From assembly GCA_036172245.1 (NCBI GenBank), contig JAYWIR010000004.1, forward strand, positions 3,162,001 to 3,226,000: a stretch of 64,000 nt of DNA, given 5' to 3'. Under the pieces are notes generated by a model, which was not told where the DNA came from, did not search any database, and was given only the letters and a program-made list of their open reading frames with translations. Positions 1-64,000 of the stretch are shown one piece after another (within the stretch, counting starts at the first letter, position 1; each line of letters opens with the position of its first letter). Origin of the DNA: Raillietiella orientalis. Lineage: Eukaryota. The position numbers and the translations under genes were made by a program.

Positions 1-1350
1 CCCCTAAGGGGGTGAACGGTTCTTGAGTACTTAGAGAACCAAAAAGAGAAAGAAAACTGGAAAAAAAAAAAAAAAACTGGAAGGAAGGCAGCGCAAATAG
101 AAGAATCCAAAAGGATTTCCTTCATCCTAGACCAATAGTAACGATTTCCTCGTGAGGTCGCTACTGGCCATTTAAAAAAAAATAAAAAATAAATAAAGTT
201 TTTTTAAAAGCTGTGTGGAGCACGCCACCGTTGTTAGGTCTTCATCTGAGGGGGATGCGTTGGCAAGAAAGGTATAAAGTATTCATGAAATGAGAGAAAA
301 GCAAGGAAACATCAACATTATATTATGCATGGATTTTCCTATATGGTGAGAACAATGACTCCGACGTCTTCCTTGCTACCACATTTTGACTAATAGAAGC
401 ATACGAAACTAAAGAGTCGCTCGATCACTCAGCAACCTGAATACTTGAGTAAAGGGTGTGCTTCTTTTTTTTTTTTTTTTCCGACAACACTTGGTATGGT
501 AGGCAGCAACTATGAAACTGCGCCATTAAAGCATGGAGGGCAAATTGCTTTTTCTAATTGCAAGGAAGCAATGAAAACGAGCAATAATAACATTAGTTAT
601 TTAACAATAATAATTCTCATTGACACACTGCAACGCATGTGTGAAAAACGGAAAACCATGCCTTTGCCAAGTTACTCAGTGATCCGGGTCTGTCCGATGA
701 CCGTGGAACGTCAATTGGGGTTTGGATGTGAAAAATGTACACTTTAAGTACCATTCAATAAATGCGCACAAGCACGACACGATTTGTATTTGCTAGTTAT
801 TGTTATAAAGCGTCTTTGCAACAACTTAGTTCCAAGTGGACAGCAGAGATAACAGAGTTCGGATTTAGACCAAAACAAAAAAGTAATTTCACTTGATATT
901 TTACACGGGGTAGATATATATCCGTGCATCCAAGAAACTGCATCCATCACTCCAGGACAGCGCCTAAAGTATGGAATTGCACTCATCTCTCCCATGTTTA
1001 TGTGCATCCCGTTTTTGTGTACCAATTTTGATAAAACTGCTGTCTTTATTTTTTATACCTTCTTTGTCAAAGAGTCACTGCCCTGACCCTAGGGACTCCA
1101 AGCATGTTGCCCACTTCGATGCAGCCCAATTTTCCGTTTTACTTAATTTAATGAAAATTGAATTTCTGGTTAGTTTAATCAGTTTTGGATTAAACTGGAG
1201 GAAGACAAACTGATCTCGTGTATTGAGAGAAGGAGTATTCCAAAATTACTGTACCAGCTATTGGATTCATCACTCACCTCAAGGCGAAAATAATGGAGAG
1301 AGTGAAGTAAAACGATGGTCAGGATGATTTCTTGACCCTTGTCTTAAAAG

Positions 1351-2054
1351 GCAAAACCAAATCAAGATCTGAACAGTGATGAAACAGTATTGTAAAATAA
1401 TTAGGTTTCGGGATCTGTGTTTATAATACTACTAAGTTTTTAATCCGTGATAATCAGTGATTAGTCCAAAGGTACTTTTTCTTCTAATTGTACTTCCCGG
1501 ACGCATTGCGAATACGAAACAAATATGCAAATGCAATTCATCCTTTTCTACGAAAGACGTGAGTACCAAAGCACTTTCAAGCAGCAGATTCAATTAGCAA
1601 TTACCAAGAAACAAAACAAATCCTCTTAGATTTCAAGGAAAATATAAATTACGCGGTAGAGGAAAACGGAATTTTTGAACTTCTTTACATCTTACGTCTT
1701 TTACAAAGTGCTAGCATATGGAGTGCTCTAGTCGACAGTAAATTACTTTTCAAATCAACTGATAGGAGTATAGGGAATGGAGAGTATGATTATATAGAGA
1801 GTACGTAAGTATGGAGAGTTGTCTGTATTCACACTCACAAGTCAAATTTGTTTGAAATATTTATGATAAGAATAAAATTTTGCTCTAGGCACAGGAATGG
1901 GGTACCTCGATTCCAGAATGTGCGTCGTCGTCATCGCTTGGAATTACTGCATTTCGAAAACGAGACTGGACCTTACCGATTTCCCACCTTTAGGGAATGG
2001 AAGCCAATGTGGTCATCACCAAGCGATATTCACGTTGAAAATCAAGCGCAATGA
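1351..2054 (+). CDS. Putative 3' exons of an unidentified protein-coding gene (partial)
   Basis: Phase-consistent GT-AG exon chain 1351-1386, 1465-1558, 1630-1804, 1889-2054 reads open (AKPNQDLNSDET-SKGTFSSNCTSRTHCEY...H-FKENINYAVEENG...EST-HRNGVPRFQ...ENQAQ*). No recognisable homology; upstream exons unresolved. Confidence 0.35.
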
Positions 2055-2515
2055 ATCTCTGAATTCGGGTGACGAGAGACGACGTACGTTTCCGGTCCTG
2101 AAATTTCATCCATGACTATACTGGTCACTTTAGCTATTTCCTAGCCGTGGTTAGAAAAATCTATGTTTAGATTGCATTGACTATGAATTGGGCGTTTTTT
2201 CCAGTTCGGCTTTCGAAAATTTCAAGGTGGCTGTTGATTTTTTCCCGAATGTGTGATAACCCAATTAATGTATTCTACTATTACATAATCGATATTTCCA
2301 GAAAGACTTAAATAGATTGCCTACACGAGTCTATGAGTGAGCTTCTGGCTCATGTATCCACGCTGACTTTTAATTCTAAGTATTTCCAGGAAAAAATAAA
2401 TAAATAAAACAGCCGTCACTGTTATCCATCTTTTTATACATAAAGTTTCTTTACAAAATGATTCCTTCCAGGTTATAACCTGAATTTGAACTGCTGAGGG
2501 AATTTTCTGAAAAAC

Positions 2516-5500
2516 TTACAACCAGTTTTTACGTTTTAATTTTAAAGGGATGTATGCCTGAATAAGAGAGGCTGAACTTTGGGAAGAGAAATTCTGAATT
2601 TCTGCTTTTTTCCCGGTCTCGAGAAGTTTGTTTATCTGGAATGAGAGCAGCATATAATAAATAAATCATTAGTCAGATTATTATTTGACAAATATAAAAA
2701 TGATTGAATCGCTGAATTTCACCGACATCATTATTCAAATGCATATACAGTTATAAAATTCTTATAGTACATTCATTTGAACCTCCACTCGGAGTCTTCA
2801 ATGCTAAATCTTGATGAAATAGCATTTACGGAATCAATTATTCACAGAATGGATAGGATATTTATGATTCAATTATTAGCATTTTTTATTATTAATTATT
2901 TGACATCTTAGCGATCATTTTCAGAACTGAACTCTAACCAAATACGAATTCGGTGCGTCATTACTATCAATACTGAGAATGCAAATGTTTCGTATGAAAA
3001 TGTTTGGTGATTAACCTTTGCCATGAGCTGAAGAAGCTGAAATGTCAATATCCTTACACATAATGGAAAAAACATATAGAAATGTCTTGCTTCGTTAATG
3101 AATGTATTGTATTAGCGAAAAACGTGCCATTTTTGCTCGTGCTATTAGAAAGCAACTTGTGAAAAAAAAAATTTGCATAAAAAGAATTCAGAGCGTCCTT
3201 CCAATGCTTGGGATACTTCATTTTTCCTTTATTCCTCTGCATTAATTATATGCCCCGATGAGATTAGATGCGCCCAACAGATAACCTTTGGGATTAACAG
3301 GAAGCATGACAAATGCAAAAATTCTTAATTGATGAAAAGTGCGAGATTCATTCGCAGGCTCTCAGTTTACGAAATCCTCACAAAACTACTGTTTTCCTTG
3401 AAAATTCTAAGCCTGCAATTCATTCAAATTGATGGTTCAAAAAAATTTGATATTCTCGATCAACGTTCGGGTCCATTACGTTCTTGAATTCTTTTTGTTG
3501 TAAGTTATGTGTTTTGCTTCACTGATACTGCAGTGAAAATCGTTAAGCGCGGGTTTCAGAGATATACTACTGATTACAGCATCAGTGAAACCACCTAACC
3601 ATTGGGATATAATTCCATTTTGGTGAAAATAGACAGTTCATTTCTCTCGCAAAGTAATTTCAAGATCTAAAACCACTTTCTCTTAAAAGATTAGCTCTGT
3701 TCAAGGGTTCCTACTCATTCAAATGAGTTTCCATCTTTGTAGATTTCAATACCATAGCTCTTAGAGACTATTAGCAACTTTGCAAATTAGGCTCCTGGTT
3801 GCTGGACAAAGGTCAAAACAAGTGCAATGCAAACTTCACGGGTTGGATCAAAGTGCATGTAACTTGTGAACTTTCTTCATAGTGAAGATGCCAATGTCCT
3901 AACATCCATTTTTTTTTTTTTTTTTTTTTCAAGATATCCACGCGGTACGCATTTTTCTATAAATGCATATGTTATGAACGATTCTCGAAATTTTAATGCA
4001 AGGTGTTTTCCTGTCGCCATCTTTCTAGATCGGATTTCATTCAAAGCTATTTTTTTAAGAATCACATAGTCGAGAATTTTCTGTTTCCTTTCTTGGTTCT
4101 ATTTTTTATAGACCTTGTATTCTCTGACTCACCATGAATATGATAAGGATTTGTCTGAAAATACAGCACGTTTCTAACTCTAGGTAAATTTAGATGGTGC
4201 AGAAAATTTATTCACAGATGCGGAACTTTCTCAGTGAATTCAAGAGACTGAAAAGCTTATTTATACTGTGTCTGAGAGCAAAATTCATGCATGGAAACTG
4301 AACTTTCAAAATTTGAGTGATGTAACAAAATATGAACTGATATTTAACAAAGTCGTGATACGAAATGCAACTGATTTTGCAATTTCCAAGTATTTGATAA
4401 GCTTTATGAATGTTCAGGAATGCAACGATAATTTCGATCATCAACAAAGTTTAAGCAGGATGATTAGTCTTAGATTAGTACTCTTAAAAAGTAGGTAGAG
4501 TTAACTTTGCATGTAACCTTCCATAGCACGTAATTTCAAGCAATCCAAGTCTTGTTTATTTTATTCCTCTTTCTATGGATACAAAACAAGAGAATTCGGA
4601 ACGAAATTAAGGTAAAATGACAGTATAAAGATTACAAAAGACCTCTTTTTTCCATTCTGTTTCATAGTCGATAAATGGTCTACTGAGCAGCTTTTTCGCC
4701 TTCTTATAATCTTGTTGGTTCAAAGTTTGGGTGTTTGTAGACAGAAGTTCCAAAGTATCGATTTCACTTGGTAGAATACCGAACCACTTCAATGAAGGAA
4801 TGTTCAAATTCTCAGCACTGTTTACAAGATTCTGAAATTGAAAAGTTTAAGCAGAACCTATGGTCTATTGTTTGACGGCTTATACATAATAACTGAGACT
4901 TGATAATAAGCTGCAACTTGTTTTATTTTAAGTAATTCTTCCATTTGTCTAAATTTTATAGAATTTCTGCAATGCGCTGGAAGTTGCTTTTGGAGAAAAA
5001 ACAAAATCTTTCTTTTTTTTCATTATTAAAGTAATAGCGGTATTTGTAGAATCATATTCTAAATTTATTGTCCAACGAGAAACAAAAACAATGGAAAAGA
5101 TGCATTACTGCAAACAGATGTCGGATGATTTAACATGCATAAACAGGGCACAATGGAAAGATCTGAAAACTGTAAATAAGAATTGAAGTTGATACACCAA
5201 ATCCACAATCGTTAGTCCTCAACTTAATATTTACCACCGCCCTGTTAGTCAAACCAATTGCAGGTTCAAAACCGTAAAACGTTATCCAAAACGTTATCAC
5301 GATGATTCTCTTTCTGTAAATCCTATTTTGAATGTTCATGAAGGTTTCGAATAAAACCGGAAAATCCTCAGTTGAATTTTACGAATTTGTACGTTTGAAA
5401 ACTCCTGGCAGCTTCACTTCAATTTCAACCACAAGTTCCGTTAAATAGGGGTATACTAATCGGTCACTTTTTCGTAAGAACAGTCGCTGTTCGTACGAAA

Positions 5501-8500
5501 AAAATGACTCGTAACTTTGGTGGGACCCTCTTGGATTCTCTTATTAAGTCATCAATAATAGCGATGATGCACACCTAATACGTTGAAGTCAAAGAATAGA
5601 AAAGAAAAGGACCAGTGGAAAACAAAGTAGTAGCATGATGGTCTGTTTCCGTGATGAAATTTGTTTGTCGCCATCCCCATGTACATTAAGAAATGTCATT
5701 TAATTGGTTTATGTTATGAACTTTCCATCAATGTGAATGCTATCTATATACTTAGGTTCCACCATAAAGCAGATTCCTTAACAAAATTACCTTCGAATAG
5801 AGTATTTTCGAGCCAAACGTTGTCTTAAAATATGGATTTTACGTCATCGGCTGGGCAAAGGTTAAAAAGTTTTCCTCAAGCTACTTTGTTGGCAGGTAAC
5901 TTTCTTCAATGTATCTCTTAGATTATATGCGCAATACTTATTTTTAAATATTCAAAAAACGTGTTGAGTTAAGCCCATGAAAACTTGAAGGATTTTTCGA
6001 GTTTTGACTCACTGTGGCAATTATAAAGTGAGACCCAAGGAAACACCATGAAAATACCTGCATGAGTAACGCGCTTAAATACCTGCATTTCCACAAAATG
6101 CAATTTGCGTCATTGTTTTTAAAATGGAAATCCAGAAATACCTACCAATGGATCCGTCAAATCAATAGTTAGTGTGGAAATGGGAACATATTCAGGGTTG
6201 AAATTTCCATTAGAAATTGTTCCCTCGATTTTGAAATACAGCATGCAATGTTTCTGCTTTTTGAAGTTTACTCCGATTTTTCTTCGAATATTAGGTCAGA
6301 CGTTATAACCTCTCTGGATATTGTGGTCCAGAGTACATATTTAACATATCTAAACATGAACCATAAAGTTCCACTTTTATACCGATTTTTACAATCCAAA
6401 TTTCGTCCAAATGCATCCAAAAACTTCTACACGTTCTCATTAATAGTTTTCTTGATGTTTGCTTCAACATTTTTATTTTTTGCCCTTGCTTTATAATTTC
6501 ATGCCTTGTATTTGCATTCTGAAGAAAATCACTTAAAGTTTGCCATTTTATTTGCAATCATAATTTTAAACAGCATTACAAATTCTGTTTTTTTTTACGC
6601 CTCCCTATTAATAAAAAGAATTTATTTTCAGTCTTGCATTCATTACCGTCATATCACTGTATTTATTTAAAATTGGATTGTTCATATGTTTCTCTTCAAT
6701 AAAGAACAGCTACATGTGAACACTGGAAAGATTCTAGTATCATGCATTGTAAATCACCCTGATAAATCTGTTCTGTAATAATTACCCCTTACACATTTTG
6801 GATAATGCAAAACTATTCCAGATCCCTCCTTTCATACTCTGAAAGGGTAACTACTATAATGAGCACATGGTTCTAAATCTCTGGTCCCTATTGTTCTCAG
6901 AAATTTGTCCATTTGCTAATAATTTCTCAATGAGTTGGTTCTATCAGAGTAACAAAATTGAAGCTCTCAAAGTCACAGGCACCACAAACAGTTTTAGTAT
7001 TTTTCTTTGTGGCTGGATTTCTTTGCTTAATGATTCAGTGAAGTTTTACAGTGTTTCGTATTTATAACAATTGCTTTGACACAATTAAGGACATTGTGGG
7101 ACTTCTGCAGATACATACATTAGACTTCAGACAAGAGTTAGTAAGCACAATGTCACTGGAAATTATAAGAGGAATCAATCATCCACTATTATAAGATGCA
7201 TCATCGCCATCTCCAGTATCTGTGGTGCTCTGAAACTTGTAGGTAATCTAGGCCATGGCTTCTTTAGATGCATTACAGTTATAAATGTGTAGTCTGTAGC
7301 CATTAACTATTCCTCTTGCATACCAGTTAGCTCAGAGCACGAGTTACTTACCATATCTACAGATCTGGTAACTCTTGTGCTCTGTGTTAACCAGTATAAT
7401 ATTAAGCTAATTAAATAAATATTATGCAACTAAAAAAAACTCAGTTCGGTTTTCTTAAATATTTAGATTCGCTCTCAAATCCGACACACTGCATCTTCAC
7501 TTCATGTGATTTAGGATCTGCTCATTTTAAGGTATTAAGAGTTTGAATACTAAATCATCCCATTGATGCTATAACAACCTAACAATTGCATTAATCTAAT
7601 ATCACAAAATACTTACCGTTGTAAAATTATTAATGTTTATGTAATTATTTTTCTTTTATGTAATACGATCCTGATAAAATACGATTGATAAAAAGTAACA
7701 TAAATTTGCAAATAATCAGTTTCTCCTCTATGTGGCCTGTGTATTCTCAAGAAAACGCATGCACTGTATGTAGCAGTACATGCACTTTTTTGAGAATTCT
7801 GTCCGCTTAACTGGATGCATTAATTTTGACTTACATTTCTCGTAAAAATCTATTTTGCCATCCCTTTAACTAACTAGATGATTTATACTTAACAAATGAT
7901 AAGCACTGGTTGAACGTGAACAATACTTCTCTTCGTTTAACATAATCTTGCACTGTTTATGATTTTCTTATGAATGTGTGCAACTTAATTTTTGATTCTA
8001 CATAAAATTCAGTGGGAACACACAACGAAATATGATTAAATAGAGGTCTCTGTTACAAATTCTCTAAATGAATGACTCGATAGATTTTTCATTCTGTATT
8101 TGCTTACATTTTTGTAGGAGACGCTTTTTTTGTTGAAAGGTTTCGTCACTAATGCTCTAGGCATAATCGTGTCATTTCAAGTCAACTCCGTACGGAGAGC
8201 ATTCAATTTGATAACAGTATTAGTATTAGTATAGCCAAATCATTCTCCAGGCTTTGCAAATTTGTATGGTTTTCATAATGAAATTGAAATAGTTGAAATA
8301 TGATTATTTACAAGTTTCATCCTTCATTCCCAATTGACTCTTTTGTACTTATCAATCATCTGATTAAATTTTCTACAGAAATAACACTAAATGAGTGAAG
8401 AAAATCAAACTTCTGGGAATAAAGGGGTCCAAACTTGACGTTTAATTAAAGATATGTGGCAAAATATTGCTTCTATGTAAGCATTTGTAAAAATTGCAAA

Positions 8501-11500
8501 TCATAATATTTATATTTGTAAATATTTTAATCTTCATTGACAGGAAGTGCTTTTTTGCATTAACTGCTGCATAGCTGTTAACTGGAGTGTTTCAATGATT
8601 TGTTGCTATGATAAGATTGAGCATTCAGGAAGTGAATGCTCGATCGAATGGGAACAGCAAAATTTCATTAAACCATTGATCAACGGTTGTATTCTTATTG
8701 CAAACCATTTTTTTAAACGTTAGGAGATACAGGTTTACTAGTTTGCAGCTTGATTATAAATACTCTTGAAATTAAGAATATTAAAAGTAATGTTCAAAGC
8801 GGAACATCTCGAAATCTTTTACCTGTAACTATCGAATCAAGAATTATCGATATCGTAGAGGATCAATTAAATACTAAGTTATACAAAGTTTCTGCAATCT
8901 TCAACCTATTCCATTGAGGTAATGCAACTGGTACAATTGGGGGGGGATTGGGGGGGGGGAACGTTTTTTAATCCAATAAAGTGTTTCTTTCCTAATTGAG
9001 TGACACTTTTTAAATGCTTCCATGTTATGATTATTTCTACCTACGATTAAATTAGTTTGTATGGAAAATTATTCGAATTTTTCTTGTCAATGCTTCATAT
9101 CATCATTTTGTCTTAAAATAATGGTATTTTTAAATAAATTAGCCACGTTACGTTACGAATAATAATCACATATTTTCATTATTAATAAATCCTGATAATA
9201 TCAATTATAGTGAATATATAAAAGAATATTACATAATCTCCTTGATAATGTGATCATAATATCCAACAGCAATGCAAGAAAAAATTGAAATGTCAAAAAG
9301 GAGAGCTAATGCAGTATGAGAAATTGGCTGAAGCAAAGTAGTTGATATAGACTAAGTGAATTTTTGGTTCTGATGCTGGATTTTGTGGTTAATAGCTTAA
9401 TTAGTGAAACACTGAAGCAAGGCCCAGCATTAATGTGGGAAGAACTAGTTTCAAATCCCCTGAATCCTAATCCTTAGTTTCTATTTATTTATTTGTCGGC
9501 ACATTAAGTTTTAATGAAGAGGCGAACACGTCAAGTTGTTATTCGCTAAAGATGATTGATTACAAAGACGAAAAGAGTACATGATTAGTAAACTCTCTTA
9601 AATACTTAAGCCCTTCAGGAATTAACAGGAGTTCTTAAAACAGATTCGAAGCCAACATCGAAATATTGTAGACTGACATTTGTTATGAAAACGGTTATCA
9701 GGTACTCTTTAACACGGTCAGTAGATAGTGAATAACTGGAAGAAAGAAAACACCGATAAAGTACTCGGTACTTAACGGCTATGCAATGCAAATCGAAATT
9801 CTAATGAGAAAGAAAATAAACACATCTGGCGCTTTATAAATCTGAGTACTACGAGGAAAGAAAGCTGTTCGAGGTGTATGCAACTTTTTATTCAACCAGT
9901 CATTATCCCAGAATAGAAACATGATTTATACACACAATCTTCATAATTCGTTCATTCTTAGAAAAGACGTAAAGCATTTTAAGTGCTTACTTTCTGTTCA
10001 TTGCTACTTAGTGTATAGAAGGCAATACCATCAAAAAGAAACACTTCAATCATCTTTTCGTAACCGCTTTTTGTTAATTTTTAGAGCCTACCCAATAATT
10101 AATTGATAAATGCATTCGGTTTCCTTCCATTTTCAAATTACAAATTTAGGTTCATTAACTATCGTGACTATTCATTATTTTCTCTGCAATATCATTCAAA
10201 TTCTGTATTGCGAATTATGTTCCCGTGTAACAAATGCATTTAAAAAAAACACACACACACAAAAAAAACTAATGCATTCTGAATGCTGATTTACTGCCAA
10301 CATCTGCGTTGATAGTTTAAAAAAGCGACCATCTATTTTGCACTCTTAAATATGATGATAAACACTTTTTAGATGCCAGTCGAAAAGCGTAGGCAAGTCT
10401 AGAGCCTTTGAAACAGCCATCACTTTCTAAACGAAAAATAAGTTTATGTTGAAAATTATTTTTAGAAGACTTTTAGCTCTAGAGAGTTCTAAAAAAATTT
10501 TTGCGTCTGCTGATATGAAGTGAATATTCCAATGTGAAGTTCATGTGCTCCTAAGAATAATCACCATCTCCATATTTAAAAAAAAAACACTTAAACAAAT
10601 CGGCATTCTTAGGAGCCCCAAAATTTTCATAGTAAGCATATAATCATGAACACTTAAGAAATCCCAAGACGAGTAGTTTAATCATTTGATGGTGTTTCAA
10701 GAATTCAGCTATGTTTTGGTTGAATTTAAGCCTGCATTATGTTTTAAAGTTTACTCTTATACTCTCATTTTAGAATCATCTGTTTGAATTGTAATGAAAT
10801 CAACATAACGCCTCTATCAAGACATGATTTTAAAAAAAAAAAGGCTAATAAAGTTTATGACCATTTACATATGTTAAAAATCGAACATCACCCAATGATG
10901 GTGGTAGATTCGTCTCTCGAATTTTTAAAATTTGTGGACAATTATATTTCAACAGATTTCTGGACATTAAAAGGCATTCTTAATCTAAGAAAAAAGAACT
11001 AGCTATAATTTTCGACTTTATCATGTCGATACTTCAAAATCTTGCAAAACTGTTCATTAAGTTGATTCGTCTGAACAGCAAGATTTGAACTTTCTGATGA
11101 AATGGCATTTAGGAACAATTTTGGAAGTCTAGTCTACGGTAGGTGATTATCAGTCAATTTGAAAAGGAAATTACTAACCAGAGATCCATATTTATAGACA
11201 CTCATAATTTCGATTCCATAAGGATCCGCATCCATCAGTGCAAGAATATCTACTGTTAAATCTTTTTCGAGAACTTTAAGTAGATATCTGGTACTTAAGT
11301 CTGGAAAACCTCTTCCCTAGAACATATTGTAAAATTCAGATAAATTGTAATTTAATCTTCAGAAAGCATCCTGACTGATATATGCTTTCTTAAGGTACAA
11401 TATCGTAATGAATTTAAGGCGAGAAATTCTTAATTTGACATGTGTATCAACTAAGGAATCATTGCTTAAAATTATATCGAAGAATCATTTGATTAAAAAC

Positions 11501-14500
11501 CAACTTAAATGTTGAATATTTTCTTCAGTGCCAATGTATCACAGTATGAAACAGTTTTTATGGACCCTGATTTTTTAATTAGGGTATTTCAGATTCATCA
11601 TCGAACTGCATTATAAAAAAATAAAGAGTGTAGATGTTCTTCAAGAGTTAGTGGCGATAATAATAACTACATTGTAAAATAACAAACAGAAAATAGATTC
11701 ATGTAAACCAAGTCACATTGAGGATATAAAATTATTCGTGCTTTTTCGTGCTTTTCATTCTTCTAGGCCTGCACTATTCTTTCATGTATGCACTAGCTAT
11801 CAAATCAAGAGATACTCTCAGAATGAATTGTGGGACTGATGAAAAAGGAATTTCAGTTCTGTATTCAATAAGATTTGAAGGAGCTGTGAGTCGTCTAAGA
11901 GAAAATGAATGATTCCATATGGAAGTAATCCATTGAAAGAGTACTCCAAAATAATAACGATATTTTCGAGCTTTAAATATGAGCTATGATTACAAACATG
12001 GAGGCATACACTGGAAACTGAAAGCCTACAACTCAAATAACAAGTAGAAATCCTGTTATAGCCAAGGGAAAATTCTCAACTATTAGGTTTGTCAAAGAAA
12101 TTAATAAGTCTCATTCTTTGAACTATCAGCAGAACTAAACTGATCAAAAAAGGTTTGACAGCAAGCGAAGTAGGTGTGAGTGGATTCTCAGTCTGTATAT
12201 GGAGCAAGAAAATAGATCAAGAAATAAGTTTAAAAAAATGGGTCAGTTCAGTTAATTTTCTAAACCTGAAATGTTAATATGCTAGACTAGAAATGTAAAC
12301 ATATTCGTGGGAAAAAGTTTTGTATAGCACACGTATTGAGTAGATTATCATCAGAATCAAATGGAAAATCTGTTATACAGCTCAAGTATAAATTCAGTTT
12401 AAACATTTTCATACTGCTCTTTTCATATTTGTTCAATATGTGATATGCAGAAATTTATCGTCAAACTAACTTTGATTAATAAGAACCATGGTAGTGTTCT
12501 GGCTGAAAATTCGAAAATAAATCAACCTTGTATAAAGCACAAAGAATTCACTATTTATAGGTATTACGAAACTTAACTGTAATGAGAAGTACATCTGGGA
12601 ATGTTTCCAAAAAATTCAAATCTAATAACTTCTGAAATGTTGCATCTTTTTCTATTATAAACACATATTTTGCTGGGGAGATCACTCGATCGAAAAGTGA
12701 AGAATCTTGGGGTATTGATAGTCCAGCCTTGTTTTGTCTGCAATCAATTTCTATCCCGCTACTATTGCAAAGTCTAATATTCCCAGCAATTAGGCCTGAC
12801 AATAAGGAAAAGTGATTAAAACTACTTGTTTGAAGCATGCATTTGATATACATGTTGCACAATTTATGTGGTTGATTATTTTTCTATTTCTTATCGTTTT
12901 TGAACATATCTCCCATTTTCAAACTTGTGACATTTAAAGAATAACATGCAGAGTTGCCTCTAGATTTGGGAAAGCAGATCTTTGTAACTTTTCTATAAAA
13001 CTTAGTTCCTAAACATAAATCGACATTGGTTAATCATTAATCCAGAATCTGCTTCGGCTTCCCACAAAGGAAAAATCACATCCAGATCTAGCGCAAATTG
13101 ATGCGCCAAAAAAAGTGGCCTCGAAATGCAAGTTTGCAGATACTGATTTCATCTTTTTGAATATAGTAAGGTGCGAGCTCCAAAGTTACCTTGGAAACTT
13201 TTCTGTTGTAGCCGTTTTAACAGGATGCTAAAATGGTTCGGAGATTTTTTGTTGACCTATGCTCTTGACGCATCTTCTCGCAAATGATCATTTGCATTAC
13301 GTATTCGTTTTTATTTGTTGAGATGCTCATAAAACGTGATATGCTATGAAAATATTTTATTCCGTCAAAAGTAAGTAACACGTCTTCCGATGTGTTGCTT
13401 TCATAGACTCCACTCTGCGATTTCTGTATAAGAATTTCAACATCGAGAATTTATTTCTATATAGAAAAGTGTTATTTGTTCAGTTCCTTTTCGGAACATG
13501 CATACGTATTTAAAAAGTTGAGGAAGAATTACTCGCTAATGAGTCTCTCAGTTTTGTAGACTATGAATCATTCATCACTAGCTGTTATCTTTTATGATCC
13601 CTTCCTGCTTAATAATTTTTTAATTTCTTGATTTTAATGCCTTCTTTGTGAGTCCTTAAACGAATCTTCAGGGAAAAAAAAACATTTTTTTGCGCAATTT
13701 TTTACCATGAACTCGGAATTCTAAAATGTAAGAACTTCACATTTTTTGTGTGTGTATTTTTGGTGCCAATGATTTAGAAATTGTGTCTTGGGAAATCCCT
13801 AATATTGAATATTTGTGGAACGAAAAATTAGTCAGATACTCCCATTAAATTAATTCTGTGACTTTATCACTGCTTAATGAATCTGGGAATTGGTGTCCAT
13901 GACATTGTCCTTTGGTGCCTTTTATCACACTGATACCTTTTGAGTCGATTTATTTTTTATATCACACCTTTTCCATTTCCTGTGATTTAAACAGATAATG
14001 GGCAAGTAATGTTAATTTTTCCTGCCTTGAGTTTGTTGTTCCTTTGAATGAGCGTAGTATACTACAGTACGCTATCCTTCATCACTTTCTCTTATCGTTT
14101 CGTGTTGTTTTCATAAACTTGGCATCATCATAGAAAGGATTATGCGACAGAACACGTATTCGTAACAGAGCTGCTTGCAAAAGAGAGGAATTTATAACTA
14201 CCAAATCAGTTTCAAGCACTACATTTTTCATCTAGAGAGGGATTCGGAAAAACTTTCTTGTATTATTTTTCATTGCATCATTTTTTCTCCGTAGCAATAT
14301 TGACAGTAAATTTGGTCGCTTAAAATGTCAGATTTGAACCAGTTGCCACACATCTGCTTCGCTTATCGAGCAAAGTAAGGACAATTAAGAACTTTCCACG
14401 TACAAATTCCCTTATGCTTCAGATAATTTCCTAACATAGGAATTATTGGCTAATAACAAAATTCTTTCCTAATTTCACTGATTGACAGATGAAATTTATA

Positions 14501-14986
14501 CCGGAAACGATAGTTTTAAATAAGCATGGTACAAGGAATATTAATCGCTACATAGGTCACTCTACTTTTCCTATTATTTGCACATAATAAGCATAAAACA
14601 AAATTGGAAACAATTTTGGTTACATTACGTAACCAAAGTTTAAAAACTTATAACATTTTCATACCTCTAGAAGACGCTGTTATATGTAAATGAAAACGAG
14701 GAATATTAAGCATTAGGGAAGCTTTGTGAACAGCAGAATCGAGACTTCGTTGATTTGTGAATAAATTGGGATCATGATAATATATATCCCTGGAATTAAA
14801 TTCAATTGCACTCGGAAGCACTGAATTGGTATAAATTACCTTTTTGTGCTGAATTCGTTATTTACAAGTAATTTATAAATGAAAGATAGGACTTTTATAA
14901 TCAGTGCGAAGCTACGAAGAGAACGCAAAGACTTGAACATCACAGTTGTCTCTTTCGAATAATTCTCTGATAAGGTTAAACCATTT
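2516..14986 (-). CDS. SPO11: Meiotic recombination protein Spo11 (Topo VIA-like); six exons found, 5' exon(s) not located
   Basis: Exons 14986-14840, 14789-14665, 12795-12578, 11316-11179, 4831-4643 and 2635-2516 join with consistent phases. Motifs: STKR-DIYY (catalytic Tyr), GLIAG, IIEKDATFQKL, IT-GRGFPDLSTR, DADPYGIEI..VYKYGS, LKWFGILPSE, KKAEIQ; TAA at 2516-2518. Confidence 0.93.
9392..9475 (+). repeat. Possible degenerate tRNA-derived SINE head
   Basis: A-box-like TAGCTTAATTAGTGAAACA and B-box-like GTTTCAAATCCC at tRNA-like spacing; no cloverleaf can be built. Confidence 0.2.
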
Positions 14987-16199
14987 CTAGAAATTTTAAA
15001 AGTAAATTTCATAAAATGTTTTACTCAACTTGAAACATATTAATCTTAGCAATGCAAGAATTAAAAATAAAAGTTTAATATAGATCAATATTCATATGAC
15101 AATACAATTGGAACTTGGAACTCACAAAGACAAATATCTTTTGAACTATATTCATGGAAAATTAGCTCAAGGAACGCATTACTAATCCACAGAAATCAGC
15201 TCATCTCAAGGGCTTGCATTTGTTGGACAAACACTATACAAATACTTTCCCAAGTACTGTAACTGATTTACTACTTTGCACTCAGACAAAGTTGGAATGT
15301 AATAACAACTGATATAATCGAAGATGACAAGAAGCATTTCATCATCTCTTTGCATTTGGTGGAATTTTGTTTTGAAATAACGTTGCTTTGAGATGGAAAC
15401 CTTCTATTTGTTCATTTGTAAAAATTCGGAATTCGTTATATGTGGCAAATATTCTTTACGGTTTGAGAAAAATAACAATATAGCATTAACATCACAACGG
15501 AACACCGTGTATTTGCTTAATTTTGTGAATATTTAAAGCTGAATTTTCATTTAATCATTTAAAATATGACATCCTCGATTTCGTGGCTGATAGAAGATTA
15601 CAAACATTCGGAAATGTGTAATGAAAAATCCTTGTTAACGAAACGAAAACAAAGATACAACAAAATCTTTTTTCATTGGAAAGTGAAGTATTTCAATTGG
15701 GGTTTGCAGATATTCACCAAGCAGGAAGAAGAGGGGGGAAAAAATGAATAACATGAATTACATTATAATGTGATTAAAGCATCCCCTGATTCATTTATTT
15801 GTAATATCAGTTAGTTGATTCGGAAGATTTGCGCAACATTCGGGACGATTATGGATCATGAGAAGCCTTAGGAAGAAGTGATTCAACACAGGTAAATACT
15901 AATAGGGATTGATATGGCGATACTATGAATTCCAGCCGTAACAGAACATTTTCATGCATCATTGAAGTTTCATGAAATTACAGCCGAACATTATATTCCA
16001 AATTCACACAGGTAGAACGCAATCGGACGTTTTGAAACAGAGTGGAAAACTGTTTCAGTTTCGTCACCCCTTGCAAACCGAATAACGTGAATGATAATGA
16101 GGATCCGTGATAATTCGACTGGTTTCAATTACAGGATTTCGAAACAATAATCTTTTAACTGCAAAGCCAGCATAATTTTAAGCATTTGGAAAGTAAAGT

Positions 16200-19050
16200 G
16201 GGAAGTTTGTTGTTTTCCAGAAACAGGTACAAGCATTGAGCAAAGGAACTGCTTTTCTCTAAAGCAAATTGCTTCGATTCATTTTGTTTTGCTCACAAAC
16301 TCGGAAACTTTCGGCGCATTCCTGAGAATGTAAAACACACACATACGCACGCAACGTTATTTGGTTTTATGCTTTGCAAATATACGTAATTCAAGAACTT
16401 ACAAAGGAGCAAATGTCACGTCTTCCCAATGGGCAGATCTCGGGATCTGTATAACTGGTGGATCTCCTTGAGCTAGTGATACGATTGTCCTGTAGAAAAC
16501 AGCTTCGATTTTTCTTGCAGTTTCCTTCCTTCACAAAGAAAGGTTCCAAATACATAAAATGCAATGTGAAAATTTGTGCAAAGAGAAATCACAGCCTTAC
16601 TGGGTAATAATCAAAATCGTGTCAAAAAAAAACAAACATTAAAAAAAAAAGAGACTATAAACTCTTGAGCTTTATTGCCAAAGATATTTCTGCTCATAAG
16701 AAAGATTAATGATGATGAATCGCTCATAAATTTCCTAGAAATCTGGATGCATTTAGGGAATTTTCTGCGAATGTTTTCACCAACACCGACCTGTTCTTCT
16801 GAAATTGTCTTCCTCCCAGTTTTCCTCAAAATTTTTTGTCGTTTCTGCTTATTGCAACTACAACCCCCTTTTCATTGAATCAAATGGTATTAGAAGATTC
16901 GAGTAACAGTACAAAAAAAAGATATTAAGCTTTAAGCTGACTGAAGCTTGAAAACTCTCCAAGCACAGACGATGAAGGGCTGCCTGAAAGAAGGGATGGA
17001 AAGAAGAAGAATTTAAACTTAAAAGAAGGAAAATTTAAACTTAACCTGCGTTAAACTTAACGCAGGTTTGTTTGTCAGAAAGCCAGTGGCACAAATTTGC
17101 ATGGTCCTCGTGGCAGGCGCTAGTCCATGTGTACGTGACACTTGCTCGTTGGATTTTTACAAGAGAATGCAAAAAAGAGAATGAACCGTGCAAAAACAAC
17201 CCAAAGGGAACTTTGTACGACTGGTGCAAAAATATCGCGGATGGCAACTACAAGAAAGTCAGCAGAAGGAAGCCAAACTCGAGGAGTAATAATCTTTATA
17301 TATAAACAAAAAAGAGGTGTTGTTCATCGAAAATATTTATATTTGCCTGAATGATTCAGAGGTGGAAGCGAGAATCATCCCAGACTTGGAGTAAAATCTG
17401 TTCGTTTAAGGGAAACTGTTCCCTTGTGAACCATGTTATGATGTCAAAATAATCATGATGTACTTCATTATTTCATTATTAGAGAGAGATCTCAAGCATG
17501 AGATCATCTCAGCATGTTATCTGAAAATCGCCTAGAAGAAATAAGAAAATTTGTCGCTTTATTCATTCCATAACCAGTCCTGAAGATCTGGAAAGACGAG
17601 AATCACGTCTTTCGAAGAGACAAAATAAAAGCACAATAGGAAAAAAGTCAGGTATAGAGGAAGAAATCTGCTGATGGAAAGCAAGATCAGTACAATTCTT
17701 ATGATGGAAAGATGACATGGCCTTTCGCCCTTATGATTCCATCAGTTTCAAAAGTAAACATGAAGTCAAATCATTAACAACACGTCCGAATTGCAAGCTT
17801 TGAAGTATTCGAGAGCAAAGATAAACTGTGAATTCTCAAATCAGATCAAACGATTCAGAGGTTTGGGAACAAATAAAGACAAAGTGGGCTCATATAAAGA
17901 ACAACAAAAAACCCTCTTGTTACTTTCATCACCTTGTCAACAGAGATAATATTCATATTTCAATAAACAAGAAATTCAAGTGCAAAATTTATTCTGCCAC
18001 TACGTGGGAGATTTTTACGAGTTTCAATTCGCTTTGTTGCTGATTTTTTTGGATGATTAATTCTTTAACGTATAAAGCAAGTTTATCCATCCTTTATGCT
18101 TCGTCTTTTCTTCCTTGTATTGCTTGTGGTAAAGATTAATCGAGAAGGAGACATAACAACAAGTTTGAATCAAGTCTTTAGACACCTTTTGTTTATAAAG
18201 CAAATCTCGTTGAAAAGAATTGGCAAAAAATGCTGCTATATGCCCTAGAACATAAGATTCCTCCGAAATAAGTGGGGAAAAGACAATTCATGAAAGTATG
18301 GACTGATTTTTCTAAGCAAACAAAGTTTAACCGAATAACAGAACTCCAAGATTTTCCTTATGCAATTCCACAGATCAGTGCAACACACTGATTGTTCAAA
18401 ACCCTACTTCTTCATACTTCATACTTTTCCTTGGAAATTTCGGTTGATGGTCACTTTTGTTCCTTTTCTTTGCAAGCTTCTCCATGTTTTCAAAGCATTC
18501 TGCAGTTTACGAACAAGCATAATAAATCAGATTTTACCTGTCATATTGAATTTTGCCTGATTTCACGCAAGTGCTCATCTTGCAAAGGAGACATGCACAA
18601 ACAATACTTGGCACTGATGTTCTTATGAAATTTTTGACTACATGGGTTCATTTGGACCGAAGCAGAAAAGTCCTAGGCCTATCGTTGCTTTTTCTGAACC
18701 TGTCAGGGTCTTAAATGATGAAACCTGTTAATTATATCTTTTAAATCAAGATATTAAAAAAAACTAATTCTTTACTATCTCTAATGTCATCATTACTTTT
18801 GTAAATGTGATGAAATTTTCGTTTTATGCTTTTTTGTTACGAATCATATAATTGCTCCAAAAGCACATCGTAAAAGCAATATGAGATGCTACGTAATGAA
18901 ATTTACAAAATTACAAAATAAGAAATCATGAGAATTGACTACAGCCAAAAAAATTAAGCCTAGTAAAAGTTTGTGAACAATATTCATCGTTTTAAGGCTT
19001 TTCAATTTGTTTTGTAAATTTGCATTTTTGGTTTCTGCATATTTTTCTGT
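16200..19050 (+). mobile_element. Decayed L1/Tx1-like LINE ORF2 (RT to C-terminus); boundaries approximate
   Basis: Frameshifted remnants in LINE order: EQMSRLPNGQI (~16410, like DQxGFxPGRSI), RGRNLLMESK (~17657, like LxGRxxL), QDF-LMQFHRSVQH (~18348, resembling QDDLLMFYHGG of the 61.3 kb element). Confidence 0.4.
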
Positions 19051-19299
19051 TAACTTTGATAAAAAATGCATTCAAAAAATGACAAGAACCGTAAATAATT
19101 CCTACATAATTTGATCTTGATTGAAGTCTTCTGCGAGATTCTTCAACGTTCCGTTTGCGAAGGATGGAGAAGGATTACCCTCGTGATTAAACTTTGCCTT
19201 AATCTATTGACTTGTGCAGCCTAGCAAGATCACAGGTAAGTCACGAGCAGTCGAAACAGAAAAAATAATGCAAGTTTTCATATGCATGGCAATCAAAAT

Positions 19300-21930
19300 C
19301 TGATCACATTAGGATCAGATCACGGAAAAATGTGGGTGTTTGTCAAAAAAAGCCGGCATTGAGCAGCTACCTGTGTTTTCATTGGAACACCTGAACTGAG
19401 TCTTGAATCTGAGTCTTGATTAATCGAATCTCTTTTGGAAATCTGAGTTAGTTTTGTGACACAATGACTCTTACATACATACAGTTCGAGTCTTTTGGGC
19501 CCACTTAAACTCTCCAGTGTGTTCATTAGTCCTAAGATCAAGAGTAACTTGTAAGCAGAGCACACAAGTCTCAGAAAATTGAATTCTTACTGATATGCAA
19601 AGTACAGTTTATGCTCAGCGTTACCAGCTTTTCTTGTGCTGAGAATTCTAACTATCGAACATCTGGCACGATGAGGAAATCCTTCATAGAGTTCCAATTG
19701 GTCCTAACCGGCTAAGAAATCTCTCGTTCAAACTCGTTCTTGGATCCAAAAAAAGGGATGCACAAAATTTTACAAGAATTGGATCCTGTGCTCTCAGAAT
19801 TGTACCTCTGGCTTGTTCTTTGATTGAAGATCATTGAGCATATGATAAGATATCATATAGTAAGACAGTGCAAATGGTGGCTCATCATCGTCATAGTAAA
19901 AAACGAGCTTTACTGCTGACACACTAGATAAAGCAGCAATAACAACCATGAGAATTGAGATGAGATTTCTATTTGCAGCTCACAAGACACCTCGCTTGTA
20001 TTTTTTTAGACCAAGTATTTTTTCCTTCATAAGCAGCGTCTCTCTGAGTTACTGCGTTGCCCAGTTTCCTCACACAAAGGTCTGAACGCAGCATCGATGT
20101 TCGCCTCGCAGCTTTTTCATCGAAAAAAAAAAAAAATCCGACAAATGGAGGACACTAAACAAGCCCAAGAAAGGATCCAGTATCCCCGAAACCTTCCAGG
20201 ACAAATAAATAAGAAGAAGACACAGAATTTTCCCGAATGTCCTTTGAGTATTTCATGATGGAACAGACGCCTCGATTCTAAAGAAACGGCCTTCCATTAG
20301 AGGGACGAACTAGGGAGTGCTCTTTAAACTCGCAACGTGTGGCGATTCCTCTTCGTGAAACGAGATGGAACGATAAGTGGTTCAGTCGCTCGCACCTTCA
20401 AGTTGCTAGGAAGCCACAAGAACCAGAGGAATGGCCTGCGGCTCTAACTGAGCTCTGAGGTGGCACACAAGTGAAAGGAATCGCTGCTGCTCCAGCAACC
20501 GGCGACGAAGGTTCCCGCCACATTTTATTCATGCTTTTGTTTCACAGATCATGGGCCTCGGGGTGCATCCCAGGATCAGTGGAGTTGTTACCGTCTTCAC
20601 TACCTGTCTGTCTTCAACCTTCTCATCCTGCACTCGTGCCTGTGGTCTGACGGGGTTTCTCCATCTCGGCTAGTAAGACGGCATGTTTTCCTAGTCCATC
20701 TCCCTGCAACAGCGTATGCTGGGCACACCATTCCCTCCTGATGCCTATCCATGGATCTCTTGGGACATCTCTAGTTCTTTTGGCACTTTGTTAGCTTTCG
20801 TGACCTTAGAGATCCGACGAACGTCGCCCTTACGGATGCAGTGACTCTTTCGCTGGAGTCAGCGCTTTCCTTCGCCGGGGAAAGGGAAGGACGGGGTGAG
20901 GAGTTTAAAGAATTAAAAAAAAGTCAACCTGAACGAGACGTCGTCCTTTCTTTTGGTTCGTCGAGTGCTCAAGAACCATTCTCCTGGAGCCCAGGAAGCC
21001 TCTTCAGCACTGTTCCACGCCACACGAGGATGTGGATGTTAACTCTTCAAGCTAGGGGGTACCCTGGGAGGGGACCACCCTGTGAGTCCAGGGAGGCTCC
21101 AGAGGAAGGAATCTTCTCCTTTCACGCTTGGTAGGGAACCCCGAAGGGATCCTCTTCCTTATTCTCTGCGGAGGGACCTCCGAAATGGGTCCGTTCCTGG
21201 TTTCCTCCTCTGAAGAGAACCCGAAGGGACGTTTCCCAGTTTCTCTCTGAAGGAGACTTCCCGAAGGGAGCAGAGAGCTTCTTCCACATTCTGGAGGAGT
21301 ATCAATCCACCAGTTCCACGGTACGCGATAGGGGGTCCTCCTCCCAAGGGGGAAAGACAACTCCATTTTTTCATTCGGTGGGGGAACCCCGAAGGGCTCC
21401 TTGATTCCTGGAAGGACCCCGGAGGAACAATTTCTAAATCCCGGCAAATCGACAAGGACATGCGGCTTCCAGCATTGCCGCACCCGAACAGGCCAATCAG
21501 CGTCATCCTGCGAGGAGGACTCTAAACCCACGATGCACCCTTCGTTCTCGTCTTCGATCTTTCCCCCGGGTGGGTTTCCCCAGAGCTTGGTGACACGCAC
21601 TCAGACCGCGGCCACACGGCCTCCAGCGCGGATCCACAAGGCCTTCAACCCGGACTTCAGCTCCAGCTCCATATAAAGGGATGTTGGGCGGAGGATGACG
21701 GCATCCCGTACTTCATTCGTTGGTGAAGTCCGAGCCGATTTCCTTCGTCTTTGCCCGGGAGCAGAAGTTTGCATGAGTCTGCGACATGAGAAAAACTCCA
21801 AAACTATGAGCAGAGAATAGCTCATAGAATAGAATAGCTCACAGAAGAGCACCTGAATTATGAGCAGCTGCTGTTCAGGAGAAGGCCTGGGTAGCAGAAT
21901 GTTCTTTATCATGAGAATAGCAGCTCACGG
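19300..21930 (-). mobile_element. Decayed non-LTR retrotransposon: ORF1-like region, repeat array, AP-endonuclease remnant
   Basis: GC-rich. Long frames 21912-21601 and 21600-21052 are separated by a single stop. Downstream lie a GD motif (~20825) and TPSDH (~20645), typical of APE domains. Homologous to 53210-53990. Confidence 0.45.
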
Positions 21931-21949
21931 TGCTACATGGCATCCACGA

Positions 21950-24900
21950 AACGCTTCGCTGTCCACTTCTTCACTCGATTTCGGACAAGAAGGAAAATCA
22001 AAGATGCACTTGCTTTCCCCTCCTAGCTCTGGATCATTATCTAGGGAACCGGAGATGAAGATGAACAAATCAGAGAAGGTAGCGGAAAATCACAAGCGGT
22101 CTTCTCCGGTTGAGCTCCCAGCTACTCAAAGACCTCGAGAACCACAGAGATCATGACCCATCCTCTGCAAATGTCTCTTTCCAGTATTTCAAAAATGAAT
22201 GAACACGCGATTTCTGACAAGAGTGCCATCTGGGTATGCAATGAGTCCTCATTTGCTTATTGGTGCTCCTTACAAAAGACCACCACCACGGCATTGCATG
22301 TCGCAGTCTCCCTTTGAAATCGCAAGTTTGTTTCCGGTTCTGCTCGTCCAGTTAGGGGATCTTCCCTTTAAAGCTATTCTAGAACGACAAACTCTTTGCG
22401 TCGATTCTTGCAGAATATTCGAACCTGCAACTCCGGGTGCCACACGCGGAGACCGTAACCATATGGCCTCCGATCATCCTTTGAGAAGGAAAAGTGCTAC
22501 TGGCATCACAAATCACAGAGCTCGCGAACCCTGTGCCGGCCTTTTTTTCTGGGAAAGCAGTCCAGCCAGGGAGGCTCTCAGCAGCTCCTAGAGGAGTATC
22601 CTTGGTTTTCGTGGCTAGGTTCCCCATGTCTCCTCCTGGAAGAGGCCTTCCTGGAGCGAAGAGCTTCTGAGGGCCGAACCGGTTCGTTAGCAAGGAACAT
22701 GCACCAGAGCGCGCGCTTCTTCGTGCCGCCAACATAACAGACTCAACAAAGGGTTTTCAAAAAAAAAAAAGAGTCTGTCGAGCTTGGCACCTATCTGGCG
22801 CGTCACGAGGGTGGTTGTCACTCGCTTTCTTCGAAGCCATCATGGAACCGACAGAATGCTCCGCAGCCCACAGACAACTGGTAGTTCAGTGCGCTTAGGA
22901 AAGCCATTTGTCACAAGAGTTGTGTCTTTGAGGAGTTGTTCCCGCGCGGGACTGATCCACAATTCCAAGTCGGATTTCCGTTCTCAGACGCATCAGCTCT
23001 TCCACAGAAGATTCCTGTTCCTTTATTTGTTCACGTCCCCGCACGTCAGAGGCAGCATTCTGTTTCCTTTTTTTTTCTTTTCCTTCCTGTCTAGTGGCGT
23101 TGTAGGCAAGACAGTTTTCCCGCGCAAACTGCAAGAAAGCTAAGTCAAGGAATTCCTCATGGGATTTCTTCGCGTCAAGAGAAAGATGTCACGAGTAATG
23201 CCATGAGTTGTCACTGTCGCGTGATACGTTGTCGCAGCAACAGATAAACTTACAGAATTATGGCCACTAAGAGAACTATAACGACAACACCGTCGGAAGG
23301 GGAGGGGGAGTGTTCACCTACTTTATCCCCCAGGAGTCGGAACACAGATTCGGTACCGCCTTCCCAGGTTGTCTCTCGGGGAACGCCCCCAATAGAATGG
23401 CCAGAGCTGGTCACGCGGCACAAGCTTTTTGCTCTGAATCCTCTTCAGACCTTAGTCGGAAAGCACTTTGAAACCGATGCGATTCCCACTCTATGGGATT
23501 CATCGTTCCGTGCCATTATGGCTGCGTCCATCACTCTCGACAGCAAGCGGTTCGTCGCAAGCAGTCCCTCGTCTCAATAGAGAAAAGCAATTGCCGACAC
23601 TCTGGCATTGCTCGTTTCATGTCGGGATGTTGACTTCCTGCTTTTCTTATCATTGGATCAGGCTCTCCATCTGGAAAAGATCTGTGGTTCTTGTATAAAT
23701 GTTTCTGGCCTCAGCATTCCATGTGGTCATGACCAAAACCATACAGAGGCAGTCATCTGGAAACACTCCGAATCCTTCGCGGAAGAGACACTCAAAGCGA
23801 TTTTCTTGCAAGTCCGAATGATGTTAGTTTCGTTTCTTCCTCCGCCATCTACTGGCCTGCTATTCTCTTGCTACAACCTTTAGGGATGATGGCAATATTT
23901 GGTTCCTGGTGGCTCTTAGAGTTACCGGTTCTCTTATATTTCTCGTGGTAACTGTGAGAAGAGGGCATCTGTGACGTGAGACTTTAATCTCTTGTTTATC
24001 CAGAGGATAGACTGGAGATTAAGATGGGAAAAAGATGGGAATTCGATCATGTCATCAGTGCCAAAAATGGGACGAAACCTCATCGCGAATTTTAAATCGT
24101 TGATGGAGGCACTTTCCACTCTGCAACAGGAAGAACACTTTCATCGACCACATCAATAAGTTCATGCGAGGCTGGTGAATGATTCTGTCCCTCATCCAAA
24201 GGACACATGGATTGAAGTCGTCGCTCCGACCTGACCTCGTTCTGATAAAAGCGAACCGCGTGACCATACCGGGACACATGCTGTTGTTTAAAAGCACTAC
24301 GGCCGCGTTCCAGAAAGCTCAGGAAAGCATTCATTCGTGCTTGTGTTTTACAGATGATGCGCCTCAGGGCTCAAGCAATAGTCATTGAGTTCCACACCAT
24401 CTTCACTGCCTGACAGTTCACTCTCCACTCATGTCTGAGGTCTCAAGAAGGTTTTTTCATCTTTATCGATGCTCGATATGTGCCTTTGGTAGATCTTCCT
24501 GGATTAGCGCATGCTGGAGCACGCCATTCCCTACTGACGTCCCTCCATCGATCACTTGGGCATCCTGAGTTCTCTTGGCGCTCTCCCGTTTGCCCGAGTC
24601 CGGGACCCTAGGAATCCTACGACGATCTCCGTGACGGACGGATGTTGGGGCTCCTTCGTCGGCAATGTGAGGAGCCAATCTGTTACCCTCCTTCTTCTGC
24701 CTCCTCCAGCACCCCAGCGGAAGAATCGTCCTCCATCCGTACTTTCCCGTCGCCCTGGAACAGCGGATCGAGTCGTAATGTGGGATCACGTTCCGGGAAT
24801 AGTTTGACCGGGGTCAGCCAGCTCCCACTGTTCTCGTGCAACCGCCTTCGTTTCAGGATACCAATTCGTCGCGCCTCTCCGTAGCCGTGCTTTCCTTTTC

Positions 24901-25950
24901 GCTGTGGTGATCGAAGCTGCTGATCCCAGGATTCTTTCCGCACCGCACACCTTCTCCTGCGCGTGCGATCGGCGTCTTACCTGATGGACGCTGCTCCTAT
25001 GGGTGGTAAACGGGGCCCTGAACTTTCGTCGCTGGATAAGAAGTGCTCCCACACACGGCGCTGTTCCTCCTTGCAGGGCAAGACCTCTCTTGACCTGAAA
25101 GCTTTTGGAAGAGGGGAAGCCGCGCGCTCCCCTGGGCCGACTGGAGGTGACTTTCTCCCCCATGTCCTCGTTCCAAGTTGCACCCCTTCTCGTGGTTATG
25201 AGTTCGTTTTCCTCGAAGGTCTATCGCGCTCTAACTTTGGAAAACGCTCCTCTTCCTGCTGTGGGGACGTTGCTGCTGAATTTTCCGTCGGTGGATGGTG
25301 ACACGGGAGAGCCGGAATCTCCTTCCATCGTTGATGAACGCAGCCTCTTTTTCAACACCTTCATTAATGTTTTCCAGGAAAACTCTTGTCTTATGAGAAC
25401 CGCACTTTTTCTCTTACACTCTCAGGAATCCAAGCGTCAGTTTGAGCAGTCGCGTCAGGGTGGGATCTCTTGGGATTCCAAGAAAGACGATGCCTTGCAA
25501 GAGCTGCGAATTCCAAAAACGTATGGCAGCCAGCTGTTTACTGAGTAAACGGGGGGATCACGTGGAAATAGGTGGAACAGTTTCTTTAGGATCACCACCT
25601 TCATCTCTATGTTCTGACCATCTTTTTGTTCTATGCTCACAAGGTCGTAGAGTTGCTTCCTCCGTTCATCGACGTCCGTGTTCTGAGAGTTTTCTTCATC
25701 GGGCCATGTTGCAAGCTATGGCTCCTATAGATACTCCATTGGCTCCATTGGATTTGGGGGGCAACCACAAGGCGCTTCATTTTGTCGAGATGTAGCCATG
25801 GGATCTGCAGATTTCGCATTATCTCTTCATTTGAAGGATCCAGGACCCTATTGAAGCTCTGGTAGTTATCTAAGCGTATGTAGTCGACTGAGACGAAGGC
25901 GAAATTCCTGTATTTGGGCTTCTTCCTTTCTCGAGAACTCCTAAACACAT
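21950..25950 (-). mobile_element. Decayed near-full-length L1/Tx1-like LINE
   Basis: Minus-strand motif order: ORF1-like frames (25948-24560), LIQED (~24500), SDDFN (~24215, like GDFN), a WRPI-like remnant (~23595), GHSI (~23395), GRPLPGGDMG (~22635, like LCxPxxxGGLG). Many stops and frameshifts. Confidence 0.45.
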
Positions 25951-25999
25951 CAGAGAGCTCTCGGAGGTGACATTTTTTCTTCTCTGGCGTGAAACTAAA

Positions 26000-28900
26000 T
26001 CCGGACGAGGAAGAAAATCCACTCCGGGGTTCACCAGTTCACCATGAAACTTTCCGAGGTATCATGTAAGAAAGTAATTGTTTGAAAACTCAGTAATTTG
26101 CTGGTGCAGTCCAGCATCTTAAAAATCGAAGCCAGAGTTGCATAATTGGAAGTCATCCATCAGCTTTCGGAGTTCATGCTGGTTCTTTTCTTAAGTCGTT
26201 CAAGCGAATAGACCTCAGGGAGAGTTCCGAAGATGCACAAAAAAGCCAAGCCAGGGAGAACCATTTGTCTTTCCAGTATCAAGTCAGGAAATAATTCTTA
26301 GTTTTCAGGATATCTCTATTTCGAAACATCCGCATCATCCTTCTTCGCTACTCACCGCTTCCAAATGATGGTTTCCTGAAGAAGAAAGGAAAGGAGTTGA
26401 CAAAAGTGAGAAGGGGATGTGCATGCAGACTGACAGATTTGCTTGTCGGGTTCCGCTAAAGACTTCTCAGAATTCTTGCCTTGCCTTTTTTTTCCTTTTG
26501 CGTCGTCCAGGATTGCTCCTATGGTGAGCATCTAACTGATAATTCCGGATCGATCTTCGTTCCCTTGAAGGAGGTAGAAGGTTGCAACTCGGGTTTTAAA
26601 TTTATCATCCGAGATGATAAATTTTCTTTTATCATCTCGGATGCTTCGCTTTATCAGCATCGCCTCCTCCGTAAACCAACTAATGTTAGCTTCTTTCTTT
26701 CTTCTTTCCTTCTTTCTTTTTTTACGCACATTTCCGAAAATCGTTTCTGAATCTTCGAAAAAAAAAGGGGTGGCGCTGAGATAAATATGCCTCACCGTTA
26801 GCTTGCTCACTCTCTTCGAAAATATATCCGTTTGCCTCATTCGTTCTCCTTCCGGAAAAGATCCTTTGCAGAGCACCCTGCATAGCCTCGGCTTTGAGGG
26901 CATTCCTCAGATAGGATATATGCAGGTTCACGAAACGGAATTCACAATGGTAGCTCAGATTTTGTTCTGCATCCAGTTTCCAGTTCCTCCCACTTGAAGA
27001 AGCGCAAACAGTTCTGGCTTGAAGATCATGTTGTTGTTTCCTTAGGGGTTTAACTATGAGAAAGCCGTTCTAAGAGAAACTTCTTCTCTAAGTTAGCTTT
27101 CACGACACTGGGCAATAAGGAAGAAGAGCAAAAAAAGATAACAGCTTTCAAAAATAGTCTGTAACTGTCTTCTCGAACCTTCTCATGATCAGTGGTGTTG
27201 CATCGAGACCAAATAATGCAACACACATATCTCATAGATTTCAAATTGCATCAAGAATACCTTTTGGTGCCTTTGACAGCGATTCAGATCGAAAACAAGA
27301 CGGGGGAACTTCCGTACAACTTCATCAAGATCTCTCAGCCAGACTGATTGAACTCGTTGAATCTGCTTCGTCTATCATGGCACATTCATCGATCGCACCA
27401 GCGATTCCGGAGGATTTATTTTTTTTTTTTTATCCACATCTTCCTCGATTCGCTTCTTGCAAAATCTGTTCTTTTGCTCGGGCTCAAAATCAAGACGGAT
27501 CATTGCAATGTGATACGTTGGATCATACCGGCGCGCTGCCCAACTCATGCTTTCATACTACTAACAGTTGAAAGAACAGCTTTTACTCGGCTTTTTCCAA
27601 ATATTGAATCACTAGACGCTTATTCCAGTCTTTATGTGTTTCTACTTGCTTTCCCAGTCTGCTATGTGTTCTCTCTAAAATTCTATTTCCCAACTCTCGC
27701 TCACCGTGTGGTTCCCGCTCCCTGCAGTCTGCATTCTTGAAAAGTGTACTTCCTGCATGCATCCGGAGCTTGGGAGATTTACGTCATTAGACGAGATGCA
27801 CTCTGGTCACCTATTCCTCATCATCATCTAAGAACGTTTCCTTACTTTCCCGTGCGAGCACGATTCTAATATTCTAACGTGTCGTTTGGTGCCGCTATGA
27901 CTTTCAGAAACATAAGCAGAGCCGAGGAGGTGGAATCAGCTCCAGCAATTAATTTGGATTTCGAAATATTCAGTATTTTCCTCTTCTCTCCTTACTTTCT
28001 TCTCCTCTAATCAACAAACCTCGTAACAGTGGATTCCTTTCGTCCTCGAGCGTATCGAACGCATGCCGGAATGCATGACTGTTAGTGTTCCTGGAAAACA
28101 CGACATTCTTCTGTCGTCTTCAGAGAGATGCCACGGGCAACTTTTATCTCAAAGGATCTCCGTTCCAGGAATGCTCTGAGTCAGAATTTCAGACACAGCA
28201 ATTCTGAGATTTGATGTCTTCAATTTTCATTTGTATTTTCAATTCCCTCCCCCCCCCCACGTTGATGCTATACGAATGCTCTCTTATTTCACCGGTCCTG
28301 CTATAAGGTCAGGAGCTTCTCGGTTCGTCGATGCTAGGAATGAGATCCAAGGCAGACGAATCAAAAAGATATAAACATGAGTTTCTTTTGCCGAACCAAC
28401 ATCAAGAAAACATAAAAACGAAGAAAACAGATTGGAATTCTAAATAAAATGCTAGCAGGGACAGTTCCGGTTTCGAAACAAGTCTTGCGGACCGCGCAAA
28501 AGAACAAATCGAGGCTCCAGTGTTTCCCATGCCCAGTCCGAACCAGGACGGTCTCAACAGATGAGCATCAAGGAGATCTCAACGTTTGCGTCAGTAGCAC
28601 CCTGTCTTGTGCTCACCACGTGGTCACCCACGAGACGTGGGCACGGATGGTCGAGCCTTTGACGCTAGTAAGTTACTTTAGGGCGGCACTTTCATATTCA
28701 CGGATTATGGGGTTGAGAATTCTGAAAAGAACGGAGCCTAATGCTCACGGTATGGGATGGCTCCTCTGCGCGCAGCATTCCAATTCATGGAGCCATTGAG
28801 TCGATCTTCTGAGGCAAGAGCAGATGAGGAAATAGAAAGGAAATCGATCCTGCTAAATACAACTACAACGAATGCAAACGGATGAAGTTAAGCTGTGAAT

Positions 28901-29950
28901 GCAGGTATTTAAAGGAGATCGACAAATACGCTCCTTATTGAAGATAACAACATCCTAATGAGTCCGTATTGGAAAATTGAAAATCATTATGTGAGAACCT
29001 GGAAGAAGGGCCCAGTCTGATGCAGAGTTTGAAATCATAAATGGAAAGAATCATTTAGCAGCAAATAAATGCGTCATCACGAAAGCGGAACATGTTGGGA
29101 AACTTCATTAACGGGGTCATATGGAGAAATCTTGGAAGATTGATTCGGAGGAACACTTCCATCTGCATGGCATTGCTGTTTTGCTGTTCCCAAGGCAGCA
29201 AGAAACCTTCATAGTCTGATCTGCTGAATGGCACAATACCGGTCTCTTCGGAAGAAATGCTTTTTTTTTTTCTTTTGGTATAACAGAGGACTAGAGTCTT
29301 CCTTTTAGATCACTCCATCACATACCAAGAGCAAGTTTCTAGAATCTGCTTCTTAGGTGCCGTCGGAAACAGCCACATAATGGAAGCTGATGCCACACTG
29401 AGACACCCCAGAAGCAGAGAGAGCTTTGATCGATCTCTTTTGCTTTGAAAGTATTCATGCCGAAGATGACAACCTAGGTTTAAGCACTTTTCATGATGGA
29501 ATTGTGCTGGCAAGCGCATTATCGGTCTGACAAGTTGCGTCCAGCCTTGAGAAATTAATGCACGGGGCTAGAGGCTTTCAGATCACCGGAAAGTCCAGCA
29601 AAAAAATATCAGGGAGGTGTTTCAGCTGATTCCAAACGGGCAGACAGTTCATCCCTTTTACTACTAACTGTTTGACGGAAATCTCTGCAGTAGTCTCTGC
29701 AGAGAACCCTCAACATTTTTGGCTCTTACGAGGTGTCTTTCAGGCTGCTACCACGAATGTTCTCAACGCAATGATGTATAGAAGACCACAGCAGTGTTCT
29801 TGTCCAGTGTGAAGTAGAAGTGATCGTGCCATTGTAGCTTGTAAGGAATCATCACTACGATCCCAAGAACCGTTTCTTTTCCCCGGAATAGAAGCACGAA
29901 TCGTGTTCTTTGCAAAATAGTTTTGCTCTTAGATAAAATAATAATATTAT
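26000..29950 (+). mobile_element. Nest of decayed LINE endonuclease/RT fragments
   Basis: SDRIY (~26907, like RLDRIY), GAFD (~27266), ARCPTHAFILLTVE followed by AY (~27530-27625, like QGCPLSxxLF...AYADD), and a second RT-like set at 29000-29700. Very degenerate. Confidence 0.35.
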
Positions 29951-31064
29951 ACAAATAATCTAATAGTTTTAAGTGTAGAATTCAGCAGTAGATAGCGAGT
30001 ACAAGCATAAAGCCATATTCCTCATAGCTAAAGCAAGAAGTTGCTCCACATCTTATGCCTATCAACAGATAGTGTATAAACAAAGGTTACTTAATGTGCT
30101 ACAAATAGAGTAACCATCTAAGATCAGATGATATCATCTGTACGTTTTTCGAACGTAGAATTAATGATCGGCTCTATTGCTTTGCATTTAATACTGATAC
30201 TATTTTGGAAAGGAATAAATAAGAAATGGAAAAAATATGCCTCGACAGGTCAAATATAGAGAAAAGTCTTTCAGGATGATGGAATTCCGAGTTACTTCTG
30301 AATTTTTTTTTTTTTGCTGCAATGTAGGATGTAAAAAAAATGAAATACTTTCAAGGAAAAAATCCCGGAACAGAACAGATGTCCTTCAACATGCTGAGAA
30401 ATAATAAATTGCAAATACGTTATTAGTCCGATGATTCACTTTGCTGAAAAAAACGAATAACGTAGAGGGTTGTGAATTTTGTCGGACAACTCAAAACAAG
30501 TGCATCTTCTCCAAGAGGAAAAAGAAATTCAACCCGAGTTTTCATGAAAACAGAATAGAAGGCAACACATACTGGCATAAATGCAACTAATTGAAAAATG
30601 ATACAGACAGATGCTGGTTTATAAAAAAAAAAACAGTGCCACAGAGTTTTAATGAAGTTATAAAATGACTACAGGAGAAACAAATTATGATATATTTTTT
30701 TATTTATTTACTTATGTGGAGGATAAGTAAACACTTTTTTCTCTTTTTCTTTCTCGGAACTCTTCTACTTTTCCTTTATATCCGCCGTACCATCATCAAT
30801 CAGATATTCCTTTGCAAGTAACAAAGTCAGCTTTATTTTCCAATTATTCACTTTATGTCGAATCCTGTTATCTTTCACGTCGAATTCGATCTGCGAAATC
30901 CTTCTGACACATACATTTCAGACATTTTACAGCTCTAAATTCCAGTACCTTCTTACGTTTGATTTCGAAACGACACCATCTTTTGCGTACTGTTTCTCGG
31001 TGTTCCTCACTGCGAAGGTTCCGAAACACGTTGGTGTTGCGAACTGGAGCTTCCAGCAAATTTC

Positions 31065-31463
31065 CTATTCCAAACTGCACACACACGCTGGTGTTTCAGT
31101 GCTTTGGAATGAAACTCCTTTCTCCTCCTCCTCCGGAGGATAAGTTGCGTGAGTGGATGCTACCCACGTTGGAGTCGGAGGATTCAACGCAATGGCAACC
31201 GCTTGGAAATTGTACGGATCCTGTTTGAATTCGAGTTCGAGACCGATATTACTGTACTCTCCTGCCTCTTCCTCTACGTTTCTTTGATATTCTCCTCTAC
31301 ATCTTGTCCACTTTCTTTGGTATTCAGCCGTCCGTTCGCAGAAAGGATACTGGGGTTTGCGGTTTGGAACTTCCTCCGCCAAATTGGTAAACCACACATT
31401 TGAGGACAATATGATGACCACAAGGGCATGATGAGAGTTCACTGTGAATTGTGATGCTGCCAT
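31065..31463 (-). CDS. Unidentified 132-aa ORF with hydrophobic N-terminal stretch
   Basis: ATG at 31463, TAG at 31065; GC-richer than flanks; ALVVIILSSNVWFTNLA could be a signal peptide; no recognised family. Confidence 0.25.
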   Translation of the reverse strand: MAASQFTVNSHHALVVIILSSNVWFTNLAEEVPNRKPQYPFCERTAEYQRKWTRCRGEYQRNVEEEAGEYSNIGLELEFKQDPYNFQAVAIALNPPTPTWVASTHATYPPEEEEKGVSFQSTETPACVCSLE

Positions 31464-32149
31464 TGAACAGTAGACAGTTGACAATTCTCAAGTAAAACGC
31501 GAAAATTCGAACAATTTTAAAAAGCAGTCGAGTTGAAATTTCTCTTGACTGTTCTCCATAACCTTTGAAAGAACTGCCATGTTATTTACGTGTCATCAGA
31601 ATATCATTCTGATTCTGACTTGATTCACCATAAAACAATTTATTCATCGAAAATAGTTTAAAAACTTTAAGGAAGAAACATGGAAAAGTGTTTTGCACTA
31701 AGCTGCAAATAATGAATTTGTATGTCAACGGTTGAAAATTCAAGTGCTATTGTATAGCACGTGCTATGGGTATTTTTCTTTTAAATTCTACGTAATAAAT
31801 GTACATACTCTTTAGCTGATGCTTAGTTTTCGCGATAAGCATTGGAATAAACACCTTTCCTACGACATGAAATGAACACAATTCTTTTTGCGGGGGAAAA
31901 CGTTTTTTAACTCACTGCCGATCACCTAAATAGTATAAATTGAATTGCAATTTCATACCCCTTAACTGTGTAGTAATTTTCTTTTGCCTCTTTCTTCATG
32001 ACTGTATTTTATTTGAATGCTAAGAAGATCGAGCGAGAAAAAAGATCGGAGAACACGCCTCAGCGACATGACCTCTGATCCGTTGGACCTACGTGCTCCT
32101 ATGCGAGCCTCAGGGCATGTTTCGTGCCGTTGTCGTGCAGCTCCACAGT

Positions 32150-32560
32150 GTGGAGGCGTGTCGGTTTTTGCGAAGCAAATGTCACTTGCAAATAAGAAAC
32201 GAAGGAGGCTGCGTGGAATGTACTGTGGTTATGCAAGCTATTCACGAAACAGTGAAATAAGTTCCTGATTAAAGTGTCTACTTGGTGTAATGAATTAATT
32301 TCTGTATCCAAGAGCAAAACAAATTATTGGAAATGTGGAAGCGGTTACCATTGCCATTTCCCCCCTAATTGCTAAGCAGTTTGCATGTCCACTGTTATTG
32401 AGTTGTCGGAGACGACCAATTCCCACTATTTGTGGACCAACTTGTGGTCACGAAGCAAATCATTGCCATTCAGTTATACAACAGGGCAATGTCGTGTTGG
32501 TGCTTCTCTGTGCTCGGGTGGAATTGTCAATTTCGCATTCCGGAACAAAGCTCAATATAT
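32150..32560 (+). mobile_element. Possible PIF/Harbinger (HARBI1-like) transposase relic
   Basis: Across frames: TVVMQAI, VGDDQFPL and FSYTTGQCRV resemble SIVLQAV...VGDxAFPL...FNYRLSRAR in the expected order. Confidence 0.25.
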
Positions 32561-33121
32561 AGATAAGTGTACACGATTACAAAACGGAATCATACGATCT
32601 TTGTACCAAATTATACATAATTCTTATTGCTCTTAAACCAGTAAGTGGCTTTTGAACCTCAGATTTCTTACAAATTAAGCAGTAATGTACTTCCACAGGT
32701 GTGCTGTGCATGCAAGTTATTAAAGGAATATGATACCACAAACAAAAACCGCAAAGGTTTCCGATGCCATATATAATGCAGGAATTGCTTTATGAAAATT
32801 TGCACCTACCCCGGGCAGTTTTAAAATAATAATAGTAATTTCAATACATACGAGTGCACGTAAAACAAAGTGGAGATGTATAGATAAGTAAATTAGTGGT
32901 ACAACCCAAAGCAAAAAGAAATCGAACATTCGATTCAACAGAGAACCAGAATCTCAAAATAGAATAAAATAGCGAACATTACGTACGCTATTACGTAAAT
33001 TCTTCTAAAACAGCGTATTGCATACAAGTTTAGGAATATTTACAACCTTTAAATTACATAAAAGAGCCATAGACTGCAATAAACTGGATAAAAGCTTCCA
33101 GCCTAGTCACATCAAAACAGT

Positions 33122-34718
33122 TCAAAATTCAGCATCCAAAGTAAATGTATGCTCTTGCTTGCTTGCCATTATTCCACATTTCTGATATTCACCCACACGT
33201 TTTTCAAAAAAGTTTGTTTTGCCCTCCAAAGATATATGTTCCATGAAGTCAAATGGATTTTCCGCATAAAACATCTGAAGGAATCATAAAAGCTTGGGAA
33301 ATGCAAAGCTTACTTTTTCTCCAATCAGCTCCCAAAGTAGTCGATCTGCCACAAACTCTATGTACTGGGCCATAAGTACATTATTCATTCCAATCAATGC
33401 CACTGGAAGTGCATCAGTCAGAAACTCCTGTTCAATTTGTACAGCTTCACGAATAATCTGACGCACACATTCAGCTGGAGGATAATGCACAAGATGATGA
33501 AAAAGCAAACATGCAAAATCTGTATGTAATCCTTCATCTCTGGAGATGAGTTCATTACTGAAAGTCAGGCCAGGCATTAAGCCTCTCTTTTTTAACCAGA
33601 AAATGGCTGCAAAACTGCCAGAAAAAAAGATTCCTTCAACAGCAGCAAATGCCACTAATCGTTCACAAAAGTGTGCACCATTGTTTATCCAACGACATGC
33701 CCATTCAGCTTTTTTCTGTACACAGGGTAGGGTTTCAATTGCATTGAAAAGACGATCTCTTGGTAAAAACACGCTGTGAAAACTTCACTGTGCTGTTAAA
33801 ACTTACTTTTCCACTGGATCTCTAATATATGTATCAATAAGCAAACTGTACATTTCAGAATGAATATTTTCCATAGCAATCTGAAAACCATAAAAACACC
33901 GTGCTTCTGGCACTTGTACTTCTTGTGCAAAACATTCAACTAAATTTTCATTCACAATACCATCAGAGGCTGCAAAAAATGCTAATACGTAGGAAAGAAA
34001 ATGCTTTTCTTCATCCTTCAGTTTCATCCAGTCGTTGAAATCCTAATGTTTGGGAAAAGACAGTAAATACATTCTACTCTGAATAGAAAACCCACTTTGG
34101 ATAAATCCACTTCTTCTGCAGTCCAAAAGGATGCCTCTGCTTTTTTATACATTTCCCAAATCCTACGATACTTAATAGGAAATATGACAAACCTTCCATT
34201 ATTTGCTTTTAGTAAGGGCTCTTCTTCAGGGTTCAAATTAAGCTTTGAAACTTCTGCTTGTATGCTACTACTACAGACTTTACTATTTTGAGTGACTTCA
34301 CCAAGCACTTGACTTTTTCTGGCATGTGGATCCTATAATTAATGAATTCTGTACAGACATAAATACTCGAAAGTTGCACACATACAAGACTATGACACTA
34401 AAAATTTACCAAGATAAACTATAACATGCGCTTATGCTGAGTTCGCAAATTAAAATCAAATTCAAACAAAGGCATATTGAATCTACTAAGTAAGAATAAC
34501 ATATTTCGTTGCAATGAAGCTTACATGTTAATCAATTGGCATACAAAAATTATTTAGTATCACTTGACATTTTCAATCCTGTGCAAAACATGCAATCCTA
34601 ATCTCCCCAAAACTCAATGGCCGTTTTATCAGTGTTCATAACTTCTCACAATGCATTAGGGGACAAATAGGAATAGAAAATGACAAATTGAAATTACCAT
34701 GTTTTCTTTGCCGTCCAT
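33122..34718 (-). CDS. RRM2: Ribonucleoside-diphosphate reductase small subunit (R2)
   Basis: Exons 34718-34698 (MDGKENM), 34332-34096, 34042-33807, 33758-33314, 33274-33122. Motifs [74 protein letters not shown] and C-terminal FTLDAEF*. Confidence 0.97.
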
Positions 34719-34780
34719 AATTTCTACAAAAGAACGCCGCACACCTTGAGCACTTAAGAAGAAAGGTACCGAAATATGAA

Positions 34781-34790
34781 ATTGGCGCCA
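34781..34790 (-). promoter_or_regulatory. E2F-like site upstream of RRM2
   Basis: ATTGGCGCCA about 65 bp upstream of the RRM2 ATG. RRM2 genes are established E2F targets; function of this site is inferred. Confidence 0.35.
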
Positions 34791-37685
34791 TTCGACAAGA
34801 CATCAAACTTGTTTCGAATCGTAAAATATGCCATAAACTTATTAGTTTTATTTTCAAGTTTTCCGATTTATTACTCACTTCCTCATCTCATCATTCATCA
34901 GTTTTTGATTTGAATCAGTATTCAGATCTGCAAATCAAAAAAGAATTACCCTTGAAGCACTTCCAATAAGTAAAGAAAGTGCACAAATTATTCCATTCTC
35001 AAAGAATTTAGTGATAGTAAGGACTCCTTTGTTTTCTGTTCCTAGATATTCCCTATGCATTGTATGGGAAATATTGATTTTATTCTCGAAGACATGATCC
35101 AAATAAATTTTGATGAATTTCTTTTGATTACTTTTATGGAACAGTACAATGAAAAAGTAAAACATGGATTTTTTATAGGACAAAAAAATAAGTCTGTAAT
35201 TGACAAAAACTGAAGTGAATATTCCCTGAAATCATAAATGATTCATCTAAATTTGATTTATTTCTTTAAAAAGAATGGATTTGGATATACTATCTTTTTA
35301 TATAGAACAAATGTAAAGCATATCTGAATTTCTTTATTTTGCTATTAGTGCATTGCGAATTTAACGTTGATTAATTGATTCGGTCGAATCGTAATTCTAT
35401 TTGCTTCTTGTTTCAAAGCAATAATAGAATGATAAGAAATACAAGAATTTTGTTTGCCTTTTTGTTTCAACTTCTTTCCATTCCAGCAACAGTTTTTGTA
35501 TTAATCCAAATGCTAAATAAAACTTCTTCCCGAAACAGATTCTATCGTTATGTTTTCAGATATCCGAATAATGTCTTTAATCTTAACTGTGTCTTCGCAG
35601 TTAGATTTGTATTTGTTTCAATGATCTGACAGATTCTGAAGTGTTTTAAAATCAATGAAATTGAGGAAATATGATGAAATGAAATGTAATTGAGGAAATC
35701 CACAACATAGTGAGGACTGACAATAAGAAGACACCCTTGTTCTCCTTACGATAGTTCCTAATGTTTTTATTTTTCATGTTCCGGGCCTGGAAATAAAGGA
35801 ATGGAATGTTACAACTTTCTCTTCGAGTAACAATTCTGTTTTCTCATTCGACCAATACAGTGTTTCCAATGTGTCATTCTGAAAAACTGAATGCTTTGGA
35901 AAGCCATTTTTAAAAACTTTTGTCACATTTCCTCAGTACCTGATATGAGTTTACATCAAGTCCAAGCTCAAGGGTACTCACGTTTTGCAAATCAAAAGCG
36001 TATTTTATATAGATTATTTTGTACATGAAAAAGTGTTTAATGTCTTTTTCATTTTTTCTGCAATACTCATATATGCAATCCAAGAGCCTGAACAAGACAA
36101 AAACACCATTAATGACATACCAACATCCATTTCACATTAGATTTCTGAAATGCATTCTACCAAATTCTTCACTATTTTTTGATGTTCCACCATCTCGATA
36201 TGTGCCAGAAATATACTGTTAAACGTTCAGACATATCTCATTTCTAGATATAAGTATGCCACTGTGCTCTATCCACGTTTTCTTTTTTTAAATCCTGTTA
36301 GGAAAGGAGGCATATTAATATGAATCAAAACTATTAATTTTTGCTTCATGTTCATGAAGCACTATATACGTAGATATGAAACGTGCCCATTATGATGTTG
36401 AGGGATCAATGTTTAACCTATGACAACAGTAAATATTTTGTGCATATAAATACATTTGATGCTCAGCTCATATCTTTTTCTTTATTAAATATATTCCCTT
36501 CCAACCAATTTTAAGATTATTTGGTGTCCATCCTTTGCATCCTTCGCTTTATTTGTTTTATATTCCAAACCGCAGAAGCATCTTCTGCACATATTTCTCA
36601 TTTTCCATTTTGCCTTTATAAATCCTGTTTATTCATTCTATAGCTATAATTTGCTGTTTAACTGTACAGATTTAATCACCAACAGTAGTAAACTACTTTG
36701 GGGAATATCGTATTTTGTTTTTTAATAAAATGATTTTTCTCCAAAACTATAAGTGCACAAGGCATTATTTTCGACCAAAGAACATCTGCAGCAGTCTCAA
36801 TCTAAGGCGATACAAATAACTATCTTCTAGGAGTTATGTGCTTTGGTTTTTCTTCTGTTTACTACAGCTTACATTTAAAAAGTGCTTTATTTTACTGTGA
36901 TGCTGCTGTAATATTAACACATCAAACAGGAATTCTTGTTTCAAATCTCTGTTGTAATTTTTTTTTTAAAGTTATGCCATCTACTCTTCATGTTTGTTTT
37001 GGGTGACCGCCATTCTGCACTATACCTTTTTGCATGTTACATTTTTGCCTTCATATTTTTACAGGGAACAAAATTTTCCTTATTAGAGTAAAAGAATTCA
37101 CCGATTCAATGACATGTCATTCAATGATGTACATTTTCGTTTTTTTTCCCCTGCAAGCTGGAATATTTGAATTCATATTGCAACTATAAATTTCGTAAAA
37201 GTTATGTGTACTGCAAAATTTTTGTATGTTTGTGTACAAGTTTGACAGTTTGTCGAAACAGCTTGGAACGTTTGTATGCTTAGTAAACGCTTTTTACTCA
37301 ACATCCTACCGTTTTTATAATTCAAATTTTCGAGAGATGATTTGTGTTGATCAGAGAATCGGGCGAGCAGCGAACGTGCTTTGCTCTCGTAATTTGCTTG
37401 AAATATTTATAAACTGTACGTGTTATCACGGACGCTTCTGCGTGCACGGTGCGTAAGGCAGTGAGAAGGAAAACTGTTGAACTTTTACCTTTGTTTCGTC
37501 ACTACTTTGTGTTATTTGGAGGCAAAATAGGGTTTCCGTTGCAAATAATTGCATTAAAACTGCTCAAATTTTAGTGAAACTCTGTTTTTCCCATCGTTAA
37601 AGCTGCGATACGCCTTAAGCGCATCAGAATACAAAGAGGGGCGAGTACATGAATTATTTTCCAAACACAGCAGGAAATCCCCAAA

Positions 37686-38508
37686 ATGTCATGTGATATT
37701 CAAAATCAAGAATTTTTGTGGAGCGTTTTTAGAAAGTGAGTATTCTGTACACTTGCACTGAACATCACAATACTGAAATTTATTAAGTTTATGCAGTTCT
37801 TTGAATATTGCAGTGTCATGATATGCATGAAATGCGTTCAAAGGATCAGTATCATAATTCAGTGTCAATATTCTCAATCTCCATAACTCATCTGAGTTTG
37901 TATTGATAAACATTTTACTGTTTCTTCAATATGTAGAGTTGATAGAGATGGCAGTGGTACCATTTCTGCACAGGAGCTCCAAACAGCCCTTTCCAATGGT
38001 ACGTGGACCCCATTTAATGGTGAAACTGTAAGGCTTATGATCGGTAAGTTTTTACTACAATTATTGATGTTACTTATGTATGTGCAGGTATGTTTGATAA
38101 AACCAATACAGGTGGTATTACCTTTCAAGATTTTGGTGCCCTTTGGAAGTACATTCAAGATTGGCAAATGTGTTTTCGCTCCTTTGATACAAATAATTCT
38201 GGAAGCATTGATGCTAGAGAATTGCATCTTGCCTTGATGCATTTTGGATATCGTCTCTCTGAGTCTTTACAGAGAATTTTACTGGCAAAATTTGATCGTT
38301 CTGGCAAAGGAATGATTTATTTTGATGATTTCATACAATGCTGTGTTGTCTTGCATGTAAGTATCACTGCAGTTGTTTGGTTTTCCATATGTTCAATTTT
38401 ACATAGAGTTTAACATGTGCATTCCGAATGTATGACACCGATCTGGATGGTATAGTCACAATATCTTATGAACAATTTCTCACTATGGTATTAAGCTTAC
38501 GCATATGA
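37686..38508 (+). CDS. PDCD6: Programmed cell death protein 6 / ALG-2 (penta-EF-hand)
   Basis: Exons 37686-37735, 37937-38043, 38088-38356, 38407-38508: [47 protein letters not shown]...FGALWKYIQDWQMCFRSFD...FDDFIQCCVVLHSLTCAFRMYDTDLDG..ISYEQFLTMV. Confidence 0.96.
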
Positions 38509-38534
38509 CTTAATAATGGATAATAAATGCATTC

Positions 38535-39519
38535 CTATTGGTTATCGTTTTTCTCACATTGAACAGCTATTTGTAAACAGTTCTCTATGGCAGGATGCAA
38601 ACTTAAACAATAGGAAACTAAGTCTGATGTTGCAACTGCCACATCTGATGCATCTTGGCAACCATTCTGATATACTGTTGTTATTTGATTGAGAGAAGGT
38701 AATAATGACACAGTCATTGTTCCTTGAGCATTTTCTTCCTCTTCTGCATTAGGATCCAAGTGATATTGATTTTCTTGCCAACACTATAAATCTGTATAAG
38801 CAGCATTTGTAAATTCCAATTTACCAGAGAAACAGCAGTTACAACATCATACATGGGAATTGCTGCATGAGCAAGAGCAAGACTTGCACCAGTAATTGCT
38901 GCAGCCAGCACACTACCATCATTCTCTAAAACTGTGCAGTAAACATCTACTTGTGATTTAGGAAATAAGTGCTGTTATTGAAACAAGGCAAAACTTGTTT
39001 AAGCCCTTGGTTACTCCTTGCTTACCATGCATACAGCAGGTTGTAAAGCACTGCATAAAACGCTACTTAAGCTCCGTTCCTCTTCATCTTGTTGATGATG
39101 TTTCCTAATTTGACAGGAGAAAGTTGCATACTTCAACTCGCAACATAATTGGCCACGATAACTAAACTCAGACTTCCTAATAACTTCTCTAGGTCCATAC
39201 ACACCACATGTTACTTTTGTGTTACCAAGTTCAACGTATGAAGATCCATTGGCCTGACTTATTACGCCAGTTTTCACATCTGCGAAAAAAAATTATTTCT
39301 CTTCACCATCTTGTACAAGTTTTTTTGTCATAGATTTTACTTAAGTTGCAATGTATGGGTAAGAGTACATTACTCACATATAGGACGAGCATCCGTAGCA
39401 CTCCTTCCATCCAATCTTGCATGAGTTTCCGAATCTCCTGCTTTATTCGTTTTGGGTAAATAATTTACGTATGATCTGGATTCTTTAGGAATCTCAAGCC
39501 TTTTAGTATCCACACGCAT
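38535..39519 (-). CDS. EXOSC6: Exosome complex component MTR3 (RNase PH-like)
   Basis: Exons 39519-39378, 39279-39026, 38971-38825, 38783-38535. N-terminus MRVDTKRL...ES resembles MTR3 (MPxDxRR); also [59 protein letters not shown]. Confidence 0.88.
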
Positions 39520-41930
39520 AACCTCCCTTATCTAGAAAACCTTTATCAAACGTTGCAGAAAACTTGTTCGACGTAATTCATTTTCATTACGAAAAACATT
39601 TTGACTATATTCCTTAGGTTGATGCTTTTTTGGAGAAACCACGATTTCAATCGTAGCGTGGAGTACCAACACAAAAGATTTTTCTCAGGATTCTTAATAA
39701 TCATTTTCGAGTTCTTTTTGCAATAAAAATTGGACCAAAACATTCTTTAAAAATTATGAAGCACAATACGATGAGCTTCGAAAATATATGCTTTTAATTA
39801 TATTCTCAACCATAGTAGAAGTAAGAACGACCTTTGAATTCGAATCGATTAGATGAACATTTTCAATATAGTTTTTTTCATCACAGTGATGGCGTATGTT
39901 GATAAATATTTGAGGATTTACATTCCATTTTACGGCAAAAAAACAAGCTTTAACCGAAGAGCAGGCTGATACACTTTTTTGATACCTTTGGAGAGTTATT
40001 GAAACACGAATGTTTTCAAATGTTTTACTTCACTTTAACCCATTTTATCATTACCCATTCTTTTCCATTGTTTCAAATCCAAATTCATATACGTTCCTGT
40101 GTAGAATATCCATTCATTTATTCATCTATATTTATATTGGATATCTATTTGTTGCGTTTTCCATTATTTGGTTTTAAACTTTCAAAGCTATTTTATTTTT
40201 CAGTAATTTGATATATATTAATCTTGAAAATTATTAATTTCATGGTTGGCAGGTCTATGGAATTATGATAGCTTCATGATGAGTATACATGTTTTAGCAA
40301 ACTTAGAAATCCATAGTATATCTAATATGTATAAAAGAAGGCATGAAAGATGTATGTATGAAAGAACTAGTACGTGAAGTTTAATTGGGACCTTTGATTC
40401 GGAGACTAAATACTGCTGGTTTCGTATGAATGATTTGATATGTATTTCATATTGTTGTTTAGAGCACCCTTAGTGACTTCCTGCTTTAATGAGCTCTATT
40501 GTTGTAATGATGCTATAAAGTATTTATCTTCCATTTTTTTTTGCTGATTCTTGTCTAGTTTGCATAACAGCATGCATCGTTGTCTCGAACAAAGTAGATG
40601 CACCAAGTTTCAGAAATCAATTTATATTTTTTTCTGATGCTTGATATCTGTTGAGCGTCCTGCTACAGTATTTCGAATTGGAATATTTTAAAATTATTGA
40701 ATAATGGTCCTCGATCTTTGTATAATGAATTCTCTAACTTTTGAAGAATGCTTTAATGGTAATTGTAGACCGCTGCTATGGTATTTCAAAGTTCTGAAAA
40801 CAATGGCACCTCAGCTTGGTCTCAGCTTAAATTAAAAGAGGAAAATGGAAAACAGGATTTGTTTGCTTGTATACAATAGGAAATACAGGGAAGTAAAAGG
40901 ATGATAAGATTTCTCTGATTGGTGGAAGAATTAAGACAATGGGTTGGGTTCCTACACGAGTAGGAAAGGGATTAAGAGTTATCGGAAGCAAAAACGAGGG
41001 TTTTTATCTTTTTTTTATTTGAGAAAGTAAGGCAAAAGTAGCAGAAGGGAAAAAAGGATTATATTGCTCAATGGACGACGTTTCAAAGAGAGTAAAGACA
41101 GCAAAAATTGGTATCTTTTATGCCATAGTGGTACAAAATTCTTTATCACTAGGCATGATTTCAAAAAAAAATCGTTATAGATGAACAGTTTAACATGAAA
41201 TACGTTGCTGGAAATATGGAGTTTCAGAAAGGAAGATAATTAAATTACTGTTCTGTATAAGGTAATGGAATCTGCGGAATGAAATCTATAGTAAATAGCT
41301 TTTGTGTCTGAAGAATGGCTGTCCTGGAACTTTGAATTCTTCCGAAGAAAAAAACAAATTTTGCTTAGTTGCTTTCAATAAGGGTAATCTGTAGGAAATT
41401 GAGAAATATGTTGCCATTTTTAGTGTAAAACTCGTGAACATTCTTGAAGAAGAATAGGAGAGGGTAGGAGGGTAGAAGTTTTTAAAGAAAAACTGTAAAA
41501 AATATCAAGAAATTTGTAGCAAGTTTATTATGCTTTTTTTACTTCTAAAATAAAGTCTGTTGTCTGTTTTAAATTCAAGTTAAATAATAATTTTACCATC
41601 CCTTACTCAAAATACATAATAAGTATCTTTCTGAGAATTATATCAAGTAAACTTTTAGAATTTAATATACATGTGTTGGATCGTATCAAAACACGAAGCA
41701 CATGTGTGCATTCGTTCTTTTACTATCTCATCGAAAATCTGAAATCAATTTGTCGAAGCTTTCTTAAGGTATCTTGGTAACACTTAGAAAAGTGTTAACC
41801 ATCTCGATCTAAGGGCATGGGCTACTCGTAAAGTAATCAATGAACGGAATGTTCACTTGAATAGGTTAGGTAAATACGTGGTAAATTTTGTAATTTTGTT
41901 AATAAGTGTTGTGTCATTTTTACATTGTTC

Positions 41931-44265
41931 CCTTCTTTCATCTGCTTGTACTTCCAATTTGCTGATTTGAAAAATCAGTCAGAATCTGTAGTAAATCTAA
42001 AGCAAAGACTAGAAACTGCGGTTAGAATAAATGGAAAAGGTGATGAATTATAAATATTTTAATTGGTCACTTATGGTTTGTAGTAAGTAACTTTATGATG
42101 GATGAAAAAAATAATCATTTTAAAGCTGTATCAGATGTTGCATCTAAGATTTTATATTTAAATCTCTAGTTAATGAAAGTAGCATGTTTACATATCTGCA
42201 TATAGACTTGCCCATGAAATTTCTTCCAAACAAGGGTCTCAGTTTGGTGAACTAATCACTTGTTTTGGATGAGTTTTAAGTAATGATTTATATTATTCAC
42301 TTCTAAGTTTTTGGTGGCTGAAATATGCTGATCTTGATTGAAAGTGTTTCCTATAGTTATTAACAATTCTTCAAGAGTTATTTAATTAAATGCAGTAAAT
42401 CACAAACAAATTGTTCCAGGAGCCTTCGATTGTCTCTAGTTTTTATGGTTTTATAACCATTGGAATGTTAGACTTCATGCATACATTCAGTTTATTGTAG
42501 TTGATCCTAAAATGAATATCAGTGCTGTGGTTTTGTTGTTTCCGGGCATTATTGAAACATCCGTAATTATTAATATTAATTTGTGATTAAGTTCTTAAAA
42601 TAAACTTTTGAACTATGGTATATACTACCTGAACTGAAGTTGAGCATAAAACATTCAGCGTTTGCTTTTGAATTGAAATTCGCCACAGTGAAGTCCTATT
42701 TTATATGTATGAGCTTATGACATATTCATGATTTTCAAGATGGATAAAAAGAATTCGAAAAGAAAGGCATCACCTGTAAATGAGGAGGATTCAGACCAGC
42801 TGTCGTTCAAATTTCCCAAAGGCTACAGTGCAGCAGCAAGCAATATGATGGTATGTATTCTTATGATGTATTTGGTTTTATTTGAATAAAACAAAGTTAT
42901 CATCTGATGTTAAAAGATACCATAGAGAACTTCAGCTGCTCATGAATTAAGTGAATATTAGGTCATAATAATTATAAGAGATAGGTATGTTTGTAATTTG
43001 TATTATAACTCATTCTGGAGAGAAAATGTTTTTGTAAGGATCAGTATCATATGTGAATAATACCACTTATTGAAATAAAATATCTAAACTACCCTTCTTT
43101 ATGCCTTCTTTCATCTGCTTATGCTTCCAATTTGCTGATTTGAAAAATCAGTCAGAATCTGTAGTAAATCTAAAGCAAAGACTAGAAACTGCGGTTAGAA
43201 TAAATGGAAAAGGTGATGAATTATAAATATTTTAATTGGTCACTTATGGTTTGTAGTAAGTAACTTTATGATGGATGAAAAAAAAAATCATTTTAAAGCT
43301 GTATCAGATGTTGCATCTAAGATTTTATATTTAAATCTCTAGTTAATGAAAGTAGCATGTTTACATATCTGCATATAGACTTGCCCATGAAATTTCTTCC
43401 AAACAAGGGTCTCAGTTTGGTGAACTAATCACTTGTTTTGGATGAGTTTTAAGTAATGATTTATATTATTCACTTCTAAGTTTTTGGTGGCCGAAATACG
43501 CTGATCTTGATTGAAAGTGTTTCCTATAGTTATTAACAATTCTTCAAGAGTTATTTAATTAAATGCAGTAAATCACAAACAAATTGTTTCAGGAGTCTCT
43601 GATTGTTTCTAGTTTTTGTGGTTTTATAACCATTGGAATGTTAGACTTCATGCATACATTCAGTTTATTGTAGTTGATCCTAAAATGAATATCAGTGCTG
43701 TGGTTTTGTTGTTTCCGGGCATTATTGAAACATCCGTAATTATTAATATTAATTTGTGATTAAGTTCTTAAAATAAACTTTTGAACTATGGTATATACTA
43801 CCTGAACTGAAATTGAGCATAAAACATTCAGCGTTTGCTTTTGAATTGAAATTCGCCACAGTGAAGTCCTATTTTATATGTATGAGCTTATGACATATTC
43901 ATGATTTTCAAGATGGATAAAAAGAATTCGAAAAGAAAGGCATCACCTGTAAATGAGGAGGATTCAGACCAGCTGTCGTTCAAATTTCCCAAAGGCTACA
44001 GTGCAGCAGCAAGCAATATGATGGTATGTATTCTTATGATGTATTTGGTTTTATTTGAATAAAACAAAGTTATCATCTGATGTTAAAAGATACCATAGAG
44101 AACTTCAGCTGCTCATGAATTAAGTGAATATTAGGTCATAATAATTATAAGAGATAGGTATGTTTGTAATTTGTATTATAACTCATTCTGGAGAGAAAAT
44201 GTTTTTGTAAGGATCAATATCATATGTGAATAATATCACTTATTGAAATAAGGTATTTAAACTAC
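41931..44265 (+). repeat. Direct tandem duplication, 1173-bp period (41931-43092 and 43104-44265)
   Basis: Both copies start ccttctttcatctgctt and align throughout with scattered substitutions (e.g. ggctgaaatatg vs ggccgaaatacg; ttccaggagccttcg vs tttcaggagtctctg). Confidence 0.97.
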
Positions 44266-47200
44266 TTTCTCAAGTATGTTGTATCTTTTGTTATTGGGAA
44301 GACATAACTGTTAATAAAATCTGAATGACAAATATCAGAATTCTTGTGTTTGCCCTGTAGCTCAAACTTTCACTTTGTAAACTTAGGTAAATTTCAAAAT
44401 GTGCTATATCATTTTGTACTTTTTTTTCTTATCTAAGTGAAACTGTCATTGTTGATTTGGATTATTCTGTGATCAGGAATTATAATTATATTTGAGTTTT
44501 CTGTATGTTTAACCACATGCCAGCTCCTGATAGATATTGAGCTTAAAGTTCAGAGTATATATGTATTCAATAATTTTTCGTACTGCATCAGATAATTCAT
44601 TACGTCTTTTCATGAAATGAGATGGTTTTGCAAACTCAAAATATAAGATTAGGGCAATTTTGGCCATGTTTTCAATTTTGTATAACATAAAAGCTTAGTA
44701 TAGTATCAATCCCTGGTTGCATAAAATGGCTGGAGCATTGTCAGTGTCATTTCTAATCATGTTCACATATATACATCTTGCAGTATGAAATTAGTTCATT
44801 TAATGTTTGCTTATTCTTTGTATAGTTGTGTTAATAAGAATATGTTCACACAAATGAATGTTTATTTCATAGGATGCCAAGGTAGAATTTGTACACAAAC
44901 CAAATGATGCTAAATTAGTAAAATGAGATAATTTTGAATGTAAGTCTGAAATTCAGCAGTATTAGTTATAAAGTAAACCAGTTCAAATTTTATTTTGGAT
45001 CCCTTCTGGAGACATAGACTGGAAATCCAGCATAATAAAGGGTGAAAAAGATGGAAAATAAAGTGTAAAATGCTGCGTACATATTGTTTTAAATTAATCG
45101 TTAGGTTAAGATTTTTTGTGAAAAAGGCACTCATTTTTAATCAAAGTGGGAGCTTTCAAATTCTAAGGCAAACTATAAAGAAAGAAAAAAAAAGAAATAA
45201 GTCTTGGACAGTGAAGAATCTAAAACTTCATCTTGATGCTACACCAGTCACGCAAAAATTAGATGAACAATCAAGCATCTAATAGGATGTAATGAAACTA
45301 TTTCTCAAATTTAAGGACCTCAAAAGACTTTTGAGTTATCAGAAAGTTGGAAAGAAGTCATTCTTTCTAGTCATGTACTGTATTAGCTTTGTTTGATCCT
45401 CTGGAATTTAAAGACAGTTTCATTTCCTTCCTCCAAGCATAATTCTTGTTGTAGACAGTGGACTACACTGGAAACCCTTGAGTAGCTATACTCTTGAAAA
45501 AAAAATCCACTAACAGTGATTAAAAGGAAACCAATGACAAATAAGCACATTAGCAACTTAGTATAGCATGCAAAGAAATTCCTGAATGTTTGAATTGGAC
45601 TTCCAAGAAGTTATAGAATAGCTGAACTGTAGTACTAATTACTTCAAGCATTGGATCTGATATGGAGAGGGGATCAGTAAAAGAATTATAAGAAGAAAAT
45701 GAATGAATTATAACCCTGTTCAGATATTTGAACATCCCCAGAAATAGGAGCAACTAGTTGGAATTTTTGATGTTTTGCCACCTCTGAAAACAACTGTTCG
45801 ACTTGGTCAAGAAAGCAATTTTTCAAGAAACAGAATCCATTGCTGAGTTCTCAGACGAGTACAGATATGTAAAGCTCTAACCAAAATTTTAATAACCACA
45901 TGATTATGTATGGACTTTGCATGTTCCTATACTTCTGGTTAGTTCGTGTTGATCACTTCATGCCCATCACCAGTCAGATAATGCGATTTTGACTCTCGTA
46001 GATTCTTTTAAAATTCCTTGATTTTCTTCTATTTTATAATCCAGATAGGCACTCTGTTGGAATCAGTGGATGGTTTATTGCATATAATTTGGATTTTAAA
46101 CTGAAATCATGAATCGCCTTGTTTTTCATCATGCATCAAATATGGCAAAATACTACAAAATTATTAGGAAGCAAATTACTAAAGAGCTGCAGAAGAGTTC
46201 TTAAATATAACATGAGTTTGAAAGAATCCAATAAAGTGAAAATAAATGAATTTTTCCAATGATTCTACAGAAAAAAGTATGAGAGTAATAATAGTAAGCA
46301 GGAATTCATGTAATATTTTTGTATAGCAGTGTCACATGTAAACTGATAAAAGAGGATGATTCATGTGTATTCAGATGCAAACAAATATTTAAAATTGCAT
46401 TCAAAGCAGTGGAAGAAACAAATATCAACTCTTGTTATGTGGTATTTAATAAAAGTAGATGGAAATTAGGAATTCAGTTTATATAATATGAAGTTCTGTT
46501 TAGCATGAGGTTTATTCTATTGTGAGAAAGTTGTTCAATAGCCTTGGAGTTGCTAAAACAATTATTTTAGTCTAGTAGTATAAAATCATCAATTAGTTTG
46601 TGTTTAATGATTACTATCAGAGAGTTGTGAGTTTGCTTTATAAGGCAATGAAAGTATTCGTTGGAAAAGAATGCGTTGAGCATAAATCGAAATTTGATAA
46701 TTATGAAAATAATAATGATCAAGAGAGCTGCTCAAATTATGACAAGATGGTGCATAAGATTTTAAGAGATTTGAAAGGTGTTTGAAAGCTGTTTGGGAAG
46801 TTAATCCTTCAAATAGCAAGACTGATAGAATCTTAGACTTAGTATTTAGGTAGTATGTGGCGATGTCAAGAGATTCTTATGCTACCTGTGAAGCACATGC
46901 TTGCTTTTTTTAAAAAAAAGAAAAGAAAAAAAGATGTTTCTTTATTTGAAAGTATTCTTTGAATGATGGGAAACAGTTAATTCAACATCATTTCCCCCAC
47001 CATCTCACCCCCCCACCAACACACACACATTTTAGTAGTTTGTTTTTCTATTTCTTTCCAAAGTAATTCGTTATGTAACTTTGTCGCTTTGTTTATTTGA
47101 ACGCATCTTCATATTTTAGGGAAAAATGGGATACAGTATTGGTAAAGGTCTTGGCAAACATGGTCAAGGGCGAGTTGATATAGTAGAAGCATCTACCCAA

Positions 47201-50200
47201 AAAGGTAGACGAGGATTGGGATTGAAACTAGGAAGTATTGAAGATAAGGATGTAACTTGGGATTTTGAGGTTTGTTTGAACAGAGTTGGACCATTCAACA
47301 TAGTAATTTAGGAATACAAGGTTCAAGAGGAAATTGAATGGATGCCCCCAGCTGTGGGTGATTTGCCAGCCACCTTGTCACCCTGGATTAAGGAGGGGCC
47401 ACCAAAGTCGGATATTAGCGATGAGACTAATTTTTGCCGTGGAGAACTTCTGAGTACCCTTCTATCTTCTAAAGTAAGTGTCATATGTAGCAGTGCCATT
47501 TTGCTAGACATGCCAAATTTCTGTAGGATATCTTTGATAACATCACTAGCAGTGAGATGCGTAATGCACGCTCACGATCAAATGTGTTTGAGACAATTCG
47601 CAATGTTTTTTTTTTAAATCGTGCAGCAGTGAAAATGGCAAATTTGGATGCTGTTTTTGGCTTCATGCTGACAAATCCAATGGATCAACGAAATGTGATA
47701 TACATTTTTAGATGATTTTGCCTTAACATTATTTTCAGAAACCAGTTGTGAGTTCTAACAATCTTCTATATTTTGCGGATATCTGTGCTGGCCCAGGTGG
47801 CTTCTCAGAATATATATTATGGCGCAAACGCTGGAGAGCTAAAGGTTTCGGTTTTACTTTGAGGAATGAGAATGATTTCAAATTAGAAGATTTTTTAGCA
47901 GGTTCTCCCGAAACATTTGAACCGTTTTATGGTGAGCTAATTTTACTTTTTAATGAATTTCTTTTAATGGAATATTAGAATGTGAAATACAGATCTTTAT
48001 TTTACTGATTTGGATTAAAGAAGGCTGTTATAAGTCGTTTTTTATTTTTGTTTTGGTATTTGTATGTGTATATTTGTTAAGTTAATTGTCCGTAAGTTTC
48101 TAAGTTATGAAATGCTAAAAGAGGTGTTTTATGGAAAGCAGAAAAATGCCCATTCATCCTAAGTAAAGTTACTTTGCTATTCTTCAAACCCAGGAAAACG
48201 GTTTAAATGCATGATTGCTATGAATTGAACGTGATTATGTGGATCCTAATGTAAATAAAATATTCTGGAAACTTCCAGTTAGGAAAGAGGACTTGAGAAG
48301 TATCGATTATCAGAATTTTTGATGCATGTTTTGCATATACGATATGTGGAAACGCTTTTCTTAAAACTAAGGTGTATGTACTTAAATGACATTCTTTTAA
48401 AGATGATTCAGTACCTGTAGTTAGATATGTGTTTTTGGTTTGATTGCATCCTCTTTCTCTTTTAAAAAAGAAATTTGTCGTTGTTTGAAGTAAGAAACCA
48501 GAACTAATGCTTTTGCAGAGAACTATTTCGCATTTGCAGGTTGCACCGAAATTCAGTTATTTTGAATTCTTCTCTTTAAGGTGTCAATGGATTGAAAGGA
48601 GATGGGGATATTTATAAGCCTGCAAATCTAGTAGAGTTTCGGAAATTTGTTTTGAGCAGTACTGGTGGAAAAGGTGTTCACTTTGTTATGGCTGATGGGG
48701 TGAGTAAAGATGGATCTCTTGTTTTATTTGTGAAGCAGGGATTTTCAGTAGAAGGCCAAGAAAATATTCAAGAAATTCTATCCAAGCGCTTATATTTGTG
48801 CCAGTTCTACTGTGGCCTAAGCATTTTACGGGAAGGTATCATTTCTTAATATACATTGCACATGTGTTTGTTTGTATATTTAGGAGGACATTTTGTGTGC
48901 AAGCTGTTTGATGTATTTACGCCATTTAGTGCTGGCCTCCTATACTTAATGAACCACTGTTTTCATAAGCTGTGCATTCATAAGCCCAATTCCAGCCGCC
49001 CTGCTAATTCAGAAAGGTTTGTTTAAGAATGTCTTATGTGGTCATTTATTTTTAATCAGATACCTAATTTGCAAGTGGAAGAAAGTCAATTGTCGGAATG
49101 TAGAAGACTATTTGTTTGAAATTAATTATTGCCTTGAGAAGCTTGCACCCAATGGAAGTCGAGATGTATGTGAGATAGTCCCTTTGAATGTATTACTGGA
49201 TGATCAACCATTTGTTGAATATCTAACGCGCTCCAATGAATGGTAATTACAGTGTGAAACATATCAAGAATATCTATTTGCATTAATAGCATGGCACATA
49301 AGCAGATTGTGCAGCTAGAAAAAATTTACGCATTTTGTCAGAACACGTATGTTGAGCTTCATGTTGACCTGAGTTTACCACTTGGTTCAGCACATTGCAG
49401 GAGACACGACAAGCGGAAGCACGGAAAGCTTGTTTGGTGTACTGGAATCTTCCTGATGATAAGAGACGAGCACCTTCCAGGGGCATTGATGCACTTGAGA
49501 GCCGATTGCGTACTTTGGGTCATGGTAATGCCAAATTTAATGTATTGGGTCTTTCTATCATTTGTCAATGTGCAGTGTTCTTCAGTTTGCAAGAACCAAA
49601 ATTGACTTCGGAAACGTTGAGAAATATTCACAGCATTTATGATTTTTCTTGTGTTGTTTTGGGCACTGAGCAGTCCGCTCATGACAAAAAACGTGGCATA
49701 TTTTACAGTATGTATTGAAACCTGTGGACTCCATGTAGTGTCTAGGCCAGGGACGGAGCAATATTTTCAAATATCATGAAGGATTTTGGAGAAAAGTTGA
49801 CCTTAGAGTAGAGATTCCTGCTGATACGTTAGTATATGCTGAAATCGTAGAGGAACTTAAAGAAGGCAGATCTCTGAAAAAAATAACTGCTTTTCACATA
49901 ATTGATGCCTTTCGCTTAGGTGGTGAAGATATCTCAGAACTGTTTTATGAGGATAGGTTTGTGTGATGTTTTTTGTCAGGTTTTTGCATATTCTCTGCTG
50001 TAGGCATCAATTATGCCAGTTATTTGTAAAAGCTATAAGAAAACCAAGTCTTCCAGAGTTGGTGATTGTATGGGTTAAAGAATTGTATCCACTAAATGAG
50101 ATTCAGAATCTCTTTGATAAGTATGTGTCTATATCAAGGAAGAAGCATACTTATTTCTAAAAATGTTGATTTGGATTCCAGGCTTATCAGAGGTCTTGGT

Positions 50201-50623
50201 CCCAACTCTGGAATGGTATTCTGTTTACGTCCTCAAGAAGCATATATGGTGCCAAAAGGCATCATGCTAGTTAAACTTGTAGCAAGTAGGGCGAATATAA
50301 CCAAGCTGCTTAATAAAATATTTTAGATCCGTGGCTCATGGCATTCAGTTGTAAGCAAAAGCGACGTTATTGGTTTCACACACGTGGGGAAGCAGAGTCC
50401 CAGTATGAACGCCCTGAGGATGCTTGTCTTCCTTTTGAGTAAGTTGTGTGAATTGTTATTCAAAGAATTCCGCCATGTTTCAAGGAAAACCTTTGGAGAT
50501 TCATTATGGTGGTGGTGGAAAGAAGGTGTAAAAGTGATGAGTCACCATGATGCCCACAATGGTGAAGTTCATGCTGAAAGCCTTCTTGACTATCTAAATG
50601 CTCTAAAACTTAAAATAGCCTGA
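42740..50623 (+). CDS. CMTR1: Cap-specific mRNA (nucleoside-2'-O-)-methyltransferase 1
   Basis: First coding exon 42740-42850 (duplicate at 43913-44023) joins 47120-47269 to form the G-patch [39 protein letters not shown]. FtsJ domain: [72 protein letters not shown]. Then a GTase-like region and WW-like [17 protein letters not shown] at 50621-50623. Confidence 0.95.
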
Positions 50624-50999
50624 TTTAGAGTATTTTATTGGCAGTGAGCTGAGCTCAACGCACTTGATGTGCATGCATTTTTAATATGTTATTTCTAGAT
50701 TTTTAATGGAGATGCAAACAATATTCCAAAGATGAAAAATAAAAGACAAAGGATATGATCAAAGAAAATGCCAAAATAAGAAAATGATCTCAAGATGCAT
50801 ACTTGCACATTTTATATTTCACAAATTTGGGCCTTTTGGGCCAAATGTTGAAATATATTCTCAACATTTCGTATGCTTACCTTGTAGTTCCACAATCCTG
50901 TTTTTGTATTATAGTATACTTAGCAAAGAGTGTTTCTTCTGGTTGTACTTAACGCAGGCATCAATAGAAAATATTTGTTGATAGTGTACACAGCATTTT

Positions 51000-53100
51000 A
51001 AACACATTCCATGTCGTTTACAACGTTGACTGTTTTCATTGTACATTTACCCATGTTTATGTTTAATCGATTCAAAAACAATCCGCTAAAGTGTAGCAAA
51101 ATTTCCAAGTGTTTGGGAGCAGTTTGAGAGTCAGTAGCACATGGGAGACATATTAACTTATTAGGTGACTGGCTTCCATGAACAAAACGTCATGTGGCTA
51201 GTCAGCTAGTAATGCTACAAACCAGTTTTCCGATTCTTAATGAGAACGAAAGCAAATCTGGGAATTTTGTGTGCATGAGATGCAAGCAACACACCTCAAG
51301 GGAATTACTCATGCATTATGCTTTAATGCGAATGTGATTTCTATTTTGTGCATTTCACTCTACTTGTTAAAACAACATTTGATAGAAATCCGCGAAACAT
51401 GGAGATATTTCCATTCCTTCTTACCCCGATTCTTACCTTACCTTATATGTCTGCCAGTAAATGCCATGGAAGCAGGGAAAAACTGATGAAAAAGCGGATT
51501 GTGCGTGCATATGAAAATATTTTAAGTGAACCAATGCAAGAAGTCAACTGTTTTGCACTGCAAACAATTGTTCTATTGATGGGCAATTTGTAGCCCCTGG
51601 GATTAAAAGAATTTACGAATTGTGCCTATCCATTCTCTACGGTTAGCAGCCAAGCACGAGGACCACTTCGAATTCTGTGTTTTTTCATTTAGCTATGCTG
51701 CCGGTTGTACAATAAATATGCAATCGCCTTTCCTTTGATGTTTTTCTTTCGCCTCCGAGAACAAAACGTTTTATAGAACACAATGAAAAGCCCTAGTAAT
51801 GGATCGCCAATAAAGGATATGAATGACGTATTTTATTGACACTCCTCCACTGCTGACACGGAAAAAAAGTCTGATATTTTTTATACATTTTTCTTTCATT
51901 CCCTTTACCAGCCGGAGCATGTACGGATCTGTCCAGTAGCTGCAATTTTGCAGAAAACTGCTCGCCCTGGTACTGTATTGCAGAATGAGTGATCTCAGTG
52001 TAAGTTGCGTTATATTCAGAACTTCGGCAAAATAGCTAAGCAGGAAAAAAAAAAAAAAAAAAAAAAAAAGGCGTAACTTGTAACGCGGCATAAAGTTGCG
52101 GCGCTGCATAGATGTTACAGCCACTTCCTCATTGTGGAGGACATCCAGAAGCATCTGTCACACTGAGGAGAACTTGACGGCTGAAGTGTGTGCCTGATGT
52201 TATACTCTGCTTCCGGAGAAAAAAAAAAAAACGAGCAATTTTAGCAGAATCAAAAGCAAACTCTTGGGATAGGTAAGAAACTCTTAATCACCAATTACCG
52301 AAAAATTCAGCACAGCTGCAATTGCAAACCAGATCATTCGGCAGCTCCGCTATAGCCAAGTGAAGCAATAGAGAGCTATGTCAAGTCGACCTTTTCCACT
52401 GCTCTTTCTGGAAGAATTTAAAGTGAGAAAAACACACAATTCGAAATAAACAAGGCCATAAGTACAGCGTCAGTGTGTTCACACACAGATTAAGAAATCA
52501 GAATTAGTCTTAAATGCGTTTCAGAAACCTATATTGACGGAGTTTCAGCTATGGAGGAGGAAGACCATGATGAGTTCCGTGCAATACTGTTGATGAAGAT
52601 AGTGCCCGAGTGATAATAGTAACAAAATATCCCAGAGCAGGTAAGGTACACAAATTCCTGGTTTGCTCAAACGATGAAAATTCACTGTTTCATCAAACAA
52701 GATTTCATAATTCCTTTCCGAGTATTCAAAGAATGAATAAATTGGGCAGGTGTGCGCAGAAAGATTTCATATCTGTTTCAGTTGTTATAATCCGAAGATC
52801 CTAATTCTGTCTAAGTGACATAGGTAATCCTTCATGTTTAAGAAAACTGTTTGGGATGCTTCTTGCCGACAGATCTGTGTTCAGAATAGTGATCAGCTAA
52901 TTCTTTTTTTCAAGTTTGAGAAAACTTGTTCGTTACCGTCGCTTCTATTCCTGTAATAATCAACGTTTTTCTTTGGTTCCGTCTCTCTTCAATCTGCTGT
53001 GGGTTCCAGCCTGTTTGAAAAGAGTTTTCACGAATCATTCATCAAGAGTGACTCATGACAAAATCCAATTTATTTACTGAGATTCTAGCTAACAATATCT
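51000..53100 (-). mobile_element. Decayed LINE RT remnant
   Basis: ORF 52154-51771 ends YWRSIT (WRPIT motif), and a CPLS-like remnant follows at ~51140; multiple stops. Confidence 0.35.
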
Positions 53101-53141
53101 AAAAGACTAAGTTCTAAAACGAGTGTCCTTCCTTTCACTGC

Positions 53142-53172
<31 letters not shown>

Positions 53173-53209
53173 GCAAATGCACAAATTCCCTTGTCTCTAT
53201 TAGAACCTC

Positions 53210-53990
53210 AAAGGTCACGCACGATAAATGCGTCAAGTAGATCAAACTCCAATGATGGCTTCGAAGAAAGCAAAATCAGGATGAATCTCAGACAGAAAGA
53301 TCTCAGAAACAGGCCGCGTGGTAACGGTGGTCTCCGCACGTGGCACCATGCGTCGTGGGTTCGAATACACTCTGAAAGGAATCGACACAGTGCGGCATGG
53401 GTTCCGAATTTACCCCACAAGATGATGCTGGTTGGCCTACATTCATCTGGGTGCGGCACTGGCAGCGGTTGAAACCGGATACCCCCCTGATGAGGGCCGG
53501 GACAAATGGGAGTCGACCTCCGGGTGTTCCAGGAATCACTGAGTGGGAGCTCCCCTCCAATTGTGAAGGAGCGGACCCCCCATTCCGGGAGGAACCCCTC
53601 TGCGTCGTACTGATGGGGTAGGTGTGTCGTCACTACCTCTCGAGAGAGTGCGAGCCGATCCCTTCGGGGAAGCTGAGCCCTTCCCAATTTCATAAGCGTC
53701 CCTTCTGGGTTCTCTTCAGAGGAGTAAAAACAGGAGCGGATCCCTTGAGAGGGATCCCTTCGGAGAAGAAATTCCAGGATCGGATCCCTTCCGGATTCCC
53801 TTCAGAGAAGAAAAACTGGAGCAGACCCCTCCAAGGGTCTCTTCGGAAAGAATAAGGAAAGAGATTCCCTTCTGGATTCCCTTTCGGAGACAATCAGGGT
53901 GGAGCTGATCTCCATTTCCGGAGATCCCTCCCCAGGCGTGAGAGGAACGGACTCCAAGTCCTTTCTGGATTCATAGGGCGAAATGAGAAA
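53210..53990 (+). mobile_element. ORF1-like fragment plus ~81-86-bp tandem repeat of the same family as 21050-21750
   Basis: PQDDAGWPTFIWVRHWQRLKP vs SQDDADWPVRVRQCWKP. The DNA cgtcccttctgggttctcttcagaggag matches the reverse complement of ~21205-21232. Confidence 0.55.
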
Positions 53991-53999
53991 ATGCAGGTT

Positions 54000-56900
54000 T
54001 GGCAAAGATCACGCTACTCATTAGTATAATTCGAGGATCCATTGATCTGTTGTGCAACACCCAACCAGCCTCATTCCCCAAGAAAAAGGAAAAGGCGAAA
54101 GTGAAAAGAAACACAACGTTTTGTTCTCACTCTTGTTTTTGATTTTTTTCGTCAGGAAATGAGAAAAAAATCCTTTTCGGCATTTCGTGGGTGGCAATTG
54201 AAACCAGTGGAGAAACTTTAGACTTGTCAGCAACAATTTGGGAGAATATCCACTAACTCTACAGAATATTCTCCCAGACTCTCTTGGAAATGGAAGAGGA
54301 ATCCGATGTCAAGTGGTATCTCAAGACTACACCATTTCCTTTTGAGTACAAACTTCATAAGCAAGTGAAATTGAACTCATCATGTCGTAAACGGTCATGA
54401 ATATTTAGCAATCCTGCCTGACGGTATAAGCTTGACAAGTGGCAAAGTCTTAATTCTGAAAAAGCATGCTTTGTGTAAATTACGGATTTGGTTTCGCATC
54501 GAAAGTCACCAGGAAACTTCCCCTTTTCACACACTTCGAAGGTGGGAATGTTTTAAGGAAGGGCAGGAACAAGCAGATGTGTTCTTGCAGAAGAAAATCG
54601 AACTCAAACTTAGTTTGCATTGCGGTTAAGGGAAGACGAGTTCCTGGATGAAAATCGTGACTTTGATCGGAATGGGTGGAAATGCAGTTCAATCTACCAT
54701 CTAAGATGATTCGACTTACCGAACTGCAGGTCAGATCTGATAGAATTCGGATTTCGCTTGCTTTGCCCTTGCTGTAATGTGGCGATCTTTCCTTTTTTTT
54801 TTTCTTTTTTCTCCCTGCTTGGCGTGCACGTAACTTCTCGATCCTTGAGAGCAGGAACTGAATTTTCCTTCCTCCGATGACGAGTCACTCGAAACAAGTC
54901 GAATTCCTCTGAAAGCTTAGTTCCGTTCATTTTGCGAACGGCACTTTTTTGCTCGTTCTGCTTTTCAATATTGTGCAGCTTCGACAGTCAGACGTAAAGG
55001 CTGACCTAGGTGACAGAAAATAATAATAACAGAGATGAACAAATGCAATGAAATGATGATTTTATCATGGAGTAATGCAATTTTGATTACATTGGATTTC
55101 GTTACCCTGTTGAGAGCTGCTTGTTCAAAATAGTTCAAGGTGATGATTGAATGCTCCCGTGAGAAGAAATCCTTCCAAGTTTGTCTTTGAACGTTCGAAT
55201 GGATGTCTAACAAAAAGAGGAAGTGCAACTTTTGTGAGCATCTTAAGTTTATGAGTTTTAGAAGACGGCTTCTTAACGGTGCATTATGTTGTGCACACAT
55301 GCCATTTTTTTCCGAGCAAAACATCTCTTCTGGTGACCAAGAACTGAAGAACGAAAACAGTGATGTTTTTTTATTTTTCCTTTCTCTCTGATTCATCAGG
55401 AAATAGAATATTGTATTTAGAAGGCAAAGTGTAACGAGGACTCTGCAGATCAGCTGGAGTCCAGACATGAGATGCAAAAGTGCAAGCGGACGGGACCACT
55501 GTTGCTATGTACTTACGAAAGTTCAAAAAGAAAAAAGTCTGTTGTGTGCCATTCTGGAAGGGAAAAGAAGAGTTCAGTCTCATACGACACAATATTTTCA
55601 AGAGCAGAGATGTTGACAAAGACTCACTAGATCTACTGGCTATCTCTACAATTCGCGTGCTTATCAGAATGGTCTGAGGATGGAATGCATGGCACTTGGG
55701 CATTCCAGTCGGAATCGGATTTCCTGATAGAATTCGCACTACAAAAACAAGAGGATTCATTTTCAATTTCTTAGGAACATGCTGCTCATAAAGTCAGCAT
55801 CCCAAGTATCTTATGGGAAATAAAGGCACAGGTTTAATCAGTTCAAAGAAAACTTCGAATCAAAGAAAACACGCAGCAATCTGATGCACTTCCTGCGAGA
55901 GGTATGTCGCCCGGCGACATACCTCTCAGAAAAAATGTATGAAAAGAAAAGTAGAGAGAATTTTTCCATGTCCTGAAGGTTCCACTAGGAGAGGGGGGAA
56001 CGTCCTAAGTTTTGTTAGAGGATTGCTTTCAATACGATCTGCAGGTCCGATCTCGATGCAATGAATAACCCAATTCTTCAGAAAATAATTCGTAGATCAG
56101 TGAATTACTGATAGGAAGGAAGCTTGTTTAAAATTTTCCTTAATGGATTCCTCTAGACGTGAAAGTTTCAGAAATCAAGCTGTTTACTAAAACAATTCGT
56201 CACGAGGACACAAACTGAGTTTTATTTGATTTCTCGTATTTGAGAAGAGCAGTCTGGTAACTGAAAAAAGCACCCCCGCATGCATACCTTACAGAGAAAA
56301 CTCTAGAAATTGTCCACTTTCAGCGAGATAGCAGCTTCCGTCAAAAGCCACTAGTAGCTTTTCATCTAGACGGACGCAATTTGATAACAAGAGTTCCTTT
56401 TGAAATTGTGCTCTAAGATGATGAGGTGCTGTTTAGCAGGTTACGTGCAAAGGATTGATCTTCCTTATTCGTGTTCAAATGCACTCAGTTCCTTTTTTCA
56501 CAATTTGAATGTTCTCGAAGAATAGCTTCACCTGCTTTAGTTTATGTTGGATTACCTGATATTTTAAGTTTCTAACATTTTGGGTTTCACTAACATTTCA
56601 CCAAGTTCACAGACATGCAGTCGTGGAGGCTTTCAGAAGACTTGCGGAATATTCTCTCGAATCCTCTGAGAAATGGAAGCGGAATCTGATATCATTTGCT
56701 GTTTCTAACAGAATACATCATATCATTCTTTGTACAAGTTCCATAAGAGATGAAACCCCGAACCCATAGTGGACTGTTGTGACCGAAAAAACAATCTGTG
56801 TCTCTCCTGATTCTTCGGGAAAATCATGTTCGGGTACAACTGCAATGAGCTTAGAAGAACATTAAGAACTTGCAGGTTCCGCTGGAATATTCGGCAATAA

Positions 56901-58918
56901 GTTTCTTTGTAACGGAATTTTCGTTAGTTATTGACTTGTAAGAAACGTGATCACGGTGAAATTTGGGCAACAGATACACGGGAATAGGATCATTGGTGTC
57001 AAAAATGGGCTTTGAAACTTGGGTTCAAAAGTTCCCAGAAACCGACCGCAGATCTGCGCAGACGCATTCCATCGATGAGTCTTTCTTGGTTGAGCTTCAC
57101 ATTCTAGCTGCGGTACTGCATATCTGAAATGCGGTTGGAAAACTGTTTTTGTAGAGACATTTGTGCAAGAGTTTTCTGCAACTGCAGAAGAGCACTCGAA
57201 TCATTCCTACTACCTCTACTCACCTAAACTGAATATATGCTTCTGTTTGTAAGGAGCTCATTCTCATGGACAAGTGGTTCTTCTGTTCAGTAGTTGCAAC
57301 TGTGGCCATTAGAACTAACGTCTCCTGAAAAAAATGTGGAATTTTGTTTCGGGTACTGAAGTAGAAAAATGAAAGAGCCCAAGTGAACTACATGATGAGT
57401 GATCTCGCTTTGTGTTACCAGCAGTGTGCCGAAAGACGTTGCTATTTGCCGTGACTATTCGCTCTTTCAAAGACAGTGTTATCGGAAAACGTGGAAGATG
57501 GCTGAATTTCATTGACTTTTGACATTCTTTGCTATCGAATTCGAATAAGGTTCCCCATGCTTCCATATTGCCGATTCTCGTGGGGGGGGGGGCAAAAAAG
57601 TAAGCGCTTAATGCCGACAGATTAATAAGTTACCGATCCGTCCATTAAGTCAAGTCTTGGAGAAAATTCCTTTTGCCATATGCTTTCTGATTTCGAATGC
57701 AACTCAGCCATCATTTCCGGAGTGAAACATTTCGGATAATTTTCCCTGGCTCTGAAACATCCGTTCTCGGCGAACAAAACGAAAGGTATTCTTTCCTGCA
57801 GGCTACGTGCGTCTCTTTAAAACTTCTCTTCTGAATCGAAATCAACTTCACCTGAGTTACAAACACAGGAAAGCATGAAAAAGCTGTCCATAGAATTTCG
57901 GAGTCAATTTTCCAGTTATTCATTCAAGTAGTTCTGAGACTATTGTCTTGAGAGAGAGCTCCATGATGCTCTTCTAGTTTGCATTGCATCATCTGATTTG
58001 CAGATATCCAGAAGCAATGAGTTTCCCAGTGGTTTCCCAAGAACATACGATACAGTTTTCTAAAAGAAAGAAAGGGAAAAATCACCTATTTTCGAAGAAA
58101 CTAGTCAACGTATTAAATGAAAGAGATACCTATTGAATCTTCATAACTTTGTGTTTGTGCTCTCTTCGAAGAAAATCCTCCTACGAACTTGAACTTGAAT
58201 TTCAAAACAAAACGGCCTTAATGCGAGAAGCATTTGGACGAGCAATCTGAAAAGTTTTCAGCGGTCCATTTTCTGCTAGAATTTCCACTTTTCCTCGATG
58301 CATTTTTGCAGTTCAGCGTATCATCTTATTGAAGAAGCTTTTCGTAAATCAACTTTCACAGTGCGACGAAAAACTTCTAATGATCTCATGACTCGTATGA
58401 TGCAACTCAAGTTTCATTTGGGATGAAAACGGAAGTTAAGAACAAATACTGGTCTTCCCTAGAAGTTGAAGAACTAAAGTGGCAACTTTATTTCTTCCAT
58501 CCATGCCTGGTACCCTTCTTCGTCATACTGTATTCTTCATATAGTTATACAAAACTTCATCAAAGCACTTGACATGTGCCATATTCTCCAGGAAAGTCAA
58601 TGCTGTAGTCCTTTGTAAATTTTTTTTCTTTTATGCCATAGTTCTTAACCCTTCGAGCTAAATGAAGAAACTCACTATTGTATCCAAACTGGACATTCTT
58701 AGACATATCTTCAATACCTTCACAGGACTTTCGCTTTGTGCCTGAAATTCTTAATCACTTCTTCCCCATTCTGGGATCGACCGACCTTTATTAACATGAG
58801 ATCATGGAAAAAAGATTGAACAGTTTTATTTTCCACTTTTCTTTCCATCTTTTAAACTCCTCCTTCATTCCATGGGTCTACTCCCTTCAATGGATTCTTC
58901 AGTGAGAAGCCAGGGAAC
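54000..58918 (-). mobile_element. Nest of decayed LINE fragments
   Basis: Two mutually homologous segments (~54262-54380 and ~56646-56770), a PLS-like RT remnant (~55990) and a KG..GM-like remnant (~58510); no intact ORF. Confidence 0.35.
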
Positions 58919-59492
58919 AGATGAAGCGGGACTTGATTATATCGAGAATACGGACGAGCTCTAAGAGGGGAAGAAATATATGGTGATATTCCTGGAAAAA
59001 AGCGTAAAAGAGTAATACCAAGTCTCATTAGTAATAGACAAATGAAAAATGGCTCTTCTTGCCTATAATTGAGGGGTTAAGCAAATTTATAATACATCCC
59101 ATTTGTCTTCCCAATAACAAAGGTTGGTATAAGCATAATAGGTGGATGGATTGAAAAGAAGTTCATTGCACCAACAACTTTCAGGGAAGGATGTAACAAG
59201 GAAGTATTTAATACGTGGTTAGAGCAGATATTATTGCCACAGTTGCAGCGTGGTATAAGATAACTATAGTTATGGATAATGCTACATTTCACAAGACCAC
59301 TAAAACAAAGTCATTAATAGAGTCTTTTGGCTGCCATTTCCTCTATCTTCCAACATATTCATCAGATTTGAATCTATAGAACACTGTGGGCATACCATCA
59401 AAAGTCGCCTCAGACCTCTAATGCAACAATACACAGCTTTTAGTTGGTAATACTATAATTGATATTTATCATTCATTTTAGAAAGTACTATA
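58919..59492 (+). mobile_element. Bacterial IS630-family transposase pseudogene, 3' half with terminal end (Wolbachia-type)
   Basis: DDE triad: DEAG...YREYGRALRGEEIYGDIPGKKRKRV|SIIGG...VFNTWLEQILLP...IVMDNATFHK...LYLPTYSSDLNxIEH. Several frameshifts; ends ...TTTTAGAAAGTACTATA. Confidence 0.88.
59016..59129. mobile_element. 114-bp MITE-like insertion inside the IS630 ORF
   Basis: Termini TACCAA...TTGGTA within imperfect ~30-bp inverted repeats (shared AGACAAATG/CATTTGTCT). Flanked by TAA at 59013-59015 and 59130-59132; removal restores AGA GTA AGC ATA (RVSI). Confidence 0.8.
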
Positions 59493-59570
59493 GCCATAAA
59501 TATTAAGAAATTTACCAGGCGAAAAAAAGGCAAAAGAAGCCCCGTGGTAGCTAGTTATTTACTTTCCATA
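59493..59570 (+). repeat. Probable Wolbachia dispersed intergenic repeat
   Basis: GCCATAAATATTAAGAAATTTACC...AAAAAAGGCAAAAGAAGCCC...TAGCTAG resembles, from memory, a repeat common in Wolbachia genomes; not verified by search. Confidence 0.45.
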
Positions 59571-59579
59571 AGATGGTAC

Positions 59580-59619
59580 AAGCCTCCACCTTCTAGGTGG
59601 AGAAACTTTAGTTTGTCAA
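59580..59619 (+). mobile_element. IS200/IS605-family right-end relic
   Basis: AAGC-CTCCACCT-tct-AGGTGGAG hairpin (59584-59602) followed by TCAA at 59616-59619, the subterminal hairpin plus tetranucleotide layout of IS200/IS605 right ends. Confidence 0.5.
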
Positions 59620-59642
59620 TGTCATAACTGTACTTTATAAAG

Positions 59643-60134
59643 TATAGATATTTAGGTGGAGAGCAGGCAAGTGTTATGCCGATTCCACTCATCAACATAA
59701 TTAATGGCGGAGTACATGCGGACAATAAACTCGATTTTCAAGAATTTATGATTCTCCCTGTTGGAGATGAAACTTTCAGTGAAGCGATCAGAATGTCTGC
59801 AGAGGTGTTTCATAATTTGCGCGGCATTCTCAAGAAAAAGGGTTACAGCACAAACGTAGGTGATGAAGGTGGTTTTGCATCGAATATCGAAGGCACCGAA
59901 GAAGCTCTTAATCTGATAATTCAGGCTGTAGAGTCTGCTGGTTATTCAGTGCAAAATCATTTTGCGCTAGGTCTTGACGTTGCTTCATCTACTTTTTATG
60001 AAGATAAAATTTACAAATTTGAAAATAGAGAGCTTACTTCAGAAGAATTGGCTCAACACTATTGCGATCTTGTGAAAAAATATCCTATAATTATCCATAG
60101 AAGATGCAATGAGTGAAGATGATCACGCAGGTTG
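59643..60134 (+). pseudogene. eno: Bacterial enolase internal fragment (Wolbachia/Rickettsiales-type), truncated at both ends and frameshifted
   Basis: [39 protein letters not shown]...TNVGDEGGF...[12 protein letters not shown]...KYPII, then +1 nt at ~60093, then [13 protein letters not shown]. No introns; bacterial-type short loop after DVAS. Confidence 0.92.
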
Positions 60135-60549
60135 ATTCAATTGATGTTGACTACTTTGGTGTTGACTGTTGCTACGTTATCCAGAGAGTAGTGTTATAAA
60201 AATGCATAAGAGAATGAGGGATGCTGGAGCTGTTGTAGTGAAGGCAATTGTCAACAAGAAAAATAAATTGCCAGCACAACTCCTCTTTCATTCCAGTCGT
60301 ACGTCGTCGTCAAAATTCGTACAAATAGTGGAAGATTGCGTACACTTGTCACTGTTGCTGATAGCTGAGAAAGAAAGGATAAATAGCATAATCTCCCAAG
60401 GTAGCATTTAAATCTGTATGGATCAAAAAAGGGAATAAACGCACTTAAGTAGAAAGAAATTAAGGAAAATAAAAGTAAAACATTGATATTGCCAAAGACA
60501 ATGGACAGAAGAAATATATGGAAACCGTTGCGCGGGCAACTCCTAACCA
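60135..60549 (+). pseudogene. Unidentified decayed gene fragment, possibly endosymbiont ankyrin-type
   Basis: 80-codon open stretch (60169-60411), then a frameshifted GINAL...NKSKT-DIAKDNGQ resembling the end of an ankyrin repeat; joined directly to the enolase break. Confidence 0.3.
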
Positions 60550-60595
60550 AACACTACCTAATATATGGATCTTTATCCATATATTAGGTAGTGTT
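60550..60595. repeat. Perfect inverted repeat, 21-bp arms, 4-nt loop
   Basis: AACACTACCTAATATATGGAT-cttt-ATCCATATATTAGGTAGTGTT. Confidence 0.95.
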
Positions 60596-61199
60596 CTCCA
60601 AATCTTCAAAACGCTTTGCAAGAGCTTAAAAATCAGTTAAAGTTAACACCAAAATTCATTTGGCAGTGCTAACTTTCAGGAAACGGAAGGAAGTGTTCAA
60701 CAAAAAGAGACAACCGTCCATTCCACAAATTTCTGGACCTACAAACAACATGCATGAGATAAACCTAGAAGCATTTTATAATCTACTCAGGGAATTAATT
60801 CACTCACAATAATCACTTCGAAAAATCAGTTTTACTTGAAAAAAAGAAAGTAGGATGAATATAGTGATTTAAAAAAAAAAATCTGAATTTCAAAACATAA
60901 ATGCATGCGACCATCTAAATATTCAGGTCGGTATTTTGAAATAGAACTTCATCAAAATCACTCACAAATTACTGCCACAAAACCATAAAGCTCGGAAAAA
61001 GTTTTACTGAAAAGAACGGAGCAACCACCTTTCTTACGTTCCAGCAGCAAACTTCTTCTCTGCAATCCATTACTATAAGAAACTTGTAAGTGAAGTGAAA
61101 TCAATTAATCAAGCTTGATGCAGGGTGTGTTTTGCTGCTGTAAAAGTTCCTTGATGATGAGCAATCTTCCGATGATACATCGGTTTTCCCCAGTCCGAC

Positions 61200-62480
61200 T
61201 TGCGGCGGGATGAATTTATTTTCAATTTTCATTCATGGATGCGCTTGTCAATGCCATTGGTTTTCACTGTTTTTCACTTTCAGGGTGGGTCTTTGGGCAT
61301 CCAGTCATTGAGTTCGCGTGGGGAATTCACTCACTTGACAATGTTCCTGAATCCTTCGCAGGATGTAACAGTACGTCCAAGTGGGAAGGCGTCCACAGCT
61401 TCTAATCCCAATTTCCCTCTTCACTAATCCTTTGAGGATTTCCACAGCTGGCACACTGTTTATTCCGATCCGCATTTTTGCTCTTCTCACCACGATGCTC
61501 GTGATAAAGAGGGCGATGGTGATGCGGACCGTTGGGTTGTGTCGGGGAACGTTGCCCTTCCCTTCAAACATCCCTGCCAGGATCTCCATCTTGTCCATCC
61601 TCTGCAGGCCTGTCACCTCCTTCAGCTTGGCCGAGTCCTGGCGCAGCGCCGGGCAGGTGAGCACGTGGAGTTGGGTTTCCCTGGCTTCACAGTTCTTGCA
61701 CATCTCGTCTTGAGCGTTCCCTGACCAGTGCCTCGTCCTCGTGACACTCAGGATGCCTCCGTGATAAAACATCAGGAGGTCATCTTGAGTGTCGGGTGGT
61801 AACTCGCTCGTCCAGACCGTGGTTCCAACAGCCAGCAGGCTCACCTGTCGGCATCCGTAGTGGCTGGCGGCCTCAGGCAGAGCGTCGTCCTCGTCGGGAT
61901 TCATCGCTATAGCTCGCTGAAAATTTGCAAGTGATCAGGCGCCAGCAGTTGGATTCCTGATTTGTCCAGAGCTCTCAATATTTGTGGATAAATCTTCCCA
62001 TCATCTTCTTGGTGAGGCAGAATAGTCGCATTTTAGGGCGGTCGCCACTGATTGCGAACTGCTCGCAGGCATTTATGGTTATCCTTGGTCTTTCGGAAAT
62101 CCACTTCCTGGTGTCCCAAGGGACGCGCAGGAAGCACGGGATGATCTTGGCCAGTTCCTCTCTCCAAGTTTGCTTACTTCTAGCCACTATTTTGGTGGGT
62201 GTTCAGTGCCTGCTTGCGCTCTCAAGTGGGATCGATGTTTCCCCACTGCCCTTGTTTGCCTATTTGGGCAGACATCCAGCCTCTCGAATTGTGGAGTAGC
62301 TGCGAGTGGGCTTTGTGCGCCACATAAAGCCACTCGTCCATCCCATTTGGTGGCAAGATCCAGAATTTGTCGCACGTCCTGCAGATCCATGGATTGCTCG
62401 AGAGATTTCATCCCGGTCCCCCCCTTGTCTCGAGGTCGGCACAGCAGTCTTAGCCTGCCCCGCGGTTTAAACTCCATGAA
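61200..62480 (-). mobile_element. 5'-truncated L1/Tx1-like LINE, 3' part of ORF2
   Basis: LLCRPRDKGGTGM (post-RT motif) and CCHC knuckle CKNCEARETQLHVLTCP in a 199-aa ORF (61904-61305). GC-rich against AT-rich flanks; AATAAA on the minus strand at 61216-61221. Confidence 0.75.
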
Positions 62481-63670
62481 ACATCAGTTTTGCAAGCATA
62501 TGTTTAAATGCTATAAGGTCCTCCAAAGTGTCCCCTAAGAAAGTATGAGTCTCTATAGCAATATGCATCATGTAACATAGGTATACGTAATTGAAGAGTA
62601 TTTATTCAAAAATACTATATGACACCTAATATAATGAATATAAATATATCTTAGAATGAGAAAGTAGAGTACACTTTTTGATCTGAATGCTATAAATGTA
62701 CAGAATATTATATGTTTAAGAGACTTTAGAAGACATGTGTTGCAAAAATATGATTTTACGTTGGCTCAGTTGGCTTAACAGGGAAGAAAATTTGATACAT
62801 CAAATCATTTATTGATGAATGAATTTTCTTCAAGAATTTTTTAAAATAAAAATACAGGAAAGTCAAGTCAGATTATTTATTCTTGCTTGCTTTTTTCCTT
62901 CGAGTCAAAAAATGTACTTTCCACAAAGGGGGATTAAGAGTTCATGGACTGTGTAAAATATAACTAGTATGAAGGAAATATAGTCATGAATGTTAATCAT
63001 TATCCCTGAACTGTTAGTAGCAGCCTTCTTATGTGATTTCATGTATTGCAAAGTACAAGAAAGTGTTCGAATAGCAAATATTAATAATAGTCTCGTGGTG
63101 AAAATGGTGCCTGGTTTCATTCGCTATAATAATTTGAGTCGATATGGTTGTAAAACATTGCTAATATGCCAGCAGTTAGAGCTGCACTTATCTTGGAATG
63201 CAGTGAACAGTTTTGTTTTCAGGTTTTTCTACTAGTTCAAAGAGGACGAAGGTTTCAAAATCGAGCGAGTTATTCTGCTATAACCAATCGATAAATAAGA
63301 AAAAGGAAAAGTCGAGGTCTTTTGAGGTGGCGAATCACTCCAAGAGAATTGTTCGACGATCCAAACTCCACCAAAAATGAAGCCGTGCACCTCCACTAAG
63401 GGACTCTGAATGCCACTCTGTGGTAATATGAGCCACTCAGCATGGGCATTTAAGTTCTCGACTTTCATTAGGATGTCGCAGAATCATCTTCTTTGTTTCC
63501 ACTTTTTCTATGTTCCACCTTGGAAACATAATAACATTACATAATTATCAACCTGAGCAAGGCGTGTATATATCATATTTGCATTTGTTCCTTTTCCTAC
63601 GGTGTTATTCTTTCGAAACATTTCCGACTTTTTTTCCTGAGAATGCATGATGAAGGCTAAGGCTAGAACT

Positions 63671-63830
63671 CTATTTCGTCTCGTGTGTGATAGATCTTGG
63701 ATGAATTTTCCGTTTCCAGTAGTGATAATAATGATAGTAACCAGTAAATTCATGCCAGTTATCAAATGTCCATATTGATTTCTGTGTAAGTGGGAGATTT
63801 GGGTGCAAGAAATACAGATGTTCCCCACGC
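63671..63830 (-). CDS. Possible terminal exon of a gene continuing beyond the window
   Basis: Acceptor atatag at 63831, then RGEHLYFLHPNLPLTQKSIWTFDNWHEFTGYYHYYHYWKRKIHPRSITHETK*. No homology recognised, and another frame is also open. Confidence 0.15.
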
Positions 63831-64000
63831 CTATATTGAAATTTCTTCGATCGCGTTTTCGATGAAATTAAATGTAAATATGACTGAGGAACAAATGAAA
63901 AATTATGCCTGTAATATAAATAATGGAAAAAATTAATGATTTATAAACATGCGCTATTATCAGTGTACATGTCATTCTTCAGAGAGGTTCACTTGCTAAT

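Follow-up and report, generated by a model that had tools for sequence, protein, structure and literature searches.

Mosaic Wolbachia DNA of supergroup F type in an animal contig: a probable nuclear transfer

A contig of Raillietiella orientalis raises the question of whether a short stretch of bacterium-like DNA, situated among animal genes, is Wolbachia DNA that has entered the chromosome of its host, and by what route such a mosaic could have formed. The window referred to below is the whole stretch of DNA that was analysed, which is 64,000 nucleotides in length. Nuclear Wolbachia transfers (nuwts) are known from arthropods and filarial nematodes, for example Brugia malayi (PMC3849323) and 22 filarial species (PMC12693587). 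The stretch at 58919-60280 of the window is probably a real, non-functional nuwt in an animal chromosome and, as such, is an ordinary case of a well-known class of DNA transfer from bacterium to host.

Extent and setting in the contig

The Wolbachia-derived stretch comprises 1,362 bp (58919-60280) and contains at least three donor segments, namely a 733-bp mobile-element stretch, 492 bp of an enolase gene (eno) and 152 bp of an RNase J gene (rnj). The original prediction of a Wolbachia-derived mosaic beginning at 58919 is borne out, but the mosaic is 1.36 kb and not 1.6 kb long. The left joint between host and insert lies at 58918|58919, where it had been placed, as indicated by the alignment of the IS630 element and by contigs of the sequencing runs. 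The right edge had been set at 60549 and has to be moved inwards, because Wolbachia likeness ends at about 60271-60280 and the last 269 bp match none of 60 Wolbachia genomes. No further Wolbachia match was found in the rest of the window (1-58999 and 60281-64000) in a comparison with five Wolbachia genomes. The base composition does not set the insert apart (GC of 0.367 versus 0.372 and 0.346 in the flanks).

In the assembly, both sides of the insert belong to one contig, and the 64-kb window contains intron-split CMTR1, RRM2 and EF-hand genes. The insertion site is intergenic, about 8 kb downstream of CMTR1. The intron-split structure predicted for CMTR1 was recovered in a Pfam profile search of the reading frames, which placed the G-patch domain at 47120-47308 and the FtsJ domain at 47727-49023, the latter in three separate frames with introns between them. 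The best named matches of the CMTR1 frames are "cap-specific mRNA 2'-O-methyltransferase 1". Protein identity reaches at most 81% for an RRM2 exon and 84% for a CMTR1 exon, and the matches mix arthropods, cnidarians and other groups, the two genes being closest to those of arthropods and other invertebrates. The flanks had been described as LINE debris, a description that drew little support: among 118 frames of at least 55 aa (40000-58950 and 60250-64000), none matched a reverse transcriptase at E<=0.01. One Atlas lead to zf-RVT was observed at 61308-61934 on the minus strand. Rfam gave no match in 58000-61500 at E<=1 and none in the whole window at gathering score. Comparison of 56000-64000 with the window returned a palindrome (60550-60595) as the sole self-match, which means that neither flank recurs elsewhere in the window.

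The 269-bp tail to the right of the insert (60281-60549) gave chance matches only, of at most 33 nt, when its DNA was compared with 60 Wolbachia genomes. Two translated frames of the tail gave no credible match in Wolbachia, the best (E 0.0085) crossing three stop codons, and neither Pfam nor the collections of phages and plasmids gave a match to the tail, which would be host DNA or else filler. The palindrome stands at its far end and is perfect, with 21-nt arms and a 4-nt loop; two matches of the palindrome type were found versus none expected from 100 shuffles.

Segments of the insert and their donor

Every coding piece in the insert is either truncated or frameshifted, in agreement with the original prediction, and indels are present in the IS630, eno and rnj parts. 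The mobile-element stretch (58919-59651) begins with the middle part of an IS630-family transposase gene (58919-59012, plus strand), which opens with the DE(A/S)G motif and lacks 7 bp that are present in Wolbachia copies. Positions 58937-59014 show 73% identity (tblastx, 26 aa) to IS630 copies from two Wolbachia genomes (L106 and L107). In L107 this middle part continues directly into the part that matches the window from 59132 onward, and a jump from 59013 to 59130/59132 is seen in the Wolbachia contigs of two sequencing runs, X2 and X3, whose coverage of this part begins at 58935. In the window the two parts are separated by a 118-bp Wolbachia repeat (59013-59131, plus strand), which is MITE-like, with imperfect terminal inverted repeats and TA flanks. 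G031 and G012 contain several copies of the repeat with 85-89% identity, and G039 has copies with 74-81% identity; the repeat is missing from the X2 and X3 copies of IS630 (117/118 skipped, ends TA..TA).

The 3' part and right end of the IS630 gene (59132-59492, plus strand) are frameshifted and show 80-82% identity to multi-copy elements of G047, G051 and other genomes. Relative to the X2 and X3 copies, this part contains a 5-bp insertion at 59256, a 1-bp deletion at 59372 and an 8-bp deletion at 59432, which brings the element to four indels across its parts. Frames at 59093-59379 matched DDE_3 (6.9e-12) and NF033545 (2.1e-13) in a profile search. The predicted IS630 transposase is present as a remnant: the DDE_3 match is partial and spread over three frames, the NF033545 score of 50.4 bits falls short of the cutoff of 100, the HTH part is missing, and the gene is truncated at 58919 and split by the 118-bp repeat.

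The IS630 end is followed by a highly repeated Wolbachia intergenic repeat of about 80 bp (59491-59569, plus strand), which has dozens of 80-93% matches per genome in five Wolbachia genomes, the best being 93% in L108. The left end of an IS200/IS605 element comes next (59553-59651, plus strand); it is non-coding, contains hairpins and ends where the tnpA start codon would be. This is the IS200/605-type end that had been predicted: positions 59556-59651 are 98% identical to the 96 nt immediately upstream of the IS200/IS605 TnpA gene in G007 (L110, 1496-1591) and 96% identical to G048 (L111). In L110, the left end adjoins an ORF of 145 aa that matches Y1_Tnp (7.8e-40) and NF033573 (145 bits versus a cutoff of 55). 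The window holds the left end only (about 96 nt) and lacks TnpA, so the element is not a full one. The 733-bp nest of IS630 with its MITE-like insert, short repeat and IS200/IS605 end could have been one continuous stretch in the bacterium before the transfer.

The second segment is an internal eno fragment (59643-60134, plus strand), which covers about codons 127-290 of 425 and has no start codon. The predicted enolase piece was recognized in an open frame of 162 aa (59628-60116) that matches Pfam Enolase_C (8e-52, 176.7 bits versus a cutoff of 21.5, profile positions 2-152 of 296) and positions 127-281 of 425 of TIGR01060 (201 bits versus a cutoff of 300). Since the TIGR01060 score is below cutoff and the domain coverage is partial, the piece is a gene fragment and not an enolase. 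The frame is open for about 150 codons, and a 1-bp insertion shifts it at about 60093. The fragment carries 13 private substitutions in 491 nt (2.6%), distributed 6/2/5 over the three codon positions, of which 5 are synonymous and 8 non-synonymous. The pooled private substitutions of its living relatives number 61 (12/12/37; 35 synonymous and 26 non-synonymous). The two patterns are not clearly different, 13 changes being too few to separate them, and the decay of the fragment is therefore slight and not datable.

The third segment, which the original prediction had listed as a further fragment, is the 3' part of a Wolbachia rnj gene encoding a beta-CASP ribonuclease (60129-60280, plus strand). 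It corresponds to about residues 438-490 of 527, contains a 4-bp deletion at about 60166 and shows 94-95% DNA identity to five Wolbachia genomes (G001, G036, G039, G041 and G044). A donor rnj ORF in L083 matches RNase_J_b_CASP, RMMBL and RNase_J_C.

Judged by its sequence, the donor of the insert is a Wolbachia, as had been proposed. The eno DNA is matched by all 60 genomes of the genus that were compared, with the best identity to G039 (93% over 492 nt), followed by G044, G041 and G012 (92%) and wMoz (91%). At the protein level, the best named match is the Wolbachia of Alcedoecus sp. (wAlce), with 91% identity. Among the best 52 enolase proteins, the named ones are all from Wolbachia with one spider-labelled exception, and the next non-Wolbachia proteins show 58-60% identity. 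The eno protein tree placed the window within a group without resolution, and the DNA tree was used for this reason. The DNA tree comprises 32 rows and 491 columns; it places the window among 11 rows that include wMoz and wMmer, versus 21 other Wolbachia rows, and the split separating these 11 rows has a support of 97/99. The strains wMoz and wMmer are placed in supergroup F (PMC10195089, PMC9903615). The enolase phylogeny that had been suggested as a check thus places the window on the supergroup F side, and the donor can be narrowed to a supergroup-F-like Wolbachia by this grouping, which is based on one gene fragment of 491 nt.

Joints and formation of the mosaic

In six single-contig genomes of living Wolbachia, eno and rnj are separated by 127-438 kb, and their relative orientation is opposite to that in the window in four (the same in G012 and G042). 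In the living Wolbachia of X2 and X3, each piece lies on its own contig and continues unlike the window at the joints. The insert is rearranged, truncated and mutated relative to living Wolbachia genomes, which argues against simple contamination. The real, decaying transfer from several loci that had been proposed is the best reading, since distant loci are joined in mid-gene and the setting is eukaryotic, with intron-split genes. The two joints have short overlaps between the neighbouring segments: the eno|rnj joint has a perfect overlap of 6 nt (AGGTTG), and the IS200|eno joint has TATAG(A)TAT, in which 5 nt are perfect and 8 of 9 agree. At random blunt joints, the chance of an overlap of at least 5 nt is 0.0067 and that of at least 6 nt is 0.0021. 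The IS200 end is joined to eno at its inner side (the tnpA start) and not at the terminus of the element, so transposition was not the maker of this joint.

Supergroup-F-like Wolbachia DNA would have entered the chromosome of an animal host, where the first and second segments (mobile elements and eno) and the second and third (eno and rnj) would have been joined inside genetic elements via microhomology of 5-9 and 6 nt, respectively. Such joints would be the mark of end joining by the double-strand-break repair of the host. We favour, with moderate confidence, the capture of several bacterial fragments together at one break. A literature search, judged by titles and abstracts, found nothing specific on microhomology at Wolbachia inserts.

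The same microhomology fits deletion as well as capture, and the insert could alternatively be the remnant of a real but far larger colinear nuwt, up to a whole Wolbachia genome, that was cut down by successive microhomology-mediated deletions. Very large nuwts do exist (PMC4299567, PMC3849323), and the two genomes with eno and rnj oriented as in the window would suit this course of events. It is nevertheless unlikely, as two or more deletions exceeding 100 kb would have had to occur without leaving any other fragment in 59 kb on the left and 3.5 kb on the right, and the orientation found in the other four genomes would also require an inversion. Such deletions would also have had little time to occur, given the low private divergence of eno.

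It is quite improbable that the donor already possessed the entire mosaic, eno and rnj pieces included, as a junk region that was moved as one 1.36-kb piece. Neither the joint of the IS200 end with eno nor the eno|rnj joint is present in the 60 Wolbachia genomes or in the Wolbachia of X2 and X3, and a search of metagenome_contigs for a 30-nt word spanning the eno|rnj joint gave no match. The living bacteria do offer partial parallels, as G048 has an IS200/IS605 left end inside an IS630 transposase gene, the same short repeat of about 80 bp comes after the IS630 end in G047, and supergroup F genomes have been reported to contain pseudogene fragments (PMC10195089).

Integration in vivo is suggested by the assembly, together with short contigs of one sequencing run that match the window exactly. 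Three runs share words with the window (shares of 0.15, 0.07 and 0.06), no RNA run being among them. One of these, X1, contains exact contigs of the left flank (58701-58870), across the IS200|eno joint (59595-59745) and of the right flank (60549-60804), with depths of 8.6, 2 and 2.1, respectively. Being word depths for whole contigs of a thin run, the values are too low to tell a nuclear copy number from a bacterial one. X1 may be the sample from which the window was assembled, and it is therefore not counted as independent support.

An assembly artefact, in which reads of an infecting Wolbachia were misjoined into a host contig with nothing integrated, is very improbable. It would agree with the little-decayed eno frame and with the common presence of Wolbachia reads in arthropod sequencing samples (PMC9894559). 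The run data also contain no read or contig spanning the joints between host and insert at 58918|58919 and about 60280|60281, and most of the insert is uncovered in X1, gaps that are evidence neither way. X1 yielded no contig of a living Wolbachia enolase, an absence that so thin a run cannot demonstrate. A misjoin would be expected to bring in colinear bacterial DNA, whereas the 1.36 kb holds frameshifted mid-gene pieces that lie far apart in living Wolbachia. Host-like DNA is present on either side of the insert in one contig, and the IS200|eno joint is matched exactly by an X1 contig with a depth similar to that of the right flank.

Capture at one break can be extended to a single repair event in which at least three fragments from lysed supergroup F Wolbachia, together with the 269-bp filler up to the palindrome, were joined by microhomology in a host that has since lost supergroup F or was never known to carry it. 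This version is doubtful; if true, the insert would be the "ghost" of a lost infection and a base-level record of bacterial DNA entering an animal germline.

Meaning and comparison with known systems

Nothing in the insert appears able to function, given the missing start codon, the truncated genes and the shifted frames; no functional consequence is expected, since no piece can encode a working protein. The insert would be a neutral fossil of present or past infection and would give the host a record of infection of supergroup F type. The step of joining is documented by the mid-gene joints, which show microhomology of 5-9 nt. In this host, PCR or read surveys that target the enolase, RNase J or IS630 of Wolbachia could be positive from the chromosome alone.

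Nuwts serve to reconstruct past infections, including the loss and replacement of symbionts (PMC12693587). The insert resembles known nuwts in that short degenerate pieces of Wolbachia genes lie in intergenic host DNA and record infection (PMC3849323, PMC12693587), and in that the donor supergroup can be read from a fragment. It differs from them as a single island of 1.36 kb that consists mostly of mobile-element remains with two gene fragments. The insert shares with the genomes of living supergroup F Wolbachia the way in which IS630, IS200/IS605 and short repeats nest in each other, whereas the copies in the window lie within eukaryotic DNA, are broken off at 58919 and at the inner side of the IS200 end, and are fused to gene fragments.

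Mosaic NUMTs and NUPTs are formed when end joining incorporates organelle DNA at double-strand breaks in the nucleus. Like the insert, they contain non-adjacent donor fragments arranged head to tail with microhomology of a few bases, but they derive from organelles and the insert from a bacterial endosymbiont.

Pieces and right edge of the insert

The Wolbachia-like insert at 58919-60280 is a mosaic of mobile-element and gene fragments, each on the plus strand. The middle part of an IS630 transposase gene (58919-59012) begins at a DE(A/S)G motif, carries a 7-bp deletion and shows 73% identity over 26 aa to copies in two Wolbachia genomes (G047 and G051). It is followed by a 118-bp repeat (59013-59131) within the IS630 gene, with TA on both sides, which is multi-copy in Wolbachia genomes at 74-89% identity. 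In X2 and X3, public sequencing runs from other organisms whose live Wolbachia is at high depth and 88-95% similar to the insert, the high-depth IS630 contigs skip exactly this repeat. The remainder and end of the IS630 gene (59132-59492) contains three indels. Two frames in 59093-59379 match DDE_3 and one matches the NCBIfam IS630 model (2.1e-13), which confirms the IS630 transposase of the original prediction.

The IS630 end is joined to a repeat of approximately 80 bp (59491-59569) that Wolbachia genomes each carry in dozens of copies, and the two are contiguous in G047 as well. An IS200/IS605 left end (59553-59651) matches, at 98% identity, the 96 nt lying just upstream of an open reading frame of 145 aa in the Wolbachia genome G007. 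This open reading frame encodes IS200/IS605 TnpA (Y1_Tnp, 7.8e-40; NF033573, 145 bits versus a cutoff of 55), in keeping with the earlier call of an IS200/605-type end. The approximately 80-bp repeat and the IS200 end overlap by ACTTT (up to 9 of 10 nt), and their joint could be a product of either transposition or end joining.

The genome of a living Wolbachia, G048, has an IS630 transposase gene interrupted by an IS200/IS605 left end (G048:C1:354300-357400, about 1525-2188), with an IS4/IS982-like transposase gene adjoining, a nesting of the type found in the window. Some joints of the insert resemble products of ordinary transposition within the bacterium. The TA-flanked repeat, the IS630 end with its short repeat in G047 and the IS200-in-IS630 arrangement of G048 together indicate that such nested mobile elements are native to Wolbachia. 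The whole of 58919-59651 may be one contiguous donor piece.

The enolase piece (59643-60134) has its frame ended by a 1-bp insertion near 60093. An open frame of 162 aa (59628-60116) encodes an enolase fragment, as predicted, and matches Pfam Enolase_C (8.3e-52, profile positions 2-152 of 296) and TIGR01060 (positions 127-281 of 425); its score of 201 bits falls under the full-length cutoff of 300, as a gene fragment should. The further fragment of the original prediction is a piece of an RNase J gene (60129-60280), which shares 94-95% identity with the 3' part of the Wolbachia gene and contains a 4-bp deletion. The matching donor gene product has RNase J beta-CASP, RMMBL and RNase J C-terminal domains.

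Likeness to Wolbachia stops at 60271-60280. The predicted extent of 58919-60549 is therefore upheld up to this point, but its last 269 bp (60281-60549) have no Wolbachia match: DNA comparison with 60 Wolbachia genomes gave chance matches only (at most 33 nt, A-rich), two translated frames gave no credible match, and searches of phage and plasmid collections and of Pfam gave none. A perfect palindrome (60550-60595; 21-nt arms, 4-nt loop) lies directly after this tail, 270 bp from the end of the Wolbachia-like sequence. The window has no other such palindrome, where none is expected by chance, and this one may represent a MITE or hairpin of the host or a break-repair scar. The tail and palindrome could be either host DNA or filler that arose during insertion. 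The IS630 piece (58970-58983) and the tail (60508-60521) share an exact direct repeat of 14 nt, GAAGAAATATATGG; this is probably chance because the surroundings have no further likeness.

Donor and decay

The best 52 protein matches to the enolase fragment in a large protein collection show 67-91% identity and are from Wolbachia wherever a source is named, with the exception of one spider-labelled fusion protein. The top named match is from the Wolbachia of Alcedoecus sp. (91%). Below these 52, identity falls to 58-60%, and the matches are mostly from Bacteroidota and unnamed metagenome proteins. Among the best 80 tblastn matches in species-representative genomes, only two loci are close, and both are from Wolbachia (wMoz, 88%; wMmer, 76%). 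All 60 genomes of the genus that were searched match the insert stretch. Enolase DNA identity is highest in G039 (93%), followed by G044, G041 and G012 (92%) and G036, G019 and G001, which is wMoz (91%).

A maximum likelihood tree of the 491-nt enolase DNA (32 rows) places the window among 11 rows including wMoz and wMmer, which a branch with support of 97/99 parts from 21 other Wolbachia rows. The end branch of the window (0.05) is not longer than that of wMoz (0.054). The protein tree gives no resolution within the window's group. wMoz is described as a member of supergroup F (PMC10195089), to which wAlce and wMmer have also been assigned (PMC9903615). The DNA tree, an enolase phylogeny as proposed with the original prediction for assigning a supergroup, and the status of these strains point to a donor of supergroup F type, as judged from one gene fragment. 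The predicted Wolbachia ancestry agrees with the DNA and protein matches, the genus-wide search and the tree.

The spider-labelled protein (P0021) is a 729-aa "enolase" of Trichonephila inaurata madagascariensis that is 84% identical to the enolase piece and also contains GTP-binding domains (PF01926, PF02421, PF01018). It looks like Wolbachia DNA, by contamination or transfer, annotated as a spider gene.

Decay was assessed by comparing the enolase piece with nine relatives from its side of the tree. Private substitutions number 13 over 491 nt in the window (codon positions 6/2/5; 5 synonymous, 8 non-synonymous), versus 61 in the pooled relatives (12/12/37; 35 synonymous, 26 non-synonymous). 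This non-synonymous shift is in the direction that neutral decay would predict, with numbers too small to rely on. The substitutions and the indels, about one per piece, point to an insert that is slightly decayed. The decay of the original prediction holds in a mild form.

Joints between unlinked loci

Two joints are different from the transposition-like ones. The inner side of the IS200 end, where the tnpA start codon would lie, is joined to enolase with the overlap TATAG(A)TAT (5 nt perfect, 8 of 9 in all), and enolase codon ~290 is fused to RNase J residue ~438 via AGGTTG (6 nt perfect). For random blunt joints at the base composition of the insert, the chance of an overlap of at least 5 nt is 0.0067 and of at least 6 nt 0.0021. 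These joints would have been made by the host's end joining, most likely with several fragments captured at one break; a larger insert whittled down by deletion is less likely.

Enolase and RNase J, fused mid-gene in the insert, lie 127-438 kb apart in six single-contig Wolbachia genomes, with opposite relative orientation in four of them, in accordance with the predicted stitching from several loci. A mosaic pre-formed as a junk region of the donor genome would also bring the pieces together, and nested elements are native to Wolbachia; this origin is considered unlikely. The live Wolbachia of X2 and X3 has each piece on a separate contig that continues into sequence unlike the window, and a 30-nt word spanning the enolase-RNase J joint is absent from the metagenome collection.

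The search of public runs gave three weak matches only (X1, X2 and X3). Exact contigs of X1, which may be the source sample of the assembly, cover 58701-58870 (depth 8.6), 59595-59745 (depth 2) and 60549-60804 (depth 2.1). The second crosses the IS200-enolase joint, with 48 nt on one side and 94 nt on the other, which shows that this joint is present in raw data at about the depth of the right flank. Neither host/insert joint is bridged by contigs of the three runs. Misassembly is unlikely, since a misjoin would bring colinear, intact bacterial sequence. Donor ancestry, joints and context are best read as a real lateral transfer stitched from several loci, and the insert is quite probably a genuine nuclear transfer from Wolbachia of supergroup F type. 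Word depth in the left-flank contig of X1 is approximately fourfold that in the insert and right-flank contigs, and 58701-58870 may be a low-copy host repeat.

Host context and known transfers

The rest of the window (1-4100, 4001-24000, 24001-44000 and the remainder of 44001-64000) has no match in five Wolbachia genomes. GC content is not distinctive (0.367 over 58919-60280; flanks, 0.372 and 0.346). The host is an animal. An RRM2 exon (33284-33784, minus strand) matches no protein at more than 81% identity, and a penta-EF-hand-type exon (38048-38413, plus strand) belongs to a host gene. The intron-rich CMTR1 of the original prediction (47120-50600, plus strand) is recovered, with G-patch and FtsJ domains divided among distinct frames at 47120-49023. 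The named proteins that match it best are cap 2'-O-methyltransferase 1 from arthropods and cnidarians, with no match above 84% identity. By these two genes, the protein collection searched contains no close relative of the host.

Pfam gave no confirmation of the predicted LINE debris: none of 118 frames of at least 55 aa in 40000-58950 and 60250-64000 matches reverse transcriptase. The frame 61308-61934 (minus strand) contains a CCHC-like motif (C-x2-C-x7-H-x4-C) of the kind known from LINE ORF2 tails, and has a high-scoring Atlas lead to a cluster with zf-RVT in 25% of its members. GC-rich blocks at 20700-26000, 53200-54000 and 61250-62500 (GC 0.53-0.57 where profiled) contain long open frames in either strand that lack a Pfam match, and the last has no DNA likeness to the other two. 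These blocks are likely retrotransposon remains.

The open-access literature search found nothing specific on microhomology at Wolbachia inserts, which does not show its absence in print. Nuclear Wolbachia transfers (nuwts) have been defined, and most of those in Brugia malayi described as degenerate and intergenic (PMC3849323); they are also reported to serve as 'ghosts' of earlier infections, among them those by supergroup F (PMC12693587). The insert adds one further case to these already known nuwts.
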